A model generated the notes under the pieces. The model ran no database searches, was not told the origin of the DNA, and saw nothing but the letters and a program-made list of their open reading frames with translations. This document shows, one piece after another, positions 1 through 64,000 of a stretch of DNA of 64,000 bases. Position 1 is the stretch's first letter. The number at the start of each line of letters is the position of its first letter. A program made the position numbers and the translations under genes. The stretch covers positions 124,001-188,000 of the IMG/VR virus record IMGVR_UViG_3300034101_004588; one strand, given 5' to 3'.

Positions 1-81
1 TTGATTAGTTGAGCGTATTTTTCTGCTAATGGGTCCATAATGTTTTGTATCTTGATATATTTATCCAATTAATGCCCACTT

Positions 82-885
82 TCAATAATTTTTATTTAAA
101 AGCTCTTCAGCTTCTCTTTTAACATTAAGGGTTTCTAACATCTGAAAATCGTTTTTATCTCCTATCCATACAATATGAGTATTATCAACGTCAAAACCTG
201 TATTTTTTTCTATTATCAAACGGTATATCCAAAGTTGTAGGCTATATTTAATATGATCACAATAAGGCAAATGAGATATAGGTTCTAAGAAATGCTCGTC
301 TCTGGGATTATTTTTTAAAATGGATTTATTAGTCTTATAATCAAAAATTTCTAACTTTTTGGTTTTTCTGTTCAATGACAAATTATCTATCGTGCCGCAT
401 ATTAAATTTTTTGGATCTCCAACAACAAATTCGGATTTAATTAAAAAATAATTTTTCTTATACCATTTATAAAAATTTAAAAAGTTTTTAATAAGATGAG
501 CTACTTCAGTATAATATTGACTGGTCAAATCTAAACTATTATTATTTTTTAAAAAGGTTTGTAAAGCTTCTTTATCTAAAACGTTTTGTTTTCTTTCTAT
601 ATAATTTTCTGCAAAAAGGTGAAACTCTGAACCTTTATGAGAAGAATAATCTCGCTTAAAATCCCATAAAGCTAATACTTCATCAACTCTTAATCCATCC
701 CTTTCAGAAATTATTCCAGCCATTTTTTCTCGAGGAAATTCTGGTGAATGATTTTTTAATAAACCGGTAACTGAACATTTAGCGTCTTTATTACCTATTT
801 TGTAGGTATGATTTTTACTATAAAAAATTACGTCTTTAAAAGACTCTTCCAAAGTTATTAAATCTTCTACATTAAAACTTGACAT
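82..885 (-). CDS. PD-(D/E)XK nuclease, stand-alone Cas4-like exonuclease
   Basis: GTIDNL...FDYKTNK...YSLQL motifs typical of phage PD-(D/E)XK exonucleases. Confidence 0.8.
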   Translation of the reverse strand: MSSFNVEDLITLEESFKDVIFYSKNHTYKIGNKDAKCSVTGLLKNHSPEFPREKMAGIISERDGLRVDEVLALWDFKRDYSSHKGSEFHLFAENYIERKQNVLDKEALQTFLKNNNSLDLTSQYYTEVAHLIKNFLNFYKWYKKNYFLIKSEFVVGDPKNLICGTIDNLSLNRKTKKLEIFDYKTNKSILKNNPRDEHFLEPISHLPYCDHIKYSLQLWIYRLIIEKNTGFDVDNTHIVWIGDKNDFQMLETLNVKREAEELLNKNY

Positions 886-1484
886 TAAAGATATCTTACT
901 ACAAAATTTTGTAGTTTTCCAGTAAATTGATGAATTTTATATACGAATTTGTAAATTATATTGCGCCTAATATAACGAACAATTTTAGTGTTTAAAAAAT
1001 ATTTGTTATACCAAAGCTTTGACTGCTCTTCGTATTTTTTAAAAATTTCTTGAGTTCTATGGTAATGTTCTGTAGTATCTTCTATACTTTGGTCGATCAA
1101 TTCCATAGAAGACAATTTACCATCTATAAATTTAGCTTCGTAATCTAAATTAATTGTAGTTTCTTTAACATTATTTTTTTCATCTTTTGAATGTATTACT
1201 TCATAGAAATAAAAAACTATTTTACCATGAAAGTTTTCGTTAATATTTTCTGAGCTGGTTTCTTTTAAATACCCTTTAAGAAACATTTCATCATTATCTT
1301 CCCATTCATACGTACATTTTTTTCTTAATAGATCTCCATCTTCTGTAATGGTATAAACTTTCATCAAATTTTCTAAAGATTTGGTTTGGAGTTCCAATTC
1401 ATAGACATCAAAGACTCCTAAGTCTAAAATGTCTTTGGTCACTGGCAACGGGTGGTTGCAAATTATATTATCAAACATTCCCAT
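885..1484 (-). CDS. hypothetical protein
   Basis: 199-aa ORF abutting neighbours; no motif recognised. Confidence 0.6.
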   Translation of the reverse strand: MGMFDNIICNHPLPVTKDILDLGVFDVYELELQTKSLENLMKVYTITEDGDLLRKKCTYEWEDNDEMFLKGYLKETSSENINENFHGKIVFYFYEVIHSKDEKNNVKETTINLDYEAKFIDGKLSSMELIDQSIEDTTEHYHRTQEIFKKYEEQSKLWYNKYFLNTKIVRYIRRNIIYKFVYKIHQFTGKLQNFVVRYL

Positions 1485-1755
1485 ATTTTAAAGCTTCCTC
1501 TATAAGATTTACAATGATATCATTCACAGTTTTATTTTTTTCTAAAGACTCTTCAACTAAAAATTCAAAAATTTGTTTAGGCCATGAAGACGTATCTAGA
1601 TCAATGGTTACCCAAGGTTTAATAACAATATTTTTATTTTCATCAACATCTATTGATAATTTTTGTTGAGGTTTCCAACCCAGTTCTTGTATTTCTTCTT
1701 CTGAAAATTCTATATACAATTCTTTTTTTTCTTTAACTGTTTTGTATTTTTGCAT
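1471..1755 (-). CDS. AbrB/SpoVT-like DNA-binding protein
   Basis: LYIEFSEEEIQELGWKPQQKLSIDVDENKNIVIKP resembles the AbrB fold; RHH-like C-terminus. Confidence 0.5.
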   Translation of the reverse strand: MQKYKTVKEKKELYIEFSEEEIQELGWKPQQKLSIDVDENKNIVIKPWVTIDLDTSSWPKQIFEFLVEESLEKNKTVNDIIVNLIEEALKYGNV

Positions 1756-1806
1756 TTTTTAAAGATAAATTGTTTTTTTAACTTATCAACAGTTTTTTAA
1801 ATGTTT

Positions 1807-2397
1807 TTAGGTTTTACTGTTGTTTTCATTATATAATTTTAAATATTTTGAATCTTTGTTGTAATATTCTTTTAAAGATAAAAATTTATCTGGAAGTTGT
1901 TTGTAAATTTCTGGTTTGTTGTAAGGAAACGGATACCATTTTTTATCTCTATAAGTTGCCCAATAAGATAATAAATAAGCGTTTGCTTTTTGAATATATT
2001 CTTTAGAATCTATATTAAGTTTATATTTTTTTATTTTTTGGAGTGATCTTTTTTCACAGTCTAACTCTAATATAATGGTATCTTTAAATGATTTTTCTAC
2101 TTTTTTAGATGAAAAATCTTTTCCTTTTAACCAATCATCAATTAATGTTATACCATCTTCACCTTCTTTCCAGAAAAGACTTTTTTTTGTAAATTGATCT
2201 AAATGACAAGATTCATGTATTAAAATTATTTGCCAATCTTTCTTTTTAATAGCTACTTTGAGATAAACTTCATCAAAATATCCGCTACATTTTATGCCGT
2301 CTGCCAAAACATGATCTTCAGGTACCAAATCAAAACCTATTTTATGTTTAATACAGGTTAAAATTGTATCTGATAAAAATTTTGAAAAATTATTCAT
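1807..2397 (-). CDS. putative zincin-like metalloprotease (HExxH)
   Basis: ILIHESCH motif, later ELDCE. Confidence 0.5.
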   Translation of the reverse strand: MNNFSKFLSDTILTCIKHKIGFDLVPEDHVLADGIKCSGYFDEVYLKVAIKKKDWQIILIHESCHLDQFTKKSLFWKEGEDGITLIDDWLKGKDFSSKKVEKSFKDTIILELDCEKRSLQKIKKYKLNIDSKEYIQKANAYLLSYWATYRDKKWYPFPYNKPEIYKQLPDKFLSLKEYYNKDSKYLKLYNENNSKT

Positions 2398-3259
2398 TGT
2401 TTTTAAATGTTTTAATATCTCTTTCTAAAGAATCTAAAGTATTTGGCATACTTAATCCTAAGGATTCTATTTTGTCTGTTGATAAAACACAATTGCTTCT
2501 CTTAGCTTTTGTTTTTAAATTTTCAGTTTTTATAAAATTCCATTCCTGATTTTGTAATTGATATTTTTTTAAAATGTCAATTACTTGTTCTGCTTTAATT
2601 GGTTGTGGATTGACTACATTGTATATACCATAGGGAATTTGATTGATCGGAAACTGCTCAATAAATTTACAAAAATCTTGCACAGATGTAACACTATTAG
2701 TTTCATTTATTAAATCTTTATATCTTAATAATTTAGTAAAATAGTTTTTAATAGATCTATCTGAATTAAAAGGAATTCTAATGCGTAAAGTATAAGCGTT
2801 ATAATCTTTTACCAATGTTTCAAAAAGATGTTTACATTTACTATAATAAGAAGAATCTTCCGAATAAAAACCAAAATTTGGAACATCTTCTTCTGTATAA
2901 TTTTTATTATACCCATTATATATACAACCTGAAGCAACCTGAATTACAGGAATACTAAGATGATGACAGGTTTTAACTACGTTTAAAGGGTATAATACAT
3001 TATATTCATAACATTTTTCTTTATTATCTTCACAGGCATCAACATTGGGTGATCCAGTATATCCAAAACAATTTATAACAGTTTTGATATTAGAAGTTTC
3101 ATTTGCTAAAAAATCTCTAAAAATTTCAGGATTTGCATAATCTAATTGATATCTAGAAAAAGCTTTATATTCTATTTTATTTTTCTCAAAATGATGAATT
3201 AATTGAGACCCAATATAACCTTTACCTAGTATAACTGTATACATTTTATTAATATACAT
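2390..3259 (-). CDS. NAD-dependent sugar epimerase/reductase, RmlD-like
   Basis: GKGYIG Rossmann motif, NCFGYTG.PNVDACE, YSKCK catalytic YxxxK. Confidence 0.8.
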   Translation of the reverse strand: MYINKMYTVILGKGYIGSQLIHHFEKNKIEYKAFSRYQLDYANPEIFRDFLANETSNIKTVINCFGYTGSPNVDACEDNKEKCYEYNVLYPLNVVKTCHHLSIPVIQVASGCIYNGYNKNYTEEDVPNFGFYSEDSSYYSKCKHLFETLVKDYNAYTLRIRIPFNSDRSIKNYFTKLLRYKDLINETNSVTSVQDFCKFIEQFPINQIPYGIYNVVNPQPIKAEQVIDILKKYQLQNQEWNFIKTENLKTKAKRSNCVLSTDKIESLGLSMPNTLDSLERDIKTFKNNE

Positions 3260-4281
3260 TAAATCAGCCTATAATCAACGGTTTGAAAAGATGTTAAATC
3301 TGTTCCACCCGCATAAGAAATTGCTGAAGTAAGATCTTGGTAAATCTCCTTAAGTTTTTGTTCGTAAGTCATACCATTCATTGGCATTGACAAAGTTATT
3401 CCTTCAATATTTTTCTTATTACCGTTCATAGATGAAGCAGAACCAAAGTAAAGTTTCTTAGTGGGATCTGTAGGATCAACCATAGCGGGGGAATCAATAC
3501 ACCGAGCAAACACAGAACCCGCCATAACCATATCAGCGCCGGCTACTAGAGCCTTAGCAATATCTCCGTTACAAGAAATACCTCCATCGGCAATAATAAA
3601 AGGTGCTGGCTTATCTTTAAGTTTAGAAACTGATTTCGGGCTATTGAGAGCTGAAGTAGGAGATTGTCGACATCTATTAATATCTAAAACTGTTGAAAAC
3701 ATAGGGGACGCAAATCCTGTCTTATTGTAAGTAATACAGGAAGCTCCACAAGCAATACCTACTTTAACAGCCTGTACATAAGGAGCCAAGCGAACATAAG
3801 CTTGGGTTGTAGCTATATTACCTCCAATAATAAACAAATTTGGGTTAAGAGTATTCTTATAAAAATTTAAATATCGAAGCATATTAATAGCTTCAGAATG
3901 GTCTCCATGAGCAACATCAACTGTAATAAAATCAACTCTAAGCTTTTCATCTACAATTCTAGCCATTAGTTCAATATCTCTTTTTTTAATACCAATTGAA
4001 ATAGAAATAAAGGGAAGAAGATCTTCACACTTATTCATTCTCCGCATCCAATTTAAAATCTCATCATACTCATAAAACCGATGCATAATGTAGAAGTATC
4101 CATTTTGTGCTAACCAAGTAGCTTTTGTCATGTCGATGCATGAAGCCATATTAGCTGGTACAACGGGAAGTCTAAAGGCAAACTCGCCAAGCTCGACAAA
4201 TGTATCTGCTTCTGTGCGTGATTTAAGTTCTGAATAATTCGGAATAAGATGAATGTCTTTATAATTTAGAGATTTAATCAT
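3259..4281 (-). CDS. guaC: GMP reductase
   Basis: PANMASC, DVAHG, KVGIACGASCIT, IIADGGI, GDIAKALVAGADMVMAGS motifs; no CBS domains. Confidence 0.9.
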   Translation of the reverse strand: MIKSLNYKDIHLIPNYSELKSRTEADTFVELGEFAFRLPVVPANMASCIDMTKATWLAQNGYFYIMHRFYEYDEILNWMRRMNKCEDLLPFISISIGIKKRDIELMARIVDEKLRVDFITVDVAHGDHSEAINMLRYLNFYKNTLNPNLFIIGGNIATTQAYVRLAPYVQAVKVGIACGASCITYNKTGFASPMFSTVLDINRCRQSPTSALNSPKSVSKLKDKPAPFIIADGGISCNGDIAKALVAGADMVMAGSVFARCIDSPAMVDPTDPTKKLYFGSASSMNGNKKNIEGITLSMPMNGMTYEQKLKEIYQDLTSAISYAGGTDLTSFQTVDYRLI

Positions 4282-4453
4282 GTTTGTTTTTTTCTGTATA
4301 TGAATTTTGTATTTCTGTGAAAAGTTCTTCTAATATTATTTTTCCGTTCTCTATTCCGTATTTAAAACTCTGAATACAAAATCCAGTAATTTCTCCAATT
4401 TTTAAAAAAGGGAATGCTATTAACAATTTTATTAGGTATCCTATTTGAGACAT
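4274..4453 (-). CDS. small hypothetical protein (59 aa, not in ORF track)
   Basis: MSQIGYLIK...KNKHD* fills the gap and overlaps the guaC start. Confidence 0.4.
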   Translation of the reverse strand: MSQIGYLIKLLIAFPFLKIGEITGFCIQSFKYGIENGKIILEELFTEIQNSYTEKNKHD

Positions 4454-4454
4454 A

Positions 4455-4988
4455 CTAAAAATTTTCTAATTCTTCTTCATCCGGATCAAAACCGAAACGC
4501 TTAATTGCTTCTTCTTTACAAAGTGTTACACACCAACCTTTAGAATAAAGCTTACCGGGCTTTCCGGTTACTTCACAGGTCTTAGATGAAAGGTATTCAC
4601 AGAAGTCAATAGCACTTTCAACTACATCAGAATATCTGCTTATGTATTTGTCTAGATCTTCCGTATTTTTAAGTTGAGGAACAAATTCTTCATAATTTAA
4701 TTCATCAAAATGCCAGTAAACTCGAAGAGTTCCGTACTTTTCTTTAATTTGATCAAAGACAACATCAGGACAATGAAAGTCTATGCATTTATCGTCTTTT
4801 TTCATAAGAAAGTAAGAGCGATTTTTTTGAAGGTTTATAATAAATCCACAGAGATTATCAAGAATATCAAACCATCCGTCTCCGCATTCACAACCAAAAC
4901 AAATTAAAGTTTCTTTTGGCGACTTATTTACATTTTTAAAAAGTTTAGGATACTTTTCAATTAATTTATGTTCTAATTCCGGTGACAT
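4455..4988 (-). CDS. phage hypothetical protein
   Basis: FGCECGDGW...QIKEKYGTLR...TCEVTGKPG, a motif pattern recalled from other large phages. Confidence 0.6.
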   Translation of the reverse strand: MSPELEHKLIEKYPKLFKNVNKSPKETLICFGCECGDGWFDILDNLCGFIINLQKNRSYFLMKKDDKCIDFHCPDVVFDQIKEKYGTLRVYWHFDELNYEEFVPQLKNTEDLDKYISRYSDVVESAIDFCEYLSSKTCEVTGKPGKLYSKGWCVTLCKEEAIKRFGFDPDEEELENF

Positions 4989-4989
4989 A

Positions 4990-5199
4990 TTAGTTGCGAG
5001 ATATTAAAAGTGCTAAATGACTCTGTTCTCCAGTCCCTTCTTCATATTTGCCATAATACCAAGCAGGATCTGAGCAAGGTTTGATAAATTTTTGATGAAT
5101 ATGACCAATAGAATCATAACCATCTTCATAACCATCCACAACAACTTCTATGTCTGGATTAATATGTGAAAGATATTCTGTAAGCTCTTTAACTGTCAT
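4990..5199 (-). CDS. hypothetical protein
   Basis: tightly packed ORF. Confidence 0.55.
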   Translation of the reverse strand: MTVKELTEYLSHINPDIEVVVDGYEDGYDSIGHIHQKFIKPCSDPAWYYGKYEEGTGEQSHLALLISRN

Positions 5200-5202
5200 G
5201 TC

Positions 5203-6045
5203 TTAAAGTCCTTCATAATTTGATAAATTTGAGACCTGAGAAGAAAGTTTATAATTTAGTTGTTCTTCTGGAATATGTTTTGTAGTCATCATACCATCTA
5301 TGATTATACCATAATCTTTCTCAGTGTCAAGGTTCCAACATTCTAAAGGAGTGTTCATATGAATACAATCTGGTTCTTTAATAGTAGTATGACCAACTAT
5401 TTGTTTTCCGGTTTCAATTATCGAATTAAATTCGGCTCGCCAATCACACCATATAACACCCCCAATTGGATGATTTCCTCCACGATGATAACCAGCTGCA
5501 GATATGATTTCATTGTGATTATATTCTAAATTTCTAAAATTTTTCCAAACATCCGGCAAAAGCTCATTTACAAAACGTTCCATAGTGTAACCATAAGGAA
5601 ACATACGAATTGAAATACCAGCATGAGATAAAGTCCATCCTTGAGTCTGATGAGCAAATTTGAAATGTTTAAAAAAGAAATCGTCTTTTAATCCTTTATC
5701 AAAAAAGGCATGGCGAAACTTTTTTGCTTTAGAGACTGTAAATCCGGAACAAAAATATTTTAAAGTTTTAGAAATGGGTTTATCACTAAAATTTTTGTTT
5801 TCATAAATATAGCTTAAATCATGATTGCCTATTAAAAAAACAAACTTGTCTTTATTAGGGTGTTCTAAAACAAGACTTTTTAAATATTCACAAGTGTTTT
5901 CAAATCCGGTGACCTTCGGAGGATCATAAAAGGAATCAAACCAGTCACCTAAAAAAACTACTTCATCATAAGAAGTTTCATTTTTTAATATTTTTTCTAC
6001 AGAATTCGTTCTTTGATGAACATCAGGAATTACTAAAGTTTTCAT
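5203..6045 (-). CDS. calcineurin-like metallophosphoesterase
   Basis: DVH, GDWFD, GNHD, HAG, GHT motifs. Confidence 0.85.
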   Translation of the reverse strand: MKTLVIPDVHQRTNSVEKILKNETSYDEVVFLGDWFDSFYDPPKVTGFENTCEYLKSLVLEHPNKDKFVFLIGNHDLSYIYENKNFSDKPISKTLKYFCSGFTVSKAKKFRHAFFDKGLKDDFFFKHFKFAHQTQGWTLSHAGISIRMFPYGYTMERFVNELLPDVWKNFRNLEYNHNEIISAAGYHRGGNHPIGGVIWCDWRAEFNSIIETGKQIVGHTTIKEPDCIHMNTPLECWNLDTEKDYGIIIDGMMTTKHIPEEQLNYKLSSQVSNLSNYEGL

Positions 6046-6265
6046 TAGATTGCTCTTCTTTATCTTGAGATATGAGTTGATTTCTTTCTTGGCTTTCTTG
6101 AATAACTGAAGTCATGTTTAATATAGCAGAATTAATGATAGCAGCAACTGCATTTACTACATTTTCTGCAGAATCATTTTCTGGTAAATTAAATTGGGTT
6201 TTCAAACATTCAATTGCTTTTTGACGGCAAATTTCTGCTGCTTCTTTTAGAGCTTGTGATGTCAT
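6023..6265 (-). CDS. hypothetical protein
   Basis: ORF overlapping neighbour. Confidence 0.5.
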   Translation of the reverse strand: MTSQALKEAAEICRQKAIECLKTQFNLPENDSAENVVNAVAAIINSAILNMTSVIQESQERNQLISQDKEEQSNENFSNS

Positions 6266-6295
6266 TTTTTAATTATATTTTATTTTATCTAAATA

Positions 6296-6706
6296 TCAAT
6301 AATTTTCTTTTATCCACCCTAAAACTGTTTTTTTATCTTTTTTAGCATAATAAAATTTATATTGCCCAAAATATTTTCGCATACCCATTTCATCCCATTT
6401 TCTTCTAGCCCAGTTATCTATCCAGTTTTCTATTCGAAATATTACAGAAGGGTGTATATCATTCGAAAGATGGAATTGTTTCCATATTTTATTTCTCATG
6501 CAATAAACATGCCCTAGTTCGTGAAAAACTGTACAAGCTGTGTCTTGAATTAATAAATTTTTATTAATGTAAATAATTTTTCCAGGCCTAACACATATTC
6601 CACTAGCATCTGTGTTGAATTTTTTAAAAATTACTTTAACTTTTTCTTTTTTACATATATTTCTTAAAATTTTTATAGTATCTTTTTTAGTTCTAATCAT
6701 GTCCAC
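6296..6706 (-). CDS. ImmA/IrrE-like HExxH metalloprotease domain protein
   Basis: IYINKNL...TVFHELGH. Confidence 0.55.
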   Translation of the reverse strand: MDMIRTKKDTIKILRNICKKEKVKVIFKKFNTDASGICVRPGKIIYINKNLLIQDTACTVFHELGHVYCMRNKIWKQFHLSNDIHPSVIFRIENWIDNWARRKWDEMGMRKYFGQYKFYYAKKDKKTVLGWIKENY

Positions 6707-7233
6707 AAAAATTCTCGATTTTTAACTAATTCATTGATAATTTTCGTATCTTTATCGAACATCAATTTTTCTAGTTCATCAACTTTACCGTATAATTCTT
6801 TGTATGAGGTTTTACTAGATGGATAGGTAGATACATCTGGATAAGCATTCTCTATGTCTTTTTCTATAAGAGGTCTTTCTGTTGTTATATAATGATAAGC
6901 AGATTCCAACCATTTTGCAAACTTTTTATGTTTTGCATCAGAATTCCAATCTATTAAACCGTCTTTATATTCGTCTTCATAAAAAGATTTAATAATTTCA
7001 AAATTAATTTGAATTAAAACATAATCTAAATCCATCCAATGTTTTGGGATAATTTTTCTTAATCTGCTATGTTGTGGTTTAAATAAGGTTTTAATTTTAA
7101 TTCGATAGAATTCTTTTAATTTATAGGGAATTAATCTTTTGATTTTTAATTTAAAATTAAAACATAGCAATGATAATTTGTTTTGTGGATTTACTTTATT
7201 AAATATATAATAAATCTCGTCTAATTTATTCAT
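6697..7233 (-). CDS. hypothetical protein
   Basis: 178-aa ORF. Confidence 0.55.
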   Translation of the reverse strand: MNKLDEIYYIFNKVNPQNKLSLLCFNFKLKIKRLIPYKLKEFYRIKIKTLFKPQHSRLRKIIPKHWMDLDYVLIQINFEIIKSFYEDEYKDGLIDWNSDAKHKKFAKWLESAYHYITTERPLIEKDIENAYPDVSTYPSSKTSYKELYGKVDELEKLMFDKDTKIINELVKNREFLWT

Positions 7234-7279
7234 AAAAGTATATTAGAACAAACAATTTTTAAATCAATAAATATTTTGT

Positions 7280-7699
7280 ATGAATTTTTTAGATTATATG
7301 GATTCAGATTACGAAGGAGCTGGTTACGTTTTTATAACCCCTAATAATAAAATATTAATGTTACAAAAAACCAATAAAAAATGGTCTTTTCCAGGAGGTC
7401 ATAGAGAACCTGGAGAAATACCAATAAAAACCGCAATGAGAGAAACCCAAGAAGAAATAGGATTTATGCCTAAAGGAGAAACGGTAAATTTTACCAAATA
7501 TATTAAAAAGGAAACTAATGGTAATTGCTATTCTTTTATAATGAAAGTTAAAGAACCTTTTGGAGTTTCACTATCTAACGAACATATAAATTTTAAGTGG
7601 GTTGCTTTTAAAGATATAGATTCTTTAAAATTATCTAAAGCAGTTTTAGATTTATGGCCTAACTTAAAACAAATTATTTCCGCTGAAATCCAATCCTAG
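7280..7699 (+). CDS. NUDIX hydrolase
   Basis: Nudix box GGHREPGEIPIKTAMRETQEEIG; upstream TAAATA. Confidence 0.9.
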   Translation: MNFLDYMDSDYEGAGYVFITPNNKILMLQKTNKKWSFPGGHREPGEIPIKTAMRETQEEIGFMPKGETVNFTKYIKKETNGNCYSFIMKVKEPFGVSLSNEHINFKWVAFKDIDSLKLSKAVLDLWPNLKQIISAEIQS

Positions 7700-8846
7700 G
7701 TTTTTCTGTTAATTTGTTTTTATTGCAGATTAATTGTTCGTCTTTTTTATAATTGTATATATCTGCCAATGTCATTTCTTTTTCTACTTCAATTTCTATG
7801 TTTAATTTAGCGGCCAATTTTTTAGCCAAAGTCTCATCTAAAGGTTTAAAGTAATATTCAGCTTTCAAGCGACCTTTTCGCAACAATGCTTCATCTATCT
7901 CTTGTTTATCGCAGTTATAGGTTACTATAACATTAAGCTTCATTACATCCCCTAAAATACCGTCTGTCATATTAAGAAGAGTTGAAACTAAAGAAGCTTC
8001 ATTGTTGGATTCTCTTTTCATTATAGCTTTTTCTGCATCTTCTAAGATTAAAACACAATTTTGTTTTTGTCTTAATAAATTCATAACCGTAGGGTTTGTT
8101 ATTTCATGGACTAATGATGTAGGAAAAAATATTACATCTTTTTTTAAAGCTGCTGCCAAATATTTTAAATAGGTAGTTTTTCCTGTACCAGGAGGTCCGT
8201 GAAACATATATAGCCCCGAGTAATTTGTATGTAAAGAATCTACTATTTTTTCATTTAATTCTATAAAATCGTCACCATAATTCAACCCCAAATCAAAGGT
8301 TTCTGGAAGAGTTATACCAAATTTAGAAAAGGTAAAATCTCCATATTCCTGATCTAACATATAAACGTTAGGTTCTGTATCTTCACATAAAAATTCTAAA
8401 AATTCTTCATCAATACTTTTATATCCACTTGGTGTATAAAAAGTCAAACTACATTTTTCTTTTAATTGAGTTTTAGTATTCTTTTCATTTTTGATATCTA
8501 CTATTATAAAATTGTCTTTATAAAAATAAGTGGCGTTTCTTTCAACATCATCAAATATATCATCAAAAAATGCTGTGTTTATATTTTCAGATTTAATAAT
8601 ATTTTTAGTTTCTTGGCGATGAAAAAGTTGACCATTTTTATTAAGTTTATTTAAAACTTTCTCAACTTTAAAAAAGTCTGTATACCTTTTAACTTGGGTT
8701 CCTAATCCTTCATATACATACCCTATCAGTATAGATAAACAAACTCTGCTACCGCTTTGATAAAATTGATCTAAAATTTTAGCATCAACTATATTTTTAG
8801 GTATTTTATAATAATTTTTTACATTTCCCATGGTTGTACAATCCAA
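7674..8846 (-). CDS. AAA+ ATPase (BCS1-like)
   Basis: Walker A GPPGTGKT, Walker B LILEDAE, LLNMTDG, ALLRKGR. Confidence 0.85.
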   Translation of the reverse strand: MDCTTMGNVKNYYKIPKNIVDAKILDQFYQSGSRVCLSILIGYVYEGLGTQVKRYTDFFKVEKVLNKLNKNGQLFHRQETKNIIKSENINTAFFDDIFDDVERNATYFYKDNFIIVDIKNEKNTKTQLKEKCSLTFYTPSGYKSIDEEFLEFLCEDTEPNVYMLDQEYGDFTFSKFGITLPETFDLGLNYGDDFIELNEKIVDSLHTNYSGLYMFHGPPGTGKTTYLKYLAAALKKDVIFFPTSLVHEITNPTVMNLLRQKQNCVLILEDAEKAIMKRESNNEASLVSTLLNMTDGILGDVMKLNVIVTYNCDKQEIDEALLRKGRLKAEYYFKPLDETLAKKLAAKLNIEIEVEKEMTLADIYNYKKDEQLICNKNKLTEKPRIGFQRK

Positions 8847-9289
8847 AAATTGCTATTGATTTCTTCTGCATAATAATCTGGTATAAAAGAAGAATGTGTT
8901 TTTTTAAAAACCGAGGCGGTTTGTACTCTTTCACACATAGATGTTTTTAATTTTTTAATAGTGTATTTAAAAGTTTCTCCTGTATCTGCAATGTCGTCAA
9001 CTATCAAAATATTGGCATCTTGTAAAATTTTATAATGTTCATCTAAAGATTGATATTCCTGAATCTTTGTTTGGTTATATTTATCATAAGATCTCAAACC
9101 CAAATTAAGACAAGTTACATCATAATGTTCTGCTAATATTACTCCGGGAATTAATCCACCTTTGCCAATAGCTATTATTATATTAGGTGTAACTTCAATT
9201 TTATTTTTTAAATTTTTAACTAAATTATCATAAGTTTCCCAATAATAATATTTTTTTTCTATTGTGCTATTTTCTGTCGTCATATTCAA
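8819..9289 (-). CDS. type I purine phosphoribosyltransferase (Gpt/Hpt-like)
   Basis: IGKGGLIP and PRPP loop ILIVDDIADTGET. Confidence 0.85.
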   Translation of the reverse strand: MNMTTENSTIEKKYYYWETYDNLVKNLKNKIEVTPNIIIAIGKGGLIPGVILAEHYDVTCLNLGLRSYDKYNQTKIQEYQSLDEHYKILQDANILIVDDIADTGETFKYTIKKLKTSMCERVQTASVFKKTHSSFIPDYYAEEINSNFWIVQPWEM

Positions 9290-9815
9290 TCTCTCCCATT
9301 TTTTGTTTATATGTTTCCAATTCTGATTTTCGGTGATTTAAAAAATTGTTTTGTTCTGATAAACTATAAGAATCTACATAACAGTCTGTATAACAATTAG
9401 GTGTTTCATATAATCTTATTTTTTGTAATTTAAGATGTTTGTTATTTAATAAATAGCTTATTGCTAAAAACATTTCTTTAGCAATATTTTCCACTGAAGG
9501 ATTGCAATAACCGTCAATTCCATTTAAAGACATAAACCATATTTTAGATTTAGTAGATTCGCAAGCCGAAATAACATGATGATCTTTCGGGTTCACTATG
9601 GTTCCGTGATCTAACATATCATCAATCCATTGACATCCTACTCTCTTGATTTCTTTAAAATCTATAGCATAACCAATACTTTCCATTTGGTCAAACTTAA
9701 ATTCCAATTCATAAAGATAGGTATGCCCGTGTAAATTAAAACATTTCATTCTCTCATTCATAACGCGATGAGCTGAATCGAAAGTTCCTTTACGTGTGAT
9801 AGTTTGATATGCCAT
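9267..9815 (-). CDS. queD: 6-carboxytetrahydropterin synthase QueD
   Basis: FDSAHR, CFNLHGH (CxxxHGH), IDFKEIK, LDH, NPSVENIA, LYETP. Confidence 0.85.
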   Translation of the reverse strand: MAYQTITRKGTFDSAHRVMNERMKCFNLHGHTYLYELEFKFDQMESIGYAIDFKEIKRVGCQWIDDMLDHGTIVNPKDHHVISACESTKSKIWFMSLNGIDGYCNPSVENIAKEMFLAISYLLNNKHLKLQKIRLYETPNCYTDCYVDSYSLSEQNNFLNHRKSELETYKQKMGEIEYDDRK

Positions 9816-9818
9816 AAT

Positions 9819-10145
9819 TTAATCTAAAGCCCAATTTTTAATCATTTTAAAACATTCTGGAGCTTTTTTCTCTGTTAATTTTCTTTCGTTTTTTTCTATT
9901 TCATAATACTCTATTATTTCACCGGTATGTTTATTTTCATTTTGATATTTTTCTATAAAAAAACTATCATAAATTTTATCTTCTATATCTTTCCACTTAT
10001 TTTCTAAAGCATCTTGAGCCGACCAAAGATTTGTGTAATATCCGAAAACCCGATGTTTATCTTTTAAACTTGAATAAGCAATAACATAATAAATATCATT
10101 TTTTAAATGTGGAATTTCGCCGGGTGCTACAGATGTTGGTCCCAT
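9819..10145 (-). CDS. hypothetical protein
   Basis: ORF in gene string. Confidence 0.5.
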   Translation of the reverse strand: MGPTSVAPGEIPHLKNDIYYVIAYSSLKDKHRVFGYYTNLWSAQDALENKWKDIEDKIYDSFFIEKYQNENKHTGEIIEYYEIEKNERKLTEKKAPECFKMIKNWALD

Positions 10146-10184
10146 ACTTTAATACATATTACAATAGTATTAAAAAGCAAAAAA

Positions 10185-10382
10185 TCAAATGTATTTGTTT
10201 TGATTTTTAATTTTATTAAGTTTTTGTTGAAACCTTCTTTTTCTTTCTCTTTTTTGTTTAGGAGTTTCAAAAGCTCTTTTAGAATAAAGTTGATCCATTA
10301 AACCATCATTAATAACTAATGTTTTTAATTTTTTTAAAGCAATATCTAAAAATTCTTTATTTTTTATTTTAATCGTGTACAT
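10185..10382 (-). CDS. rpsU: ribosomal protein bS21 homolog
   Basis: LDIALKKLK...DGL...KRAFETPKQKRERK matches the bS21 signature; two upstream TAAATA motifs. Confidence 0.8.
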   Translation of the reverse strand: MYTIKIKNKEFLDIALKKLKTLVINDGLMDQLYSKRAFETPKQKRERKRRFQQKLNKIKNQNKYI

Positions 10383-10401
10383 AGTTAAAAATAATTATTA
10401 T

Positions 10402-11856
10402 TTAGTTATTTAAGGCATCTGCCAATAGCTGACCAACCTGGCTTACGGTTACAAAATTAGATAGTTTTTGATTTATCAATTGATTTGTTGCACTAAGATC
10501 TGTGGTAGTCGCTACGGCTGATAATCTTGCACCTATACTATCAGGTACTGTTATACTCGATAATGCAAAACTCCAAATATCTGCAGGATTTAATAAAGCA
10601 GTACCTACAGTATTATCTACAGGGACACCCCATGAAACAGCAGACGGAGAAGGCACTGCCATTGTTCCAATTAACCCCCCAGAAGCATAAACAGTACCTG
10701 TTCTTACACTTGAAACGGGTGGTAAACTAAAAGTTTCATAATCCGGTGTATAAAAATAAACAAATGTATTATTTCCACTTAATGCTTCTCTTATAACTGA
10801 TTTTACTGGTGTTGTTCCGGTTACTAAAGTCGGTGAATAAATAGCCACAGTACCATCTGAATTATCGTATGCATTACCATTAAAAGTAAGTGTGCCTGTA
10901 TTTTCAATAGCAGAAGCTCCTGTAACGCCCGCATAAGCTTCTCCAGTAATAAACATCGTCGCTATATTTCTGACACCTGTGAAATTAAGGTTCGTACCTC
11001 GAATTGTACCAGTACAATAAGCTATTCCTGCTGCACCATTATTATTGACGCCATATGTAGCACCATTTGCCCCATTACCACCTTCCATAATACCAACAAC
11101 GGTTACGGTTCCACCTGCATTATTAAAAACGCCACTAGAGCCAGTGTTTCTGCCGTACGCTGCTCCAGTTACAAACATTTGTCCAGCTGCTAAATTTCTA
11201 ATTCCATGATTTCCATTTTGGCCAGCTAATACTGTTCCGGTAATGTAAACTATTCCTGTTGATTCATTTGTAAGAGCATTGCATTGCATATTGTTGCCTA
11301 TTGCCTCTAAATTACCTATTATATTAAGTGTGCCTGTTGAAATATTTCTTATGCAATGAGCATTAGATGTACTTCCAGAAACAGAATTTCCTATTATATT
11401 TCCCGTATCAACATGATTACAATTTAATAAAGTAACAGTACTACTACGAAAATCTGCCCAAATAGTATAACCCGTATTCATGGTTAAACCGCCACCAGCC
11501 GTTGCTAAAACTGCTGCATTTGTATTTGCTAGATTAGTTATAGTAGCTACCGTTCTAGCAGTTCCTGTTCCAGTTCCAACTCCAGTAGCTAAAAATACCG
11601 CACCCACAGTATTGCTACCAGCACCAATAGAAGTAAAATTAGTAGAACCAATCGTAACAATTTCGTAATATTGCCCAATAACAAACGAACCCGCATTAAC
11701 TACTACATTATTAGTTGAACCTATTTGTATATTTTGATTAACCGTAACATCATAGCTGTTTAAATAGACAGTATCTCCAGCACTAGGTACAAGACCGGTG
11801 CTCCATACGGTATTATCATTCCAATTTCCGGTTTTTATTGCTTTTACTACGGCCAT
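10402..11856 (-). CDS. tail-fibre/receptor-binding-like beta-helix protein, paralog 1
   Basis: Gly/Asn/Thr-rich repeats (GxxNxxxGxxxITG); termini shared with the next gene. Confidence 0.6.
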   Translation of the reverse strand: MAVVKAIKTGNWNDNTVWSTGLVPSAGDTVYLNSYDVTVNQNIQIGSTNNVVVNAGSFVIGQYYEIVTIGSTNFTSIGAGSNTVGAVFLATGVGTGTGTARTVATITNLANTNAAVLATAGGGLTMNTGYTIWADFRSSTVTLLNCNHVDTGNIIGNSVSGSTSNAHCIRNISTGTLNIIGNLEAIGNNMQCNALTNESTGIVYITGTVLAGQNGNHGIRNLAAGQMFVTGAAYGRNTGSSGVFNNAGGTVTVVGIMEGGNGANGATYGVNNNGAAGIAYCTGTIRGTNLNFTGVRNIATMFITGEAYAGVTGASAIENTGTLTFNGNAYDNSDGTVAIYSPTLVTGTTPVKSVIREALSGNNTFVYFYTPDYETFSLPPVSSVRTGTVYASGGLIGTMAVPSPSAVSWGVPVDNTVGTALLNPADIWSFALSSITVPDSIGARLSAVATTTDLSATNQLINQKLSNFVTVSQVGQLLADALNN

Positions 11857-11857
11857 A

Positions 11858-13285
11858 TTATGTTAAAGTATCTATTAAAATTTTACCCATATCATTAGCA
11901 GTTACTGCATTTTTAAGTCTTTCTCCAATACTGCCTTCTGTATCTATATTGTTTTTTAAATAATCCCAAACATTTTCTGGTTTTAAAACCGCTGTTCCCA
12001 GCGTATTATCAACAGGTACATTATACACAACATTATTTAAAGACGGTATTTTACAATTTCCTATTAAATTATTATTAGCATAAAAGACACCATTTCTAAC
12101 ATCTTGTATTGCTGGATAATCCCATACACTATTATCAACTGTATAATATGTTACTGTTGTTGATAACCCATTTACAGCTCTTACCCTAACAGCTTGGGGC
12201 GGAATTGATAAATTCCTTATTTTTCTCACAAAAAAAGCAACATTACCGTTAATATCATCATATGAAGATCCTAAAAAATTAATATTTGTGGTTGTCGCAA
12301 AACTACTTGATGATACTCCATTAGCTGATGGTCCAGTTCCTGCATATACATTTCCGATTAAATTAAGTGTTCCTGCATCTATAGTAACCCCCCGACACGT
12401 TTGTCTTGGTCCACCATAAACATTTCCTGTAATATTAATAGTACCAGAACTACCTGTATTTACTACGCCCGCGTGGGCCGTGCCGTTAGATGAGCCACCG
12501 CCATAAACATCTCCAATGATATTTATTGTACCGGTACCGGTATTTACAGCACCATGTGAAGTTATAGATCCATTTCCTCCGCGAACAATACCGGTTATAT
12601 TAACTATCCCATTAGAAGTGTTTATAATTCCATAAGATGTGTTACCTCCAACACCACCATTTACTTCACCTGTTACATTAAATGTGCCACTTGAATTATT
12701 TCGAAAACTGGTATTATTTGCAAAACCGGCAAGCCCGCCCATCAAATTTCCAATAAAGTTTATAGTACTGTTACCTTCATGTGTATTACCAAATATATTG
12801 TTAGTTGCGCTGCCGTATGCCACACCTATTATTTCTATAATACCACCAGATGCTGTAATAGTTAATAATATAGATGTAGATGGACGTAACCAGCTATGTA
12901 TTCGTCTATTAGTGGATAAAGAAAATCCACCACCAACGGAAGCGCCAGCACCAGTATTCGCAGCATTTGTGAGAGTAGCAACGGTTCTAGCTATTCCCGT
13001 ACCGCTACCGGCAGCATTCGCAAGAAATATAGCGCCAACAGTATTAGAACCATTAACAGTAGTAAAGTTAGTAGTACCAATTTCTACTACTTCATACCAT
13101 TGTCCGCTTATAAATGAGCCAGCGTTAACATTATAATTATTTGTATCTCCAATTAAAACATCTTGGTCTATAGTAACTGTAAAAGTATTTGAATATACAG
13201 TATCTCCAGATGTTGGTACTGTCCCCGTACTCCATACTGTAGGATCAGACCAATTTCCAGATTTTACTGCTCGTACCGCTGCCAT
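11858..13285 (-). CDS. tail-fibre/receptor-binding-like beta-helix protein, paralog 2
   Basis: same GNWxDxTVWSTGxVP N-terminus and VPVDNTxGTA C-terminus. Confidence 0.6.
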   Translation of the reverse strand: MAAVRAVKSGNWSDPTVWSTGTVPTSGDTVYSNTFTVTIDQDVLIGDTNNYNVNAGSFISGQWYEVVEIGTTNFTTVNGSNTVGAIFLANAAGSGTGIARTVATLTNAANTGAGASVGGGFSLSTNRRIHSWLRPSTSILLTITASGGIIEIIGVAYGSATNNIFGNTHEGNSTINFIGNLMGGLAGFANNTSFRNNSSGTFNVTGEVNGGVGGNTSYGIINTSNGIVNITGIVRGGNGSITSHGAVNTGTGTINIIGDVYGGGSSNGTAHAGVVNTGSSGTINITGNVYGGPRQTCRGVTIDAGTLNLIGNVYAGTGPSANGVSSSSFATTTNINFLGSSYDDINGNVAFFVRKIRNLSIPPQAVRVRAVNGLSTTVTYYTVDNSVWDYPAIQDVRNGVFYANNNLIGNCKIPSLNNVVYNVPVDNTLGTAVLKPENVWDYLKNNIDTEGSIGERLKNAVTANDMGKILIDTLT

Positions 13286-13288
13286 TTA

Positions 13289-13570
13289 TTATAACCCCTT
13301 TAATTGAATAAACTCTTGTAATGCTTGTTGTACTTTAGCTACTGCTAATTGAGTTGCTTCGTCCGCACCAACAATGGTGCCTAGATATACAGGAATTGAT
13401 TGTTCGTCTACTTTTTCTACAACCCCGTTTTCTACTCTTGTAGGTATGAGCCGCATTGCTATATTAGCATCCGGTGTCCCGTCTTCTTTATACATTCCAT
13501 TAATTGCTAAATTAAGAGAATATTTGTCATATACTTTACCGTTAATAGTTTTAGGATTTGATGAATTCAT
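13289..13570 (-). CDS. hypothetical protein, possibly fibre-associated
   Basis: co-oriented with fibre genes; upstream TAAATA. Confidence 0.5.
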   Translation of the reverse strand: MNSSNPKTINGKVYDKYSLNLAINGMYKEDGTPDANIAMRLIPTRVENGVVEKVDEQSIPVYLGTIVGADEATQLAVAKVQQALQEFIQLKGL

Positions 13571-13581
13571 AGTGTTAATAT

Positions 13582-15021
13582 TTAGATGTATACTGCAGAA
13601 AGTCTATCTGTCCAAGCGACGTTCGTAGCTTTTCCAGTAGCAGAAACTGTTCCTGTTGTTGTAAATACGGTTCTGTTAATAATCCAAACACTATTAGTAT
13701 CTAAAGAACCGGTTACTGCTTTACCAGAATAAGACGTATTTGGGATATAATCAAAACGATAAGTGTAAGTTATAATAGGCTGAGCTGATAAAGAAGATAA
13801 AGAAATGGTATTGCCATTAGATATAGATAAATTATAAGACGTCGAGTTCCAAGATAATGTTTGTGAATCGGTCTCAGCAGTTAAAAAGATATCTACTAAA
13901 TCTGTTCCACCGGAAAGAATTTTATTTGTAGTATTTAAATCTCCTTCTATATCTAAAATATTATTTGGTCCAGATAATTTACCGTCTGGTTTAAAAGTCC
14001 AATTATAATCATCTAATGTAGTTAAAACTATTTCATTATCTGTATTATCAAAAGTTATGCTGTTGTTATTTGAATCATAAGCATAAAAAGCCGATGGAGA
14101 TAAAGCAACTTTAACAAAAGATGATAAAGAAGTATTTTCCGATTCTAATGATAAAGTTTTTTCGTCTCCTATACGTATAGTGTCATCTGGTATAGATAAA
14201 GTACCATCTGCACTAAGAATAAAAGATTCTGTTCCAGCTATTAATCTATCGGGAAGACTCCCACTAGAAAATACTGATGCTAAATCAACGCCACCAGAAA
14301 GATATTGTCCAGTGACATTTAAAGTTCCGTCCATGGTACCGCCATTACGAAAGTCTCTAGCAAAATTACCATCTCCACCTCCACCCTCCGCAACTACTCC
14401 TCCGCGGAACTTAGAAAAAAATTCTTTGACCTGTTTTTCTACTATTTTATTAATAGATTTTTCTAAATTTTTATTTTCGTTCTTTTCTTCTTCTTTTTCT
14501 GTTTTATTATCTGCTTTTTCTAATTCTTGAACATAAACATTTTCTTTTATTTCTTCTTTTTTCTTTTTTGTGGGAAGCTTTTTAACAGATCTTTTTGAAA
14601 TGTTGATAGGTTCTTTTGAAGATTTAAGATTTTCTATTAATTCTAAAGCAGCTTTTTTAATGTTAGAGTTTTTAGTTTCTTCTAAATTTTGTTTAGGTTT
14701 TATAATTACCTTTTTTGTTTCTAAAGGTTCTAGATTATTTTCCTTTATATCTTCTACAATTTTAACAAGTTTTGGTGGAGAAGTTTTTAAAATGTTAACC
14801 AGTTTATGTAAAAAACCTTCTAAAGGTTCTTTAGAAGAATTGTCTGAAGCCTCTACTATTTCTTTGATTAATAAATTTTTATCTTCAACTACGTTTAAGG
14901 ATTCTTCTATTTTAACATTTTCTGTTGAAGGATTTTTTTCAGACAACAAAACATCTTTGATAGGTTTTTTTTGTTCTGTAGCTTTTTTATATAAATTTAA
15001 AACTTCTTCCGTAGAATCCAT
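13582..15021 (-). CDS. putative virion protein
   Basis: K/E-rich N-half, GGGGDG hinge, repeated LSGGxDL motif, beta-rich C-half; upstream TAAGTA. Confidence 0.5.
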   Translation of the reverse strand: MDSTEEVLNLYKKATEQKKPIKDVLLSEKNPSTENVKIEESLNVVEDKNLLIKEIVEASDNSSKEPLEGFLHKLVNILKTSPPKLVKIVEDIKENNLEPLETKKVIIKPKQNLEETKNSNIKKAALELIENLKSSKEPINISKRSVKKLPTKKKKEEIKENVYVQELEKADNKTEKEEEKNENKNLEKSINKIVEKQVKEFFSKFRGGVVAEGGGGDGNFARDFRNGGTMDGTLNVTGQYLSGGVDLASVFSSGSLPDRLIAGTESFILSADGTLSIPDDTIRIGDEKTLSLESENTSLSSFVKVALSPSAFYAYDSNNNSITFDNTDNEIVLTTLDDYNWTFKPDGKLSGPNNILDIEGDLNTTNKILSGGTDLVDIFLTAETDSQTLSWNSTSYNLSISNGNTISLSSLSAQPIITYTYRFDYIPNTSYSGKAVTGSLDTNSVWIINRTVFTTTGTVSATGKATNVAWTDRLSAVYI

Positions 15022-15063
15022 GATTATCTACTTATAAACATTTTACAAAATTCTCTGTATAAG

Positions 15064-15135
15064 CATCCTCGACGAGATTTGAACTCGTGATAACTCCGTG
15101 AAAGGGAGCTGTGATAACCACTTCACTACGAGGAC
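15064..15135 (-). tRNA. tRNA-Glu(TTC)
   Basis: cloverleaf, anticodon loop CTTTCAC; no encoded CCA. Confidence 0.9.
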
Positions 15136-15184
15136 TAGCTAAATAATTATTCGTTTAATTTTAAAAAAATCAAGAAATATTTAA

Positions 15185-15412
15185 TTATTCTTCTGGATAA
15201 AGATCATCAACAAATCCTTCGTCTTCTGCATAATGCCTGACTTTACTGAAGATATTAATGTTTTTTACAGGTTTACTACTAGTTATTTCCCAATCATCAT
15301 CTTCTAATACACTAATTGAAAAATCTATGCCGTAAAGTTTGATATTGAACCTTTTAACTACTTTAGGCTTTCTTTTTTTACGACTCATGATATACTTATA
15401 GTACGGCTTCAT
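15185..15412 (-). CDS. hypothetical protein
   Basis: ORF between tRNAs; resembles 35783..35977. Confidence 0.45.
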   Translation of the reverse strand: MKPYYKYIMSRKKRKPKVVKRFNIKLYGIDFSISVLEDDDWEITSSKPVKNINIFSKVRHYAEDEGFVDDLYPEE

Positions 15413-15422
15413 AAGTCGTAAA

Positions 15423-15497
15423 TGGCGTGCCCAGCAGGACTCGAACCTGCAACCTACAGCTTAGAAGGCTGTTGCTCTTCCATTGAGCTATGAGCAC
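15423..15497 (-). tRNA. tRNA-Arg(TCT)
   Basis: loop CTTCTAA, TTCGAGT, CCA encoded. Confidence 0.92.
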
Positions 15498-16025
15498 TTA
15501 AAAATGGGGTATATCCCAACCATCTTCATGAGCTTCTTTTACTGCTTTATAATAATGGTATATAATAAAACTTACCACAGTTATAACACCTAAGCAAAAA
15601 CCTATACCCAAAGTTAATAATGTAGTTATCATATAATATATCTTATAAAAATTAATATGGAAACGCAACCTTTATTTTTTTAATTTTTGATATTCTTCGT
15701 AATACCAGTCTCTTTGATCTGCTATATCCCAAAGATCATTCATATTAAGCTCTAAAAGCTTATCAAGTATTACAATTTCTTTTTTAAGTCTTTCATTCTC
15801 TTTAAGAACATCCTTTAAAGTTTGATCTTTGTATTGTTTGTCAATCATTTTCTTTTTTAAACCAAGGTTTCTTTAATGTTGTACCATCCCATATGCAGGG
15901 TATCTTCCAGTAATTAGTCTCATCGACTTTAGGTTTCAAAGGCTTTTCTAACTCATCCCAGATAGTACTACATCCAGTTAGTATAATTGTTAACGTAGAT
16001 ATAATTACCTTTTTCATAACTTAAC

Positions 16026-16766
16026 TCAGGATTTATTATCTTTTTTATCATTCCGCCATTCGTAACCAATATTCTCTAAACATATCCGGGCTTTGTTGGC
16101 AAGGGATTGTAAACCAACCCAATCATTATGATAAATTTCGGATCTAATTTCAAAGCATTCCCAGATGTTAATAAGAGTATCCTTTATAATTTTGTTAGCT
16201 CTGTCAAGTTCATCATTAGCTGTTTCAAGGATATGACTATGCATCTTATAATAGTCTCTATCTCTATAAATCTCTTCAATCTGTTTACAGATCTCTTCAG
16301 TTTTTTTAGAAGGCTTTAACTTCTCTTCTGCCTCCATAGCCCTCTTTTTGAACTTCTCTGTCAGATCCCTCTGTTTATAAAATCTATCCTGAAAGTGTTC
16401 GAATGAATTTTTAACACTTTTTACTGAATTTTCTAACAGTTTAATTTCATCTTTTAGCTTTTCGTTTTCTAAGACATAACTAATGACAAGCTTTTGCTGC
16501 ATGTCATGAGCATCTTTCCAATTGATAGGAGGCACTTCGTTGAGTGCTTTATCTAGAGGAACTGTTCTACCCTCTTTGATATCATCCATAGCATTTTTAA
16601 ATTCATCAGGAATTTCTTCAATGTAAAAGATCTTACCTACTTCATACTCATGCCATATATGGGAAGGTACTTGCATATCCGTTCCATCTTCAAAGATAAA
16701 GAAGTACTTGTCAACCAAAGTACCACCATAAGTTGTCTTATCAATAATTGTCTTTTTGCTTTTCAT
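16026..16766 (-). CDS. hypothetical coiled-coil protein
   Basis: 246-aa ORF. Confidence 0.55.
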   Translation of the reverse strand: MKSKKTIIDKTTYGGTLVDKYFFIFEDGTDMQVPSHIWHEYEVGKIFYIEEIPDEFKNAMDDIKEGRTVPLDKALNEVPPINWKDAHDMQQKLVISYVLENEKLKDEIKLLENSVKSVKNSFEHFQDRFYKQRDLTEKFKKRAMEAEEKLKPSKKTEEICKQIEEIYRDRDYYKMHSHILETANDELDRANKIIKDTLINIWECFEIRSEIYHNDWVGLQSLANKARICLENIGYEWRNDKKDNKS

Positions 16767-17145
16767 CTCTTTCTACTTTCTCTATAATCATTCTATCTGC
16801 AATTTTATAAACTTCAAAGAAGTCTTTCTTCTCACCCTCTTCAATGTAAAGCAATCTATCACTTACTGATTCAAGCTTTGTTACACACTCATGATTATCA
16901 TATCTGAGGAATGCTATAACATAGTTTGTTTCTTTATTCTTAAAGCAATTTTTATTGATTGAAAGACTTTCAGACTCAATATAGTCTCCTTCATCTTTCC
17001 AGCCATTTTTGAGATAGTTCTCAAGCTCACCCCAATACCTATTAGGATGATATTTTATAATAGCACATTCATATTCATGACCTTCAGGTTTTTTGCCTAG
17101 ATAGGCTATAGGTTCAGCTCCTATGTTATTAATTCTAACTTTCAT
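16741..17145 (-). CDS. hypothetical protein
   Basis: packed ORF. Confidence 0.55.
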   Translation of the reverse strand: MKVRINNIGAEPIAYLGKKPEGHEYECAIIKYHPNRYWGELENYLKNGWKDEGDYIESESLSINKNCFKNKETNYVIAFLRYDNHECVTKLESVSDRLLYIEEGEKKDFFEVYKIADRMIIEKVERDEKQKDNY

Positions 17146-17146
17146 A

Positions 17147-17374
17147 TTAACTATGGCATCCTATTCTAACTTTGTACCCTTTGATGGTTGGGTGATTATA
17201 TTCATTCACACAACAGCATCCAAATGTTGAGCCTGTTTCCATCCAAGGCAGCCACTTATCTTTAAGATAATCAGGAATAACTGCAAGCCAATCCTCATCT
17301 CCACCATTAGTGCTGAGTTCTTGCAGTTCTTGAGGGGCAAGATGAAATGGCCAAATTTTAATAGGAGGGTTCAT
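17147..17374 (-). CDS. hypothetical protein
   Basis: packed ORF. Confidence 0.55.
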   Translation of the reverse strand: MNPPIKIWPFHLAPQELQELSTNGGDEDWLAVIPDYLKDKWLPWMETGSTFGCCCVNEYNHPTIKGYKVRIGCHS

Positions 17375-17655
17375 TCTGTTATTGTATTATACAGAGATTC
17401 AATGTTATGGCAAATCTCATTTCCTTCTTTGTCCCAAGCTTTTAAATCTTCCCTACCATCTTTTTCGTAAATGTACCAATTAATCCAATCTTTTCCTTCT
17501 TTACCAAATACTTCAAGCATTAAAGGATGTACTACCTCTCTGTAATAATCTTCATTAAATGACAACAAGTCAACTCCATGCTTATAGAGCTCATGAGTCT
17601 TATTGCTCTGAGCCTGAATGCCTTCAATGAGTGTTGTGAATGTTTTTAGATCCAT
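17371..17655 (-). CDS. hypothetical protein
   Basis: packed ORF. Confidence 0.55.
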   Translation of the reverse strand: MDLKTFTTLIEGIQAQSNKTHELYKHGVDLLSFNEDYYREVVHPLMLEVFGKEGKDWINWYIYEKDGREDLKAWDKEGNEICHNIESLYNTITE

Positions 17656-17875
17656 TTTCTTTTTCCCAGAGCTCTTTTACTCTCTGTGCTATTTCTTTTT
17701 TAGATTGTCTCAATTGTTCTATCTCTTCAGGGGTTAAGTCACCGAGAGGGTAAGGGGGTCTTTTAGTTTCTTTTCTAAGTTTAAGAATAAAGACAAATGT
17801 AGTCCAAGCTTTTAGGCATATCAGGAATGCTGCTATAAGCCCGAATATAATTAGAATGTTATTGGGGTCTTCCAT
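17624..17875 (-). CDS. small membrane protein
   Basis: N-terminal hydrophobic helix. Confidence 0.5.
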   Translation of the reverse strand: MEDPNNILIIFGLIAAFLICLKAWTTFVFILKLRKETKRPPYPLGDLTPEEIEQLRQSKKEIAQRVKELWEKENGSKNIHNTH

Positions 17876-18233
17876 TTGATTTGTTCACAAATATGTTTCC
17901 AGTAACCTCAATAGAGTCTACTTCAACTTTATCTAAGATCTGGTGTCCATCTTTACCAAAATAGAATCCTGCGAGCTCTTCATCATAATAGACCTCACAA
18001 TCTTTGTAGTCAATGATATCTGGGTCACCAAGCTCAACTGTATAGTTAACAGAGAAGCTAATAATGTCTCCTTCATAGATTTCTTTGCCATTTTTATCTT
18101 TTAGGCTAATGTATTGCTGAATCTCACTATCAATAAAGTCTAAAGGCAACTTAGTAAGACCTTCCTTAAGTCCAAAGTAATTAAAGTTACCTGTTTGATA
18201 GTTCCAAGCTCTAAATTTTAGTTCTCTTCTCAT
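17859..18233 (-). CDS. YopX-family protein
   Basis: MRRELKFRAW...QYISLKDKNGKEIYEGDI...EVTGNIF. Confidence 0.85.
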   Translation of the reverse strand: MRRELKFRAWNYQTGNFNYFGLKEGLTKLPLDFIDSEIQQYISLKDKNGKEIYEGDIISFSVNYTVELGDPDIIDYKDCEVYYDEELAGFYFGKDGHQILDKVEVDSIEVTGNIFVNKSNGRPQ

Positions 18234-18858
18234 TTATATACAGCTTATTGTACTTTCTTCTTACTTTTAAGGCAACACCTTTTCCAAAGTCATAATGGTC
18301 AAAGTCATATTGAAGATAGGCTTGGATCTCATCATCAATTACTTTTGCTGTATAGCCCATCTCTAAGAGATTCTTTTTGAAGATGTTATAGTGTTCTTTA
18401 GGAAGGGATTTTGTTAAAGCATCCATTCTCTTTTTGTAATCTTTATCGGTATAGTAAAGGGCATGGCATACTTCATGCTTAAAGGTATCTCCATTTATAT
18501 CTCCACAGGCAATCAAATAGCCATCCTCTGCAGAGCATTTTTTAAGCACTTCTACTACAATACTATACATGACTTTATCATAAGGTGATTCAAACTTGCC
18601 CAGATATTTGTAGCATTGGGTGATAACTTTCAAAGGAATATTGAACCCAGACCAATCAGCACCATAACTAAAGCCCTTACCATACTTTTCGTTATACCAC
18701 TTCATGTAGTCCCAGATTGAGAAGGTTTTATTTCTAAATTTAGGATTAGGAGATTCATAATACTCCTGAGCTCTGCAGAACAGCATAGCCCTATCATATT
18801 TGTCTTTTACTATAACAGCAAAGACATTAGGCTTAACTTCTTTAATTCTATATTTCAT
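18211..18858 (-). CDS. hypothetical protein with HExxH
   Basis: TFKHEVCHALY...DEIQAY. Confidence 0.55.
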   Translation of the reverse strand: MKYRIKEVKPNVFAVIVKDKYDRAMLFCRAQEYYESPNPKFRNKTFSIWDYMKWYNEKYGKGFSYGADWSGFNIPLKVITQCYKYLGKFESPYDKVMYSIVVEVLKKCSAEDGYLIACGDINGDTFKHEVCHALYYTDKDYKKRMDALTKSLPKEHYNIFKKNLLEMGYTAKVIDDEIQAYLQYDFDHYDFGKGVALKVRRKYNKLYINEKRTKI

Positions 18859-19036
18859 TTGCTCCTAATTGTGCTAATTCTGAAATTTCGTCATATTTAC
18901 CTTCTTTTATTAGATAACCAACAAAGTCATCTGTATTCATCCATTTATTATTGACTAAGATTTCTCTGCTGCTGTTTATAACTTGAACTTTATAAACACT
19001 ATTTCCTAGTTTTATAAATGTATTGTCAGATTTCAT
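18848..19036 (-). CDS. hypothetical protein
   Basis: packed ORF. Confidence 0.45.
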   Translation of the reverse strand: MKSDNTFIKLGNSVYKVQVINSSREILVNNKWMNTDDFVGYLIKEGKYDEISELAQLGANEI

Positions 19037-19239
19037 TTATCCATTAACTCCAATTCTTTGATGACTTTCTTTAGCTTCTTGATAGCTCTTTTCCTTGCTG
19101 TTGTACCACTATCTGCAACAGCTAAGATGATCTTTTCATTCCTGCCATTCTCAAAGTCATTCAAGTAGACAAGCATTTCTTCATCATCAAGCCATTTGTC
19201 GCTCATGAATACTTTTAACTTTGTGTCTGCTTGTTTCAT
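19033..19239 (-). CDS. hypothetical protein
   Basis: packed ORF. Confidence 0.45.
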   Translation of the reverse strand: MKQADTKLKVFMSDKWLDDEEMLVYLNDFENGRNEKIILAVADSGTTARKRAIKKLKKVIKELELMDK

Positions 19240-19260
19240 TGTTCTAAGTATATCGGAACT

Positions 19261-19473
19261 TTAAGCCTCAATTAACTCATCCCAATTGTCATCGAGATAA
19301 TTGATAATTGCGTGTTCTGTGTTAGGACTTATCTCTTTGTCATCGAGGGCAACAATAATCCAATCATCAAATATACCTTTTTGGTTTGTATAAAGGGTAA
19401 CATGAAAATCTCTTTTGCCTTTTTTGACCTCAAAGTAAAAGGTATAGACTTGTTTAAGTAGGTTGGCTTTCAT
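19261..19473 (-). CDS. hypothetical protein
   Basis: packed ORF. Confidence 0.45.
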   Translation of the reverse strand: MKANLLKQVYTFYFEVKKGKRDFHVTLYTNQKGIFDDWIIVALDDKEISPNTEHAIINYLDDNWDELIEA

Positions 19474-19529
19474 TATTGTAAGTATATCGGAACCTTAAGG
19501 ACAAAGCAAGATTATTTTTTTATCCTGCA

Positions 19530-19769
19530 TCACTCACTCTCTCCCTCCACAATCATCGGTACATCAGTCCAATGCGGCTTTCCGCATTCAAGGCATCGCA
19601 CCCCTTGCTGAAGTGTGTCTTTATAGTAATAGTTTTCTAATCCTTGACTGTTGAGTTTGCCTCCGACTTTTTTGCGAACCCAACGCAAGCCAGCGAATAC
19701 GCCACCTGTAACGCAATAATGTTTACCCATGGTAACTGTATCCCCAGTAACAGTGTAGTTTTGGCTCAT
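19530..19769 (-). CDS. hypothetical protein
   Basis: ORF with CLECGK. Confidence 0.45.
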   Translation of the reverse strand: MSQNYTVTGDTVTMGKHYCVTGGVFAGLRWVRKKVGGKLNSQGLENYYYKDTLQQGVRCLECGKPHWTDVPMIVEGESE

Positions 19770-19770
19770 A

Positions 19771-20040
19771 TTATTTTACCCTCTTCCATCTAAATCCAAA
19801 GAACAGGGTCATCATCCATCTATAGAAGATGTTAGGTGCTTTAGGTAATGTTATAGTAACATATTTGTCATTACAGAAAGGATAAAGTTCCCAAGAGTGT
19901 TTAGGATATTCTGTTATCTTTATACAAGATTCTCCTTCCCAGCGATAAGGCTCTTTTATATCTTGACAAATATCACATACTTGATTGCGACCTATAACAT
20001 CAGCACAATCACATTTTGGTTTTTTAGATTTCTTTTTCAT
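19771..20040 (-). CDS. hypothetical protein
   Basis: ORF with CxC...CxxC. Confidence 0.45.
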   Translation of the reverse strand: MKKKSKKPKCDCADVIGRNQVCDICQDIKEPYRWEGESCIKITEYPKHSWELYPFCNDKYVTITLPKAPNIFYRWMMTLFFGFRWKRVK

Positions 20041-20286
20041 TTAGTAAACCTCAATATCTTCTAATGCAATATTTTCACCTTGTGTGTGTCTGTAAACCTT
20101 ATCAAAGAATTCACTAATCAGTTTGTAATCTTCATTAATAAAGCTACAATAATCAAAGGCTGGAATTTCTCCATATCCTTTGATGTTTCTTAATTTGACA
20201 CCTTCATTAGGGATATATTCAAATACAACATTACCTCTGAACACATAGCTCATTGTTTTCTCTTCAATCTTTTTCTGTGTAGTCAT
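20041..20286 (-). CDS. hypothetical protein
   Basis: packed ORF. Confidence 0.45.
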   Translation of the reverse strand: MTTQKKIEEKTMSYVFRGNVVFEYIPNEGVKLRNIKGYGEIPAFDYCSFINEDYKLISEFFDKVYRHTQGENIALEDIEVY

Positions 20287-20470
20287 ATTCAGTCAAAGGC
20301 TCATCTTCCATTATATCCATTTGAATAGCATCTATCCAGCTTCTTTCAAATTTAATTGTTTTGACATTTTCATTAAGCCAAAGGATATATTCTGGATCAA
20401 TATCAGAAATTTCATCAAAAGTTTTTCCTGAGTATTTACCAAAGGTTATTTTGCTCTTTAAATCTATCAT
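20264..20470 (-). CDS. FGKY-motif small domain protein (ExoX C-terminal/DUF3820-like)
   Basis: ITFGKYSGKTFDEISDIDPEYILWL. Confidence 0.6.
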   Translation of the reverse strand: MIDLKSKITFGKYSGKTFDEISDIDPEYILWLNENVKTIKFERSWIDAIQMDIMEDEPLTEYDYTEKD

Positions 20471-20681
20471 ATCTTTCTTTAGCTAATTTGTCAATCCAAG
20501 ATTCCTTGTGTCTATATCTGTTCCAAAGATAATTCAACCACCAAACAAATCTTACAGCATAATGGAAAGGAAACATAACCATCACTCTTTGACCTCTAGG
20601 GTAGTCATAATATGCCATAGCCATCCAAGGTCTATCCATAAACCAATCATCAACTCTTTCAAAGAATATATTATTTTTCAT
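20436..20681 (-). CDS. hypothetical protein
   Basis: packed ORF. Confidence 0.45.
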   Translation of the reverse strand: MKNNIFFERVDDWFMDRPWMAMAYYDYPRGQRVMVMFPFHYAVRFVWWLNYLWNRYRHKESWIDKLAKERYDRFKEQNNLW

Positions 20682-20828
20682 GCCATTGATCTTCTAATGT
20701 CCATTTTAGATCTTGTCTAAGGTTTAGTTCTTCATCAGAATAGCCATAATTGATACCTTCAGGAAGATCAGCAGCCCTTTGAACTCTTAGGTCAATGTAC
20801 TTGAGTAATAGTTCTAATTGTTCTTTTG

Positions 20829-21149
20829 TCATAATTTAGGTACTCCTTGAGATAGAAGGAAATCATCTCCAAACTTTTCCCAATACTTTTTTGCTCTAGT
20901 CATAATACTATCAAGCACTTCTTTTCTATTTTGCTCTTTCATGGCTTCAATATCATTTTTAAGCTTTCGGTAAACCTCACCAATAGCAAATTTATTATCC
21001 TGAAGCATAAAGAGATCATCTTCAGACATTCTATGACAAGCCCAAAGGTCTGTTTGCTTTGATGGGCAATAGTCTCTAACTCTTATTTCAACCATTGGAC
21101 TCATTGTATTCATCCTTTTCAAATAGTTCTCTCCATCTCCATGGACCAT
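20829..21149 (-). CDS. hypothetical protein
   Basis: packed ORF. Confidence 0.45.
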   Translation of the reverse strand: MVHGDGENYLKRMNTMSPMVEIRVRDYCPSKQTDLWACHRMSEDDLFMLQDNKFAIGEVYRKLKNDIEAMKEQNRKEVLDSIMTRAKKYWEKFGDDFLLSQGVPKL

Positions 21150-21285
21150 AAGCTGACATTGACAGAAAGAGACCTAATACCACCCACCACCCTGACCATC
21201 CCTGCCAACCATAAAGGTAAATAGAGCCTCCCAGAACTAAAGATTCCCAGAAGATAATATAGATCAAGTATGTTAAAGCTCTCAT
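21088..21285 (-). CDS. small membrane protein
   Basis: two hydrophobic segments. Confidence 0.5.
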   Translation of the reverse strand: MRALTYLIYIIFWESLVLGGSIYLYGWQGWSGWWVVLGLFLSMSAYGPWRWRELFEKDEYNESNG

Positions 21286-21617
21286 TTTGTCTTAGAATGT
21301 TTTGTGCAAAGAGTTTCATACCCTTCTTGAGTACATTCACTCTCAGGGGTGGTTAGCTTTCTAATTGCTTTATTTGTTTCAAAATCGTTTAATGCTATGA
21401 ATTTACCACAAACATCACATCTGTTCCATATCTCTTGTTTCATTTTGTCTTAAACTGAAATTTAGCATCACCATTTGCATCAGCAACCCATTCAGCTGCT
21501 CCAGCCTTTACAGCTTCTTTTTGCCATTGATGTCCACTAACAGCACCACCAAAGATGAATATTGCTATTAGGACAAAGATTAGCATCAGTATATATACAG
21601 GACCATTTTCGTTCATA

Positions 21618-21935
21618 TTAAATTTCTATATCTTCTAGTATTTCGTTAACAACTTCAGAAACATATCCAACTGAGTTCCTCATATTTTGTATTTGTTTAC
21701 CTAAAGATGACTGGCAAATTTCTCTAGGGGTAGCTGTTTCATTTACAGTTTTATCAACTTGTTTTAGAACAGGTTTAAGTCTTTTTGCAAGCAGATCTGT
21801 AACAAGATGATTAAGCACTTTAATTTCTTCTTCAAGCTTAGTAAGCTCCCTAATAATTTCTGGTTCTCTTACAGGTGTTTCAGTATCATATATAGTATTG
21901 TATTTTGTATTCATAGAGTTCTTGGATCTACCCAT
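21618..21935 (-). CDS. hypothetical coiled-coil protein
   Basis: packed ORF. Confidence 0.45.
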   Translation of the reverse strand: MGRSKNSMNTKYNTIYDTETPVREPEIIRELTKLEEEIKVLNHLVTDLLAKRLKPVLKQVDKTVNETATPREICQSSLGKQIQNMRNSVGYVSEVVNEILEDIEI

Positions 21936-22165
21936 TTTAGTATAGGTAGAGGGGTGTTCAACAGCATTTCTATAAATGCTTCTCCTTTATGGGTTAAGGC
22001 ATAGGTATGATTTATCTTCTCAACCTTTTCTACCAGGCCATTTGTGATAAAGTATTGCAATTCACTTTTATGAATTTCAGCAGGAATATCATTTGGTTTG
22101 AGTGTCTGGGTTGTATGAATTTTTAACAGAAGCTTAATCTGCAGAGGTGACCAATTAGTGTTCAT
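21911..22165 (-). CDS. hypothetical protein, winged-helix-like
   Basis: FITNGLVEK...YALTHKGEAFIE pattern. Confidence 0.4.
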   Translation of the reverse strand: MNTNWSPLQIKLLLKIHTTQTLKPNDIPAEIHKSELQYFITNGLVEKVEKINHTYALTHKGEAFIEMLLNTPLPILKWVDPRTL

Positions 22166-22166
22166 A

Positions 22167-22394
22167 TTATTCTAATTCAGGTAAGTTTCTATGTAGTTTT
22201 AATTCTACTATAAAGTCTCTAACCTTCTCAATAGTAGCATCATCACAATCTTTAAAACTTCCACTATCATATTTGAGCTTTGACCTGCACTCAGATAAGA
22301 TATCACTAATAGTAAGGAGTGCATCCAATCCTGCTACAGCATAAGCATGGTCAGATTTCTCTTCAGGTAGATTGAATTTGAGAATAGCCTTCAC
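22167..22394 (-). CDS. hypothetical protein
   Basis: MKAILKFNLPEE start recalled from other phages. Confidence 0.55.
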   Translation of the reverse strand: MKAILKFNLPEEKSDHAYAVAGLDALLTISDILSECRSKLKYDSGSFKDCDDATIEKVRDFIVELKLHRNLPELE

Positions 22395-22736
22395 TTACTC
22401 TTTATGATACCATTTATTCGAAGTAACACAATCCTCATATTTGACATTATACTTTTCCAAGTATTCTTCAAACTCAATATCTTTGCTATCTTCATTAAAG
22501 ACATAATCAAAGAGCCAGTCTTGACCTTTTTGATTGAGCCTTAAGTCATTGGCTAAGAGATCATAAACTGAATCAATGTGCCTTTGAAGCCTTTGAATGT
22601 ACTCTCGGTCTTTAAAGATCCGATCTTCTGGATGCTCATTAAACTTTGTATAATGTTCTTTAGTAATAGTAGAGGCATCTGGCCCGTAGTGTTTAGTAAT
22701 AGTTAAGTGTGTAGGTTTTTTTGATTTAGTTTTCAT
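22395..22736 (-). CDS. hypothetical protein
   Basis: packed ORF. Confidence 0.5.
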   Translation of the reverse strand: MKTKSKKPTHLTITKHYGPDASTITKEHYTKFNEHPEDRIFKDREYIQRLQRHIDSVYDLLANDLRLNQKGQDWLFDYVFNEDSKDIEFEEYLEKYNVKYEDCVTSNKWYHKE

Positions 22737-22737
22737 A

Positions 22738-23151
22738 TTAGCTGTTCCAACAATTGTCTGTAGGATCTAAGTTTTTATCATGTTTACCCCAACCAGGTAG
22801 ACTAGAAGCTTTAACATGATCTGAAGAAGGAGGGTTACACATACCATGCACCCATTTGTTCTTTTGAACCTCTTGAAATGGGGTATATTCTTTACCATAA
22901 CAATCAGTTATATTATCACTATCTCCCATGCAGCACCCGTGAGCGTCTTCGTCAATTACATCATCAGTCTCATCATTAACTATCTCTAAATGTCCGTCAA
23001 AGACAAAACCACAAGCTTTCAAATAACACTGAAAATTCCAGAGTATTTGAGTAATAGTGACTTCTCCGGGTATATCAAAAGTTACATCAAGAGGTGAGAA
23101 GTCTTCACATTCTTCGTTATAGATATATTTGAATTGATGTTTTGCATTCAT
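22738..23151 (-). CDS. hypothetical protein
   Basis: packed ORF. Confidence 0.5.
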   Translation of the reverse strand: MNAKHQFKYIYNEECEDFSPLDVTFDIPGEVTITQILWNFQCYLKACGFVFDGHLEIVNDETDDVIDEDAHGCCMGDSDNITDCYGKEYTPFQEVQKNKWVHGMCNPPSSDHVKASSLPGWGKHDKNLDPTDNCWNS

Positions 23152-23165
23152 ATTTTTTTAAAAGG

Positions 23166-23238
23166 TGGGCCCGGTAGGATTCGAACCTACAACCAATCGA
23201 TTATGAGCCGACTGCTCTAACCATTGAGCTACAAGCCC
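23166..23238 (-). tRNA. tRNA-Ile2(CAT), lysidine type probable
   Basis: loop CTCATAA; body resembles bacterial ileX (GGTTAGAGCAGxCGxCTCATAATCG). Confidence 0.8.
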
Positions 23239-23454
23239 GAAAATTTATTGAGAATTTTTTATCATGTATTGTCTTTGTTCAATATAGATTTGTTTTTTAA
23301 AATTTTCAACATCTTTTTTAATATATCCTTGAATTAAACTAACTATAAAGAAACAAGTAATAAAAGCACCTGCAAAAATTCCAAAAGCAATTATTAAATT
23401 ATCTTTATTCATTTAATTTAGGATAATATATTTTTTAAAAACATCAACAATTAT

Positions 23455-23817
23455 TCACTGAAACAATTGTAAAATTTGAGGGTTGTCTGATAAAAATTGA
23501 GCTATTTTATTAATTAAATCTTTTGCCATTTCTTCATTATGTAAAAATATTTCAGGATTTTTTGAAAAAAAGTTATGGGAATAAATTGCCATAGTAAATG
23601 TTGAGATAGCTGGAATAAATCCTACATACTCTCTCCTTATTTCATCCTGATTAAGCCATTTTAATATATCTTTTCCTTTGTTAATCCAATCTTTGGCAGT
23701 GAAGATAAAGTTTTTAAAATCTTTTAAAGAAAATCCTTCTACCAAACATGCTTCATAAACTAAAGCCATTTTTTGTTGTTCTGTCATTTGAATACTTATT
23801 CTAAAATATGGGTCCAC
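23455..23817 (-). CDS. hypothetical protein
   Basis: probable start MTEQQKMALVYE. Confidence 0.5.
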   Translation of the reverse strand: MDPYFRISIQMTEQQKMALVYEACLVEGFSLKDFKNFIFTAKDWINKGKDILKWLNQDEIRREYVGFIPAISTFTMAIYSHNFFSKNPEIFLHNEEMAKDLINKIAQFLSDNPQILQLFQ

Positions 23818-23898
23818 CCGGATTCGAACCGGGATCTCGCCGCCGTCGCGCAGCTTCTGGTGTATAAGACCAGTGTTTTACCGTTAAACTATAGACCC
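23809..23898 (-). tRNA. tRNA-Ile(TAT) with long variable arm
   Basis: 7-bp acceptor, CTGGT-CTTATAC-ACCAG, about 23-nt GC-rich V arm, canonical T arm. Confidence 0.85.
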
Positions 23899-24101
23899 TA
23901 AAATTTATCTCACGTTTAAACTTTCTTTATCTAAAATCATAGCTGGTAAAAATTTTTGATCAACTATAATCTTCAACTCATCTATTTGTGTCTGTAATTC
24001 TTTTGTTTGTTTAAAATAGATTACAAATAAAATAATAATCATTCCAATAAGGAAACCAAAGAAAATATCTAAATCAAATTTCATATATTTGTAAAGTTGT
24101 A

Positions 24102-24443
24102 TTAATCATAAAGTTTAATGTTTTTAAGACCTTGCCAATCTGGGTCATCTACAACTGACGTCCATCCTTTTCGCCATTCTAAAACGCTATTAGAGTAATG
24201 TTTTTTTCCGTCTTCGTCAACATGAACTGTACGAACATATTTTACTTCAATGTCTTTAAACATTTTTTCAAGACGAGCTTCTAACATTTTAATAGGCTTC
24301 ATCCAAGAAGGTTGCTTGCTTGACCAAAAATCATAATAAGGTTTATACCAATAGACCAGGTCATAAACCCTTTCCGTCTTTTCTCCAATGACAATGTCCT
24401 TGAAGTGTTTTTTTCCTTTTAGTCTGTAAACGTATGCTCCCAT
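24102..24443 (-). CDS. hypothetical protein
   Basis: ORF with own sigma70-like promoter (TTGTCT-TTCCC at about 24490). Confidence 0.55.
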   Translation of the reverse strand: MGAYVYRLKGKKHFKDIVIGEKTERVYDLVYWYKPYYDFWSSKQPSWMKPIKMLEARLEKMFKDIEVKYVRTVHVDEDGKKHYSNSVLEWRKGWTSVVDDPDWQGLKNIKLYD

Positions 24444-24511
24444 AGATTTATTTTTGTTATGTAAACATTATGGAGAATATTATCGGGAAAGACAAGCAAA
24501 AAATAAAAAAA

Positions 24512-24582
24512 CTGCCTTGCTACGACTCGAACGTAGAAAAGGAGATCCAAATTCTCCTGTGATACCATTTCACCACAAGGCA
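24512..24582 (-). tRNA. tRNA-Gln(TTG)
   Basis: GGAGA-ATTTGGA-TCTCC, U1-A72. Confidence 0.88.
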
Positions 24583-24593
24583 TTTTTAATATT

Positions 24594-24676
24594 TAGGAGT
24601 GAAAGGATTCGAACCTTCTAAGCCAATGGCATCAGATTTACAGTCTGAAGTAACTCTCCAACGTTACCGCACTCCT
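24594..24676 (-). tRNA. tRNA-Tyr(GTA)
   Basis: TCAGA-CTGTAAA-TCTGA, long V arm. Confidence 0.9.
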
Positions 24677-24747
24677 GTATATTATATATACATCATATCC
24701 TCCAAAAATAACTTGATTTTTTCAATAAATTTGAGATAATAAAACTC

Positions 24748-25032
24748 ATGAAAGAGCTACCCAAAGAGATATCAAAAAAAGGGTTTATTTACACCCAAAT
24801 AAAAAGAAAAAAGAATATAGCTATTTACGAGCAAAAATCTAATACTTTATTAAAACAAAAGCCTTCTTATGAGGTTATTAAAATTAAAGCTCATAAAGGA
24901 CTAACTATAGCAGACACCTATTTACCTCCTTCTGAAATGTACCCTCCATCTACTCAATGGGGAGTTGCTGGATTTACTTATTCAGATTTAGAAGCAGCAG
25001 AAGAAAGATTTAATCAATTGTTACATGTTTAA
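24748..25032 (+). CDS. hypothetical protein
   Basis: plus-strand ORF. Confidence 0.55.
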   Translation: MKELPKEISKKGFIYTQIKRKKNIAIYEQKSNTLLKQKPSYEVIKIKAHKGLTIADTYLPPSEMYPPSTQWGVAGFTYSDLEAAEERFNQLLHV

Positions 25033-25216
25033 GATTCTTTTTTATTTGGCAATTTTATTTTTAATACTTTCTTATATAGTATTTGCTCCTTTCATGTTTA
25101 TTTGGAGTTTAAATACTTTATTCAAATTAAACGTAGAATATAATTTTTATACATGGATTGCAGTCTATACCTTGTTGATTTTATTAGATTTATCTAAAGG
25201 GTTGATTAAAAAATAA
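25025..25216 (+). CDS. small membrane protein
   Basis: two hydrophobic segments. Confidence 0.5.
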   Translation: MFKILFYLAILFLILSYIVFAPFMFIWSLNTLFKLNVEYNFYTWIAVYTLLILLDLSKGLIKK

Positions 25217-25224
25217 GTATTATT

Positions 25225-25617
25225 ATGAAACTCAATAAGACCCAAATTAAAACAATTCACAAAAGATGTTTAAGTCTTATTAAACGCAAGGAACCTTCTT
25301 TTTTTATTTTCAGAAAATTGAGAGGAGCAATGGGGTATATGTTGTGGGAAGATGAAAAAAATGAAGAAAAAATAGAAATAGATTATCGAAAATCTTTATT
25401 ACCTACAGTCATTCATGAATGTATACACTATCTATATCCAGAATGGAATGAAACAGAAGTACTATATGCAGAATCAAGAGTAGTTAATCATTTAGATTCT
25501 TTTGAGATGGCAAAAATATTAAAATTGTTTAGTGAAAAACTCTATAAAAATGAAAAATCTATAAGAGTTAAAAAGAAAATTGCAAAAAAAAGACACAAAA
25601 AAAACTGCAATTTGTAA
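25225..25617 (+). CDS. hypothetical protein with HExxH
   Basis: TVIHECIHYLYPEW. Confidence 0.55.
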   Translation: MKLNKTQIKTIHKRCLSLIKRKEPSFFIFRKLRGAMGYMLWEDEKNEEKIEIDYRKSLLPTVIHECIHYLYPEWNETEVLYAESRVVNHLDSFEMAKILKLFSEKLYKNEKSIRVKKKIAKKRHKKNCNL

Positions 25618-25657
25618 TTTAGTTTAAATTCATAATGTTACATATATAACAGTTCAA

Positions 25658-27712
25658 TTGAATTTTTCGACAAAAAAGATAATTAAAAATAATCACATGA
25701 ATAATACAAATGAAGCTAAAGTTACTACCTCATATGTTTCTGATATACTACCAGAAGAATTTCTTAATAAATACATAAACAAACAAGTTCCTTGGGGTTT
25801 TAATGGTCTCGGTTATATTGTGTATAAAAGAACATATGCAAGAAAGCTAGAAAATTCTAATCAAACAGAAGAATGGTGGCAAACAGTAGCTAGGTGTATT
25901 AACGGTTCTCAAAAACTTGGGGCAGATTATACAACAGAAGAAGCTCAAAGATTATTTGATTTAGTGTTCAATCTTAAATGTAATTTTGCAGGAAGAATGT
26001 TGTGGCAGCTTGGTACTAGTACAGTTGATCGGTTTGGAGCTAATAGTCTTTTAAATTGTTGGTTTGTTGCTATTAATGATCCTAAAGCATTTCTTTTCAT
26101 TTTTGAAAATTTAATGCTTGGTGGTGGAGTTGGATTCTCTATACGCAGAGAAGATATTCATGAACTTCCTAAAGTAAAGAAAAATGTGTCTGTAAACCAT
26201 TTAAATACAAAAGACGCAGATTTTATAGTTCCAGATTCTCGCCAAGGTTGGGTTGAATTACTTCGAAAAATTTTAGAAGCTTTTTATGTAAATGGTAAAT
26301 CTTTTTCTTATTCTACTATTTTAGTTAGAGGAGCCGGAGAAAGAATTTCAGGTTTTGGTGGTTTAGCTTCTGGTCCAGGTCCTCTTATTGACGGAGTTCA
26401 AAGAATAATAAAAATTTTCTCTTCCAGAGAGGGGAAAAAATTAAGATCAATAGATGTATTAGATATCTGTAATATTATTGGTTCAGTGGTTGTAGCAGGT
26501 AATGTTCGTAGATCTGCTCAGATTGCTCTTGGAGATCCGGATGATTATCTTTACCTTAGAGCTAAAAACTGGTCTTTAGGAACTATACCTAACTGGAGAG
26601 CAATGTCTAATAATACAATTTATGCTGATGAGTTTGATCATATTTCTAACGAGATATGGGAAAATGGATATGTTACAGACTCTAAAACAGGATTTGCTAA
26701 AGGAGAACCTTACGGATTTTTTAATTTACCTCTTTCACAAAAATGCGGACGTACAAAAGATGGTCCCATGAAATCTAGCAAACTATACCCTACAGATGAA
26801 GATAATGTTCAAGGAACTAATCCTTGTGGAGAGATCAGTTTGTCTTCTTATGAATGTTGTAATTTAGCAGAATTGTATTTAAATAATATTGAATCAAAAG
26901 AAGAATTATTTGATTGTGCAAAACTTTTATATAAAAGTCAAAAAGCTATTGCTTCATTACCTTTTATCCATGAAGAAACCAATAAAATTGTACATAAAAA
27001 TATGCGACTAGGTCTTGGTGTTACAGGTATCTGTCAATCTATTGATAAATTACCTTGGTTAGACGAATGTTATGTTCAGTTAAGAAAATTTGACAAAGAA
27101 TGGAGCAAACAAAAAGGTTATCCACAAAGTATTAAATTAACAACAACAAAACCTAGTGGTACATTATCTTTACTAGCTGGTTCAACTCCTGGAGTACATC
27201 CAGCTTATTCTCAATATTACATACGCAGAGTAAGAATGGCTTCATCTGATGCTCTAGTTTCTGTGTGTAGAGAGTTAGGATACCAAGTAGAGTATGCATT
27301 AAATTTTGACGGTACAGAAAACCATGATACAGTAGTAGTAAGCTTTCCTTGTTCTGCTGGAACACAATCAATATTAGCAAAAGATATGTCAGCAATACAA
27401 CAATTAGAATTAGTTAAACAAATTCAAAGTGTGTGGAGTGATAATGCGGTTTCCGTGACAGTATATTATCGTAAAGAGGAATTAACAGAAATTAAAGAGT
27501 GGTTAAAAAATAATTTTGAAGAAAATATCAAATCTGTAAGCTTTTTATTACATAACGAACACGGATTTGTACAAGCTCCTTACGAAGAAATAAGTGAAGA
27601 AAATTATAATAAAATGTCTTCTAAAGTAAAGCTCATTACAACTTTATATAATACAGGTTATGGTGATTTAGAAACTTTAGAATGCGCCGGCGGAGTATGT
27701 CCTGTTAAATAA
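25658..27712 (+). CDS. nrdJ: adenosylcobalamin-dependent (class II) ribonucleotide reductase
   Basis: VYKRTYAR, LLNCW, GNVRRSA, GTNPCGEI, CNLAE, KPSGT, C-terminal CAGGVCPVK; ATG start probably 25697. Confidence 0.92.
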   Translation: MNFSTKKIIKNNHMNNTNEAKVTTSYVSDILPEEFLNKYINKQVPWGFNGLGYIVYKRTYARKLENSNQTEEWWQTVARCINGSQKLGADYTTEEAQRLFDLVFNLKCNFAGRMLWQLGTSTVDRFGANSLLNCWFVAINDPKAFLFIFENLMLGGGVGFSIRREDIHELPKVKKNVSVNHLNTKDADFIVPDSRQGWVELLRKILEAFYVNGKSFSYSTILVRGAGERISGFGGLASGPGPLIDGVQRIIKIFSSREGKKLRSIDVLDICNIIGSVVVAGNVRRSAQIALGDPDDYLYLRAKNWSLGTIPNWRAMSNNTIYADEFDHISNEIWENGYVTDSKTGFAKGEPYGFFNLPLSQKCGRTKDGPMKSSKLYPTDEDNVQGTNPCGEISLSSYECCNLAELYLNNIESKEELFDCAKLLYKSQKAIASLPFIHEETNKIVHKNMRLGLGVTGICQSIDKLPWLDECYVQLRKFDKEWSKQKGYPQSIKLTTTKPSGTLSLLAGSTPGVHPAYSQYYIRRVRMASSDALVSVCRELGYQVEYALNFDGTENHDTVVVSFPCSAGTQSILAKDMSAIQQLELVKQIQSVWSDNAVSVTVYYRKEELTEIKEWLKNNFEENIKSVSFLLHNEHGFVQAPYEEISEENYNKMSSKVKLITTLYNTGYGDLETLECAGGVCPVK

Positions 27713-27853
27713 ACCTATGAACGGCAAAGGCGATAAATGGCGTAAAACAGATTACAAAAAATATTTTACCAATTGGGAAAATATTAAATTATTTCCAAAT
27801 AAAAATACAAAAACAAAGATTAAAAAGAATAAAAATAAAACAACTTATGTTTA

Positions 27854-28060
27854 TTAATCTTCTTTGTCTTCTTCGTCTTCTTTGGAATCTATATTCTTTT
27901 TTTCTACTTTAGCTATAGCTTCTTCTTTACTCATACCTGAAGCTACCATACGAGCAATCAAAACATCTTTATAATTGTTTTTGCCGTCTTTGTTTTGATC
28001 TTCTTTTTCTAAAGTTAATGTTTTGAGATATTCTTCTAAGATATTATTGAATTTTGACAT
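27854..28060 (-). CDS. small late protein with EF-hand-like repeat
   Basis: MSKFNNILEE leader; DQNKDGKNNYKD. Confidence 0.5.
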   Translation of the reverse strand: MSKFNNILEEYLKTLTLEKEDQNKDGKNNYKDVLIARMVASGMSKEEAIAKVEKKNIDSKEDEEDKED

Positions 28061-28061
28061 A

Positions 28062-28271
28062 TTATTTATTTCTTAATTTTGCTAAAACTGCCCCTGCAAC
28101 TTTTTTTCCAGCTTCTTTTGATCCGTATTTTTTACCAGCCGATTTTGCAATTTTTTTAAACATTTTACCAGGTTTACCAATATCTTTACCTTTGCGAGCT
28201 TGTTTAGGTGAATAAGATTTTTTAGCTTCTTCTATTACCTGATTATAAAACCTATCGAATTTAGTGTCCAT
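28062..28271 (-). CDS. small basic Lys/Gly-rich late protein
   Basis: upstream TAAATA; KKIAKSAGKKYGSKEAGKKVAGAVLAK. Confidence 0.55.
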   Translation of the reverse strand: MDTKFDRFYNQVIEEAKKSYSPKQARKGKDIGKPGKMFKKIAKSAGKKYGSKEAGKKVAGAVLAKLRNK

Positions 28272-28272
28272 A

Positions 28273-28896
28273 TTATATATTTATACAAATATCATTCAGT
28301 TTTGACATAAGTGTTTCATCTTTTATATAATGAAAAGATACATAGTCTGCTATTTTATCTTCTGGTATGTTGTAATAAGAAGGAGGATGACATTTAAAAA
28401 TATCATTATGAGTAAATTTTATACCTTTTTCTCGGGTATTTAATCCAAAAGTAACATCACTATGAGTAGTTTTAAAATTTTTAAAATCTTTATATAAAGG
28501 TATTAAATTCTGATGCACTAAAAATCCTGCTCCTCCTTGTGGGTAATGTAAATCACCATAACATCCAAAACAATCCATACCATGAACAGATTGTGGATCA
28601 AAATTTTGTAGAATTTTTAATAAGAATTTTGTGTTAACAAAACAATCATCATCACAAAAATAAAACCACTCATATTCATTAATTAAATTCTTGTTAATAT
28701 ATTCAAAAATTCCTTTAATTTTTTCTTCCACGTCATCTACATCACATACTTTAATAATTTTGTTATTTTTATCTTCATATTCAGCATAAAAATGTATATC
28801 ACAATTTTTGCCCCAAGTATTTAAAATTGCTTGTTGTCTTTCCTTGCTATTAAGATATTTTTCAGAAGTTAATATTAAAATCAATAAAGGTTTCAT
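28273..28896 (-). CDS. Fringe-like (GT-A, GT31-type) glycosyltransferase
   Basis: TWGK, WFYFCDDDCFVN, YPQGGAG, SDVTFG, SFH. Confidence 0.75.
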   Translation of the reverse strand: MKPLLILILTSEKYLNSKERQQAILNTWGKNCDIHFYAEYEDKNNKIIKVCDVDDVEEKIKGIFEYINKNLINEYEWFYFCDDDCFVNTKFLLKILQNFDPQSVHGMDCFGCYGDLHYPQGGAGFLVHQNLIPLYKDFKNFKTTHSDVTFGLNTREKGIKFTHNDIFKCHPPSYYNIPEDKIADYVSFHYIKDETLMSKLNDICINI

Positions 28897-29345
28897 ATAT
28901 TTTTATTTAGAAACTTTTCATTTATTTCAATACATTCTATACTATAAAATTTAAAAATATCTAAAGCAGATTTGTCTCTGTCATACATTTCTTTATATAC
29001 AACCTTTTTAATCCCGTGACCAGCTATAAGTGTTGCACAGGATTTGCAGGGTAATAAAGTTGTTGCTAGTGTTTTACATTTTCCTCTTTCAAACAAAGAT
29101 AATAGATTAGCCTCTGCGTGAATCATGTACGGCAATCTCTGATCTCGGTCTTTCCAAAAATTTTTAGGAGCCTTTTTGCCAGGAGCTAAACCATTATAAG
29201 CAACACCTATAACTCTGTTATTATAATCAAGAGCGCAGGCTCCTACTTTTCTCCAAGGGTCTTCGGATCTTAAAGCAGCTACTTCTGCTATCTTTAAAGC
29301 ATAAACATCCCAATTTAAGCGCTTTGTTTTAAAAATAAATTCCAT
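28893..29345 (-). CDS. dCMP deaminase
   Basis: RSEDPWRKVGA, GYN-like AYNG, HAEAN, PCKSC. Confidence 0.88.
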   Translation of the reverse strand: MEFIFKTKRLNWDVYALKIAEVAALRSEDPWRKVGACALDYNNRVIGVAYNGLAPGKKAPKNFWKDRDQRLPYMIHAEANLLSLFERGKCKTLATTLLPCKSCATLIAGHGIKKVVYKEMYDRDKSALDIFKFYSIECIEINEKFLNKNI

Positions 29346-29905
29346 TCTTTTATATTGTGTTTGTTTCTTATATAATGAAAAGCTGGTAGTTCTTTAGGAG
29401 GTTCTGGAGTTTTTAATAATTTAAGACCTGCCTCTTTAGGCAATAAGTCTGCTTTTTTAGCGTTTATTGTTTTGTGAGCCAATACACAGTTAGACCAATC
29501 AGTTTTACCTCCTCTTGATTTTGGTATTACATGATCAATATTCCCTTCACCTGGTTTTAATTTTTTCCCTGTATATTGACAAGTACCATTATCTCTAAAC
29601 CAAATAGCTTTGGACGAAAACCTAGGTCTTCTTTTAGGAACTCTATCAAATTTACACAACACAATAACTTTAGGAACTCTTATTTTTCCTTTTACTGTGT
29701 TAATAAAATCATCTTCCTCTCTTACTGAAAGATTCATCCATTCTTTCCATTTGAGGGGAACCATGTTGTCCAAGCCTTCTATGTTTAAAGCAGTAGCTGT
29801 ATCTGTCATAAGCATAGCAAAAGTTTCGGCAGGACTTTTGACATGAATAGCTTGCCAATTTCTATTTAAAACTAAAACTATATCTTTGTATAATATACTA
29901 TTCAT
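29315..29905 (-). CDS. HNH endonuclease
   Basis: RDNGTCQYTG...NIDHVIPKSRGG...NCVLAHKTIN. Confidence 0.85.
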   Translation of the reverse strand: MNSILYKDIVLVLNRNWQAIHVKSPAETFAMLMTDTATALNIEGLDNMVPLKWKEWMNLSVREEDDFINTVKGKIRVPKVIVLCKFDRVPKRRPRFSSKAIWFRDNGTCQYTGKKLKPGEGNIDHVIPKSRGGKTDWSNCVLAHKTINAKKADLLPKEAGLKLLKTPEPPKELPAFHYIRNKHNIKEWNLFLKQSA

Positions 29906-30432
29906 TTTAAAGATTTTTTTTGTTCTTCTGTTCTAAAATCGAACCAAACCGGACATTTATATCTTTTACCTGCTGCTAAATGTTCTTGTAATTCTTTTTC
30001 TATACGAGAAGCCATTTCATAATCTCCTCTTTCTTTTAAAATCTTAATAGTTCTCCTAGCTCTCATTCTACCAGACAATTTATATTTTTTGATTCTTTGA
30101 TGTTTATTGTCTACTCTGTAACCATATTTTTTAAAAATATCTTCCGGAGAATACGGCTTATCTGCCAAGGACCAAACCGCATAATATTTTTTATCAGAAC
30201 CACCCATCATATAATTATTGCAATAAAATTTACGACTTAAAGAATCAATCATATTGATTCTATATTTTCCGATACCTAGCCGCATATTACCAGTAGTATA
30301 AAATTTGGTTTTCTCTTTCAATAAAACAGGTTCATGAGTTTCTGCATCAAAAACATAACCTCCTTCTGGTCCATAAAGATTCATATCTTTAAAAACCTGA
30401 CCTTGATAATTGTCCAATTTACAAAAAGCCAT
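29902..30432 (-). CDS. hypothetical protein
   Basis: 176-aa ORF. Confidence 0.55.
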   Translation of the reverse strand: MAFCKLDNYQGQVFKDMNLYGPEGGYVFDAETHEPVLLKEKTKFYTTGNMRLGIGKYRINMIDSLSRKFYCNNYMMGGSDKKYYAVWSLADKPYSPEDIFKKYGYRVDNKHQRIKKYKLSGRMRARRTIKILKERGDYEMASRIEKELQEHLAAGKRYKCPVWFDFRTEEQKKSLK

Positions 30433-30435
30433 ATA

Positions 30436-30828
30436 TTAAAAACAAGAGTTATTGATTACTTTCCATGCATCGGTAATTCTGCAATAAGGAGATTGTTCGA
30501 ACATGTCCAATACTATTCCATCTTTAACTACAAAAACATGGGCTCTGATTCTTACATAATAAATTCCTGATGAATATTTCATTATAAATTTTCGTAAAGT
30601 TATCGGTTTTCTAAAATTTAATTTAAGAAAAGAATGACCCATATAGCTGCAACTTTTTTTCAAAAACCTTTTAATATGAAATCCTTTATTTGGTTTACGA
30701 CCAGCTCTCCATAACAAATCATAACATTTATGATAAGATGAATTTGTAGCTATTGCTAATGCTCTGACTGTGCAGTCATTCTTTTCCTGAGAAGGAGATT
30801 TAGCATTGTTATACTCAAATTTAATCAT
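30436..30828 (-). CDS. hypothetical phage protein
   Basis: DCTVRALAIA...HVFVVKDG pattern. Confidence 0.6.
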   Translation of the reverse strand: MIKFEYNNAKSPSQEKNDCTVRALAIATNSSYHKCYDLLWRAGRKPNKGFHIKRFLKKSCSYMGHSFLKLNFRKPITLRKFIMKYSSGIYYVRIRAHVFVVKDGIVLDMFEQSPYCRITDAWKVINNSCF

Positions 30829-30878
30829 ACTAAAAAATATTAAATTTTTTTATTAGGATAGGCAAGCTTAAAATACGT

Positions 30879-30906
30879 CCCCAGAAGATGTTTTCATCTT
30901 CTGGGG
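30879..30906 (-). terminator. hairpin terminator
   Basis: CCCCAGAAGATG-TTTT-CATCTTCTGGGG perfect 12-bp stem downstream of the DUF932 gene. Confidence 0.6.
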
Positions 30907-30935
30907 GTTAGTATAACCGGTTCTAACCTAATTAC

Positions 30936-31994
30936 TTAGTTTAAGATTACCTGATTCTCTTCTACGAACCCTGTTTTAGCAAAGTTAATGCCAAGACGAA
31001 GAGCTGCATCTTTAACCATTTTACCAGAACCAAAACCAATGTATTGGATTCTTCCGTCTTCGCCTGCTTTGGGTCTTTTATGGTGATCAACATATTCTGT
31101 TATGGCATTATAAGTACCCCACAAAGTACCTCTAACTCCTTTGATATCAGCTCCTTTACCAATTTCAACTAATTCCATAACATTATTAACTTCTGTAACC
31201 AAACGAGCTGGAGCTTTATCTTCTTCTGAAACATTACGATTTTCACTATTACCGTAAGGTCTTAAAGATTCTGCAATATATTGCTTCATTTGCTTTTCCT
31301 TAATATTAACTCTGGCAAACTTGCGATAAACTTCAGAAAGCTCATCATAAAATGCTCCGATTTGTCCGAGAAGAGTGCCGGCCACTTCTAATCGATCTGC
31401 TACATTGCCACGGTGTACAAGACGAACTTCTTCTTTTACATTGCGATTCAAAGATGCGGTTAAAGTATTCCAACATACAACTCGAACTGGAGTAACTCTA
31501 CCAGTAACAGAACCTTTACCATCATGACGGTTAGTAAGAAGAAAATATTTATCTACATAATCTTCTGCCAAAATCTTGATTTGTCCTTTAATTTTAGCTA
31601 AAAGCCAAATCAAACTACCGTTTTTCAAAGCCCCTGCAGTTTCATAAAGAGCTTCTCCTTCATCTACTGCTGCATCAAAAAAGCGAAATGCTTCTTTATT
31701 TTGTAAGGGTTTATAACCGTTTCCGACAATTCCTAAAACGGTTCCAGTGTCATTGCGTACAACAGCTTTGTGGGAATCCACATTTTGATCTGCTGTAAAC
31801 AATTCTTGCAATTCTACTTCATAATCTAAACCTGCTTGTTGCATGGCTTCTTCTGAAGTAAATGGTTTATCAAAACGATGACCGTATTGATGCCATGGTG
31901 TTTCTCCGGTGTAAGCTATTGCTGCCCGGCCTTTGCTCATATCTAGTTCGTGTGACATATATTTGTTTATTGTTAACAAAAAACATCTTAACAT
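30936..31994 (-). CDS. DUF932/DUF945 phage-plasmid protein (TIGR03299-like)
   Basis: AYTGETPWH, VGNGYKPLQNKEAF, ETAGALKNG, TPVRVVCWNT, GTLWGTYNAITEYVDH. Confidence 0.85.
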   Translation of the reverse strand: MLRCFLLTINKYMSHELDMSKGRAAIAYTGETPWHQYGHRFDKPFTSEEAMQQAGLDYEVELQELFTADQNVDSHKAVVRNDTGTVLGIVGNGYKPLQNKEAFRFFDAAVDEGEALYETAGALKNGSLIWLLAKIKGQIKILAEDYVDKYFLLTNRHDGKGSVTGRVTPVRVVCWNTLTASLNRNVKEEVRLVHRGNVADRLEVAGTLLGQIGAFYDELSEVYRKFARVNIKEKQMKQYIAESLRPYGNSENRNVSEEDKAPARLVTEVNNVMELVEIGKGADIKGVRGTLWGTYNAITEYVDHHKRPKAGEDGRIQYIGFGSGKMVKDAALRLGINFAKTGFVEENQVILN

Positions 31995-32054
31995 TGTTTA
32001 TGAGGACAATCAACAAAAATAAAAAAAGAATCTTTAATTGTATAAATATTAAAT

Positions 32055-32246
32055 ATGAATAAATTTTTAAAATTAGTTCTAGAAATTTTAAATGAGACAG
32101 AAACTATTGAAGCACCTACAAAACCCAAAACAACTCCTAAAAGACATCCATTTGCTCCAAAGCCTGGACAAACTCCAAAGCCTAGACCAAAAGCTTTAGA
32201 AGATAATGCTAGTGTAAAATTATTTAAAAAATTAAGATCAAAGTAA
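32055..32246 (+). CDS. small Pro/Lys-rich late protein
   Basis: upstream TAAATA; LVLE leader. Confidence 0.5.
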   Translation: MNKFLKLVLEILNETETIEAPTKPKTTPKRHPFAPKPGQTPKPRPKALEDNASVKLFKKLRSK

Positions 32247-33385
32247 TGAATTTAAAAGAAACAATATTAGAAGCTATTGATACTGGAGACTATCCAGATT
32301 TTATAAATCCGTCAAGAAAAGAGGCCATAGCTTCTGGGCAAGAAGAAATTACCGGAGTATTGCCGGACATAGGAGGTTCTGCTGCATCTTATTTAGAAAT
32401 TATTACTTCTAAAAATTATAATAAACTAATGCAAAGATTAGAATATTACTCAGGTGTATCAGCAAAAAATCAATCTTTACCTTCTTTGATATCTCAACTA
32501 TTTACTGGTGTCCAAAAAATACAAAGATTAGAAAACAAAAACAAAAAATTTTTAGAATCTTTATCTTTAGATTTAATATTATCTTTACCAGAATTTAAAC
32601 AAATAAAAGAATTGCATGATTCTGGAGATTTATTATTCGATGTGCAATTAGGACCTGCTGAGTTGCAAAATGTTATAACCCAAGCAGAAAAAGAAGCAGA
32701 AGAAAAAAATGCGGAAGCTCCAGAAGAAAATGAATTAAACGAAGGAGAATCTGAAGAAATGGCTTTGATTAAAGAATTGCAATCAGAAGAAAAAGCAGAA
32801 ACAATTTTACGTAGAAGATTAGCCAATACTATTATGCAAGGTATAGCTACTCATGGTTTATTTTTGTTTAATTTAGTAGAAGATAAACTTAATGAGTTAG
32901 ATAAAAATTTAATACCTTTATATGGTATGGTATCAGTATTAACTCAATTAGGATATTTTGCGGTTCCTGCTAATTTAAATTTAGGGGGCATGAGCCAAGA
33001 TGCTCAAGCTGGTAGTGAAGAAGTTATAGAAAATGAAGGAACCTATACTATAAAAGCTAGGGGATTGACATTTCCATTTTTAGTTCATGAAATTGTAAAA
33101 GGGATTTATGAATATATGGCTTTAGAAGGAGCAACTCCTAATGATACTTTAGAAGCTGAGATACCAGATATTATATATGGTCCGGAATTTTATAATTTAT
33201 TAACCCAATTTATACCAGATGACAAAAGAGAATTAATACCGTTAGTGTATAAAAAGTTTTTAGAAATTGATTTAGACGAAATCAAAGAAGTCTTAGCTGG
33301 TGGAGGTAAAGCCAAAGCTATTATAGATAGATTAGTAAATCTTGCAGATGAAGAAATGCAAGATTATGAAAAATACGAAGACTAA
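32246..33385 (+). CDS. acidic hypothetical protein
   Basis: 379-aa ORF, ETILE leader. Confidence 0.6.
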   Translation: MNLKETILEAIDTGDYPDFINPSRKEAIASGQEEITGVLPDIGGSAASYLEIITSKNYNKLMQRLEYYSGVSAKNQSLPSLISQLFTGVQKIQRLENKNKKFLESLSLDLILSLPEFKQIKELHDSGDLLFDVQLGPAELQNVITQAEKEAEEKNAEAPEENELNEGESEEMALIKELQSEEKAETILRRRLANTIMQGIATHGLFLFNLVEDKLNELDKNLIPLYGMVSVLTQLGYFAVPANLNLGGMSQDAQAGSEEVIENEGTYTIKARGLTFPFLVHEIVKGIYEYMALEGATPNDTLEAEIPDIIYGPEFYNLLTQFIPDDKRELIPLVYKKFLEIDLDEIKEVLAGGGKAKAIIDRLVNLADEEMQDYEKYED

Positions 33386-33822
33386 ATTTTAGGTATAAAT
33401 TTAGCTGTTGTATTAAAATTTTCTTGTCCTTGATCTACTAAAAGAACGTCAATACCTGCCATTATACAAAGAGTACAAACTTCAACGCTGTCATCAAGAT
33501 GAAGTTTGCTGTTAAGTTTTTTAATAAAAGGAATTTTATTTTTACCTTCTGTGCAAACAATAGATTTTATTGGAACTTCATACAATCTACAAAAACCTTC
33601 TACCTCTTTTTTATTATTCCAATTTCTAAACGTAACTATATGAATCTCATATCCTTTTTTGTGTTGGTCTTTTACAAAATCTATAATCCGTTGAATTGGT
33701 TTAAGAGTTGAGCCTCCCCAAGCAGTTGGTAATGTTTCCGCTAAACATTCATCAAAATCAACTGTTATTATTTTATTCATAATAAAATGGTAGGGAATGA
33801 CGGTTACGCTCCGCCGACCCAT
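33382..33822 (-). CDS. HAD-superfamily phosphatase-like protein
   Basis: TVDFDECL (DxD), VTFR, HLDDS; start probably MNKII. Confidence 0.7.
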   Translation of the reverse strand: MGRRSVTVIPYHFIMNKIITVDFDECLAETLPTAWGGSTLKPIQRIIDFVKDQHKKGYEIHIVTFRNWNNKKEVEGFCRLYEVPIKSIVCTEGKNKIPFIKKLNSKLHLDDSVEVCTLCIMAGIDVLLVDQGQENFNTTAKFIPKI

Positions 33823-33861
33823 GAGTGTAAATCACGTGTTTTACTATTAAACTAATTCCCC
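33788..33861 (-). tRNA. tRNA-Val(TAC), non-canonical T-loop
   Basis: loop TTTACAC; T-loop AGCGTAA; CCA encoded. Confidence 0.85.
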
Positions 33862-33863
33862 AA

Positions 33864-34127
33864 TTATCTTTTATACTTAAACCAAGCATACACTAAAATT
33901 GTGCACATAATAAGCCCAACACAATAATTTAAAAACCACCAAAGCCCAAAAGTTCCTAAAAACATATAAACCATCCCAGAAATATAACCTCCAATAGACA
34001 TAAGAATAAGAGTTAAAGAAACGTCTCGGGAAGATTTGTTTTGAAATATTTTAACAATTTGCGGAATGTAACAAAACATAAAACACAGAGTCATTACAAT
34101 TCCTGCAATTTCTTTTACTATTTCCAT
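33864..34127 (-). CDS. SemiSWEET/PQ-loop transporter
   Basis: YIPQIVKIFQNKSSRDVS; three TM helices, 87 aa. Confidence 0.8.
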   Translation of the reverse strand: MEIVKEIAGIVMTLCFMFCYIPQIVKIFQNKSSRDVSLTLILMSIGGYISGMVYMFLGTFGLWWFLNYCVGLIMCTILVYAWFKYKR

Positions 34128-34197
34128 TCAAGCATTATAGGTCTAACAGGCAAAGAATGCAACAACAAAATAGCTTTTATAAACTAAATATATAAGA

Positions 34198-34962
34198 ATG
34201 TTAAGTCATCATTTAGTAAGAATTTATTCTAATTTATTGCAAGAAGGATATTACGAAAATCAATTAAATCCAAAGTTTTGGAGTCCACAAGGAATTTTTG
34301 ATAGAAGTATAAGAGAAAAGCTGTTATCAATAGCTCATGAATTTTACGACAATTTAAAATTAGAAACTCCGATAATAGATATACAATTGACCGGATCTCT
34401 AGCAAATTATACCTACACAGATTATTCTGATTTAGATGTTCATATAATAATAGATTTTTCTAAAATCAATAAAGACGTAGAATTGGTTAAAAAAGCTCTA
34501 GACGGTATGAGATTTGTTTGGAATTTAAGGCACAATATAACTATTAAAGAACATGAAGTAGAAATGTATTTACAAGACATAAATGAAGTTCATTTGGCTT
34601 CTGGATTGTATAGTCTTATGGAAGATAAATGGCTTAAGAAACCAGTATATAATCCGCCAGAAATAGATGAAAAGGATGTAGATTTAAAATTTGAAGAATT
34701 TGCAAAAGAGATTACGCGTTTAGAAAATGTTTTAAATTTAACAAATTTAACTCGAGAAGAAGCTAAACATTTAAGAGAAAGAGCAATACACATTAAAGAT
34801 AAAATACAAAATGGAAGAAAACAATGCTTAGGTGTAGGTGTATATAATGAGTTTTGTGTCGAAAATTTAGTTTTTAAAAAATTACGCAATGCTGGTTTAA
34901 TTGCTAAATTAATAGAATTATCCAGTGAAGCTTACGATAAAATATATTCTGAAAGCGTTTAA
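34198..34962 (+). CDS. Pol-beta-superfamily nucleotidyltransferase
   Basis: TGSLANY...SDLDVH (GS-x-DxD), ENLVFKKLRN. Confidence 0.8.
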   Translation: MLSHHLVRIYSNLLQEGYYENQLNPKFWSPQGIFDRSIREKLLSIAHEFYDNLKLETPIIDIQLTGSLANYTYTDYSDLDVHIIIDFSKINKDVELVKKALDGMRFVWNLRHNITIKEHEVEMYLQDINEVHLASGLYSLMEDKWLKKPVYNPPEIDEKDVDLKFEEFAKEITRLENVLNLTNLTREEAKHLRERAIHIKDKIQNGRKQCLGVGVYNEFCVENLVFKKLRNAGLIAKLIELSSEAYDKIYSESV

Positions 34963-34963
34963 T

Positions 34964-35036
34964 TGGATCCTCCAGGATTCGAACCTAGAATGTAACGTCC
35001 GTAGCGTTAAGTGATAGTCCATTTCACTAAGGATCC
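34964..35036 (-). tRNA. tRNA-Arg(ACG)
   Basis: TAACG-CTACGGA-CGTTA. Confidence 0.9.
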
Positions 35037-35040
35037 TAAA

Positions 35041-35117
35041 TGGCGGAACCAAGGGGACTTGAACCCCTGGCCCCCTGCGTGACAGGCAGGTGCTCTAACC
35101 AACTGAGCTATGATTCC
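35041..35117 (-). tRNA. tRNA-Asp(GTC)
   Basis: CCTGC-CTGTCAC-GCAGG, CCA. Confidence 0.93.
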
Positions 35118-35121
35118 AAAA

Positions 35122-35195
35122 TGGTGCGGTGACACGGTTACGCTCCGAGGCCCGAAGTTTGGAAGACTCCTGTACTACTATTATACTACCACCGC
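35122..35195 (-). tRNA. tRNA-Gly(TCC), non-canonical T-loop
   Basis: loop CTTCCAA; T-loop AGCGTAA; CCA. Confidence 0.85.
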
Positions 35196-35203
35196 AAAAG
35201 ATT

Positions 35204-35294
35204 TGTGCTGTTATGGGTTCTGCCCTTTACTTACGTATGGTGACCCTACCACGTAGACCAATGCCAAGGGTTATTAGGTTCTTAACCACAGCAC
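35204..35294 (-). ncRNA. tRNA-like RNA of unknown identity
   Basis: acceptor-like GTGCTGT/ACAGCAC+A, D-like arm, long hairpin, GGGCAGAACCC; no proper anticodon arm. Confidence 0.45.
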
Positions 35295-35298
35295 AAAA

Positions 35299-35373
35299 TG
35301 GCATGTCGGGTGGGTAATGCTCCCACATAAGGCAGTTTTGGAGACTGCTGCATTGCTTGTCTGCCACCGACAT
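35299..35373 (-). tRNA. tRNA-Trp(CCA), non-canonical T-loop
   Basis: GCAGT-CTCCAAA-ACTGC; T-loop AGCATTA; CCA. Confidence 0.85.
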
Positions 35374-35380
35374 ATAAAAA

Positions 35381-35453
35381 TAGCGGAGGTGGGAGTTGAA
35401 CCCACCTATAGATGCTTATGAGACACCCCAATTCACCGGAATTGTACTCCGCA
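35381..35453 (-). tRNA. tRNA-Met(CAT), possibly initiator-like
   Basis: loop CTCATAA; 1:72 mismatch, but lacks the three G-C anticodon-stem pairs. Confidence 0.8.
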
Positions 35454-35454
35454 A

Positions 35455-35661
35455 TCAAATTACAAAAACTTTACATTTACCGTCTTTAGAATAATAAGAC
35501 ATAGCTTCTTCATAAGAATCAAACAAAACACAACTGCCATCAGAATAAATGGCTTTAAATTTAGTTGGATTCATTTTCAAAAAATCCATTGTCATGTCAA
35601 TTGCTTTTTTAATTGCTTGGTCTGATGTTTGATCTTCAAGACTATTACCACTGGTTATCAT
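35455..35661 (-). CDS. hypothetical protein
   Basis: ORF between tRNAs. Confidence 0.45.
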   Translation of the reverse strand: MITSGNSLEDQTSDQAIKKAIDMTMDFLKMNPTKFKAIYSDGSCVLFDSYEEAMSYYSKDGKCKVFVI

Positions 35662-35694
35662 TAAAATACTTAATGGGTCTTAGACCATTAAATG

Positions 35695-35779
35695 CGGGTG
35701 CAGAGGGAATCGAACCCCCGAGGGAATGGTTACCCCAGCTGATTTCAAGTCAGTGTCCTCGACCAACCGGACTACACCC
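35695..35779 (-). tRNA. tRNA-Ser(TGA), atypical D arm
   Basis: loop CTTGAAA, long V arm, G73. Confidence 0.75.
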
Positions 35780-35782
35780 TTT

Positions 35783-35977
35783 TTAAAATTTGTTATATTC
35801 TTTAGCAGTATCTACATAACCTTCATCTATTAAATATTTTTTTAAAGATTGAAAATCATCTCTAGATAAAGGTTTTTTAGTACGGATTTCTAAATCAAAT
35901 CCTTGTCCGTAAGGTTTAATAAAAACTTCAAATTTTCTTTTTTTAAATTCTAATTTTGTGTAATATGCATTTTTCAT
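35783..35977 (-). CDS. hypothetical protein
   Basis: ORF between tRNAs. Confidence 0.45.
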   Translation of the reverse strand: MKNAYYTKLEFKKRKFEVFIKPYGQGFDLEIRTKKPLSRDDFQSLKKYLIDEGYVDTAKEYNKF

Positions 35978-36165
35978 AAATTGTTTTTAACCCATGATAT
36001 TTCTAAAGTGTATCCTAACCAGGACACACCATACTTTGCACACGATGTAAAATTGTAATAAGAAAAATTAGGTATTTTAAAAAATATTGGCCATTTCCAT
36101 AAACCAAAATTATATCTGCCTAATATAAGCCAATTGAATGTTGGTAGTATTGTTTGAGTTTTCAT
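35974..36165 (-). CDS. hypothetical protein (start corrected to MKTQT to avoid the tRNA-Ser overlap)
   Basis: the track ORF 35974..36255 runs through the tRNA. Confidence 0.4.
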   Translation of the reverse strand: MKTQTILPTFNWLILGRYNFGLWKWPIFFKIPNFSYYNFTSCAKYGVSWLGYTLEISWVKNNL

Positions 36166-36177
36166 AAAAATATTTAA

Positions 36178-36265
36178 CGGAGCGAGCAGGATTTGAACCT
36201 GCGGAGGATTATTAGCCCTCGAAGCTTTAGCAAAGCTTTGTTTTAAACCACTCAACCACCGCTCC
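36178..36265 (-). tRNA. tRNA-Ser(GCT)
   Basis: AAGCT-TTGCTAA-AGCTT, long V arm, G73. Confidence 0.9.
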
Positions 36266-36271
36266 TTAAAA

Positions 36272-36353
36272 TGCTCAATGAGGGAGTCGAACCCACACGC
36301 CTTGCGGCTACAGATCCTAAGTCTGTCGTGTCTGCCAATTTCACCAATTGAGC
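36272..36353 (-). tRNA. tRNA-Leu(TAG)
   Basis: ACAGA-CTTAGGA-TCTGT, V arm GCCGCAAGGC. Confidence 0.9.
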
Positions 36354-36355
36354 TT

Positions 36356-36426
36356 TGGAGAATACCAGAGTCGAACTGGTGACACCTGAATGCAAATCAG
36401 GAGTTATACCACTTAACTAATTCCCC
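36356..36426 (-). tRNA. tRNA-Ala(TGC)
   Basis: loop TTTGCAT; G3-U70. Confidence 0.9.
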
Positions 36427-36530
36427 GAAAGAGTGAGACGTTTACCCGCGACGTCTCAGGATCAATCTTAACTCTTCCTAGAGAGAACCCTGGAAAAAGA
36501 ATGTCGGCTCCATTTACAAGATTAACCCAA
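36427..36530 (-). ncRNA. candidate structured RNA upstream of tRNA-Ala
   Basis: 11-bp helix 36518-36528/36459-36469 and 8-bp hairpin TGAGACGT/ACGTCTCA. Confidence 0.35.
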
Positions 36531-36535
36531 TTGTT

Positions 36536-36643
36536 TTACTTTACGGTGCAAACAGTCGTCTTACCACTTGGTTTACATTCTTTTTTTGATGCACATGCGG
36601 TAAGGGTCATAATTGCCACGATTGTTAGAATAATGTATTTCAT
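36536..36643 (-). CDS. 35-aa lipoprotein (not in ORF track)
   Basis: MKYIILTIVAIMTLTAC-ASKKECKPSGKTTVCTVK; LTAC lipobox; upstream TTGATA-16-TATAAT and TAAATA. Confidence 0.65.
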   Translation of the reverse strand: MKYIILTIVAIMTLTACASKKECKPSGKTTVCTVK

Positions 36644-36686
36644 AGAATCTTTATTATAATACTTTTATTTATAATATCAACTGTTG

Positions 36687-36759
36687 GTTGCTCGACGGGG
36701 TTCGAACCCGCTCCGACAGAATCACAATCTGTAATGCTTACCGTTACACTACAAGCAAC
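36687..36759 (-). tRNA. tRNA-His(GTG)
   Basis: loop TTGTGAT; encoded G-1:C73. Confidence 0.9.
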
Positions 36760-36770
36760 ATTAAAAGTTT

Positions 36771-36843
36771 TGGAGCAGGACTTACTTTTGTGCACTTTCC
36801 AATTACACAAAACGCCTAATACCAGAGGGTTGGTGGTTACTCC
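36771..36843 (-). ncRNA. tRNA-like three-way-junction RNA
   Basis: GGAGTA/TGCTCC+A closing stem, ACCA/TGGT hairpin, 9-bp TTTTGTGTA/TGCACAAAA hairpin. Confidence 0.35.
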
Positions 36844-36851
36844 AAAAAATA

Positions 36852-36924
36852 TCGGGATAGAGGGGCTCGAACTCTCAATCTCCTGCTCCCAAAGCAGGCG
36901 CCTTAACCGTTGGGCTATATCCCG
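36852..36924 (-). tRNA. tRNA-Pro(TGG)
   Basis: CCTGC-TTTGGGA-GCAGG, C1-G72. Confidence 0.92.
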
Positions 36925-36930
36925 TAAAAA

Positions 36931-37149
36931 TTATTTTTTAATTAAATTTCTTTTTTTAATTTCTGTTAAAAACTCCTCAGCTAATGTATTAAAATTTATA
37001 TTTAAAGCCCATTCATAATAATATAAAAGCTCTTTGTTAGTCATTTTAGATTCGTGTTTTAAAGATCTTATTATTTTTAAACCAAAAAAATTTAAAAAAA
37101 TTTCCAAAAAATTCACAATTAATAATACCTTAGAAAAACTTAAAATCAA
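36931..37149 (-). CDS. hypothetical protein
   Basis: AT-rich ORF between tRNAs. Confidence 0.4.
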   Translation of the reverse strand: MILSFSKVLLIVNFLEIFLNFFGLKIIRSLKHESKMTNKELLYYYEWALNINFNTLAEEFLTEIKKRNLIKK

Positions 37150-37157
37150 GAAAATAA

Positions 37158-37228
37158 TCCCTCCTCAAGGTACTGCCCCTTGTTCTATCGGTTATCAACC
37201 GATTGTAATGCTACTATACTAAAGAGGG
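37158..37228 (-). tRNA. tRNA-Ile(GAT), non-canonical T-loop
   Basis: ATCGG-TTGATAA-CCGAT; T-loop GGCAGTA. Confidence 0.85.
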
Positions 37229-37230
37229 GA

Positions 37231-37350
37231 AGGGCGTGTTTTTGTCCCGGAAACCGAAGGCGTCCCAACTTAATGTGTACCGGTTTTGTTATCACGCTAA
37301 TCACCCGATTGGTGCGCATCAACATCATTGAGAGGCGTTCCGGGTCTACT
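37231..37350 (-). ncRNA. candidate late-expressed structured RNA (about 110 nt)
   Basis: closing helix CCCGGAA/TTCCGGG, GC-rich; TAAATA at 37355-37360 just upstream. Confidence 0.45.
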
Positions 37351-37369
37351 ATAATATTTAGTTAGTATT

Positions 37370-37580
37370 TGAAGAGTTTTGCTCCGGAAATTGTCTCTTC
37401 TTCAACGAGACCGGGCATGGAGCCCGGAATCATCCGTCTAGCCTGTATTGAATCTAATGCATGGAGTCATAGTTTTACGCAGCCTGACTCGTCCAGCAAC
37501 AGTAAGAAAGTCCCAACACACTAACAGGCAAAGACTATCTTACCTGGATCTGGTTTATTTGCTGCTGCCAGATCCGTTAT
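37370..37580 (-). ncRNA. candidate multi-pseudoknot ncRNA (about 210 nt)
   Basis: seven helices found by eye, two of them pseudoknots; upstream TTGCAA-16-TAGTAT. Confidence 0.55.
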
Positions 37581-37620
37581 CTTTATACTATAGCAATATT
37601 TTATATTTGCAAATAGAAAA

Positions 37621-37697
37621 TGGAGTATCGGGTCAGACTTGCACTGACTAATGAAAGTTTTGCAGACTATCGCTTCGACTACTTTAGCTTCCGATAC
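37621..37697 (-). tRNA. tRNA-Cys(GCA), T-loop TGCAAGT
   Basis: loop CTGCAAA, U73, CCA. Confidence 0.85.
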
Positions 37698-37706
37698 TTT
37701 AAAATG

Positions 37707-37777
37707 AGCCTAGTGACAGAATCGAACTGACGTCAGATGATTACAAATCAACCGTTTTACCATTAAACTAACCAGGC
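37707..37777 (-). tRNA. tRNA-Thr(TGT)
   Basis: loop TTTGTAA. Confidence 0.9.
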
Positions 37778-37783
37778 ATAAAA

Positions 37784-37854
37784 TGCGAGTACTCGGTAAT
37801 GCTCCGAGGCCTAAAACTTGGCAAGCTTCCGTTCTACTATTAAACTATACCCGC
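37784..37854 (-). tRNA. tRNA-Gly(GCC), non-canonical T-loop
   Basis: loop TTGCCAA; T-loop AGCATTA. Confidence 0.85.
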
Positions 37855-37942
37855 TTAAATTATATACACCTCTGAGTTACCTCACCCACGGAATTCACGG
37901 TGGTTGTTTTGGTGATTCAGGTTCACCTCCCATAAAACCTTT

Positions 37943-37986
37943 AAAATTAAAAACCCGCTTTCCATTTTATTGGAATAAGCGGGTTT
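37943..37986 (-). terminator. intrinsic terminator of the putative attenuator
   Basis: AAACCCGCT-TATTCCA-ATAAAA-TGGAA-AGCGGGTTT followed by TTAATTTT. Confidence 0.75.
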
Positions 37987-38013
37987 AGTTGACAATAAAA
38001 ATGTACAAACCCG

Positions 38014-38082
38014 CTAGACACTCCAACAAAGTCTTCGTGGACTTGTTGAAATTGCATTGCTGGTTGTTGTATGAATTTTCAT
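38014..38082 (-). CDS. 22-aa leader peptide MKIHTTTSNAISTSPRRLCWSV (not in ORF track)
   Basis: stop codon overlaps AGCGGGTTT, which is complementary to the terminator 5' arm; TAAATA at 38095-38100. Confidence 0.65.
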   Translation of the reverse strand: MKIHTTTSNAISTSPRRLCWSV

Positions 38083-38280
38083 TGAATGTAATATTATTTA
38101 TCTTTTATATGAGAATTTCAAGCAAATTTTATATATTTTTTTAAGATATAAGATTCTTTTGATAGGTGATGTAATTTAATAATGTAATAATCTATTGTTT
38201 CTCCTATCACAATCACTATATTTCCTTTTACAAAAGGTTTTACATCTTCTATAATCAAAGCTTGTTTATATGGAAGATTT

Positions 38281-38466
38281 TTATTCATTAAAAATTTGAG
38301 ATATTAAATCTATTAATCTTTTTTCATTTTTAGTAGCTATTTGTATAGCTGCTAATTGTTTTACTGCTTTTTCTTTAGTCGGAAAGGGTTTTTTACTAAA
38401 ACATTTAGAACTATTTTTTTTACAAACCTTATAACCAGAATTTATTTTACGTATAGTATATGGCAT
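38281..38466 (-). CDS. small basic late protein
   Basis: upstream TAAATA; MPYTIRK...KAVKQLAAI. Confidence 0.55.
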   Translation of the reverse strand: MPYTIRKINSGYKVCKKNSSKCFSKKPFPTKEKAVKQLAAIQIATKNEKRLIDLISQIFNE

Positions 38467-38496
38467 ATTATTATTTATAGTAAAATAGAAAGGAAG

Positions 38497-38952
38497 AGGA
38501 GATGAGGGGACTCGAACCCCTGTCCAAATACTTTACACTAAAAGGTCTACATGTTTAAGTGTCTTTAGCATTTCAGCCACCATACGGTGACGAAGACTTT
38601 AGGCTGCTTGGCGACACTAACCGAGTTTTTAGTCTGCCTATAGACATTACCGCACATCTACAAACGGAGGATTCTTTTTGTTACGTTGATACAGTCCACA
38701 ATTCAACTACCTCTGCATATCAATATAACCTTAGAGGATCTGGTTATAAGGACCTTAGGCTGCTAAGAGATACTCTTCTTCAACACCACCGAGGAACTCG
38801 GAAGCATTGTTGAAGATATACTCGGCTTCAGCCAAGATAGCATCAGTATTATCTTCTGCTTTTAGTTTTTTGATCTGCTTTTTACGAGGCCAGCTGATCA
38901 ACCTCGACATGCACTCTTAGTTTCAACTATTTGTCGAAACCAGTACATCCCC
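38497..38952 (-). ncRNA. ssrA: tmRNA
   Basis: 5' GGGGATGTACTGGTTTCGAC, 3' GGTTCGAGTCCCCTCATCTCC with G3-U70; tag ORF 38859-38755 ending LLAA*. Confidence 0.93.
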
Positions 38953-38965
38953 GAATTTTCAAAGA

Positions 38966-39730
38966 TCAAACTTCCATTGAAGGTATTGAATGTCCACCCA
39001 TAGGATTGCTTGTCGCTTCCTGTGGTTTTGGAGCACCTGCTACTTCGTATATAGATTTTCTAACACTATCTAAATCTGTAATAAAATAATCTGTTCCGTT
39101 TATATTAATAGCTGCAATACTGTCTATGCTAATAATTCTTGGTTCTATTCCTTTTTCCACTCCTTGATAAGATGCTGAACCTTTAGAAGGAGATTTATAT
39201 TGAGATACTTCATCTTTATTGGTTACTTCAAAGTCTGAAGATGAATTGGGATTTTCTTTATTAGCTTTAACCAACACTGGTGAAAAACTAGCAGATATAG
39301 CAACCGGAAGATACCGTAAATAAATCTGTCCTTCTTTTTGGCGCAAAGAGGTACTACCTTCTACATCATCATAAACACTTTTTTGAGCAACAAAATCTGT
39401 TGTTTTTCCTTCTCTTTCTCTTTGACGATTAACAGCTGCTGTATAATCAAAACCAATTTGTCCATTGACTTGAGATACTTTAGCAAAATATGCTTTACCA
39501 TGTTTTAAACCCGGCAAAACAAATGAAGGAGAAGGTGCTTTGTTGCTAGACTCTCTAGTAACTTGAGTAACACTAAAGAAGTTAGTTCCTTTGTGTTTTT
39601 GTTCTACCTCTTTAATAATATTAATCAATTCTGATTTAGTGATATTACCTTGCTTTTCTGGTGTTGATGATATGCCGTAAGCCATTTCGTTGTATACCCT
39701 TTCTAGTAGTATGTGATCTTTATTTTTCAT
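38966..39730 (-). CDS. hypothetical late protein with KDHILLE leader
   Basis: MKNKDHILLERVYNE; upstream TAAGTA. Confidence 0.6.
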   Translation of the reverse strand: MKNKDHILLERVYNEMAYGISSTPEKQGNITKSELINIIKEVEQKHKGTNFFSVTQVTRESSNKAPSPSFVLPGLKHGKAYFAKVSQVNGQIGFDYTAAVNRQREREGKTTDFVAQKSVYDDVEGSTSLRQKEGQIYLRYLPVAISASFSPVLVKANKENPNSSSDFEVTNKDEVSQYKSPSKGSASYQGVEKGIEPRIISIDSIAAININGTDYFITDLDSVRKSIYEVAGAPKPQEATSNPMGGHSIPSMEV

Positions 39731-39751
39731 GATTATACTACTTATACCGGG

Positions 39752-40855
39752 TCAACTCACGCTTAAAGTTTTACCTAATGTCGTAATTGTAGCTTTTTTA
39801 TTAGATACAATAACTGTCTCTACTCCTACATTATCATCATTATAGTTAATAATAGAAAACCCGTTTTGCCAATTGGCAGCAGATGCGTAAATGGGTTTTA
39901 AATCACAAGCACATCCATTTTCATAAACCCTAACAACTTTTTCTTTTTGAGTTCCTATGCTCGGAATTCTTTGAGCTGTCATGCCTGTACGATGAGTGTG
40001 ATTTGCCATAATAGAAGTAAACCATTTTTCAAATAATCCACGAGCAGAATAACCACCATGGCGTCTGACTACATCTCCATGCATAACTATAAAACCTGGA
40101 GCTACTTCTACATAGTCAACTAATTTAACTCTACTCCATTCTTGGGTAGGTAAGAATACAGAAGCATAAGAAAGTTTTTCTTTAATTTCTGCTATATCTG
40201 CTATTTCACCAATACGGTCACTTAGATACCTCCACCATCTTCCTTCGTTTCCGTCACCAGAGTGATTAGCATTTGTCTCATAAATTTTGCTTTGATAAGG
40301 AGCTGTAACATCATGAATCAATTTTAAAAATTTATGATATTGCTCCCTTTCTGCTGATAATGAATAAAAATGTCTTACATCTTTTGGATATCTACTAATA
40401 GCAAACATATCTAAGGTGTCTCCGTTAAGAATAATAGTTTCCGGTTTAACCTCCTGAATTGTTTGAATAAAAATGTCTAAAACATTCCAGTCTTCACTTC
40501 CAAAATGGATATCTCCAATAACCATAGCTGTTTTAGTAGCTTGAGCATTAACTGTTGGTTTTGGAGGAGCTGGATAATGAATAGGAGCCAATTGAGATAT
40601 AAAATCTTTTAAATCTTCAAATCTCTCTTCTTCTTTAATAATAGGAATGTGCAAATATGGCACAGGTGTATCATGTGAAGGAACAATCACAGCTGAAGGG
40701 TTATGTCTCTTGCGATCTGTAACCCAATCCCAAACGGTTGATCTCTTAGCTCCTAAAAGATCGGCTATTTCTTTAAAGGTGTAACCTTCTTGTTTTAGCT
40801 CTTTAGCTTTTGTTTTTAGATAGCTATGCTGTTCTTTATTTTTTTGCATTTTCAT
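39752..40855 (-). CDS. HTH plus calcineurin-like metallophosphoesterase
   Basis: GYTFKEIADLLG HTH; GDIHFG, NGDTLD, ANH, HGD, NHTH. Confidence 0.8.
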   Translation of the reverse strand: MKMQKNKEQHSYLKTKAKELKQEGYTFKEIADLLGAKRSTVWDWVTDRKRHNPSAVIVPSHDTPVPYLHIPIIKEEERFEDLKDFISQLAPIHYPAPPKPTVNAQATKTAMVIGDIHFGSEDWNVLDIFIQTIQEVKPETIILNGDTLDMFAISRYPKDVRHFYSLSAEREQYHKFLKLIHDVTAPYQSKIYETNANHSGDGNEGRWWRYLSDRIGEIADIAEIKEKLSYASVFLPTQEWSRVKLVDYVEVAPGFIVMHGDVVRRHGGYSARGLFEKWFTSIMANHTHRTGMTAQRIPSIGTQKEKVVRVYENGCACDLKPIYASAANWQNGFSIINYNDDNVGVETVIVSNKKATITTLGKTLSVS

Positions 40856-40891
40856 ATGATATATTTTTTATAGGAAAAATCAACTTTTTTA

Positions 40892-41134
40892 TCACCAAAA
40901 CCAAATTTCAACATTTGAAGTATAATGTGGTGGTTTATCTAAACTGGCCATGTCACTGAGTATTCCAGTTGTAAAATATATAGGTGTGTTTTTATATTCT
41001 GTATTATATTTCATTCGAGGGTAATGTTTTACCTTTTTAATACCATTAATATGGGTTGCTTCTATTTCTCCTTCTATTTGTAGATTTTTACATCCAACCA
41101 AAGCCATCATCAACAGGCTTAGAAAAAATTTCAT
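40892..41134 (-). CDS. putative lipoprotein
   Basis: MKFFLSLLMMALVGC signal. Confidence 0.5.
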   Translation of the reverse strand: MKFFLSLLMMALVGCKNLQIEGEIEATHINGIKKVKHYPRMKYNTEYKNTPIYFTTGILSDMASLDKPPHYTSNVEIWFW

Positions 41135-41400
41135 AATTTATATATTTTAACTTTACAATCTTTTGTGCCTTTAATCAACCGGTGATATTCACCTTTTGGT
41201 ATAAAAATCTGCCCTTCAAATTTTTGTGGTAATTTATTATCAAATTGAATTAACCAATCCGTAGATTCTACAGATTCAACTAATCTGTCTTCATCATCAA
41301 AATGCCATTGTAAATCTTCTTCGTCAACTTTTTCGGAAAAATCTCTAACTACACATTTATCTGATAAAAGTTTTTCTTTGAATGGATATTTTTTTACCAT
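41131..41400 (-). CDS. cupin-like protein
   Basis: LQWHFDDEDR...IPKGEYHRLIKG. Confidence 0.6.
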   Translation of the reverse strand: MVKKYPFKEKLLSDKCVVRDFSEKVDEEDLQWHFDDEDRLVESVESTDWLIQFDNKLPQKFEGQIFIPKGEYHRLIKGTKDCKVKIYKL

Positions 41401-41966
41401 GTACGAGATGATTTAAGACCTAACGCTTTACGATATCGATGAATATTACAAGACCAGTAACCAGCTTTTGTTCTGTCTTTTTTCTGAGAACATTTATGTC
41501 TTGCTGTAAACGATTTTGCTCTGGCTTTGCTGGTATTACGTACTCTCATGTTTGGATCACCAAACGTGACTTTTTTAATAGAACCTTTTGGTGTTTTAAC
41601 ATAAACCGCAAATTTTTTAGGACCACCCGGAGTTCGAAATGGTTTATTTAATTTAACCTTTTTTCCATGGTGAACTGCTTCTATCATTAAATCTTCTTCT
41701 TCAAATAAAGGAGCGTCTAAATAAACTTCTCTGCCTTCGTATATAGCCTTTTCCCCGATATCTGTTTCTAAAATTTCTGCATCTTCGTCAGATAATTTTA
41801 ATTCTCCTTTGTAATACAAATTTTTAGCTTCTTTAATAATCTCAAAAAATTTATCTGAATATATTCTAAATACGTTATCGCAGAGAGTTTGATTATTTTC
41901 TATAACATATTGTAACTCTTTTGAAATTTTATTGTCTTGTAATTTAAAATATTCTGAAAATTTCAT
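41394..41966 (-). CDS. large-phage hypothetical protein
   Basis: KKFAVYVKTPKG...VTFGD...FTARHKC...AGYWSC. Confidence 0.6.
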   Translation of the reverse strand: MKFSEYFKLQDNKISKELQYVIENNQTLCDNVFRIYSDKFFEIIKEAKNLYYKGELKLSDEDAEILETDIGEKAIYEGREVYLDAPLFEEEDLMIEAVHHGKKVKLNKPFRTPGGPKKFAVYVKTPKGSIKKVTFGDPNMRVRNTSKARAKSFTARHKCSQKKDRTKAGYWSCNIHRYRKALGLKSSRTW

Positions 41967-42001
41967 TTTGTTTATTTTAAAATAAATCTATTAATAAGCA
42001 C

Positions 42002-42202
42002 TTATTTCTTTTTACCCCAGTTTTTAGCTCCTTTTTTGCGACATTTTGCTAAAGCTCCTGCTGCATAATAAGAAGGCCATGCTCCAGATTTTTGGTATTT
42101 TCTTTTTACTTTTTTATAACAAGCATCTTTTTCTTCTAAAACTAATTTTATTAGGTTATTTAAATTCATTATGATTTTATTAAATTTGCTTGTGCTGTCC
42201 AA
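42002..42202 (-). CDS. small basic protein
   Basis: LVLEEKDACYKKVK...KCRKKGAKNWG. Confidence 0.5.
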   Translation of the reverse strand: MDSTSKFNKIIMNLNNLIKLVLEEKDACYKKVKRKYQKSGAWPSYYAAGALAKCRKKGAKNWGKKK

Positions 42203-42771
42203 AAATAGGTTTCTCCAGTGGCTCCATTAACTTTTATCCTAAAGAAATTTGGAGAATCAACAACTACATTAGCATCTACTGACGTGTTGTCTCTGGCATG
42301 TATTATCTTAGTAGGAGTGCCTACTAGTTCTGTAATAGATCCAGATGTTGATCTTCTTTTAACGGATCCGGAGAATTCAAAAAAAGCAGTATCTCTGCTA
42401 CTAGCACTACTACGACCTATAAGGTGTATTTTATAATTCCAGGAATCTCCTAAATTTAAAGTCATGTCTGCTCCGTCTTTAGTTAATAAAGTAGTTAAAG
42501 TTGTTCCTGTAGCTGAACCTCTTAAAATTAAAATTTCTGATACATAAGTAGCATCACCAAAAATAACCGGGGTTTCTGCGTATAAAGTTCCATCTACAGT
42601 TAAATCGTTTTTAATTTCTGCATAAGGAAGATTTAAAAATACTGTAGATAAAGCAATTTTAAAGGTGTCTGGATTATCAAAAGTTCCAAAATTTGCTGGG
42701 ATAACCCCTGTATTAAAAGCATTACCTATATAAGGAGGTAATTGACTAATTTTTTTAGATGCTGTAGCCAT
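42169..42771 (-). CDS. putative virion protein
   Basis: MATASKKISQLP start, beta-rich; upstream TAAATA. Confidence 0.5.
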   Translation of the reverse strand: MATASKKISQLPPYIGNAFNTGVIPANFGTFDNPDTFKIALSTVFLNLPYAEIKNDLTVDGTLYAETPVIFGDATYVSEILILRGSATGTTLTTLLTKDGADMTLNLGDSWNYKIHLIGRSSASSRDTAFFEFSGSVKRRSTSGSITELVGTPTKIIHARDNTSVDANVVVDSPNFFRIKVNGATGETYFWTAQANLIKS

Positions 42772-42780
42772 TATTAATAT

Positions 42781-43164
42781 TTATGGACGTTGAGGTGGAT
42801 AATCTTTATGATATCGTTCTAAATATGTAGTTCTTTCTGATATTTGATCTAATTGTTTTTGTAAGCCAGATACTACTGTATTGTAACCCTTCAACTGTTC
42901 TGCATATACTAACTGGGTTTGCATTATATTTTCCAATTTGCTTTGAGTTAATTCAAATTGAGTTTGTAAAAAATTTTCTTGTTTGTCTAAATAGGTTTGA
43001 AATTTATCTTGTCTCAAATAAGTGGATTCCATCCACAGTGTATAATACCCAACAGCTAAAAAGGTTATAATAACAAAAATAGGTTTGATTACAACACTAA
43101 TAAAAGCTCGATGACGAGTTTCGAATTTATTAAATTTGGATATAAAATCTGATGATTCACTCAT
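42781..43164 (-). CDS. TM plus coiled-coil protein
   Basis: one TM then heptads. Confidence 0.5.
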   Translation of the reverse strand: MSESSDFISKFNKFETRHRAFISVVIKPIFVIITFLAVGYYTLWMESTYLRQDKFQTYLDKQENFLQTQFELTQSKLENIMQTQLVYAEQLKGYNTVVSGLQKQLDQISERTTYLERYHKDYPPQRP

Positions 43165-43351
43165 ATACTTCTAACAAAATATACTTATAAATCGTTTATC
43201 CAGATTTATTTAAAAATTTAAAAATTTAAAAAAATTCTTAATTTTTTCTTTAAAAGAAGTTTTTTTATTTTTCTTAACAGTCTTTTTAATAATGATTTCT
43301 TCTGTTACTGTTTTTCCATCTCTATAGGTTCTTTTTTTGCTATATTTCATA

Positions 43352-44173
43352 TTAATTTCTGTATTTAGCTCCAGTTTTAAAAATTTTATTTATTTTATTA
43401 ATGATAGTTTCGTCTTTTTCATCCGAGATTTCTTTTTTATTGTTTCTATTAATTGCTATATTATAAGCCAAAACCAAAGCGATTGCTAAAGGATCAAACA
43501 CAACAATAATTGCCAAGGTAAACCATTTAACAATTGTGTTGATGTCTGTTCCGAAAAGTTCTGCTGCATATTTGAGAGTTCCAATATCTTTTTGTTTTCC
43601 GCTTTGTTTTTGTGCTTCCAATGTTTGCAAATCGAGAGCTTTAATTTCATCAAATATCTGATTCATTCTTCCTCTAGCTTGTGATATTTCTTCTCCTGCC
43701 GCTTTAATGTCTTCATAGACAGGTGCTGCTGCTCTACGAGACATTGATGGAAGTCTTTGTTCTTGTGAAAGGCGAGATTGATTTAATGTTTCAACCCGCG
43801 TGTTTAATGATTCTAATTCCTTTTCTAGTATCGCTTTTTGCGATACCAAAAATTCTTGTTGTGTTTCTGCTTGAGAATATTCAATAAGACTTGTTTGATA
43901 TGCGGATGTCAAAAATCCAAAAATACCCATTGATGTAATTCCCATCAAAGTTAAAATGGCAACAAGAATATAAGTTTTTAACAACAGATTAGTCTTGTGC
44001 CAATATCGATAAAGAAAACTTGTTGCTACAAGCTTACCGACTTCCAAAGCTCCTGCCATGACAAGAACAGAAATAAATGCTCCTGCATAGAGTGTAGCAA
44101 TACCATAAACGGAAAAATATGCTGCAACACCAGCAATAACAAATGCGGTTAACGCTAAAATACCTACGAACAT
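43352..44173 (-). CDS. membrane protein with coiled coil
   Basis: AAYFSVYG, LEVGKL, TSMGIFGFL, VFDPLAI. Confidence 0.6.
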   Translation of the reverse strand: MFVGILALTAFVIAGVAAYFSVYGIATLYAGAFISVLVMAGALEVGKLVATSFLYRYWHKTNLLLKTYILVAILTLMGITSMGIFGFLTSAYQTSLIEYSQAETQQEFLVSQKAILEKELESLNTRVETLNQSRLSQEQRLPSMSRRAAAPVYEDIKAAGEEISQARGRMNQIFDEIKALDLQTLEAQKQSGKQKDIGTLKYAAELFGTDINTIVKWFTLAIIVVFDPLAIALVLAYNIAINRNNKKEISDEKDETIINKINKIFKTGAKYRN

Positions 44174-44186
44174 AACTATCTAATAT

Positions 44187-45773
44187 TTATCTGCTAATCT
44201 CTTCCCAGTCCAAGGAACCATATACATCATCTCCATCACCATTAGATGCCATAACAAGTGATAATTCAAAAGGAGTACCCGTTAATCCGTTTCGTTCTAG
44301 TTGAAACTTAAAAATAGCTTCTTTAAGAATGTCTATTTGTCCTTTAGCAAAGTTATTAGTAATAAAATAACCACTTGCTAAAATTCTTCCTTCTGAAATC
44401 CCTGTGCCTGTTAAATTATATTCAACAGCACTATCTACTCCTGCACTCAACCATGTTCCTCCCGTTGTAGTAGTATTTGATCTTATCTGCCAATTGTATA
44501 CACCATCACTTGAACCTATAACAGAAATTGCTGTAGGTACTACAATAGCATCTAGACTGTCTGTTCTCAATTTTAAAGAGACAACAGGGTAGTAAGTTCC
44601 TGCTGTGGTTAATTCTTTTCCTCCTCCTGTGATTGCAGTTCCCACGGCTTGTTGCAACCCTCTAAGTTCATACCCTCCTTCTGAAATTACACTGGAACAT
44701 ATTTGTTTCAATGTATTAGAGCCATTTGTGGCTGCTTTGTTGACGATCTCATATCTCAGAGGCAATGAAGCTGTGGTGATGTAAGTTGAATCGATAAGAT
44801 TAGCATGATGGAATGAATGACAAACAATAAACTGACCATTAATTACAAATCCTGTTCTTGCTGTTCCTACACCAAGCCATTCAATATCCATCCAAAAAAT
44901 TTGAGCCTTGGTTATATCTAAAACTATACCAGAGGCTCCAGTTCCATCCAATTTGTCTCCGTTCCAATTAGATCGAAGAACTACGGTATCCACAACGGAA
45001 CCTGATATAAAAGATCTTTTAACCAGACCAATATTATCATCATCTAACTGGAAATAAAATCCATTTTGACTTCCGAAATACCCCACTCTTTGTCTTAAAT
45101 TTGTGGTAGAAGAAGCCATGACAAAAGTATTCATGACTAGCAAAGACTTGCCTGGTTGATAAGCAAATACTTTTGTTGTTTCTCTAATTGCACTAGCTCC
45201 TGACGCATTGGTGACATTTAACTGCATCAATCCCTGTGATGCGTTGAATGAAACTGAACCTCCATTTGCTGATAATGTAGCCCAAAGATTATTATCTTTG
45301 TAACGATGTGAAGAATCAAACAAAGTCATAGGGGTAGACATTCTCAATCTTCCAAAAGCATCAAGCTGTGTTGGTTCTGGTCTTGTTATACTTGTTACGG
45401 TATTTGTAACTTTAACATTTAAAGAAGATGTTGGTGCAAAAACTGTAGCAAAATTTCCATCTTTATCACCAATGGTAATATCATCAACAGATGATTCTAA
45501 ATCTTGGGATAAAACTCTTAATGCATTTAATCCATCAGATGTTGTTACATCGGCTCTTAAATTTGAATTCCAATCTTTGATTTCGACTGCACCTATATCA
45601 ACATTTCCAGCAGATAGTGAAATAGTTAAATCATCAAAATTTGTTATATAAGACGCCTGTGCAAACAAATCACGATTTGCATTGTTTCCTACTTCTACCC
45701 AAGAATTGTTGTATCCGACATTACAATTTATAGGAGCAGATGAAACTGTATTTACTAAACTATATGACATCAA
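44187..45773 (-). CDS. putative virion structural protein
   Basis: LDAFGRLR...YQPGKSLL...QRVGYF...DIEWLGVG...SLPLRYEI. Confidence 0.65.
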   Translation of the reverse strand: MMSYSLVNTVSSAPINCNVGYNNSWVEVGNNANRDLFAQASYITNFDDLTISLSAGNVDIGAVEIKDWNSNLRADVTTSDGLNALRVLSQDLESSVDDITIGDKDGNFATVFAPTSSLNVKVTNTVTSITRPEPTQLDAFGRLRMSTPMTLFDSSHRYKDNNLWATLSANGGSVSFNASQGLMQLNVTNASGASAIRETTKVFAYQPGKSLLVMNTFVMASSTTNLRQRVGYFGSQNGFYFQLDDDNIGLVKRSFISGSVVDTVVLRSNWNGDKLDGTGASGIVLDITKAQIFWMDIEWLGVGTARTGFVINGQFIVCHSFHHANLIDSTYITTASLPLRYEIVNKAATNGSNTLKQICSSVISEGGYELRGLQQAVGTAITGGGKELTTAGTYYPVVSLKLRTDSLDAIVVPTAISVIGSSDGVYNWQIRSNTTTTGGTWLSAGVDSAVEYNLTGTGISEGRILASGYFITNNFAKGQIDILKEAIFKFQLERNGLTGTPFELSLVMASNGDGDDVYGSLDWEEISR

Positions 45774-46012
45774 TCATACTTAGTTTTAAAGGGTTCCATT
45801 ATTTTTAAAAATTCAGTATTAAAACTTTCTCCTATGGCTTTGTCATATTTATTAATGCGTTTACGCAACATTTTTACCCAACCCGTATTATTAGTTTTTT
45901 CTGCTCTTTTTAAATGTTTAAAAGCTATTTTTTTCTTTGCTCTCCAGAAATTTTTCTTTTCTGATTTGTTTAATTTTTTAGGAGCTGTGCTTCTTTGAGT
46001 AAGTTTTGACAT
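45770..46012 (-). CDS. small basic protein
   Basis: K/R-rich; upstream TAAGTA. Confidence 0.5.
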   Translation of the reverse strand: MSKLTQRSTAPKKLNKSEKKNFWRAKKKIAFKHLKRAEKTNNTGWVKMLRKRINKYDKAIGESFNTEFLKIMEPFKTKYD

Positions 46013-46024
46013 TTAATCTACTTA

Positions 46025-46381
46025 TCAAAGTTTTCCTCCATGGCGATGGGTTGCTTTTTCACCTAACATTTTTGCCCATACTTCTCTGACTTCTTCTCTT
46101 AATTTATCTGCTGAAGGTTCTTTAATAGCTCCTGTTCTAAATCCAGAACAGGTTAAGTAATTTAACAATCGCCTAATACGATAAGGATCTGTTTTATCCT
46201 TTTCAAAATATTCTCTCATACGCTGCACGCATTCAGGTCCATGTTGAGCCCATTTGCCTTTTAACCATAATCTCAATTTTTGCCATTCAGGGTCATCAAC
46301 AACAACTTGAATGTTCATTCCTTTAACCTTTTGAGCCAATTCTTGTACACGAGAATTTAAATTCGCAATTTCTTGTTTCAT
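46025..46381 (-). CDS. hypothetical protein
   Basis: packed ORF. Confidence 0.5.
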   Translation of the reverse strand: MKQEIANLNSRVQELAQKVKGMNIQVVVDDPEWQKLRLWLKGKWAQHGPECVQRMREYFEKDKTDPYRIRRLLNYLTCSGFRTGAIKEPSADKLREEVREVWAKMLGEKATHRHGGKL

Positions 46382-46584
46382 TAATTTATTTTCTTTTCTA
46401 GATTTAAACGACTTTGCATAATCAAAAAATTCTTTTCAATAATGTTCAATTGTTCATCTGCGTTTTCTTCTTCTAAGTCTTCGCAAGTCTTAATAAATTG
46501 TTTAAGCTGTTTAGACAAATCTTTTAATTGATCGTTTAACCATAAAAAGTTTTTAATTTTTAAGTTAGGTGTTTTATATTTCAC
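46381..46584 (-). CDS. hypothetical coiled-coil protein
   Basis: packed ORF. Confidence 0.45.
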   Translation of the reverse strand: MKYKTPNLKIKNFLWLNDQLKDLSKQLKQFIKTCEDLEEENADEQLNIIEKNFLIMQSRLNLEKKIN

Positions 46585-46622
46585 CCTATTAATATAAAAA
46601 AAATAATGAAGAAGTTCAACTA

Positions 46623-46829
46623 TTATTTTTTCTTAAATACTGGAACAGAAGGTGGGCAACAAGTTAAAAATATCATACCCCAAAAAATTCCCAACCCAAA
46701 AGCCATAAATCCAAAAACTGACAACAATACAGTCCATATACAAGCAATATTACCTATTATACCGTAATGTATACTTCCTCCTGCTACAACACCTAATAAT
46801 AAAACCAATGTCGAATAGATTGTCTTCAC
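46623..46829 (-). CDS. small membrane protein
   Basis: hydrophobic. Confidence 0.45.
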   Translation of the reverse strand: MKTIYSTLVLLLGVVAGGSIHYGIIGNIACIWTVLLSVFGFMAFGLGIFWGMIFLTCCPPSVPVFKKK

Positions 46830-46878
46830 ATCTTATTAAATTATTTAGGGGTTTAAACCATCAATTTGATTTTTTTTA

Positions 46879-47178
46879 TTAGCGAGACAATTCTTGATCT
46901 AAATCAATTTTTTGAAATTCTAACTGGTTGGCTGCTTTTGATAAGATTATTTGAATCTCATTTAAAATTTGAGGCAATTCTTCAAAAGGTGTTTGTGTTT
47001 GTTGATGGACAAATTCAGCTGCAGTTTCTGTTTCTTTGGCTATTGATTTTAATCCAAGCAATAAAGAATCTAAATCTTTTTGCAAATTTTTTAAATTTTC
47101 AAATGAATATGTTTGTTCGTTAATCTGATTTAGATCTTTATATATGTTTTTTAAAATGTTTAAATCTTTGATGAGCAT
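46879..47178 (-). CDS. hypothetical late protein
   Basis: upstream TAAATA; helical. Confidence 0.5.
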   Translation of the reverse strand: MLIKDLNILKNIYKDLNQINEQTYSFENLKNLQKDLDSLLLGLKSIAKETETAAEFVHQQTQTPFEELPQILNEIQIILSKAANQLEFQKIDLDQELSR

Positions 47179-47210
47179 GATAAATATATTTAGTTTAAAA
47201 ATACATTTTT

Positions 47211-47621
47211 ATGAATTTACAATACAACTTACAACCAACTAGCTTTGTTTCAAACATTTCCTGTTTAAATGGTTTAACCGTGAATGGTACATTATCAACT
47301 ACTGGAAATTTATATACGAATCTTCCAATAATATTATCCCAATCTCCTTTAACCTACACATTTTCTTTATCAGATAAAGGAAAATTATATGGATCGATTG
47401 GGTCTGTGGTTTATATACCTAATGACAACACGACCAATTTTGAAATAGGTACACAGATAGCAATAGCTCAATTTAGTACAACAATTTTAACAATTTCTGC
47501 AGAACAAAACGTAATCGTAAGAAGTACTGAAAATAGACGAAATTTAAGAACACAAAATTCTATGGCGGTTATAATAAAAATAAACCCTAATGATTGGTTT
47601 TTATTTGGTGATCTGTTATGA
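47211..47621 (+). CDS. putative virion/tail accessory protein
   Basis: IPNDNTTNFEIGTQI...W.LFGDL pattern. Confidence 0.5.
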   Translation: MNLQYNLQPTSFVSNISCLNGLTVNGTLSTTGNLYTNLPIILSQSPLTYTFSLSDKGKLYGSIGSVVYIPNDNTTNFEIGTQIAIAQFSTTILTISAEQNVIVRSTENRRNLRTQNSMAVIIKINPNDWFLFGDLL

Positions 47622-48418
47622 ATCTATGTTTTTTTTCAGCTGCAGCAGGTGGCTTTGATATTAAAAAAATTTCAAATATTGTAATGTGGATTGATGCTTC
47701 GGATCCTAATGCATTATATACAGAAAGTATAAACGGAACCTTAGTAGAACCAAACAGTGCAATAGGTTTGGTTTTAGATAAATCTGGTAATCAATTTAAT
47801 TTAACTCAAAGCCTTTCAGTTAACAGACCTATAAGAAGAGAAAATGTTCAAAATTCTTTAGGAGTAATAGAATTTAATACACAAGATTACATCAAATTTC
47901 TTACAAGCCCTTCTCTTTTATTTGACGATTCTCAATGGTCTGTGTTTACAGTTTATAAATTTTTATCTGCTTCAGAGTTTAATTGTATATTAGAATTAGG
48001 AAGACCGAGACATTCAGGATCTTTTTTCGGATTTTCATTTACTCCAAGTAATAGTGTTCGTTCATCAGTTGCAGCAAGATCTAATACTAGTAGAGGAGGT
48101 CTTTTGAATATAACTTTAGGTACTAGTTTAAATACGTCTTCTTTTGAAGTACAAAGTTTTGTATGGAACAGAACTAATGCTACTTTAGCAACTAACCGAT
48201 ATTTAGAAGGTTCATCAACTATAGTTAGCGGGAATGTACAAACCCCAACAACACAACAAATAATTTTAGGTAGTGGTTATAGTTCAGGGGTTATACCGTT
48301 TCCAGATCTTGGAACAAATATACAAATTGCAGAAATAATTATTATTAAAAGAAATGTTTCTCCGGGTGAAAGAACCGCTATAGAAGAATATTTAAATAGA
48401 AAATGGAATTTATATTAA
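47618..48418 (+). CDS. LamG/concanavalin-like virion protein
   Basis: WIDASD...DKSGN...IAEIIII...IEEYLNRKW. Confidence 0.65.
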   Translation: MNLCFFSAAAGGFDIKKISNIVMWIDASDPNALYTESINGTLVEPNSAIGLVLDKSGNQFNLTQSLSVNRPIRRENVQNSLGVIEFNTQDYIKFLTSPSLLFDDSQWSVFTVYKFLSASEFNCILELGRPRHSGSFFGFSFTPSNSVRSSVAARSNTSRGGLLNITLGTSLNTSSFEVQSFVWNRTNATLATNRYLEGSSTIVSGNVQTPTTQQIILGSGYSSGVIPFPDLGTNIQIAEIIIIKRNVSPGERTAIEEYLNRKWNLY

Positions 48419-48690
48419 ATGGATTTTGCTTTCTTTTGTAAATGTTGTTCATAGGCAGAAGCTAATTTTGGATTAGTTTCTACCATCCATTCTCTGAAAG
48501 ATTTATTAGAATTTGTTTCTTTTTGTTTTGTTTTGGATTCTTGAGATTGATTCTCAAGCTCTTGTAATTTATTTAAATAAGATTTTAATTCTTGTAAATC
48601 TCTTTCATCATACGTTCCGGTAAATCTTTTATTGTTTACAAAACCGACATATCCTTGACCTGGAATCAATTTGTAAGAATATTTTAACAT
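48415..48690 (-). CDS. hypothetical protein
   Basis: packed ORF. Confidence 0.45.
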   Translation of the reverse strand: MLKYSYKLIPGQGYVGFVNNKRFTGTYDERDLQELKSYLNKLQELENQSQESKTKQKETNSNKSFREWMVETNPKLASAYEQHLQKKAKSI

Positions 48691-49968
48691 TTATTGTGCT
48701 CGTTGATCTGCTCTAGCTGCGGATCCCATATCATTTAAAGTGTCGTCTATTAATTTTGCCCAATACTTGTAAGTTTGACTCTTTTTACTATTTTTCATAA
48801 TAGAATCTTCCCATAAAACAGCTTCCCAATTTTCTTTATTTTGTTCTGCTAATTCCATGGCTTGAGCCATTCTTTTGTTAATACTTTCGTAATCTGTGTC
48901 TGCAAATAGATATAACAATTTACGCAATCTTGAATTCATGTCTTCATCTGCTGCATCTGGAGCTCTAACATTAATATATGTATGTTGTAATTCTGCTGGT
49001 AATTCTGTGTAATCTTTTGAATATATCTTTTTTCTAGTATCTATATAAGCTCTTTTTACTCTATAAGATGTAAAGTTTGTAAAATCTGAAGGACCTGCAT
49101 TACGAGTAACTTGATAAATTTGCTCGTCTTCTGTAAGAGGACGATAAACAAATAATTTTTCCAATCCTTTTAACTTTGGTTGCCATTCTTGAGAAATAAC
49201 CATATTCCAATCACCAACTCTTTCACGATTGTTCAACGCATTAGTTAATCTAAATTTACCATCTCTTTGAGCGTGAATAACTATAACGTGGTTGTCATCA
49301 GATACTGGTAAGGTTTCATCATACACAAAATAAACACTGGCACTAGTATCACCGGATCCAAATCTATAACTGTAAAATAAACTTCTTTCTATAGGATAAG
49401 AAATACACCATCCGTAGTATTTGCTGATATCTTTGCTTTCGTTTTTGGCTTCTTCTTCTTTTTCTTTTGATAGAAAACGTTTAAATAAAATACAAGAATT
49501 GGGATCTTTACCAAAATAAACATGAATTCCATTTTTCGGATCTTTGTATATTTCTTCAGCTCCGGTTTCTCCTTCTGCCATTTCAACTTTAGATGCTGCT
49601 TTTTCTGCCGGGTCTCTAAATTGATGGACTATTTTTTCTAGATCAGACCAATTATAAAATTCTACTTGAAGAGGTTGTTTTTTTAAATTTTCAAAACGGC
49701 GAACATCTTTTTGATTTCTTTCATCCGGTTTAATATCTCCACTATCTATATATTGTTGAACTAGTTCTTTAATACGATTAGATGTATTGTTGGCTGTTTT
49801 AAGTTGATCAAATCTTTGTAAGGTTGCTCGAATAGCTGTTTCTTCTACAAATGCTCCTGCTTGTGGTTTTAATCTTTTAATTTGTTGATTGAGAAACCCT
49901 TCACTGTATTCGTTCAAAATAATACCTCCATACACTTGTTCCAATAAAATTTGATCTTTGGTTCTCAT
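48691..49968 (-). CDS. putative internal head protein (KDQILLE leader)
   Basis: MRTKDQILLE; internal WCIS...FYSYR...YFVYD domain. Confidence 0.55.
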   Translation of the reverse strand: MRTKDQILLEQVYGGIILNEYSEGFLNQQIKRLKPQAGAFVEETAIRATLQRFDQLKTANNTSNRIKELVQQYIDSGDIKPDERNQKDVRRFENLKKQPLQVEFYNWSDLEKIVHQFRDPAEKAASKVEMAEGETGAEEIYKDPKNGIHVYFGKDPNSCILFKRFLSKEKEEEAKNESKDISKYYGWCISYPIERSLFYSYRFGSGDTSASVYFVYDETLPVSDDNHVIVIHAQRDGKFRLTNALNNRERVGDWNMVISQEWQPKLKGLEKLFVYRPLTEDEQIYQVTRNAGPSDFTNFTSYRVKRAYIDTRKKIYSKDYTELPAELQHTYINVRAPDAADEDMNSRLRKLLYLFADTDYESINKRMAQAMELAEQNKENWEAVLWEDSIMKNSKKSQTYKYWAKLIDDTLNDMGSAARADQRAQ

Positions 49969-49980
49969 CTATTTTAATAT

Positions 49981-50427
49981 TTACCAGTTTTGTTCATAAT
50001 ATTCTGCTCTGGTTAAAGATGGAGAACCTAATATATTTTCTATTCTTGAAACTACTTCTTCATCATCAATATTACAAGGACCTCCTACATGCCAATTATA
50101 TTCTTCTCTTGGTATGCGTTTTTCTCTATAGACATATATTGTAACTATTAATCCGTCTTCAAACTGTATTACCCATCTAGCTAAAACCTTATCGTCTTCT
50201 GTATAAATTGGTTTACCAAATTTATCTATCAATTGTTTGTGTGTTGTTTTTACGTATCCTTTTAAACAAGTACCAGATATTTCTATATCATTGCTATTAA
50301 TTTTTTTTATCTTATAGCGATTTGAAAAGGATCTCAAAGCTTGAACTTTATTTAAATCTGCTTCTAAAAGAGATGCATAAACATTTTTTAAGGTTTTAAA
50401 TTTTTTGGGTATATTACTTTTATTCAT
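49981..50427 (-). CDS. putative internal head protein
   Basis: SLLEAD...VQALRSF. Confidence 0.5.
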   Translation of the reverse strand: MNKSNIPKKFKTLKNVYASLLEADLNKVQALRSFSNRYKIKKINSNDIEISGTCLKGYVKTTHKQLIDKFGKPIYTEDDKVLARWVIQFEDGLIVTIYVYREKRIPREEYNWHVGGPCNIDDEEVVSRIENILGSPSLTRAEYYEQNW

Positions 50428-50428
50428 A

Positions 50429-50827
50429 TTAATACGAATTCCACATTTTTAACCATTTATCATAATTTGGTTCTATTTTTCCGTCTATTACCAATTCTCT
50501 TAATACCACTTCTGCAACTTTGAAAAGGTGAGAAGTTGGAGGTATTTCTGCATCCAAACTAGTATATTCACTGTCTGAAAATCTTTTTAAACTTATTAAT
50601 TCCATTTCTGGTTCTTCTAGAGCCCACTCAAACGTATACCTTGCTTCGTAATGGTCGTCTTTAGCAATAAAACTTAATATATAAATTTTATTGTCTTTAT
50701 CATAATCTTCGTTTTCTATTATAAAATCCCTGCCAGGTCCTAAGTCTTTATCAAAATCCATAAATTTTTTTAAACCTTGAATCTTATCATATTGAGATTC
50801 TAAAAGTATTTGATCCTTGGTTTTCAT
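50429..50827 (-). CDS. putative internal head protein
   Basis: MKTKDQILLE...IQGLKKF; paralog of the next gene. Confidence 0.55.
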   Translation of the reverse strand: MKTKDQILLESQYDKIQGLKKFMDFDKDLGPGRDFIIENEDYDKDNKIYILSFIAKDDHYEARYTFEWALEEPEMELISLKRFSDSEYTSLDAEIPPTSHLFKVAEVVLRELVIDGKIEPNYDKWLKMWNSY

Positions 50828-50842
50828 TTTTATTATTTAGGT

Positions 50843-51271
50843 TCAATAATCTGGTTTCCAAAAATGAGGCGGTATTTCTGGTTCCAGTTTACCTGCATCT
50901 ACCAAGGCTTCTATCTTTTCTTCTGCGTCTATAAAAAGTTTTGAACCAGGTGTTATTTCTGCTTCTAGATAATCATAATTTTCATCTGCATATCTTTTTA
51001 AACTCAAAAGTTTTATAATATGATCTGGATTCCAACCTTCGTATTTCCACCAAAAATTATATCTTGCTTCATAATAATCATCTTTAGCTTTAAAGGATAC
51101 CACATAAATTTTTGCTTGATAATTCGGAAATTCTGTGTCTTTATATAATATTTGAAAATGAGAAGGGTCTCCTAAATCCGATTCTCTTTCGGCAAACTTT
51201 TTAAGAGCTAAAATTTTATCTGTAGCTTCTCTTAATAATTGTAAATCCTTTTTATTCATGGACCATACCAC
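50843..51271 (-). CDS. putative internal head protein
   Basis: MNKKDLQLLRE...ILALKKF. Confidence 0.55.
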   Translation of the reverse strand: MVWSMNKKDLQLLREATDKILALKKFAERESDLGDPSHFQILYKDTEFPNYQAKIYVVSFKAKDDYYEARYNFWWKYEGWNPDHIIKLLSLKRYADENYDYLEAEITPGSKLFIDAEEKIEALVDAGKLEPEIPPHFWKPDY

Positions 51272-51744
51272 CTAGTTGATGCTGTGAAATAATCTAAAAA
51301 GTCATTGTAATCAGGTTCATTATAAAATGTTGTCAAATAATCATAAGCTTTACTTCCTAATTCTTCTGTTAAATCTTCAGACCAATTTTTTTTAAATTTT
51401 TCATAACCGCCATAATTTTCTAAAGTATCTTTGGTTGCTTTATCGTACAAAGCTTGGTGTAAGAATCCTTCATACTCTTGTTGTATTTCTCGAGAAGACA
51501 AATGGTCATAATAAAAATCTACATTTATTGGATTTAATTCTATATTTCTTTTTACATGGTCTAGATATTCTGGTAAAATAGACATATACAATTCTCTGGG
51601 AACACCCATGGAAGAGTTTTCATATTCGTCTATGGTTAGTTTTTTAACATGATCTAAAACATTAAGCTCTTTATTGGCAAATTGTTTAAACGCTTGTATC
51701 TTGTCGTATTGAGCTTCTAAAAGTATTTGGTCTTTATATTTCAT
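51256..51744 (-). CDS. putative internal head protein
   Basis: MKYKDQILLE...IQAFKQF. Confidence 0.55.
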   Translation of the reverse strand: MKYKDQILLEAQYDKIQAFKQFANKELNVLDHVKKLTIDEYENSSMGVPRELYMSILPEYLDHVKRNIELNPINVDFYYDHLSSREIQQEYEGFLHQALYDKATKDTLENYGGYEKFKKNWSEDLTEELGSKAYDYLTTFYNEPDYNDFLDYFTASTRWYGP

Positions 51745-52085
51745 TAAACAAATAATTCTACAACATCTTTAATATCTGGAATTATCATTTCTATATCATC
51801 TTGGTCTATCTCTTTTCCTTCTTTATCATAAAGAGGAGTTTCTAAATATTTTTGCGAAGATACCCAGTTTCTATAAAAATTATCAAATTCTGGTGTAGAT
51901 AAAAATCCAGCAAATGTTTGTATAGCAGAATTTAATTTATCTATATGTTCATTGTACTTGCTAATCATAAGACCGGCTTCTCGGCGATCTTTTTCATCTT
52001 TAGAAAAAGATTTTAGTCCTTGAATTTTTAGATTAGTTATTTCTTCTGCAGCTTCTTGTAATAATTGTAAATCTTTTTTTGTCAT
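51744..52085 (-). CDS. putative internal head protein
   Basis: MTKKDLQLLQE...IQGLKSF. Confidence 0.55.
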   Translation of the reverse strand: MTKKDLQLLQEAAEEITNLKIQGLKSFSKDEKDRREAGLMISKYNEHIDKLNSAIQTFAGFLSTPEFDNFYRNWVSSQKYLETPLYDKEGKEIDQDDIEMIIPDIKDVVELFV

Positions 52086-52402
52086 AATTGTTCACTTGCA
52101 TAAATGCCTAATTTTTTGTGAGCTTCATCTCTGTTTAAGAAATGCCATTTGTTGTTAGTTGGGTGTATAAAAGCGAATCCTTCTTCAGGTTTTCCTTTAT
52201 CATACCATTTATCGGCTTCTTCATCACTAGGAATACGACCTAATTTTTTAGGAAGATATTCGTCAAATATTTCTCGAAAAACAAAACCATGACCCATGCG
52301 AGTTTTATCATGGAATATTTTTCCGTATACTTTAATAGCGGGGTAAAGCTTAATGCCTCCACGAGCTTCAAAAATCAGACAAATATAATATGTATTAAAC
52401 AT
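52082..52402 (-). CDS. hypothetical late protein
   Basis: upstream TAAATA. Confidence 0.5.
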   Translation of the reverse strand: MFNTYYICLIFEARGGIKLYPAIKVYGKIFHDKTRMGHGFVFREIFDEYLPKKLGRIPSDEEADKWYDKGKPEEGFAFIHPTNNKWHFLNRDEAHKKLGIYASEQL

Positions 52403-52432
52403 ATCATATATTTATAGAAACCAGGTGGTATT

Positions 52433-52951
52433 CTAAAATACTTGCTGCAAAAACTCTGCTACTTCTTTATCTTTAATAGATTGTCCTTCATGCAGAATCT
52501 CACAAACAACCTTATACATATCAAAAGCCTTGCGTTCAAAAAACTTTGTTGCCTCTTCATATCCTAGAGTCTCAATCCAACAATTCATTTGTGGGTATTG
52601 AGGAGCAGCATGGAAGATACATCCATTATGAAAATTACCAATCCAACACAAAAGAAAGATTGCTCCTTTGACACCTTTTTCTTTAACCATGTATTCAAAG
52701 AATACAGCTCGTTCTTCTGGGTCTTTACCTACATACCGATTGAGCTTGGTAATATAAGAACCGTCTAAAAAGATAATCGAACGGCCTTTAGAAAGAACAT
52801 GATCCTTTAAAACGGAAACATTATTATCATTCATATAGACCTTACGAATAGTAGGCCATTTAACATTAACCCCTCTAGAGGAAAAAATAGACGAACCTAT
52901 CAAAGGTTGTCGATTCATTGACACTTTTTTATTTTGACGAAGATCTATCAT
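52433..52951 (-). CDS. hypothetical protein
   Basis: 172-aa ORF. Confidence 0.55.
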   Translation of the reverse strand: MIDLRQNKKVSMNRQPLIGSSIFSSRGVNVKWPTIRKVYMNDNNVSVLKDHVLSKGRSIIFLDGSYITKLNRYVGKDPEERAVFFEYMVKEKGVKGAIFLLCWIGNFHNGCIFHAAPQYPQMNCWIETLGYEEATKFFERKAFDMYKVVCEILHEGQSIKDKEVAEFLQQVF

Positions 52952-53195
52952 GTTTAAAATGATAGATTAAATTGGTGGGAAATACAAGAATATTATTCGG
53001 TTTTATATCTTTCTTTAATCCATTTAGATTTGAATTTTAAAGTCCAGTCGATCAAGGCTCGAGGAAATCCAATATCGTAACCCACTTTTTCTGACTCATA
53101 CCATTTGTGTTTATTGATCTCTTCTTTCATAGCCAAGAATTCTCGGTAAAGGCTAGTTTTTTCTATATTCACTCTATCTATTAATATTTATCATT

Positions 53196-53672
53196 TTAAG
53201 AGGTTATACGAAACGCAAATTCAACACCATCATTAGATTTAACTATTTTAAAACCATTTTGTTTATAAAAAGACATTAAATTTTTATGAGATGATTTGTT
53301 TTGCCCTGAAGAAATTTCTCCCGGAGATAATGCCATAAGGGTTCCTGAGGGATATTGCATGGCTAAAGTATTAATGATCTCTGAACCCCTACCTAATCCT
53401 CTTTGTGTAGAAAGTATTCTTAATAATTGAATCCATATATAGGTAAATTTTTTTGGTAGTTTTAAAGACCTTAGATATTTTGCTACCGGATCATTTTTGG
53501 GATCATCAAAATAAAAAAGATCAATAACCTCAGATATTGTCAGGTTTTCAGCAACGTCCCAATCGAAGTCTGCTATTTTTTTACCATCTTCTCGAACTTC
53601 TTCTCGAGACATATCAAATTCTAAAGACTCTAGAATTTGTTTTATTTTATTATTGAACCGATTCATTTTCAA
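53196..53672 (-). CDS. GNAT acetyltransferase-like protein
   Basis: QRGLGRGSEII (acetyl-CoA loop)...SFYKQNGF. Confidence 0.65.
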   Translation of the reverse strand: MKMNRFNNKIKQILESLEFDMSREEVREDGKKIADFDWDVAENLTISEVIDLFYFDDPKNDPVAKYLRSLKLPKKFTYIWIQLLRILSTQRGLGRGSEIINTLAMQYPSGTLMALSPGEISSGQNKSSHKNLMSFYKQNGFKIVKSNDGVEFAFRITS

Positions 53673-54018
53673 ACCAATAAATCATTCCATTAGGACCTTC
53701 TTCCATTTTTAGGTCATCATGTTTGATTCCTACTTTAGAAAGAAGATTGCCTAATCTTTCTCCAGTCGCTTGAAAATCAAATAAAGAATAATCCGTATTA
53801 AAAATTTGTTTATACATTTCATCTAAATCAGAAAACTTTTCTTGGTTATCATAAATTTTCTTCTTAGAAAAAAGACTATTGCCGAACATTTCTTTCAAAC
53901 GAGAAGCAAAGGTTTCAGACAATTCATCATAAGCTTTCATCTGAACTTTTTTCTGTTCTTTGGCTTGGTTAATTTTACCGTAAGTCTCTTCTAAGAGTAT
54001 TTGATCTTTATTTTTCAT
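53650..54018 (-). CDS. putative internal head protein
   Basis: MKNKDQILLEETYGKI. Confidence 0.55.
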   Translation of the reverse strand: MKNKDQILLEETYGKINQAKEQKKVQMKAYDELSETFASRLKEMFGNSLFSKKKIYDNQEKFSDLDEMYKQIFNTDYSLFDFQATGERLGNLLSKVGIKHDDLKMEEGPNGMIYWFENESVQ

Positions 54019-54022
54019 AAAA

Positions 54023-54274
54023 TTATTCTTTAGATTCTGTATATTTTAGATGTCTTAATATATCTTCAAAGACCTCGACTACATTATTAAAATTACCCCA
54101 ATAACCTAATCCATCTTGATTCTCGGCCTCATCAATATATTCATTAAAAGCTTCCATGACCTTATTTTTAAAACGCCAGAGTTCTTCTTCTTGAAAATCT
54201 TGTAAGGCCTGTAGTTTTGGATTTACAATTTTATCCATTTCCGCTTCCAAGAGTATTTGATCTTTAGATCGCAT
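54023..54274 (-). CDS. putative internal head protein
   Basis: MRSKDQILLE...LQALQDF; upstream TAAATA. Confidence 0.55.
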   Translation of the reverse strand: MRSKDQILLEAEMDKIVNPKLQALQDFQEEELWRFKNKVMEAFNEYIDEAENQDGLGYWGNFNNVVEVFEDILRHLKYTESKE

Positions 54275-54988
54275 ATTATTCTATTTACCCAACTTTTAAA
54301 GAGAATTCTCTTTATTACTCTTTATAATAAGAGTATGGCTTATATCAATACCGATATTCCTTTATTCTCTTGTCTGCTAGATACTAGCTTTCTTTATGAT
54401 AAAGACCCAAGAACCACCCAAGAATATCTTAAAGTAGAGGTCTTTGGATTTACTTCTCTTAATCGAAGATGCGGTCTCTTCTCGGTTATGTCAGAAATGG
54501 GTAGTGTTCATACTCGAGTACCTCTTCATTACCTTATAGCCGAGGACACGGATAATCCCTCTCATTACCCGCTCGACTGGTTGCAACTTTGGGATTCCTA
54601 TTCTCCTTATGTGCAATGTATAAGATATGAGTACCTCAAAAACCTCACTTGTAAGATCTGCCTGAAAGATAGGAACTATGAGTCGGCTCGCTATCTCATG
54701 ACCTTTGATTGGTGCTATGGACCGGAATTCACCACCGGACAAAGTGAAAATCCGGGAGGTCATAAACAAGGACATCTACTAAAGGGCGATCACGGACAAT
54801 ACTATATACAACCGGGTAATAGAATAATCTGGAGAGACGGAGGAGCCTGGATTGGTAAAGAATTACAAGGGCATGAAAAATGGAAAGTCTTTTCTAAAGA
54901 GTTCTCTTGTGAACAAACAGGTTCTCGATGGTTTGCCGGAGAAGAAGAATTACACTTCTACCAATTTGAAAAGAATAAAGACAGGTGA
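54257..54988 (+). CDS. phage hypothetical protein (start probably MAYINTD, 54334)
   Basis: LQLWDSY...YLMTFDW...HKQGH...QPGNR. Confidence 0.6.
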   Translation: MIFRSHIILFTQLLKRILFITLYNKSMAYINTDIPLFSCLLDTSFLYDKDPRTTQEYLKVEVFGFTSLNRRCGLFSVMSEMGSVHTRVPLHYLIAEDTDNPSHYPLDWLQLWDSYSPYVQCIRYEYLKNLTCKICLKDRNYESARYLMTFDWCYGPEFTTGQSENPGGHKQGHLLKGDHGQYYIQPGNRIIWRDGGAWIGKELQGHEKWKVFSKEFSCEQTGSRWFAGEEELHFYQFEKNKDR

Positions 54989-55121
54989 TATAAAGATAAA
55001 GGGGTACCTATATAAAGGGGTAGGTACCGGGATTGCCCCGAGACCCGGGTATCGATTATTCTCGTCTATTATTGTTTTTGAACTGCCGGGGTCCTAGGAT
55101 ACCGCCCGTTGTCGTATTAAC

Positions 55122-55150
55122 TTGCTTTTCCCTAGAATCCGATTTATAAT
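55122..55150 (+). promoter_or_regulatory. sigma70-type promoter facing into the early block
   Basis: TTGCTT-17 bp (TTCCC...)-TATAAT. Confidence 0.6.
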
Positions 55151-55198
55151 TCCGCGCCTAGGGTTTCTTGGTCAAGGGGTTCGAACCCAGGTGACCTT

Positions 55199-55498
55199 CT
55201 ACAGCTCGTACCCTTCAGACTCTTTCTTAGACTGGTGTTGATCCACGTGCCTGGCTAGCCGGCGAAGCTCTTGGCGGCACATCTCCTTAGCTTCTTCATT
55301 AGCCGAGGACTCCAGAACCGTCATACAGATATTCACCGCCTCTTCCCAAGAAGGGGTTAGGTCAATGACTCGACGATTGGTGTTGGCAGGAAGAGCTTGG
55401 AAGGCTTCGGCCATCTCTTCATTAGCTTCGGACTCGGTGACATAGACTTCTTCACATTGCACTTGAGTGTTGAAGTCATCGGTGTAGTTCTTATTCAT
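55199..55498 (-). CDS. early hypothetical protein
   Basis: own promoter at 55509-55537. Confidence 0.6.
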   Translation of the reverse strand: MNKNYTDDFNTQVQCEEVYVTESEANEEMAEAFQALPANTNRRVIDLTPSWEEAVNICMTVLESSANEEAKEMCRQELRRLARHVDQHQSKKESEGYEL

Positions 55499-55646
55499 AA
55501 CAGTTATTAGTGTAGAGACTATTTGGGGGAAACACCAGACTTTCTTTTTATTCTCTCAAAGTAATTTTAACGATGAAAGTAATCCTGCCTTTGTATTATT
55601 TTATACCGTTGTATTAAATTGCGGACTGCTATGAGAGATAAAAGAA

Positions 55647-55680
55647 CCCTCCAGCTTCCTATTACGGAAGCTGGAGGGGG
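55647..55680 (-). terminator. intrinsic terminator
   Basis: CCCTCCAGCTTCC-TATTAC-GGAAGCTGGAGGG with a flanking A run. Confidence 0.7.
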
Positions 55681-55722
55681 TTTCGTTGACACGGGTTCCT
55701 CTACTCAGAGGACCGAGAGTGT

Positions 55723-56088
55723 TTACTTCTTCCGCTTCTTCTTAGCGGCTTTCTTGACCGGAGCCTCTTCAACCGCAACTGTCACCATCTCCTCTTCAAT
55801 CTTAGCCTCGACCGCTTCTTTGACCTTAGGGTCAGCGGCGATGACTTCGAACTTGGGCTTGGAGACTTTGGCCGAGGAGACTTTCTCTTCGGTGTACTCT
55901 ACGCCGATCCCGAGGAAGGATCCTTTGCCGTTGGAGGCGGTGATCCGACGAAGCGCTCCGAAGACGGGACGATACTCGGCGGTGATGTTGTATTCGCTAG
56001 CGAGAGTGTCGATAACGAACTTCGGGGTGACCGTTTCATTCTTCATCAGAATGTCGCGGATGGCTTTGCTCATTGGGTTCTTTTCCAT
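55723..56088 (-). CDS. early hypothetical protein with K/A-rich tail
   Basis: C-terminal APVKKAAKKKRKK. Confidence 0.55.
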   Translation of the reverse strand: MEKNPMSKAIRDILMKNETVTPKFVIDTLASEYNITAEYRPVFGALRRITASNGKGSFLGIGVEYTEEKVSSAKVSKPKFEVIAADPKVKEAVEAKIEEEMVTVAVEEAPVKKAAKKKRKK

Positions 56089-56180
56089 ATTTTTATTTTA
56101 TTGGTTGTTTCTCTTGAGAGGTGGTCTCTCTTGATTGTTTATATCTTAAAGGTTTTTCTCGGGACTGGCAACCGGGTTTT

Positions 56181-56372
56181 TTAAATTTCGAAAGCCTTGG
56201 CATACCCCGACACTCGCGGCGAGAAGCAACGATCTTCGTTGATGATGCCATTGAGGTCATGTCCGATAGTGGAGACTATCGCCGCGTACTTCTCCTTAGA
56301 GCTGTACGTGGGGTGGTTGTGAACAAACCTGACATAAGCCAGGAGGTCTTTGAGGAAGGTTTTATCTTTCAT
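56181..56372 (-). CDS. early hypothetical protein (start MKDKTF)
   Basis: promoter immediately upstream. Confidence 0.5.
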   Translation of the reverse strand: MKDKTFLKDLLAYVRFVHNHPTYSSKEKYAAIVSTIGHDLNGIINEDRCFSPRVSGYAKAFEI

Positions 56373-56410
56373 AGTCTTTATTATGGAGGAAATAAGGGGG
56401 AAGAGCCACC

Positions 56411-56614
56411 TCAAATCTCCTTCAGATGTTTGGGTTTCTTGAGAGAGAAGTTCTTGGGTTTCTTCTTGAGGACATTGAGGTAGTCCAAAGTATCGTCAAT
56501 CAATTGATAGATAGCTTTTATCTCCTCGGCTTTGGCTTTGGGGTCTTCTAGCATGTTGGCTAGACACTGCAAAGCCTCTTGGACTCGTTGGATCTCTTTC
56601 TCGATGCGATTCAT
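56411..56614 (-). CDS. early hypothetical protein
   Basis: helical ORF. Confidence 0.5.
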   Translation of the reverse strand: MNRIEKEIQRVQEALQCLANMLEDPKAKAEEIKAIYQLIDDTLDYLNVLKKKPKNFSLKKPKHLKEI

Positions 56615-56754
56615 TTAAAAGGAATAAGGGTTACCTGTCGAAGGGGGATGACTGGGTAGTACGTAATAGGTGGATACTCTTTCGTAGTAGCCATTGACTA
56701 TCTTGACAAAGCAGCCTAAGACAAAGAGACTGAAGAGGAGTGCAAGAGAGTATT

Positions 56755-57030
56755 TCATTGATGGAGAAAATCCCAGGCAGAATTAGGAATCTCTTCGCGC
56801 ACCGCGGTGTCCAGGCTATCCGCCAGGTCCCGAGCTTCTTTAACCCGATTCTGCTCCAGCAGATGCCCAATGCAAAAGAGGTCAGCGGCATCGGTATAGG
56901 AGATGAGGAGATTGGCTCGATACTCTTTAACATTTTCTTTCTCCCAGGCCGTCTGCCAGTACTCGAGATACTTTGTAGAAGCCTCTTTGACGATGTTAGC
57001 CGCGGAGATGTGGGTGAGTTTTATTTTCAT
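56755..57030 (-). CDS. early hypothetical protein
   Basis: promoter repeat immediately upstream. Confidence 0.55.
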   Translation of the reverse strand: MKIKLTHISAANIVKEASTKYLEYWQTAWEKENVKEYRANLLISYTDAADLFCIGHLLEQNRVKEARDLADSLDTAVREEIPNSAWDFLHQ

Positions 57031-57063
57031 CAAACACTAGTGTAGGGGTTATTCGGGGGAATC

Positions 57064-57381
57064 TCAAGCCAATTCTCTAACCACTTTTAGGTAACTAGCT
57101 AGGATCCAGGTACCTCCTTGGATGGCAGGTCTCTTGTACTCTTGATAGTTAGTAACTTCTACCTCACACCAGACTCTCTTCTCTCCACTGCGAAGCTCTG
57201 TCTTAAGATGATCCGCCTTAGGTTCCACCGCACAATGCCAACCTGGACGATAGGCAAAGCCTTTGGTGGCATGACACTCGGCCGGCATCCATTGTCCGAA
57301 AGGTACTACTTGAGTGCGATTGATAAAGAGAGGACCAAGAGTTCCGTCTTTACGTTTGCGAAAGAGTTTGTAGGCTTTCAT
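57064..57381 (-). CDS. phage hypothetical protein
   Basis: AYKLFRKRKDGTLGPLFIN...KGFAYRPGWH...QGGTW. Confidence 0.65.
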   Translation of the reverse strand: MKAYKLFRKRKDGTLGPLFINRTQVVPFGQWMPAECHATKGFAYRPGWHCAVEPKADHLKTELRSGEKRVWCEVEVTNYQEYKRPAIQGGTWILASYLKVVRELA

Positions 57382-57384
57382 GGT

Positions 57385-57645
57385 TTAGGCGTCAAGTTTA
57401 AATGCGGTCATGATACGGTTGTACCAAATAGGGTTCTTGTCTTTGAGGATATCCAGGGGGGCTTTGCCATCGTGGTACTCCTCAAAGTATTCCTCTGGGG
57501 TGTGGTTGGCGATAAGCTCTTTGCGGAACTTAGCCATCGTGAACGGGCTGCCCGAGTACTTGAAACGAGCAACGAACTGGCGGTTGGGTCCGAAGAGCAG
57601 GTACTGCCCTTCCTTCTTGAGATTGTCTTTGGTGAACTTATTCAT
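57385..57645 (-). CDS. early hypothetical protein (start corrected)
   Basis: VARFKY...EEYF...APLDIL; the track's N-terminal extension is promoter DNA. Confidence 0.6.
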   Translation of the reverse strand: MNKFTKDNLKKEGQYLLFGPNRQFVARFKYSGSPFTMAKFRKELIANHTPEEYFEEYHDGKAPLDILKDKNPIWYNRIMTAFKLDA

Positions 57646-57687
57646 AACAAATACTAGTGTAGGGGTTATTCGGGGGAAACTCAACCC

Positions 57688-57903
57688 TTATTTGATCCTC
57701 TTGACTTTGAGAGCTGTCGGCTCGATATCACGGTCTCCGAACTCGGATCCGAAAGCATAGAAGCTGCCATGATAACCGTTCCACTCTTGAATGAAATTGA
57801 AAAGCTGGGTTTGGAAGGCTTTCATGGAGGTGCTGTCCAGCTGTTCTCCTTTAAGAGTATTGAGGTTGAAGCTGATTTCGAATTTGAAGGTGTTCTTATT
57901 CAT
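57688..57903 (-). CDS. early hypothetical protein (start corrected)
   Basis: MNKNT start 10 nt after the -10 box. Confidence 0.5.
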   Translation of the reverse strand: MNKNTFKFEISFNLNTLKGEQLDSTSMKAFQTQLFNFIQEWNGYHGSFYAFGSEFGDRDIEPTALKVKRIK

Positions 57904-57923
57904 AACAAATACTAGTGTAGGGG

Positions 57924-58184
57924 TTATTCGGGGGAAACACAAGTCAAAACATCGTCTTCGGAAAGGGCATTGTAATCCAACCAGCCAAAGAGTTCCTGCT
58001 TACGAGCTACGGAGATATAAGAATAGTCTTTTACTTTCTCTCCATAGAAGCCACAGATGAAGCCGGCATGATCTAAAGCATCTTGCAAAGAAGAATGGGT
58101 TCTTACTTTAAGATGGGTAATGAGGTTGTGAACCTCAAAGCCGCGATCGCTTTTGTAGATCTTGACTACTTGGGACTCTTTCAT
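57924..58184 (-). CDS. early hypothetical protein
   Basis: own promoter. Confidence 0.5.
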   Translation of the reverse strand: MKESQVVKIYKSDRGFEVHNLITHLKVRTHSSLQDALDHAGFICGFYGEKVKDYSYISVARKQELFGWLDYNALSEDDVLTCVSPE

Positions 58185-58212
58185 GATCCCTAGTGTATAT
58201 CAGATTAGGGGG

Positions 58213-58434
58213 TCAGGCCAGACTGAAAAAGTCACTAGAAACCTTTTTAACATTGTCTGTCTCTGGGTAAAACCAAACTGTGAAGGACATCGGTTGAGAT
58301 TCCTCTTCTTCGGTTTTCAGATAGACAGCACAAGACCAAACATCTCCATCAATGTTCCAGGCTTCTACTTCCAAGACCTCAGCTCCAAAGTTGTACGCTT
58401 CTAGAGCCACATTAACTTTCTCTTCTCTATTCAT
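58213..58434 (-). CDS. early hypothetical protein
   Basis: packed ORF. Confidence 0.5.
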   Translation of the reverse strand: MNREEKVNVALEAYNFGAEVLEVEAWNIDGDVWSCAVYLKTEEEESQPMSFTVWFYPETDNVKKVSSDFFSLA

Positions 58435-58679
58435 ATCAGAACTCCATTCTCCTGGAGGTATTGCTGTCTTTCAACGGATGACAGATGCTTTTGTAATTTG
58501 ACATTGTCCTTAGAGCTTACATCTTTGAAGATGACCCCGTCTATATTCCATCGACTCTCATAGACCTCAAAGAGATGCAGCAGGAACTTCTGATGATGCC
58601 TGGCCAGGAAGTCATGGTCCTGTCGATTGATAAAGAAACTATCTACAGAAGAGACTACAGCACTCTGATAGGTCTTCAT
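58431..58679 (-). CDS. early hypothetical protein
   Basis: packed ORF. Confidence 0.5.
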   Translation of the reverse strand: MKTYQSAVVSSVDSFFINRQDHDFLARHHQKFLLHLFEVYESRWNIDGVIFKDVSSKDNVKLQKHLSSVERQQYLQENGVLI

Positions 58680-58936
58680 AGAACAGAATCCTCTAGAATG
58701 TTTTCTTCATAGCATTCTTGGAACGACCCGTATTCTGAAAACATATGATAGAGTTCGTGGTTGATATCCGAGGTACCTACTTCTTCTGCTCCGGCATTAA
58801 CCAGACGACGAGCGGCTAGACGACGAAGAAAAGGTTTAATGAGGTCCTCCGTATTACGATAGGCCTGCATGGCCTCTTCAAAGGTGGGTTTAGTAGCTTC
58901 CATGATAGTGGTAACGATGAAGACGGTCTTGGGCAA
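58676..58936 (-). CDS. early hypothetical protein
   Basis: packed ORF. Confidence 0.5.
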   Translation of the reverse strand: MPKTVFIVTTIMEATKPTFEEAMQAYRNTEDLIKPFLRRLAARRLVNAGAEEVGTSDINHELYHMFSEYGSFQECYEENILEDSVL

Positions 58937-59090
58937 TCAAACGATCGATCCATCCACTTTGATTGAACCAGGTGATGTTATGAGTCAGGAGACTAGGTTT
59001 CGGCTTACGGTAACGCCGGCTGATAACTTCAAAGAGCCTATGGAGTTTGTTTTTCATCGTCTGTAAGTGTAGATGGTATTAGGGGGAAGT

Positions 59091-59420
59091 TCAAGCCTCG
59101 ATTTTCACATCAACGAAGATGTCCTCTTTGAATGACCAGAGAATATCTTTGAGGCGAAAGCCAGGAGAACATCCACAGCTGCAGCCACACTTCTGAGACC
59201 AGGAAGGTTTAACGGTCTTGATCTGATCTTCTGTGAACCCTAGTCGCCGAAGGATAGTCGGGATCTGTTTCTTGAATTCCAGATGAGGACGGCTACGGCG
59301 ATTGACTAGATTCTCCATCACAGACTCTCCGGTGAGGAAGAAGTACATATGAGGAGATGTCCGACGACGATCGTAACCGTTCATCGGTTGTTTGGTGATT
59401 CCTTCAATGGTTATTTTCAT
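59091..59420 (-). CDS. early hypothetical protein
   Basis: WSQKCGCSCGCSPGF motif; own promoter. Confidence 0.6.
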   Translation of the reverse strand: MKITIEGITKQPMNGYDRRRTSPHMYFFLTGESVMENLVNRRSRPHLEFKKQIPTILRRLGFTEDQIKTVKPSWSQKCGCSCGCSPGFRLKDILWSFKEDIFVDVKIEA

Positions 59421-59466
59421 CGTTTATAAGTGTAGAGGAAATTCGGGGGAAACACAAGGAAAAAAA

Positions 59467-59498
59467 GAGGGGGTCCCAGCCGCACTAGGACCCCCTCA
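59467..59498 (-). terminator. intrinsic terminator
   Basis: GAGGGGGTCC/GGACCCCCTC stem with a U run on the minus strand. Confidence 0.75.
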
Positions 59499-59511
59499 AC
59501 CACACCCACAA

Positions 59512-59880
59512 TTACCAGGTAATGTCAACACCTAAGCGCCGCATCATCTTTTGCATACGCTTCAAGAAGGCTTCCTTGTCGTCTTCGGTGACCGAGACCG
59601 GCCGAGACCAGGTGGGGGCCATATCTTTGTAGATATAGGTCCTAGGATGAACGTTACGAATACACGTAACGTAGTTACGATTACCAGAGCCTTTACGATA
59701 CGACAGACAGACTCCTTTACGTTTAATGGTACGGTTCAAAGAACCAACCATGCGACGAACCTCAGCAGACTCGTTACCGAGGATTCGAATAGTATCACCT
59801 GGCTCCATGCTATGAAGAAGTTCGGCGAGTTGTGGATTGGCCGGCCTGCGACCACTGTTTTTGAGGTATGATTTATTCAT
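59512..59880 (-). CDS. early hypothetical protein
   Basis: MNKS start. Confidence 0.5.
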   Translation of the reverse strand: MNKSYLKNSGRRPANPQLAELLHSMEPGDTIRILGNESAEVRRMVGSLNRTIKRKGVCLSYRKGSGNRNYVTCIRNVHPRTYIYKDMAPTWSRPVSVTEDDKEAFLKRMQKMMRRLGVDITW

Positions 59881-59919
59881 CAGGATAAGGTTAAAGGATT
59901 TTATCGGGAATTGCCCGCT

Positions 59920-60168
59920 TTATTTTAGAGGAAGTTCTGGGTGGTCAATAACAATCTTGTCAATCTTTTTATTGAGGTCTTGTAGTTTAGTAATCAAACT
60001 ACGCAGACCCTTTTTATTGACCGACACTATCTGAGAGGTGTTCTCATAAAAGAACTCCAGAGTAACGACTGCCTCTGAGGATATCGGGGTTGAGAAACCT
60101 TTGTATTTAACTTTCTTTTCCAAAGTAGCTTTGACTTTGGCACTGACGGCATTGAAACATTCTTTCAT
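59920..60168 (-). CDS. early hypothetical protein
   Basis: own promoter. Confidence 0.5.
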   Translation of the reverse strand: MKECFNAVSAKVKATLEKKVKYKGFSTPISSEAVVTLEFFYENTSQIVSVNKKGLRSLITKLQDLNKKIDKIVIDHPELPLK

Positions 60169-60215
60169 AGTCTATAGAATAAAAGGGTTTAGGGGGAAAG
60201 GCAACAACATTAAGA

Positions 60216-60290
60216 TGGCACCTAGGGTAGGATTCGAACCTACAACCGAGCGGTTAACAGCCGCTAGCTCTACCATTGAGCTACCTAGGT
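60216..60290 (-). tRNA. tRNA-Asn(GTT)
   Basis: AGCGG-CTGTTAA-CCGCT, CCA. Confidence 0.93.
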
Positions 60291-60296
60291 GTGACT

Positions 60297-60368
60297 TGGA
60301 ACGATTGGGACTCGAACCCAAAACCAATACCTTAAAAGGGTACTGCTCTACCATTGAGCTACCGTTCC
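60297..60368 (-). tRNA. tRNA-Lys(TTT)
   Basis: GTACC-CTTTTAA-GGTAT. Confidence 0.92.
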
Positions 60369-60379
60369 GCAGCATAAAT

Positions 60380-60625
60380 CTATTTATAAGCGCCGACAAC
60401 TCCGTCAAGGAGGCTATCGAAGTCTCCGTAGGTCAACTCGACTCTCTCCTCTAAAGGATCCCCCGAAAGAGCCCCGTCTTGATACATCTGGTGTAGCTCC
60501 TTGAATTCTTCCCGAGAAACAATACCCTTAAGTTCATCAAGGGCATCATAGACAGCGCGCATGCGATCGTCGTACTTGTCGAGGACAATGTCATGCATGG
60601 TAGGTGTGGATTTGTTTTTCATCAC
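60380..60625 (-). CDS. early hypothetical protein
   Basis: own promoter TTGTCT-17-TAAGAT. Confidence 0.5.
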   Translation of the reverse strand: MMKNKSTPTMHDIVLDKYDDRMRAVYDALDELKGIVSREEFKELHQMYQDGALSGDPLEERVELTYGDFDSLLDGVVGAYK

Positions 60626-60684
60626 CCTTTATCTTAAAGAGCCATTCCGGGAAAGACAAGAAGAAAATTGGGGTAACTTTAGCC

Positions 60685-60713
60685 TTGGCTTTCCCCCTTA
60701 AATGCCTTACAAT
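60685..60713 (+). promoter_or_regulatory. divergent sigma70-type promoter
   Basis: TTGGCT-TTCCCCCTTAAATGCCT-TACAAT. Confidence 0.65.
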
Positions 60714-61003
60714 GAATACAGAATAAAGGACGGTAGAGCCTCGAACCGATAAAGACAGGGCGAACAGGGGATCAAACCCCGAGGGTAGGGGACTGGAGGC
60801 TGCCCAAATTCCATTTACGCAAAAGCCTCTTCTCTCAGTATAACTTATTATAGGGAAAATTCCCGGGGATGGCCAGAACTTTTTTTAAAAATTTTTGCCG
60901 GGCTTTTCCCCGGAAACCCTTATAAAATGGGGTGATAGTTTTTTTATTCCGAGGAAATTAATAATAGGGTATCCCCCCTTGGTTTCCGTGGAATAAGAAA
61001 AAG

Positions 61004-61052
61004 AATACCTAGGTATTAATGGAAGGATTCCCGGGTTTAATACCTAGGTATT
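61004..61052. repeat. two copies of the 14-bp palindrome AATACCTAGGTATT
   Basis: 61004-61017 and 61039-61052. Confidence 0.85.
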
Positions 61053-61071
61053 GATTGGGAGGAAAGGATTA

Positions 61072-61440
61072 TCAGGTTTCCTCGGGATACTCGATTCCCG
61101 TGTCGATACCCAGGATTTCCTGCCAGTTAGTAGCAATGTAACGAAAGATCTCTTGAATGAAAGAAGAAGGATATTCATCAATCAACAAAGCAGAATCTTT
61201 GTCTTGTTCCAAATAATCGTTCTGGGTACCTTGTTCTAAAATGCTTTCAATGTAAGCACTTAGCTCCAAGGTGGTGACTTCTTTTTCATTATCCATAGAA
61301 TAATCATTAAGGAGAGTAGATGCCAAAGAATATACTCCTCGCCAAAATCCAGGATTGGTACGAAGAAGTTCATCTAGAGAAAGATTGAAATCACTCATAT
61401 TAATCTTTTTTACGGAAGGATCCTTTACCACAAGAAACAC
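61072..61440 (-). CDS. acidic hypothetical protein
   Basis: probable start MSDFNL. Confidence 0.5.
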   Translation of the reverse strand: MFLVVKDPSVKKINMSDFNLSLDELLRTNPGFWRGVYSLASTLLNDYSMDNEKEVTTLELSAYIESILEQGTQNDYLEQDKDSALLIDEYPSSFIQEIFRYIATNWQEILGIDTGIEYPEET

Positions 61441-61582
61441 CTACCGAACGACAAGTCCGATAGACCTGACGATAGGTATAAGACTGTTCTTCGGTAGAGA
61501 CTCTCTTGAGGAGGTCATGAACTTCAAAAGAGTCTCCACTAGAGAGAATCTCTCGCAACTTAGCAGATAATGTATTTTTCAT
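61400..61582 (-). CDS. small winged-helix-like protein
   Basis: LREILSSG...YRQVYRTC. Confidence 0.4.
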   Translation of the reverse strand: MKNTLSAKLREILSSGDSFEVHDLLKRVSTEEQSYTYRQVYRTCRSVGVSCGKGSFRKKD

Positions 61583-61699
61583 ATATCGATAAAAAGTTTA
61601 CCACGAATAAGGAGGTAAATCAACAAAAATAAAAACGCGTTAATAGAAACCCCCGCGATAATATAACACACTGTTCTATTAAATTAAAACTCGCTATAG

Positions 61700-61731
61700 A
61701 AAAGGGGTAGCTCTTTCGAACTACCCCTTTT
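61700..61731. terminator. bidirectional intrinsic terminator
   Basis: AAAAGGGGTAG-CTCTTTCGAA-CTACCCCTTTT. Confidence 0.75.
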
Positions 61732-61769
61732 CTTGTTTGGTGATCAGCTTCTTGACATTCCGATCCAAA

Positions 61770-61994
61770 TTAGCGGCGTTTACGGTTACGGGTAAAGCGA
61801 CCTTCTTCATCACGCATATTGTGATAACGAGGGCGCAAGCGAACCGTATTACCTTGGAGAGCCACGATCTCGTAACGGCTAGTATTGATCATACGAGCGA
61901 CACGAGACTTACGAGCTTCCAAAGAAGTCCGAGGATCCAATTTGATCCCGAGGTCTTCTTTAATGTTCTTAGTAATGGTCATTAGTGCATTCAC
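61770..61994 (-). CDS. basic hypothetical protein
   Basis: R/K-rich, ends RDEEGRFTRNRKRR. Confidence 0.55.
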   Translation of the reverse strand: MNALMTITKNIKEDLGIKLDPRTSLEARKSRVARMINTSRYEIVALQGNTVRLRPRYHNMRDEEGRFTRNRKRR

Positions 61995-62059
61995 TCCTTT
62001 CTAATAAAATAAGTATAGAACAGTTTAAGACTTAGGCAACGAAGTATTTTTAATAAAGA

Positions 62060-62135
62060 TGGTACCTGAGGTGGGACTCGAACCCACACTTGACAGATTT
62101 TAAGTCTGTTGTCTCTGCCATTGGACTACTCAGGC
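62060..62135 (-). tRNA. tRNA-Leu(TAA), short variable loop
   Basis: ACAGA-CTTAAAA-TCTGT, 5-nt V loop, CCA. Confidence 0.9.
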
Positions 62136-62145
62136 CTAAAGCTCA

Positions 62146-62676
62146 TTATGCTGCCTTATGAAATCTTTTCAAGTCACAGACGCAATATTTAATCCACGGG
62201 CATCCATCACACCACTTTCCGTTATCGAGATAGATGTCGGGACGTTGACAAGCCACCGAAGTCAATGACTCTACCCCTTCTTTGTCTGTAGGAGTAATAA
62301 AAGGCAGCTTAGTGAATTCCATCTTCGGAAGATCTTTCTTAATCTTCTCGGCTCTCTCTTCTAGCTCTTCCTTGGTCATTACTGACAAAGGATTAACATA
62401 AGTCTTCTTCGGTTTAGGTTCTTTAGGATCTTTATGCAGATTGCGACAGGCTCGACATTCAAAGGTCTGTAGCAGCTCTTCTATGTTATTCTTATGCTTC
62501 TTAAGATAGTTCTTAAGATTAGGACCAAACATAGAAACGGTATTGTGTTTGCAGTGACTACAAGTAATCTTCTGCGCCGGCAGTTTCTTGTGTTCTTTAA
62601 AGAACTTGATCCAACCTGAGATATCTTCAAATTGATTGAATGATGCCTTTTTATTACCCTTAGTTTTCTTAGCCAT
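62146..62676 (-). CDS. Cys-rich putative Zn-binding protein
   Basis: CSHC, CRAC, C...CDGC...CVC. Confidence 0.55.
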   Translation of the reverse strand: MAKKTKGNKKASFNQFEDISGWIKFFKEHKKLPAQKITCSHCKHNTVSMFGPNLKNYLKKHKNNIEELLQTFECRACRNLHKDPKEPKPKKTYVNPLSVMTKEELEERAEKIKKDLPKMEFTKLPFITPTDKEGVESLTSVACQRPDIYLDNGKWCDGCPWIKYCVCDLKRFHKAA

Positions 62677-62895
62677 AGATAGCGTTACTTTCTATTTGTT
62701 GGTGCTTTTGTATAGGATCTAGTGCTTTGCCGGGAATGACACTCTTTTTTTATTAAGAGGTTTGACCACAATGCGAAGTCGGTTTTTGTTGATAATGAAG
62801 GTTAAAGAGGCTTTTTCCATAAGACTAATAATATAACATTTATTAGGGGGAAAGACAAGGATTATTTTCTACCCCTATTTACCCCTTTTTTAGGC

Positions 62896-62923
62896 TTGAC
62901 TAAAATTTTTTTTGGGTTATAAT
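62896..62923 (+). promoter_or_regulatory. near-consensus sigma70 promoter with no downstream ORF
   Basis: TTGACT-16 bp-TATAAT followed by G tracts. Confidence 0.6.
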
Positions 62924-63024
62924 GGGGTTGCTGGGGGTGGGGGCCGAAGGTTAATACACTTTTTTTTAAATCCCCTTTGAACTTTCTTTATATATTTTCC
63001 TAACCCATTCCTTAATATACTTCT

Positions 63025-63360
63025 TTAATCTGTATCTTTAATGAACTTCATAAGCTGTCTACCCCAATCAAAGAGGTTTTCCGGAAATTCTTTAATAGTT
63101 TTCATACTATAGTAAAGATTAAATTCTTCAGGGGTCTTTCCAGGTTTATTTTGTAATTGTTCTAAGACGTCTTCAATCCTTTGATTAATTTCTTCTTCTT
63201 GACCTATCAAGACCTTTTCTATATCTAATATAAGCCCAAAAACCTGATTGATCTTACGGGAGAGCTCCATTATATCTTTTTCTTTATTAGCAAATTCTTT
63301 AAAGGCATCAACCTTATTTTGCACCTGATTATAGGCTTCGGATAAACTTTTATTATTCAT
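63025..63360 (-). CDS. putative internal head protein
   Basis: SLSEAYNQVQNKVDAFKEFANKE. Confidence 0.5.
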   Translation of the reverse strand: MNNKSLSEAYNQVQNKVDAFKEFANKEKDIMELSRKINQVFGLILDIEKVLIGQEEEINQRIEDVLEQLQNKPGKTPEEFNLYYSMKTIKEFPENLFDWGRQLMKFIKDTD

Positions 63361-63940
63361 TGGTCCATTTATCTATCTTTCTTAACATTTCGGAGAGTTT
63401 ATGAATTCCTTGGAAGTCATCTCCTAAAATACTATATTCATTTTCTGATCCCCAATGAGCCTTACGATAGGCAGGGGGCATATGGTTTAGATTAAATCCT
63501 AGGTCTTTGGCATTAGGAGCCCATAAGAGAAATTCTACTTCATTTTTAAGTAAGCGAGCCAGGATCTCTACTATAACATAAGCCTTATAGGTTCCTTCTA
63601 AACCAAAGATATGAAAGTCTCTTTTTTGATTCATTTCAAATTTATAGTTAGTATCTTGAGGGGTAGGTTTTAAAGGATCGGTATATATCAATAAAGGTTT
63701 AGCAGTTGCTCGATTAGGAATTTCCCAGGCCCATACATCATCGAAACCGGACTCTTGAGTAATTTCATCGTTCTCGGTTATATATTTGTGGGGTCCCAAT
63801 ACTCTTTCTAGATCGGCAATGGAAGCTTTAATGGTCAATTCATTTTTATATTGGTCTTTAATTTCTTGTTTAAAGAAATTTTTAAAGCCTTGAGCCTTAA
63901 CATTAGATAAGGTTTCTTCTACAAGTTGATTAAATTTCAT
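63353..63940 (-). CDS. putative internal head protein
   Basis: MKFNQLVEE...AQGFKNF; upstream TAAATA. Confidence 0.5.
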   Translation of the reverse strand: MKFNQLVEETLSNVKAQGFKNFFKQEIKDQYKNELTIKASIADLERVLGPHKYITENDEITQESGFDDVWAWEIPNRATAKPLLIYTDPLKPTPQDTNYKFEMNQKRDFHIFGLEGTYKAYVIVEILARLLKNEVEFLLWAPNAKDLGFNLNHMPPAYRKAHWGSENEYSILGDDFQGIHKLSEMLRKIDKWTNE

Positions 63941-64000
63941 GGATCTATTATTTATTATTCTCCGGGTGGAAAGAGAACCTCGTCTTGTAAGGGTTGTTCT

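What the first reader, a model, noticed from the sequence alone, without database searches (positions are those of the whole stretch)
37370..37612. Unannotated roughly 210-nt RNA with two predicted pseudoknots inside the tRNA array
Seen (minus strand, GC-rich in an AT-rich context, no credible ORF): 8-bp helix 37575-37568/37553-37546 whose loop CAGCAGCA (37567-37560) pairs with TGTTGCTG (37501-37494); an 11-bp helix with one mismatch 37543-37533/37512-37502 whose loop GCCTGT (37529-37524) pairs with ACAGGC (37446-37441); and further hairpins GAGTCA/TGACTC, CCGGGC/GCCCGG and GTCTC/GAGAC. A sigma70-like promoter TTGCAA-16-TAGTAT lies at 37612-37585. Established: large ornate ncRNAs of unknown function (GOLLD, ROOL) and T4 RNA C/D occur beside phage tRNA genes. 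I cannot assign this one to a known family.
Basis: partly seen in the sequence, partly recalled or inferred. Interest (0 to 1): 0.75.

Follow-up and report, generated by a model that had tools for sequence, protein, structure and literature searches.

The report
New phage RNA with self-pairing loop
The flagged stretch encodes a real, expressed, about 200-base structured RNA of a previously uncatalogued family found in lake-water phages, and it carries a conserved loop that appears built to pair with a second copy of itself; what it does is still unknown.

Summary
Window 37363-37577 (minus strand) is one member of an RNA family with no Rfam match. I found at least 39 distinct members, all in uncultured phage or lake-metagenome contigs. 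None is in 185,579 prokaryote species genomes or in GenBank phage isolates.

Comparative analysis supports helices H1 and H2, one pseudoknot (GCCUGU with ACAGGC, 95% paired, compensatory changes) and helices H4, H5 and H6.

The most telling feature is an almost invariant 18-nt loop on H6. Its central hexamer is always UCCGGA or UCUAGA. It switched between the two at least six times with no intermediate, which points to loop-loop pairing between two copies (a kissing dimer).

Relatives have a sigma70-type promoter just upstream, or sit directly behind a tRNA. Their 3' neighbours vary: a variant twister ribozyme, an abiF-like hairpin (as here) or a tRNA.

Freshwater metatranscriptome contigs cover this RNA only, and end inside the H6 loop.

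Best reading: a stable, trans-acting, self-associating phage RNA, a small analogue of ROOL/GOLLD. Its cellular role is unknown. An RNase P RNA reading was tested and rejected.

The parts
37585..37612 (-). Promoter-like element: TTGCAA-16-TAGTAT, or alternatively an extended -10 TGcTATAGT at 37587-37595. The predicted start is about 37578-37580.
   Evidence: Sequence. It scores 8 of 12, below the scan threshold. TTGACA-17-TAnnnT lies at the same position, 2-8 nt before H1, in L133, L130, L129, L136, L143, L140, L201, L169 and L197.
37363..37577 (-). The RNA itself ('module A'), 215 nt as modelled. The stable species may be about 195 nt, ending near 37382-37385.
   Evidence: Covariance model R1 scores 193.7 bits, E 2e-47. 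It is single-copy in the 211-kb phage. Metatranscriptome contigs cover only 37382-37562.
37546..37575 (-). H1 hairpin: 37568-37575 pairs with 37546-37553, with a 14-nt loop. It is peripheral and absent in minimal members (L138, L137).
   Evidence: 83% paired, and 8 of 8 pairs show both-side changes. An unbiased helix scan also recovers it.
37502..37543 (-). H2 two-part stem: 37538-37543 with 37502-37507, and 37531-37536 with 37509-37514. Its loop carries the 5' strand of the pseudoknot.
   Evidence: The outer part is 80% paired with 5 of 5 pairs compensatory. The inner part is 57% paired, where the alignment is shifted by indels. By eye GUAAGA/UCUUAC becomes GAUAAA/UUUAUC in L007.
37524..37529 (-). 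Pseudoknot 5' strand, GCCUGU, in the H2 loop.
   Evidence: Pairs with 37441-37446. 94.6% paired. Variants are GCC/GGC, GCU/AGC and GUC/GAC. L118 has AGGUUAG/CUAACCU and L137 has GUCGA/UCGAC. It is the top hit of the unbiased covariation scan.
37441..37446 (-). Pseudoknot 3' strand, ACAGGC.
   Evidence: Same evidence as the 5' strand.
37464..37490 (-). H3 hairpin, GAGUCA/UGACUC. It is variable and absent in minimal members.
   Evidence: 70% paired and partly conserved.
37405..37437 (-). H4 (37434-37437 with 37405-37408) enclosing the H5 hairpin (37422-37427 with 37411-37416, loop UCCAU).
   Evidence: H4 is 82% paired, with G-U, G-C and A-U alternatives. H5 becomes CUGGC/GCCGG or UCUGC/GCGGA in relatives.
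37371..37400 (-). H6 hairpin (37395-37400 with 37371-37376) with an 18-nt near-invariant loop at 37377-37394.
   Evidence: 94.4% paired, and all 6 pairs are compensatory. Loop variants are listed.
37383..37388 (-). Palindromic hexamer UCCGGA in the H6 loop, the proposed kissing-dimer contact.
   Evidence: 24 members have UCCGGA and 15 have UCUAGA, none of the 39 has anything else, although the search pattern allowed four combinations. There are at least 6 independent CG/UA switches on a tree built without the loop.
37494..37501 (-). Not supported as a conserved pairing.
   Evidence: 52% paired against 40-45% in slid controls. L126 has two breaking changes.
37303..37344 (-). Adjacent 'module B', an abiF-motif-like hairpin. 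It is not part of module A.
   Evidence: RF03085 scores 19.9 bits here, 35.3 bits in L126 and 29.8 bits in L084. The gathering score is 37. The inner 3-bp stem covaries: CGC/GCG, AGC/GCU and UGC/GCA.
37229..37300 (-). Adjacent 'module C', a conserved structured stretch before the tRNA-Ile-like gene.
   Evidence: Conserved in L126 and L150. It has GCGUG/CACGC, and CCGG/CCGG becomes CCAG/CUGG.
37624..37697 (-). Upstream flanking tRNA-Cys(GCA).
   Evidence: Rfam tRNA, 42.4 bits.
37158..37228 (-). Downstream flanking tRNA-like gene (anticodon GAU) with an unusual T-loop.
   Evidence: Rfam tRNA, 43.6 bits. ARAGORN does not call it.

Best explanation
Window 37363-37577 (minus strand) is the gene for a stable, trans-acting, non-coding phage RNA of a new family.

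Shown:
- It is conserved in sequence and structure in at least 39 distinct phage or lake-metagenome sequences.
- It folds into a core made of H2, an H-type pseudoknot (H2 loop with a segment 80 nt downstream), a small H4/H5 junction and hairpin H6.
- H6 presents an 18-nt almost invariant loop whose central hexamer is always self-complementary.
- RNA of this family is present in freshwater metatranscriptomes.

Inferred:
- It is made either from its own sigma70-type (host RNA polymerase) promoter, as here, or cut out of tRNA-array transcripts. The cutting would be done by the tRNA-processing enzymes on the 5' side and by a flanking twister-type ribozyme, hairpin or tRNA on the 3' side.
- Two copies pair loop to loop through the hexamer, giving a kissing homodimer or a larger closed assembly.
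- The assembled RNA acts as a particle or decoy that binds a host or phage factor connected with tRNA or RNA metabolism. In this it would resemble the much larger ROOL and GOLLD RNAs, which are also encoded next to phage tRNA islands.

The cellular target is not known.
For: - No Rfam family matches.
- Homologs came from blastn, a pattern scan and covariance model R1.
- On 39 sequences, 75.9% of cells are paired against 61% in shuffles (0 of 500 shuffles reach this) and 40-45% in slid controls. The pseudoknot is 94.6% paired and H6 is 94.4% paired, both with many both-side changes.
- An unbiased scan for covarying helices returns H1, the pseudoknot and H6.
- The loop hexamer is UCCGGA in 24 members and UCUAGA in 15 of the 39 members, with no half-changed form (the only half-changed sequence is a marginal hit, L216, E 8e-4, left out of the 39), although the pattern allowed one. 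There are at least 6 independent double switches. Adjacent bases cannot pair within one molecule, so this fits pairing between two copies.
- The setting is an independent gene: promoters lie directly upstream in many members, the RNA directly follows a tRNA in others, and the 3' neighbours vary.
- Metatranscriptome contigs from three runs cover 37382-37562 and nothing on the flanks. One relative reaches word depth 671.
- Precedent: ROOL and GOLLD are phage or prophage RNAs near tRNA islands that assemble through kissing loops with conserved intermolecular covariation (PMC12286853). RNAs under 200 nt can also form cages (bioRxiv 10.64898/2026.07.01.735769).
Against: - Dimerisation is inferred from covariation alone. 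No structure prediction or experiment was possible, because the complex predictor refuses RNA-only jobs.
- A dimeric protein, or a DNA-level reader of the palindrome, would give the same pattern.
- The invariance of the rest of the loop is partly circular, because most homologs were found with a pattern built on that loop.
- The metatranscriptome contigs end inside the H6 loop (37382-37385). If that is the mature 3' end, H6 and an intact loop would not exist in the stable species.
- No function, partner or phenotype is known, and no cultured phage carries the RNA.
Confidence: 0.5

Rival explanations
1. Self-processing RNA. Module A is a new self-cleaving ribozyme, or a dimer-dependent nuclease substrate, that is cut inside the H6 loop. 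The conserved core would be the catalytic or recognition fold, and the palindrome would bring two copies together for cleavage in trans, as in the Varkud satellite ribozyme dimer.
For: - Contigs from three independent metatranscriptomes stop at 37385 or 37382-37384. In two of them sequencing adapters abut that end.
- One 216-nt contig (word depth 671) carries 197 nt of RNA sequence. That matches the distance from the predicted transcription start to the loop.
- The G-A step at the putative cut is invariant in the family.
- A cut after the fourth base on both strands of a UCCGGA duplex would leave 2-nt 3' overhangs, which is RNase III geometry (inference).
Against: - The ends come from assembled contigs, not reads. 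PCR duplicates or branching of the assembly graph could create them.
- The position is uncertain by 1-3 nt.
- No known ribozyme family matches.
- The strong covariation of the H6 stem, including its 3' strand, shows that the full hairpin is selected.
Confidence: 0.15
2. Protein-binding RNA. The palindromic loop is the binding site of a symmetric dimeric protein, from the host or the phage, and the RNA acts as a sponge or scaffold without RNA-RNA pairing.
For: - A palindrome that stays a palindrome also fits symmetric protein recognition.
- The A-rich flanks (ACAA..., ...AAAA) resemble sites for single-strand RNA binders (my own knowledge).
- The neighbouring module resembles the abiF motif, which works by binding a protein (PMC12373285).
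Against: - Protein sites rarely tolerate a clean CG to UA double swap at the centre with no single-change forms.
- No protein gene co-occurs consistently. DUF6891 genes lie next to the RNA in two divergent loci but are absent from five complete carrier phages.
Confidence: 0.15
3. Cis-acting leader or riboswitch that controls what lies downstream.
For: In a few members an ORF starts 20-60 nt after the RNA: the L199/L139/L160 group, L195 and L187.
Against: - Here and in most members the next feature is another RNA module, a tRNA or a fresh promoter, not an ORF.
- There is no terminator or anti-terminator.
- The downstream genes are unrelated to one another.
Confidence: 0.05
4. Minimised phage RNase P RNA lacking the specificity domain.
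For: From memory of E. coli M1 RNA, there are short resemblances: UCCGGGCUCCAU, CCGGAGCAA and AGACCCGGAA.
Against: - RF00010 and RF02357 give no match.
- Homologs do not keep the would-be P4 and P5 pairings.
- CCGGAGCAA lies in the H6 loop.
Confidence: 0.01

Closest known systems
ROOL (RF03087) and GOLLD (RF01998) RNAs
   Same: They are encoded by phages and prophages, often beside tRNA islands. Their function is unknown. They are pseudoknotted, they self-assemble through kissing loops, and the intermolecular contacts are conserved by covariation (PMC12286853).
   Different: They are 3-4 times larger (about 580 and over 800 nt). There is no sequence or structure match here. Assembly of this RNA is inferred, not shown.
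Phage T4 rnaC / rnaD (species 1 and 2 stable RNAs)
   Same: They are small stable RNAs of unknown function at the end of a T4-type tRNA cluster, cut out of the tRNA precursor transcript (annotation, and my own knowledge).
   Different: There is no similarity. Model R1 scores nothing on the T4 rnaC/rnaD region. T4 rnaC ends in a tRNA-like T-arm, which this RNA lacks.
HIV-1 dimerisation initiation site and phi29 packaging RNA (loop-loop multimerisation)
   Same: A six-base self-complementary sequence sits in a purine-flanked hairpin loop. In HIV-1 it has two natural variants, GCGCGC and GUGCAC (my own knowledge). Here the two variants are UCCGGA and UCUAGA.
   Different: The RNAs and their biology are unrelated. 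The resemblance is one of mechanism only.
manA RNA motif of T4-like cyanophages
   Same: It is a short (under 200 nt) phage-associated RNA, now reported to form RNA-only cages (bioRxiv 10.64898/2026.07.01.735769).
   Different: It is a different fold and is in Rfam. There is no match here.
abiF motif RNA (RF03085), relevant to the neighbouring module B only
   Same: Module B has the same hairpin plan and the same CCUCUCA loop start. Relatives reach 29.8 and 35.3 bits. In bacteria the motif binds and neutralises the AbiF toxin (PMC12373285, PMC12737573).
   Different: All copies score below the gathering score of 37, and the window copy scores only 19.9 bits. The phage has no Abi_2 gene.

Membership tests
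Any Rfam 15 family (4227 models, including GOLLD, ROOL, HEARO, OLE, raiA, glmS, 6S, Y RNA, pRNA and the self-cleaving ribozymes) | A covariance-model score at or above the family's gathering score. | tested here: not met
   No match to 37363-37623 even at E<=10. The only match in the 395-nt gap is abiF at 37303-37344, 19.9 bits.
Bacterial RNase P RNA (RF00010) and type T (RF02357) | A model match and a conserved long-range P4 helix with its flanking conserved nucleotides. | tested here: not met
   No match. The candidate P4 (UUCCGGG/CCCGGAA) and P5 pairings are not kept in L082 or L007.
T4 rnaC / rnaD | Sequence or structure similarity to the T4 RNAs, and a tRNA-like 3' domain. | tested here: not met
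   R1 with filters off finds nothing on T4 70908-71171. This RNA has no T-arm-like element.
ROOL/GOLLD-like self-assembling phage RNAs (a functional kind, not a homology family) | Encoded by phages next to tRNA genes. | tested here: met
   It lies in tRNA or tmRNA arrays in the window and in most relatives.
ROOL/GOLLD-like self-assembling phage RNAs (a functional kind, not a homology family) | Conserved intermolecular base pairing. | tested here: inconclusive
   The self-complementary hexamer is kept through at least 6 double switches. Physical assembly could not be tested.
abiF motif (module B, 37303-37344) | Score of at least 37 bits, a 6-bp outer stem, a one-base bulge, a 3-bp inner stem and a CUCUCA loop start. 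| tested here: inconclusive
   The window scores 19.9 bits with a 4-5 bp outer stem. L126 scores 35.3 and L084 29.8. The inner stem covaries and the loop start is conserved.
abiF motif (module B, 37303-37344) | Placed next to a gene for an Abi_2/AbiF protein. | tested here: not met
   There is no PF07751 match in the 211-kb phage.

The most novel reading that the evidence does not exclude
The RNA is a new kind of self-processing, RNA-only dimer. Two copies kiss through the palindromic loop and are cut there, either by the RNA itself or by a duplex-specific nuclease. This yields the roughly 195-nt species seen in metatranscriptomes. Together with the neighbouring AbiF-antitoxin-like hairpin and the twister variants, it would form part of a modular cassette of phage counter-defence RNAs embedded in tRNA arrays.
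Probability: 0.12. Interest if true: 0.9.

Novelty: new member of a known kind. Interest (0 to 1): 0.72.

Why it matters
Orphan structured RNAs beside phage tRNA genes (GOLLD, ROOL, T4 RNA C/D) have no known function despite decades of work. This family is far smaller than ROOL or GOLLD, at about 200 nt with a minimal form of about 150 nt, so it is easier to study. It has a clean, testable prediction: a six-base kissing contact that can be broken and then restored. It is abundant enough to assemble from lake metatranscriptomes. It also comes with informative neighbours, namely a twister variant that could set its 3' end and an AbiF-antitoxin-like hairpin. It could therefore become a workable model for what these tRNA-island RNAs do, and it hints that such islands hold interchangeable RNA modules, some aimed at host RNA-based defences.

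Tried and rejected
- **RNase P RNA idea.** It came from remembered M1 motifs and was rejected by Rfam and by homologs.
- **Exact pattern of the RNase-P-like motifs in viral contigs.** No hits.
- **Neighbouring protein 38966-39730 as a synteny anchor.** No relatives found.
- **blastn of the region and of two relatives against GenBank phages.** No match.
- **Single-sequence folding.** Not informative, z about -1.4.
- **RegB endonuclease as the source of the GG/AG end.** No RegB gene was detected, but the control search was uninformative. Most family members also lack GGAG.
- **DUF6891 as a partner protein.** It is adjacent in two divergent loci but absent from five complete carrier phages.
- **Bacterial genome copies.** There were 27 pattern hits, and all were chance (10-15 bits). 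The best was L231 at 19.6 bits, which lies in a coding region and has a non-palindromic UCCAGA.
- **Permissive all-against-all covariation scan.** Too noisy. It was replaced by a stricter helix scan, which found no further tertiary helix.
- **Literature searches.** They found no description of this RNA.

Full report
**Context.** The window is bases 124001-188000 of a 211-kb, 99% complete IMG/VR virus record. Its structural protein at 44187-45773 is about 60% identical to those of T4-like cyanomyoviruses. The phage has no psbA gene, and the DNA is found in lake-water metagenomes. It is therefore a freshwater T4-like phage of an unknown, probably heterotrophic, host. The window carries about 25 tRNA genes and a tmRNA gene at 38494-38952, all on the minus strand. 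The finding lies in a 395-nt gap between tRNA-Cys (37624-37697) and an unusual tRNA-Ile-like gene (37158-37228).

**Observation.** The stretch is GC-rich (0.41-0.51) in a 0.16-0.3 background and holds only short ORFs, at most 27 codons on the minus strand and 67 on the plus strand. Thermodynamic folding of the single sequence is not better than shuffles (z = -1.3 and -1.5). The case therefore rests on comparison with other sequences.

**Known families.** Rfam 15 gives no match to the RNA at gathering thresholds or at E<=10. I noticed short resemblances to E. coli RNase P RNA and tested them. The RNase P models do not match. The homologs found later do not keep the required P4 and P5 pairings. 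I rejected that idea.

**Homologs.**
- blastn of the gap against the whole records of 16 related phages gave weak hits (68-73% identity) in three of them.
- By eye these already showed compensatory changes.
- A pattern built on the most conserved hairpin loop was validated on held loci. It then found 28 viral stretches and 81 metagenome stretches.
- A covariance model (R1), built from 12 sequences (A2), separates true members (24-197 bits) from chance hits.
- In all there are 39 distinct members in alignment A5.
- The same pattern in 185,579 prokaryote species genomes gave only chance hits.
- blastn against 50,697 GenBank phage records gave nothing.
- The RNA is single-copy in this phage.
- In 47 related records searched with the model alone, every hit also carried the loop pattern. 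The pattern therefore did not obviously miss loop-divergent members within the model's reach.

**Structure.** The numbers below are from the 39 sequences.

| Element | Cells paired | Pairs with compensatory (both-side) changes |
|---|---|---|
| Whole structure | 75.9% (shuffles 61%, 0 of 500 reach it; slid controls 40-45%) | 44 of 53 |
| H1 | 83% | 8 of 8 |
| H2, outer part | 80% | 5 of 5 |
| Pseudoknot GCCUGU:ACAGGC | 94.6% | CG to UA at two pairs, in 9 and 14 sequences |
| H4 | 82% | 1 of 4; the outer pairs mainly alternate G-U/G-C and A-U/G-U |
| H6 | 94.4% | 6 of 6 |

- Two minimal members keep the pseudoknot with quite different sequences: AGGUUAG/CUAACCU in L118 and GUCGA/UCGAC in L137.
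- An unbiased search for covarying stacked pairs returns only H1, the pseudoknot and H6.
- The GTCTC/GAGAC hairpin is replaced by H4 plus H6.
- H1 and H3 are missing in the minimal members.
- The conserved core is therefore H2, the pseudoknot, H4/H5 and H6.
- G-U pairs in the stems fix the minus strand as the folded strand.

**The H6 loop.** The 18-nt loop reads ACAA-nn-UC-YR-GA-nn-AAAA. Its invariance is partly imposed by my search pattern. The central YR was free to take four values, yet 24 members have CG and 15 have UA, so the hexamer is always UCCGGA or UCUAGA. The only exception is the weakest, doubtful hit, L216. On a tree built without the loop columns, the two states changed at least six times. 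Two adjacent bases cannot pair with each other in one molecule. A coupled change that preserves self-complementarity is what loop-loop pairing between two identical RNAs predicts. A symmetric protein reader is the main alternative.

**Gene organisation.**
- Many members have TTGACA-17-TAnnnT directly upstream, placing the start 2-8 nt before H1. The window's TTGCAA-16-TAGTAT (or the extended -10 TGcTATAGT) lies at the same place, though it scores only 8 of 12.
- In other members the RNA starts 7 nt after a tRNA, or follows other structured modules.
- On the 3' side the neighbours differ:
  - a variant twister ribozyme in about 13 distinct members;
  - an abiF-like hairpin in the window, L126, L151 and L150;
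  - a tRNA, a new promoter or an ORF in the rest.
- The RNA is thus an autonomous module, not a leader of a particular gene.

**Expression.** Contigs of three freshwater metatranscriptomes lie on 37382-37562 only. There is no coverage of the promoter, of modules B and C, or of the neighbouring tRNA-like genes. Some contigs are identical over 45-57 nt and others are relatives. In two runs with different library chemistries, adapter sequence abuts the low-coordinate end at 37385 and at 37382-37384. A third run's contig also ends at 37385. One 216-nt contig (word depth 671) holds 197 nt of RNA sequence, equal to the distance from the predicted start to the loop. This suggests a discrete species of about 195 nt ending inside the palindromic loop. 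These are assembled contigs, so duplicates or graph breaks cannot be excluded, and the strand was not measured directly.

**Interpretation.** The most likely reading is a stable, trans-acting phage RNA that self-associates through its loop. It would be a small analogue of ROOL and GOLLD, which share the tRNA-island setting and the kissing-loop assembly (PMC12286853). The end inside the loop keeps alive a more unusual reading, cleavage at the dimer contact, either self-catalysed or by a duplex-specific nuclease. Riboswitch and RNase P readings are unlikely or refuted. T4 rnaC and rnaD are analogous in position only.

**Side findings.**
- *Module B (37303-37344)* resembles the abiF motif, an RNA that binds and neutralises the AbiF HEPN toxin (PMC12373285, PMC12737573). 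Relatives reach 35.3 and 29.8 bits against a threshold of 37, and the inner stem covaries. The phage has no Abi_2 gene. A phage-borne antitoxin mimic is a reasonable but untested idea.
- *The twister variants.* They keep P1. They covary in P2 (UGC/GCA against UAC/GUA) and in P4 (CCG/CGG, CAC/GUG, ACC/GGU, UAG/CUA). They also differ from the canonical ribozyme by changes that I read as compensating in the two pseudoknots, UCUC with GAGA and AC with GU. That partner assignment rests partly on my memory of the twister fold.

Noticed in passing
window 37303-37344 (-); L126:1729-1764; L084:1512-1590: An abiF-motif-like hairpin lies directly 3' of the RNA. RF03085 scores 19.9, 35.3 and 29.8 bits against a gathering score of 37. 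The inner stem covaries (CGC/GCG, AGC/GCU, UGC/GCA). The phage has no Abi_2 gene, so it could be a phage-borne mimic of the AbiF RNA antitoxin.
   Followed up: partly
window 37229-37300 (-): A further conserved structured stretch ('module C') lies before the tRNA-Ile-like gene. It has GCGUG/CACGC and CCGG/CCGG stems, and the latter becomes CCAG/CUGG in L126 and L150. There is no Rfam match.
   Followed up: partly
L123:1720-1789, L124:1421-1490, L082:1624-1721 and about 10 more loci: A variant twister ribozyme follows the RNA (or a tRNA) in many relatives. It scores 28-32 bits against a gathering score of 67. It has an invariant GUCUCAAGUC loop and AGAGAG, covariation in P2 and P4, and apparent compensating changes in both pseudoknots. 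It would cut about 10-20 nt after H6. None is present in this phage.
   Followed up: partly
window 37784-37854 (-) and 37158-37228 (-): Two tRNA-like genes (anticodons GCC and GAU) have non-canonical T-loops (GCAUUAC, GCAGUAC). The Rfam model finds them (52.2 and 43.6 bits) but ARAGORN misses them. The second one is conserved in L126.
   Followed up: no
window 37328-37355 (+): A near-consensus sigma70-like site, TTGAGA-16-TATAAT (11 of 12), lies on the plus strand and points antisense into the RNA. It overlaps the 5' half of the abiF-like hairpin. It may be a by-product of that sequence.
   Followed up: no
window 38494-38952 (-): A phage tmRNA gene (135 bits) with a 161-nt insertion relative to the model. 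Relatives also carry tmRNA next to the RNA modules.
   Followed up: no
window 37855-38060, 36427-36685, 35196-35298: Other GC-rich stretches inside the tRNA array have no tRNA or Rfam assignment and no convincing ORF. They may be further RNA modules.
   Followed up: no
L084:1400-2120 and L085 (minus strand, about 1170-1720): In two related phages a region of about 700 nt with no Rfam match other than abiF runs from a TTGACA-17-TATAGT promoter up to the tmRNA gene. It contains an abiF-like hairpin with a 47-nt insertion.
   Followed up: partly
L195:2402-2791 and L169:2934-3389: DUF6891 genes lie beside the RNA in two divergent, non-T4-like contigs, but are absent from five complete carrier phages.
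   Followed up: partly
upstream of the RNA in the L124/L131/L152/L210 and L122/L125/L149 groups: Other conserved short RNA-like modules precede the RNA in relatives, for example ones ending in ...UUCUAGUCAUA or ...GGCCAGUAAUCA. Their nature is unknown.
   Followed up: no

What the first reader, a model, noticed from the sequence alone, without database searches (positions are those of the whole stretch)
48691..54274. Cassette of late proteins with a shared bipartite N-terminal leader fused to unrelated payloads (putative capsid-targeting signal)
Seen: six ORFs start M-[KR]-x-K-D-[QH]-I-L-L-E (48691, 50429, 51256, 53650, 54023, and 38966 outside the cluster) and two start M-x-K-K-D-L-Q-L-L-x-E (50843, 51744). 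About 5-12 residues later a second motif recurs: IQGLKKF, ILALKKF, IQAFKQF, IQGLKSF, LQALQDF, VQALRSF, VDAFKEF (63025), AQGFKNF (63353). Sequences then diverge, except for the 50429/50843 pair. Several have TAA(A/G)TA upstream. Established: T4 internal proteins IPI-III carry a roughly 10-aa capsid-targeting sequence removed by prohead protease gp21 after L/I-x-E, are injected with the DNA, and IPI* inhibits GmrSD restriction. Inference: this is a much larger modular locus of packaged and injected effectors, probably counter-defence or host-takeover proteins, with a second motif of unknown role that would remain on the mature protein.
Basis: partly seen in the sequence, partly recalled or inferred. 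Interest (0 to 1): 0.8.

Follow-up and report, generated by a model that had tools for sequence, protein, structure and literature searches.

The report
Shared capsid-targeting-like leaders on phage proteins
An uncultured T4-like lake phage has about twenty genes that fuse the same short N-terminal leader, ending in a head-protease-type cleavage site, to unrelated proteins; this looks like an enlarged version of phage T4's system for loading proteins into its capsid, with an added second motif whose role is unknown.

Summary
All ORFs lie on the minus strand of a 211-kb, about 99%-complete T4-like phage genome from lake water. Six window ORFs start M-[KR]-x-K-D-[QH]-I-L-L-E (0 expected in shuffles). 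Two start M-x-K-K-D-L-Q-L-L-x-E. The second motif, K-[ILV]-x-[GA]-[LF]-[KRQ]-x-F, occurs 23 times in the genome, all within 24 kb, including at internal domain junctions beyond the window.

The genome encodes a gp21-type prohead protease, a scaffold-like protein and gp23. The leader has the format of T4 propeptides: 10 residues ending hydrophobic-x-Glu (compare T4 gp24 MAKINELLRE). TAAATA late-promoter-like sites sit 5-10 nt before several cassette genes, as before gp21 and gp22.

The same leader heads 89 distinct proteins in 53 unrelated payload clusters on 94 IMG/VR stretches from related phages. Codons vary, so selection acts on the peptide.

Best reading: capsid-targeting propeptides cleaved by the prohead protease, so that the cargo is packaged. 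This is a new variant of a known kind. Packaging, cleavage and injection are untested. Most payloads are acidic and of unknown function, unlike the basic T4 internal proteins. Motif 2 is restricted to one sublineage, always follows a hydrophobic-x-Glu site, and its role is open.

The parts
54023..54274 (-). 83-aa ORF. Leader M-R-S-K-D-Q-I-L-L-E, then motif 2 (K-L-Q-A-L-Q-D-F) 10 residues later.
54282..54287 (-). TAAATA late-promoter-like site, 7 nt upstream of the ATG at 54274.
   Evidence: the same motif and spacing occur before gp21 and gp22
53650..54018 (-). 122-aa ORF. Leader M-K-N-K-D-Q-I-L-L-E. No clear motif 2 (K-I-N-Q-A-K-E-Q at that position).
   Evidence: (best leader-HMM hit in the genome, 33.4 bits)
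53196..53666 (-). 156-aa ORF with a possible degenerate leader (K-I-K-Q-I-L-E). Low confidence; the leader HMM does not detect it.
   Evidence: no Pfam or PHROG assignment
52082..53172 (-). Three ORFs without leader or motif 2 (52993-53172, 52433-52951, 52082-52402), interleaved in the cassette. TATAAATA at 52407-52414 precedes the last one.
51744..52085 (-). 113-aa ORF. Leader variant M-T-K-K-D-L-Q-L-L-Q-E, then motif 2 (K-I-Q-G-L-K-S-F). Its ATG overlaps the upstream stop codon.
51256..51744 (-). 162-aa ORF. Leader M-K-Y-K-D-Q-I-L-L-E, then motif 2 (K-I-Q-A-F-K-Q-F). Acidic payload (pI 4.7).
50843..51259 (-). 138-aa ORF counted from the ATG at 51259. Leader variant M-N-K-K-D-L-Q-L-L-R-E, then motif 2 (K-I-L-A-L-K-K-F). 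Paralogue of 50429-50827.
   Evidence: (47% identity over 102 aa)
50429..50827 (-). 132-aa ORF. Leader M-K-T-K-D-Q-I-L-L-E, then motif 2 (K-I-Q-G-L-K-K-F). TAAATA at 50834-50839.
49981..50427 (-). 148-aa ORF. It has a longer N-terminus with S-L-L-E at residues 18-21, motif 2 (K-V-Q-A-L-R-S-F) at residues 27-34, then an alpha/beta domain of 'family A' (FGxP...WxIxFxDG).
   Evidence: AlphaFold2 mean pLDDT 87.5 with one helix over residues 8-36, then the domain; domain-only homologues of about 100 aa in other phages
48691..49968 (-). 425-aa ORF with the full two-site leader of the relatives (M-R-T-K-D-Q-I-L-L-E-Q-V-Y-G-G-I-I-L-N-E). No motif 2. TAAATA at 49978-49983.
38966..39730 (-). 254-aa ORF outside the cluster. 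Leader M-K-N-K-D-H-I-L-L-E-R-V-Y. No motif 2.
63025..63360 (-). 111-aa ORF. L-S-E at residues 6-8, motif 2 (K-V-D-A-F-K-E-F) at residues 16-23.
63353..63940 (-). 195-aa ORF. M-K-F-N-Q-L-V-E-E, then the relaxed motif-2 variant K-A-Q-G-F-K-N-F, which the strict regex misses. TAAATA at 63949-63954. It begins the second, larger block of motif-2 genes, which runs past the window end to genome position 197584.

Best explanation
The cassette encodes proteins that carry capsid-targeting-type propeptides.

Proposed mechanism:
1. The genes are transcribed late from T4-type TAAATA promoters, in short and tightly coupled operons.
2. Each product starts with a 10-11-residue leader: M-[KR]-x-K-D-Q-I-L-L-E, or M-x-K-K-D-L-Q-L-L-x-E.
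3. The leader forms the start of an amphipathic helix. This helix docks the protein onto the prohead scaffolding core.
4. The leader ends in hydrophobic-x-Glu, the site type cut by gp21-family prohead proteases.
5. After the shell closes, the phage's gp21 homologue removes the leader. The mature protein stays in the head with the DNA and, by analogy with T4's internal proteins and Alt, is delivered into the next host cell.

Shown here: the leaders, their strictly N-terminal position, their fusion to unrelated payloads, peptide-level selection, the protease, scaffold-like and gp23 genes, and the promoter-like sites.

Inferred: docking, cleavage, packaging and ejection. Most weakly inferred: that the cargo acts in counter-defence or host takeover.

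Motif 2 (K-hydrophobic-x-[GA]-[LF]-K-x-F) is a second, lineage-restricted helical module. It always lies a few residues downstream of a hydrophobic-x-Glu site. It recurs at flexible junctions inside multi-domain proteins. My working model is that it marks the new N-terminus after cleavage, so the multi-domain proteins would be cut into single domains. It may also lengthen the docking helix. Its actual role is unknown.
For: - The genome is T4-like. Prohead protease PF03420, E=2e-29. It is 34% identical to T4 gp21 with GELNHP and GVSSR retained, and has L-V-E near its own N-terminus, like T4's L-I-E. Scaffold-like and gp23 genes lie adjacent.
- The leader format matches T4 propeptides read from the T4 record: gp24 MAKINELLRE and Alt MELITE. 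The T4 CTS is MKTYQEFIAE (PMC8442874). In T4, propeptides are 10-19 residues, residues 8 and 10 govern processing, and residues 4 and 7 govern targeting (PMC9026906).
- The leader is strictly N-terminal: 8 of 8 real ORFs in this genome, and all 7 K-D-Q-I-L-L-E copies in five large relatives.
- In relatives it heads 120 complete ORFs. These comprise 89 distinct proteins in 53 payload clusters, with invariant M1, K4, D5, Q6, I7, L9 and E10.
- Payloads in relatives include PolyA_pol+HD (E=6e-24), GNATs, GP88 and a weak PARP-like match.
- All five large relatives encode the protease and share 70-84% gp23 identity with this genome.
- Codons vary at every leader position.
- TAAATA lies 5-13 nt before the ATG in 38 of 87 relatives' leader genes, and within 30 nt in 7 of 17 leader or motif-2 genes here, against 16-22% of other genes. 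It has the same placement before gp21 and gp22.
- The cassette adjoins virion structural genes.
- Motif 2: hydrophobic-x-Glu precedes about 20 of 23 copies here by my reading of the listing, and 10 of 11 internal copies in homologues. E137, K139 and K144 are invariant in alignment A4. The junction has pLDDT below 50, between two confident helices.
Against: - There is no virion proteomics, no cultured relative and no RNA data. No RNA run was listed, and there was no match among GenBank phages.
- Most payloads are acidic (pI 4.5-5.6). T4's abundant internal proteins are basic.
- About twenty different cargo genes, roughly 12% of the genome, far exceeds T4's handful.
- One leader-bearing payload in a relative is a tRNA nucleotidyltransferase-like enzyme. 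Packaging of such an enzyme has no precedent that I know of.
- The T4 gp23 maturation site does not align with a Glu in this phage's gp23. The protease's specificity is therefore assumed, not shown.
- TAAATA is a short AT-rich word in a 31%-GC genome, and gp23 itself lacks it.
Confidence: 0.6

Rival explanations
1. The leader is an uncleaved N-terminal amphipathic docking or oligomerisation helix. It would bring many different phage proteins to a common intracellular hub, either a host complex or a phage factory component, rather than into the capsid.
For: - The leader plus downstream residues are predicted as one continuous helix (residues 8-36).
- Conservation in relatives extends to about residue 20, with Y13 in 83 of 86 leaders. 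That is more than a cleavage site needs.
- The payloads are acidic and enzyme-like: CCA-adding-type, GNAT and PARP-like. Such proteins would work well in the cytoplasm.
Against: - The Glu at position 10, with a hydrophobic residue at position 8, is invariant. A second hydrophobic-x-Glu follows at about positions 17-20. This is the signature of T4 propeptides.
- The leader co-occurs with the gp21-type protease in every large relative tested.
- The upstream sites are late-promoter-like, and the cassette neighbours structural genes.
Confidence: 0.2
2. The genes form a paralogous family made by tandem duplication, in which only the N-terminus has stayed recognisable. On this view the shared N-terminus is inherited and is not a portable signal.
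For: - Tandem arrangement.
- The 50429/50843 pair is 47% identical.
- 11 motif-2 segments share one domain family.
- Multi-domain ORFs look like fused tandem copies.
Against: - There are 53 payload clusters with no detectable similarity, and several have different Pfam folds: PolyA_pol+HD, GNAT, GP88 and DUF5661.
- Family-A domain homologues in other phages are about 100 aa and lack the N-terminal 35-40 residues. This holds for about 130 of the top 150 representatives. The N-terminus has therefore been added to pre-existing domains.
- Homologous payloads carry different leader types.
Confidence: 0.1
3. The conserved element works at the nucleotide level. It would be a translation-initiation or mRNA element, or a recombination sequence for cassette shuffling, and the peptide would be incidental.
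For: - The 5' coding region is A/T-rich and sits directly after a promoter-like site.
- Contigs from other lake samples match only across the leader at 53981-54026 and then diverge on both sides.
Against: - Synonymous codons vary freely while the amino acids are invariant. Leu9, for example, uses TTG, TTA, CTG, CTA, CTC and CTT.
- No stretch of 31 nt is shared between copies, by my comparison of the copies listed.
- The pattern is explained equally well by cross-mapping of other leader genes.
Confidence: 0.05

Closest known systems
[quoted passage not shown]
   Same: - T4-like phage with a gp21 homologue.
- N-terminal leader of 10-20 residues that ends hydrophobic-x-Glu.
- Glu at position 10 and a hydrophobic residue at position 8, as in MKTYQEFIAE and MAKINELLRE.
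- The same leader on unrelated mature proteins. In the T-even phages this is described as a diverse set of defence proteins that share only a conserved CTS (PMC3012670).
- Late-type promoter words upstream.
- One payload family in relatives is weakly ADP-ribosyltransferase-like, as Alt is.
   Different: - The leader sequence itself differs (K-D-Q-I-L-L-E).
- About twenty cargo genes here, against a handful in T4.
- The payloads are mostly acidic rather than basic.
- No payload is homologous to IPI, IPII, IPIII or Alt.
- A second conserved motif lies after the cleavage-type site.
- The site-plus-motif module recurs inside multi-domain proteins.
- No experimental evidence of packaging exists here.
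Ejection-protein paralogue families of giant phages (phiKZ, 201phi2-1, SPN3US), processed by a gp21-related protease
   Same: - Many head-internal proteins, including paralogue families that share identical N-termini.
- Propeptides with additional internal cleavage motifs (PMC5694885).
- A protease of the same family.
   Different: - Those proteases cut after S/A/G-x-E, and the propeptides are often longer than 100 residues. Here the sites are L/I/V-x-E and the leaders are 10-20 residues.
- No sequence relationship was found.
Phage P1 DarB N-terminal capsid targeting signal (the Dar anti-restriction system)
   Same: An N-terminal signal (the first 30 residues are sufficient) loads an anti-restriction protein into the capsid for delivery (PMC9024508).
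   Different: P1 has no separate scaffold system of the T4 type. There is no shared leader across many genes and no sequence similarity. Homology was not examined here.
Encapsulin cargo-loading peptides and bacterial microcompartment encapsulation peptides (recalled from memory, as an analogy only)
   Same: A short amphipathic peptide at a protein terminus is reused on unrelated cargo to load a protein shell.
   Different: These are cellular systems. Their peptides are usually not cleaved, and there is no homology. Nothing about them was tested here.

Membership tests
T4-type CTS-bearing head-internal proteins | Encoded by a phage that has a gp21-family (Peptidase_S77) prohead protease and a scaffolding core | tested here: met
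   PF03420, E=2e-29, at genome 13115-13786. 34% identity to T4 gp21 with GELNHP and GVSSR conserved. The scaffold-like gene and gp23 are adjacent.
T4-type CTS-bearing head-internal proteins | N-terminal propeptide of about 10-20 residues that ends in (L/I)-x-E | tested here: met
   I-L-L-E at residues 7-10 in six ORFs, and L-L-x-E at residues 8-11 in two. Relatives add a second site near residues 17-20. T4 comparators were read from the T4 record.
T4-type CTS-bearing head-internal proteins | The same leader fused to unrelated mature proteins | tested here: met
   53 payload clusters among 89 distinct leader proteins. Different Pfam domains are present. Within the window only one pair is similar.
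T4-type CTS-bearing head-internal proteins | Late transcription | tested here: inconclusive
   TAAATA or TATAAATA lies 6-9 nt before several ATGs, as before gp21 and gp22. It is enriched, at 41% against 16-22%. No RNA run was listed.
T4-type CTS-bearing head-internal proteins | Protein present in the virion with the leader removed, and ejected with the DNA | not testable with these tools
   There is no cultured relative and no proteomic data.
[quoted passage not shown] | Small, highly basic mature protein, or sequence homology to the IPs | tested here: not met
   Most mature parts have pI 4.5-5.6. No Pfam or PHROG family was found for any window payload.
Giant-phage (phiKZ-like) ejection proteins | Cleavage motif S/A/G-x-E and long propeptides | tested here: not met
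   The sites here are L/I/V-x-E and the leaders are 10-20 residues. The motif definition comes from PMC5694885.
Polyprotein processed by the prohead protease (proposed for the multi-domain motif-2 proteins) | Conserved protease-type sites in exposed linkers between domains | tested here: inconclusive
   Hydrophobic-x-E lies 0-3 residues before 10 of 11 internal motif-2 copies. E137 is invariant. The junction has pLDDT below 50. Cleavage itself was not tested.

The most novel reading that the evidence does not exclude
A lineage of freshwater T4-like phages may have turned the capsid-targeting system into a large, two-part protein-delivery code.

Part one is an interchangeable cleavable address: the K-D-Q-I-L-L-E type or the M-N-F-K-x-Y-hydrophobic-x-E type.

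Part two is a retained tag, N-N-K-L-x-A-L-K-x-F, that becomes the new N-terminus after cleavage.

Multi-domain 'polyproteins' would be cut inside the head into separate tagged domains. The retained tag would then have a second job, for example ordering the cargo in the head, ordering its exit, or addressing it to a target in the host cell.
Probability: 0.2. Interest if true: 0.8.

Novelty: new variant of a known kind. Interest (0 to 1): 0.6.

Why it matters
If the leaders are capsid-targeting propeptides, a 10-residue tag identifies the packaged cargo of a whole clade of uncultured lake phages directly from sequence. The present sample alone holds 53 payload families, most with no known function. 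These are obvious candidates for proteins that act in the first seconds of infection, such as counter-defence factors, host-modifying enzymes or tRNA repair enzymes.

It would also show that T4's cargo-loading principle is conserved at 35% capsid-protein identity and can be scaled up to about 12% of a genome.

The second motif and the conserved junctions inside multi-domain proteins would be a new feature of head maturation. The leaders themselves are candidate tags for engineered protein packaging.

Tried and rejected
- Word-indexed protein search with residues 1-40 of the 132-aa protein returned only the query. A 10-residue leader cannot reach significance against 5.8 billion sequences.
- tblastn of a 24-residue leader against GenBank phages gave no match. 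Megablast of the cassette gave no match either.
- A strict back-translated pattern for E-N-[ND]-K-L-x-[GA]-L-K-x-F found nothing in IMG/VR. In metagenome contigs it gave 31 single hits that look like chance. This first suggested that motif 2 was unique to this genome. The profile search corrected that: 19 of the top 150 family-A representatives carry it, and so does a Logan contig with 13 consecutive such genes.
- A mistyped pattern gave an empty result and was rerun correctly.
- Pfam, PHROGs and ESM Atlas searches on window payloads gave no function.
- Foldseek against the PDB with the family-A model found nothing significant. BFVD gave only uncharacterised phage proteins.
- My guess that 53196-53666 is a GNAT was not supported by Pfam.
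- The PARP-like call for one relatives' payload stays weak: Pfam E=1e-4, below the gathering cut-off, and PDB profile E about 0.2.
- The sigma-70-type promoter scan was at chance level.
- No RNA run was listed.
- Laying DNA contigs showed the phage in other lakes. The break points at the leader are ambiguous, because they may be cross-mapping of other leader genes.
- Clamp-binding or PIP-box readings of motif 2 were considered and dropped, because the spacing does not fit. This judgement is from memory of those motifs and was not tested.

Full report
**Where the window lies.** The window is bases 124001-188000 of a single 210,956-bp virus record, estimated 99% complete. The record encodes three adjacent head genes on the plus strand: a Peptidase_S77 (gp21-type) prohead protease at genome 13115-13786, a scaffold-like protein at 14029-14916, and a Gp23-family major capsid protein at 14979-16442. 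The capsid protein is only about 35% identical to those of cultured cyanophages, its best matches among GenBank phages. The phage is therefore a distant, uncultured T4-like phage. Near-identical DNA is held by at least nine lake-water metagenome runs from 2020-2025. GC content is about 30%, and the window carries 19 tRNA genes.

**The observation.**
- A degenerate pattern for ATG-x-x-K-D-[QH]-I-L-L-E matches six times in the window and never in 100 shuffles.
- In the six-frame translation of the whole genome the core K-D-x-[IQ]-L-L occurs nine times. Eight of these lie directly behind the start codon of a real ORF.
- Two further ORFs start M-x-K-K-D-L-Q-L-L-x-E.
That ATG overlaps the upstream stop as ATGA.
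- The second motif is also real: 8 pattern hits against 0.51 expected.
- Codons differ freely between copies, so the peptide is what is conserved.

**The locus is much larger than reported.** The regex K-[ILV]-x-[GA]-[LF]-[KRQ]-x-F finds 23 copies in the genome. All are on the minus strand between genome 174349 and 197512. The same regex finds one copy in 809 kb of related loci. Beyond the window end lies a second block of about fifteen genes.
- Three genes start with the K-D-L-Q variant of leader 1.
- Four genes start with a different leader: M-N-F-K-x-Y-[LI]-x-E-N-[ND]-K, or M-K-T-F-L-K-Y-Y-T-E-N-K. The latter has aromatic residues at positions 4 and 7, a hydrophobic residue at 8 and Glu at 10, the same pattern as the T4 CTS MKTYQEFIAE (sequence from PMC8442874).
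- Several ORFs hold internal copies of motif 2. One 718-aa ORF has five, and each is followed by a domain of about 140 residues.
- Eleven of the 25 motif-2 segments share one domain family, FGxP...WxIxFxDG, which I call family A. Two more form the 50429/50843 pair. The other twelve are unrelated at the thresholds used.

**Relatives.** Scanning IMG/VR for ATG-[KR]-x-K-D-Q-I-L-L-E gave 94 stretches. They hold 120 complete ORFs of 67-774 aa that start with the leader. These are 89 distinct proteins, which fall into 53 clusters once the first 23 residues are removed.
- Invariant positions are M1, K4, D5, Q6, I7, L9 and E10. L8 and Y13 are nearly invariant.
- The relatives' consensus continues x-[LAI]-Y-x-x-[IV]-[LI]-x-[EK]-[EKN]. 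The leader is therefore about 20 residues with two hydrophobic-x-Glu sites. The window's 425-aa protein has this full form.
- Some contigs hold seven or more leader genes in a row (L024 and L040).
- Five large records of 143-217 kb were tested. All encode the protease and share 70-84% gp23 identity with this genome, but each has only one or two exact copies of the leader.
- Recognisable payloads are a PolyA_pol head domain plus HD domain (E=6e-24), two GNAT acetyltransferases, GP88 and DUF5661. A PARP-like match is weak: Pfam E=1e-4, below the cut-off, and PDB profile hits to PARP15 at E about 0.2. Most payloads have no family.
- No paper in the searched library contains the leader sequence.

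**Why a capsid-targeting propeptide is the best reading.**
- In T4, internal proteins, Alt and gp24 carry N-terminal propeptides of 10-20 residues. These give affinity for the scaffolding core and are removed by gp21 after (L/I)-x-E. In the IPIII CTS, residues 4 and 7 matter for targeting and residues 8 and 10 for processing. The CTS is the only conserved part of an otherwise very diverse set of internal proteins (PMC9026906, PMC3012670, PMC5694885).
- The T4 record gives gp24 as MAKINELLRE, Alt as MELITE, and gp21 as starting with ...L-L-I-E.
- The leaders here have the same length, the same Glu at position 10 and the same hydrophobic residue at 8. One variant even ends L-L-R-E, like gp24.
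- This phage's protease keeps the GELNHP and GVSSR motifs of T4 gp21. From memory, these hold the catalytic His and Ser. It also has L-V-E near its own N-terminus.
- TAAATA, the core of the T4 late promoter TATAAATA, lies 6-16 nt before the start codons of gp21, gp22 and other structural-module genes.
- The same word lies 6-9 nt before the cassette ATGs at 54274, 50827, 49968 and 63940. A full TATAAATA precedes the ORF at 52402.
- TAAATA occurs within 30 nt upstream of 41% of leader or motif-2 genes, against 16-22% of other genes. In relatives it precedes 38 of 87 leader genes.
- The other cassette genes overlap or abut their neighbours, which suggests short operons.
- On one side the cassette adjoins genes that match virion structural protein families.

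**What weakens it.**
- Nothing here shows packaging, cleavage or ejection. No RNA run was listed and no cultured relative exists.
- Most mature parts are acidic, with pI 4.5-5.6. T4's abundant internal proteins are basic.
- T4's CTS does load acidic foreign proteins, so acidity argues against a DNA-neutralising role, not against packaging.
- The T4 gp23 maturation site aligns with a stretch of this gp23 that has no Glu. A candidate I-E-E site lies 17 residues upstream. The protease's specificity is therefore inferred.
- A CCA-adding-type enzyme with the leader is not an obvious capsid cargo.

**Motif 2.** It is not the general second half of leader 1, because relatives with leader 1 lack it.
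- A profile of family A found 516 proteins. Only 19 of the 150 best representatives carry motif 2. The rest are proteins of about 100 residues that begin just before the domain. This agrees with the structure-based Atlas hits to residues 38-140.
- A Logan contig (L134) from a relative has 13 consecutive genes that start M-[NK]-F-x-x-hydrophobic-hydrophobic-x-E-N-D-K-[LF]-x-[AG]-[LF]-K-x-F. It also has internal copies.
- A hydrophobic-x-Glu site lies within a few residues upstream of nearly every copy: about 20 of 23 here by my reading of the listing, and 10 of 11 internal copies in homologues.
- In the alignment of two-domain homologues the invariant columns are that Glu and the two Lys of the motif.
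- AlphaFold2 places the leader site and motif 2 of the 148-aa window protein in one helix (residues 8-36), ahead of a confident alpha/beta domain (mean pLDDT 87.5).
- In the 283-aa two-domain protein the leader is disordered. The junction I-S-E-S has pLDDT below 50, between the last helix of domain 1 and the motif-2 helix of domain 2.
- This fits processing at internal junctions, with motif 2 as the new N-terminus. It fits equally a capped helix that simply begins each module. I hold the processing model at about one in three.

**Rivals.** An uncleaved docking helix for a cytoplasmic hub is the main alternative (0.2). Simple paralogy is contradicted by the different folds behind the leader and by domain homologues that lack it. 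A nucleotide-level element is contradicted by free synonymous variation. Chance is excluded.

**Verdict.** This is a real and extensive feature. It is best explained as an expanded, diverged version of the T4 capsid-targeting system, that is, a new variant of a known kind. Two aspects are new: a lineage-restricted second motif, and conserved site-plus-motif junctions inside multi-domain proteins. The functions of the cargo are unknown.

Noticed in passing
window 54300-62000: GC content jumps to 42-46%, against about 30% elsewhere. The stretch is packed with small minus-strand ORFs and splits the motif-bearing region in two. Several of its ORFs have counterparts after the cassette on the related contig L134, so it is not a recent insertion unique to this genome.
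   Followed up: partly
genome-wide, for example window 50834-50839, 52407-52414 and 54282-54287; genome 13095-13115: The late-promoter-like word TAAATA most often ends only 5-7 nt before the ATG. If transcription starts a few bases after it, as in T4, many late mRNAs would be nearly leaderless. gp23 instead has a GGAGG ribosome-binding site and no TAAATA.
   Followed up: partly
L102:7126-9282 (genome 193126-195282, minus strand): A 718-aa ORF made of five tandem family-A domains, each headed by motif 2. It starts M-N-N-F-K-L-K-A-L-K-D-F, with no cleavable leader. A 467-aa homologue (P0002) has the same start.
   Followed up: partly
window 54368-54988 (+): This ORF matches PHROG 3704, annotated 'ferredoxin' in the auxiliary-metabolic or host-takeover category (E=2.5e-34), but it has no Pfam hit. 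It lies on the opposite strand, directly next to the cassette.
   Followed up: no
window 39752-40855 (-): A metallophosphoesterase-like protein with an N-terminal DNA-binding-like segment (PHROG 221, E=2e-30). It lies immediately upstream of the isolated leader gene 38966-39730.
   Followed up: no
window 52995-53002, and 48692/54012: Contigs from two other lake samples (X2, X3) follow the window up to 52995 and then continue into unlike sequence. One contig in X4 joins 48692 to 54012 with 7 other letters between them, which would skip the whole cassette. Either could be a real population variant or a mapping artefact.
   Followed up: no
window 23809-23898 (-): The predicted tRNA-Ile (anticodon TAT) is 90 nt long, which is unusually long for this type. 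It may hold an intron or be a miscall.
   Followed up: no
L024:5377-6909 (-), on a related IMG/VR contig: A 511-aa tRNA nucleotidyltransferase-like protein (PolyA_pol head domain plus HD domain) carries the K-D-Q-I-L-L-E leader. If the leader means packaging, this would be an unusual capsid cargo.
   Followed up: partly
genome 123795 (window -205), minus strand: A weak internal match to the second half of the relatives' leader (L-Y-N-K-I-L-K-E-D-N) at residue 92 of an ORF just upstream of the window. The leader-HMM E-value is about 1, so it is probably chance.
   Followed up: no
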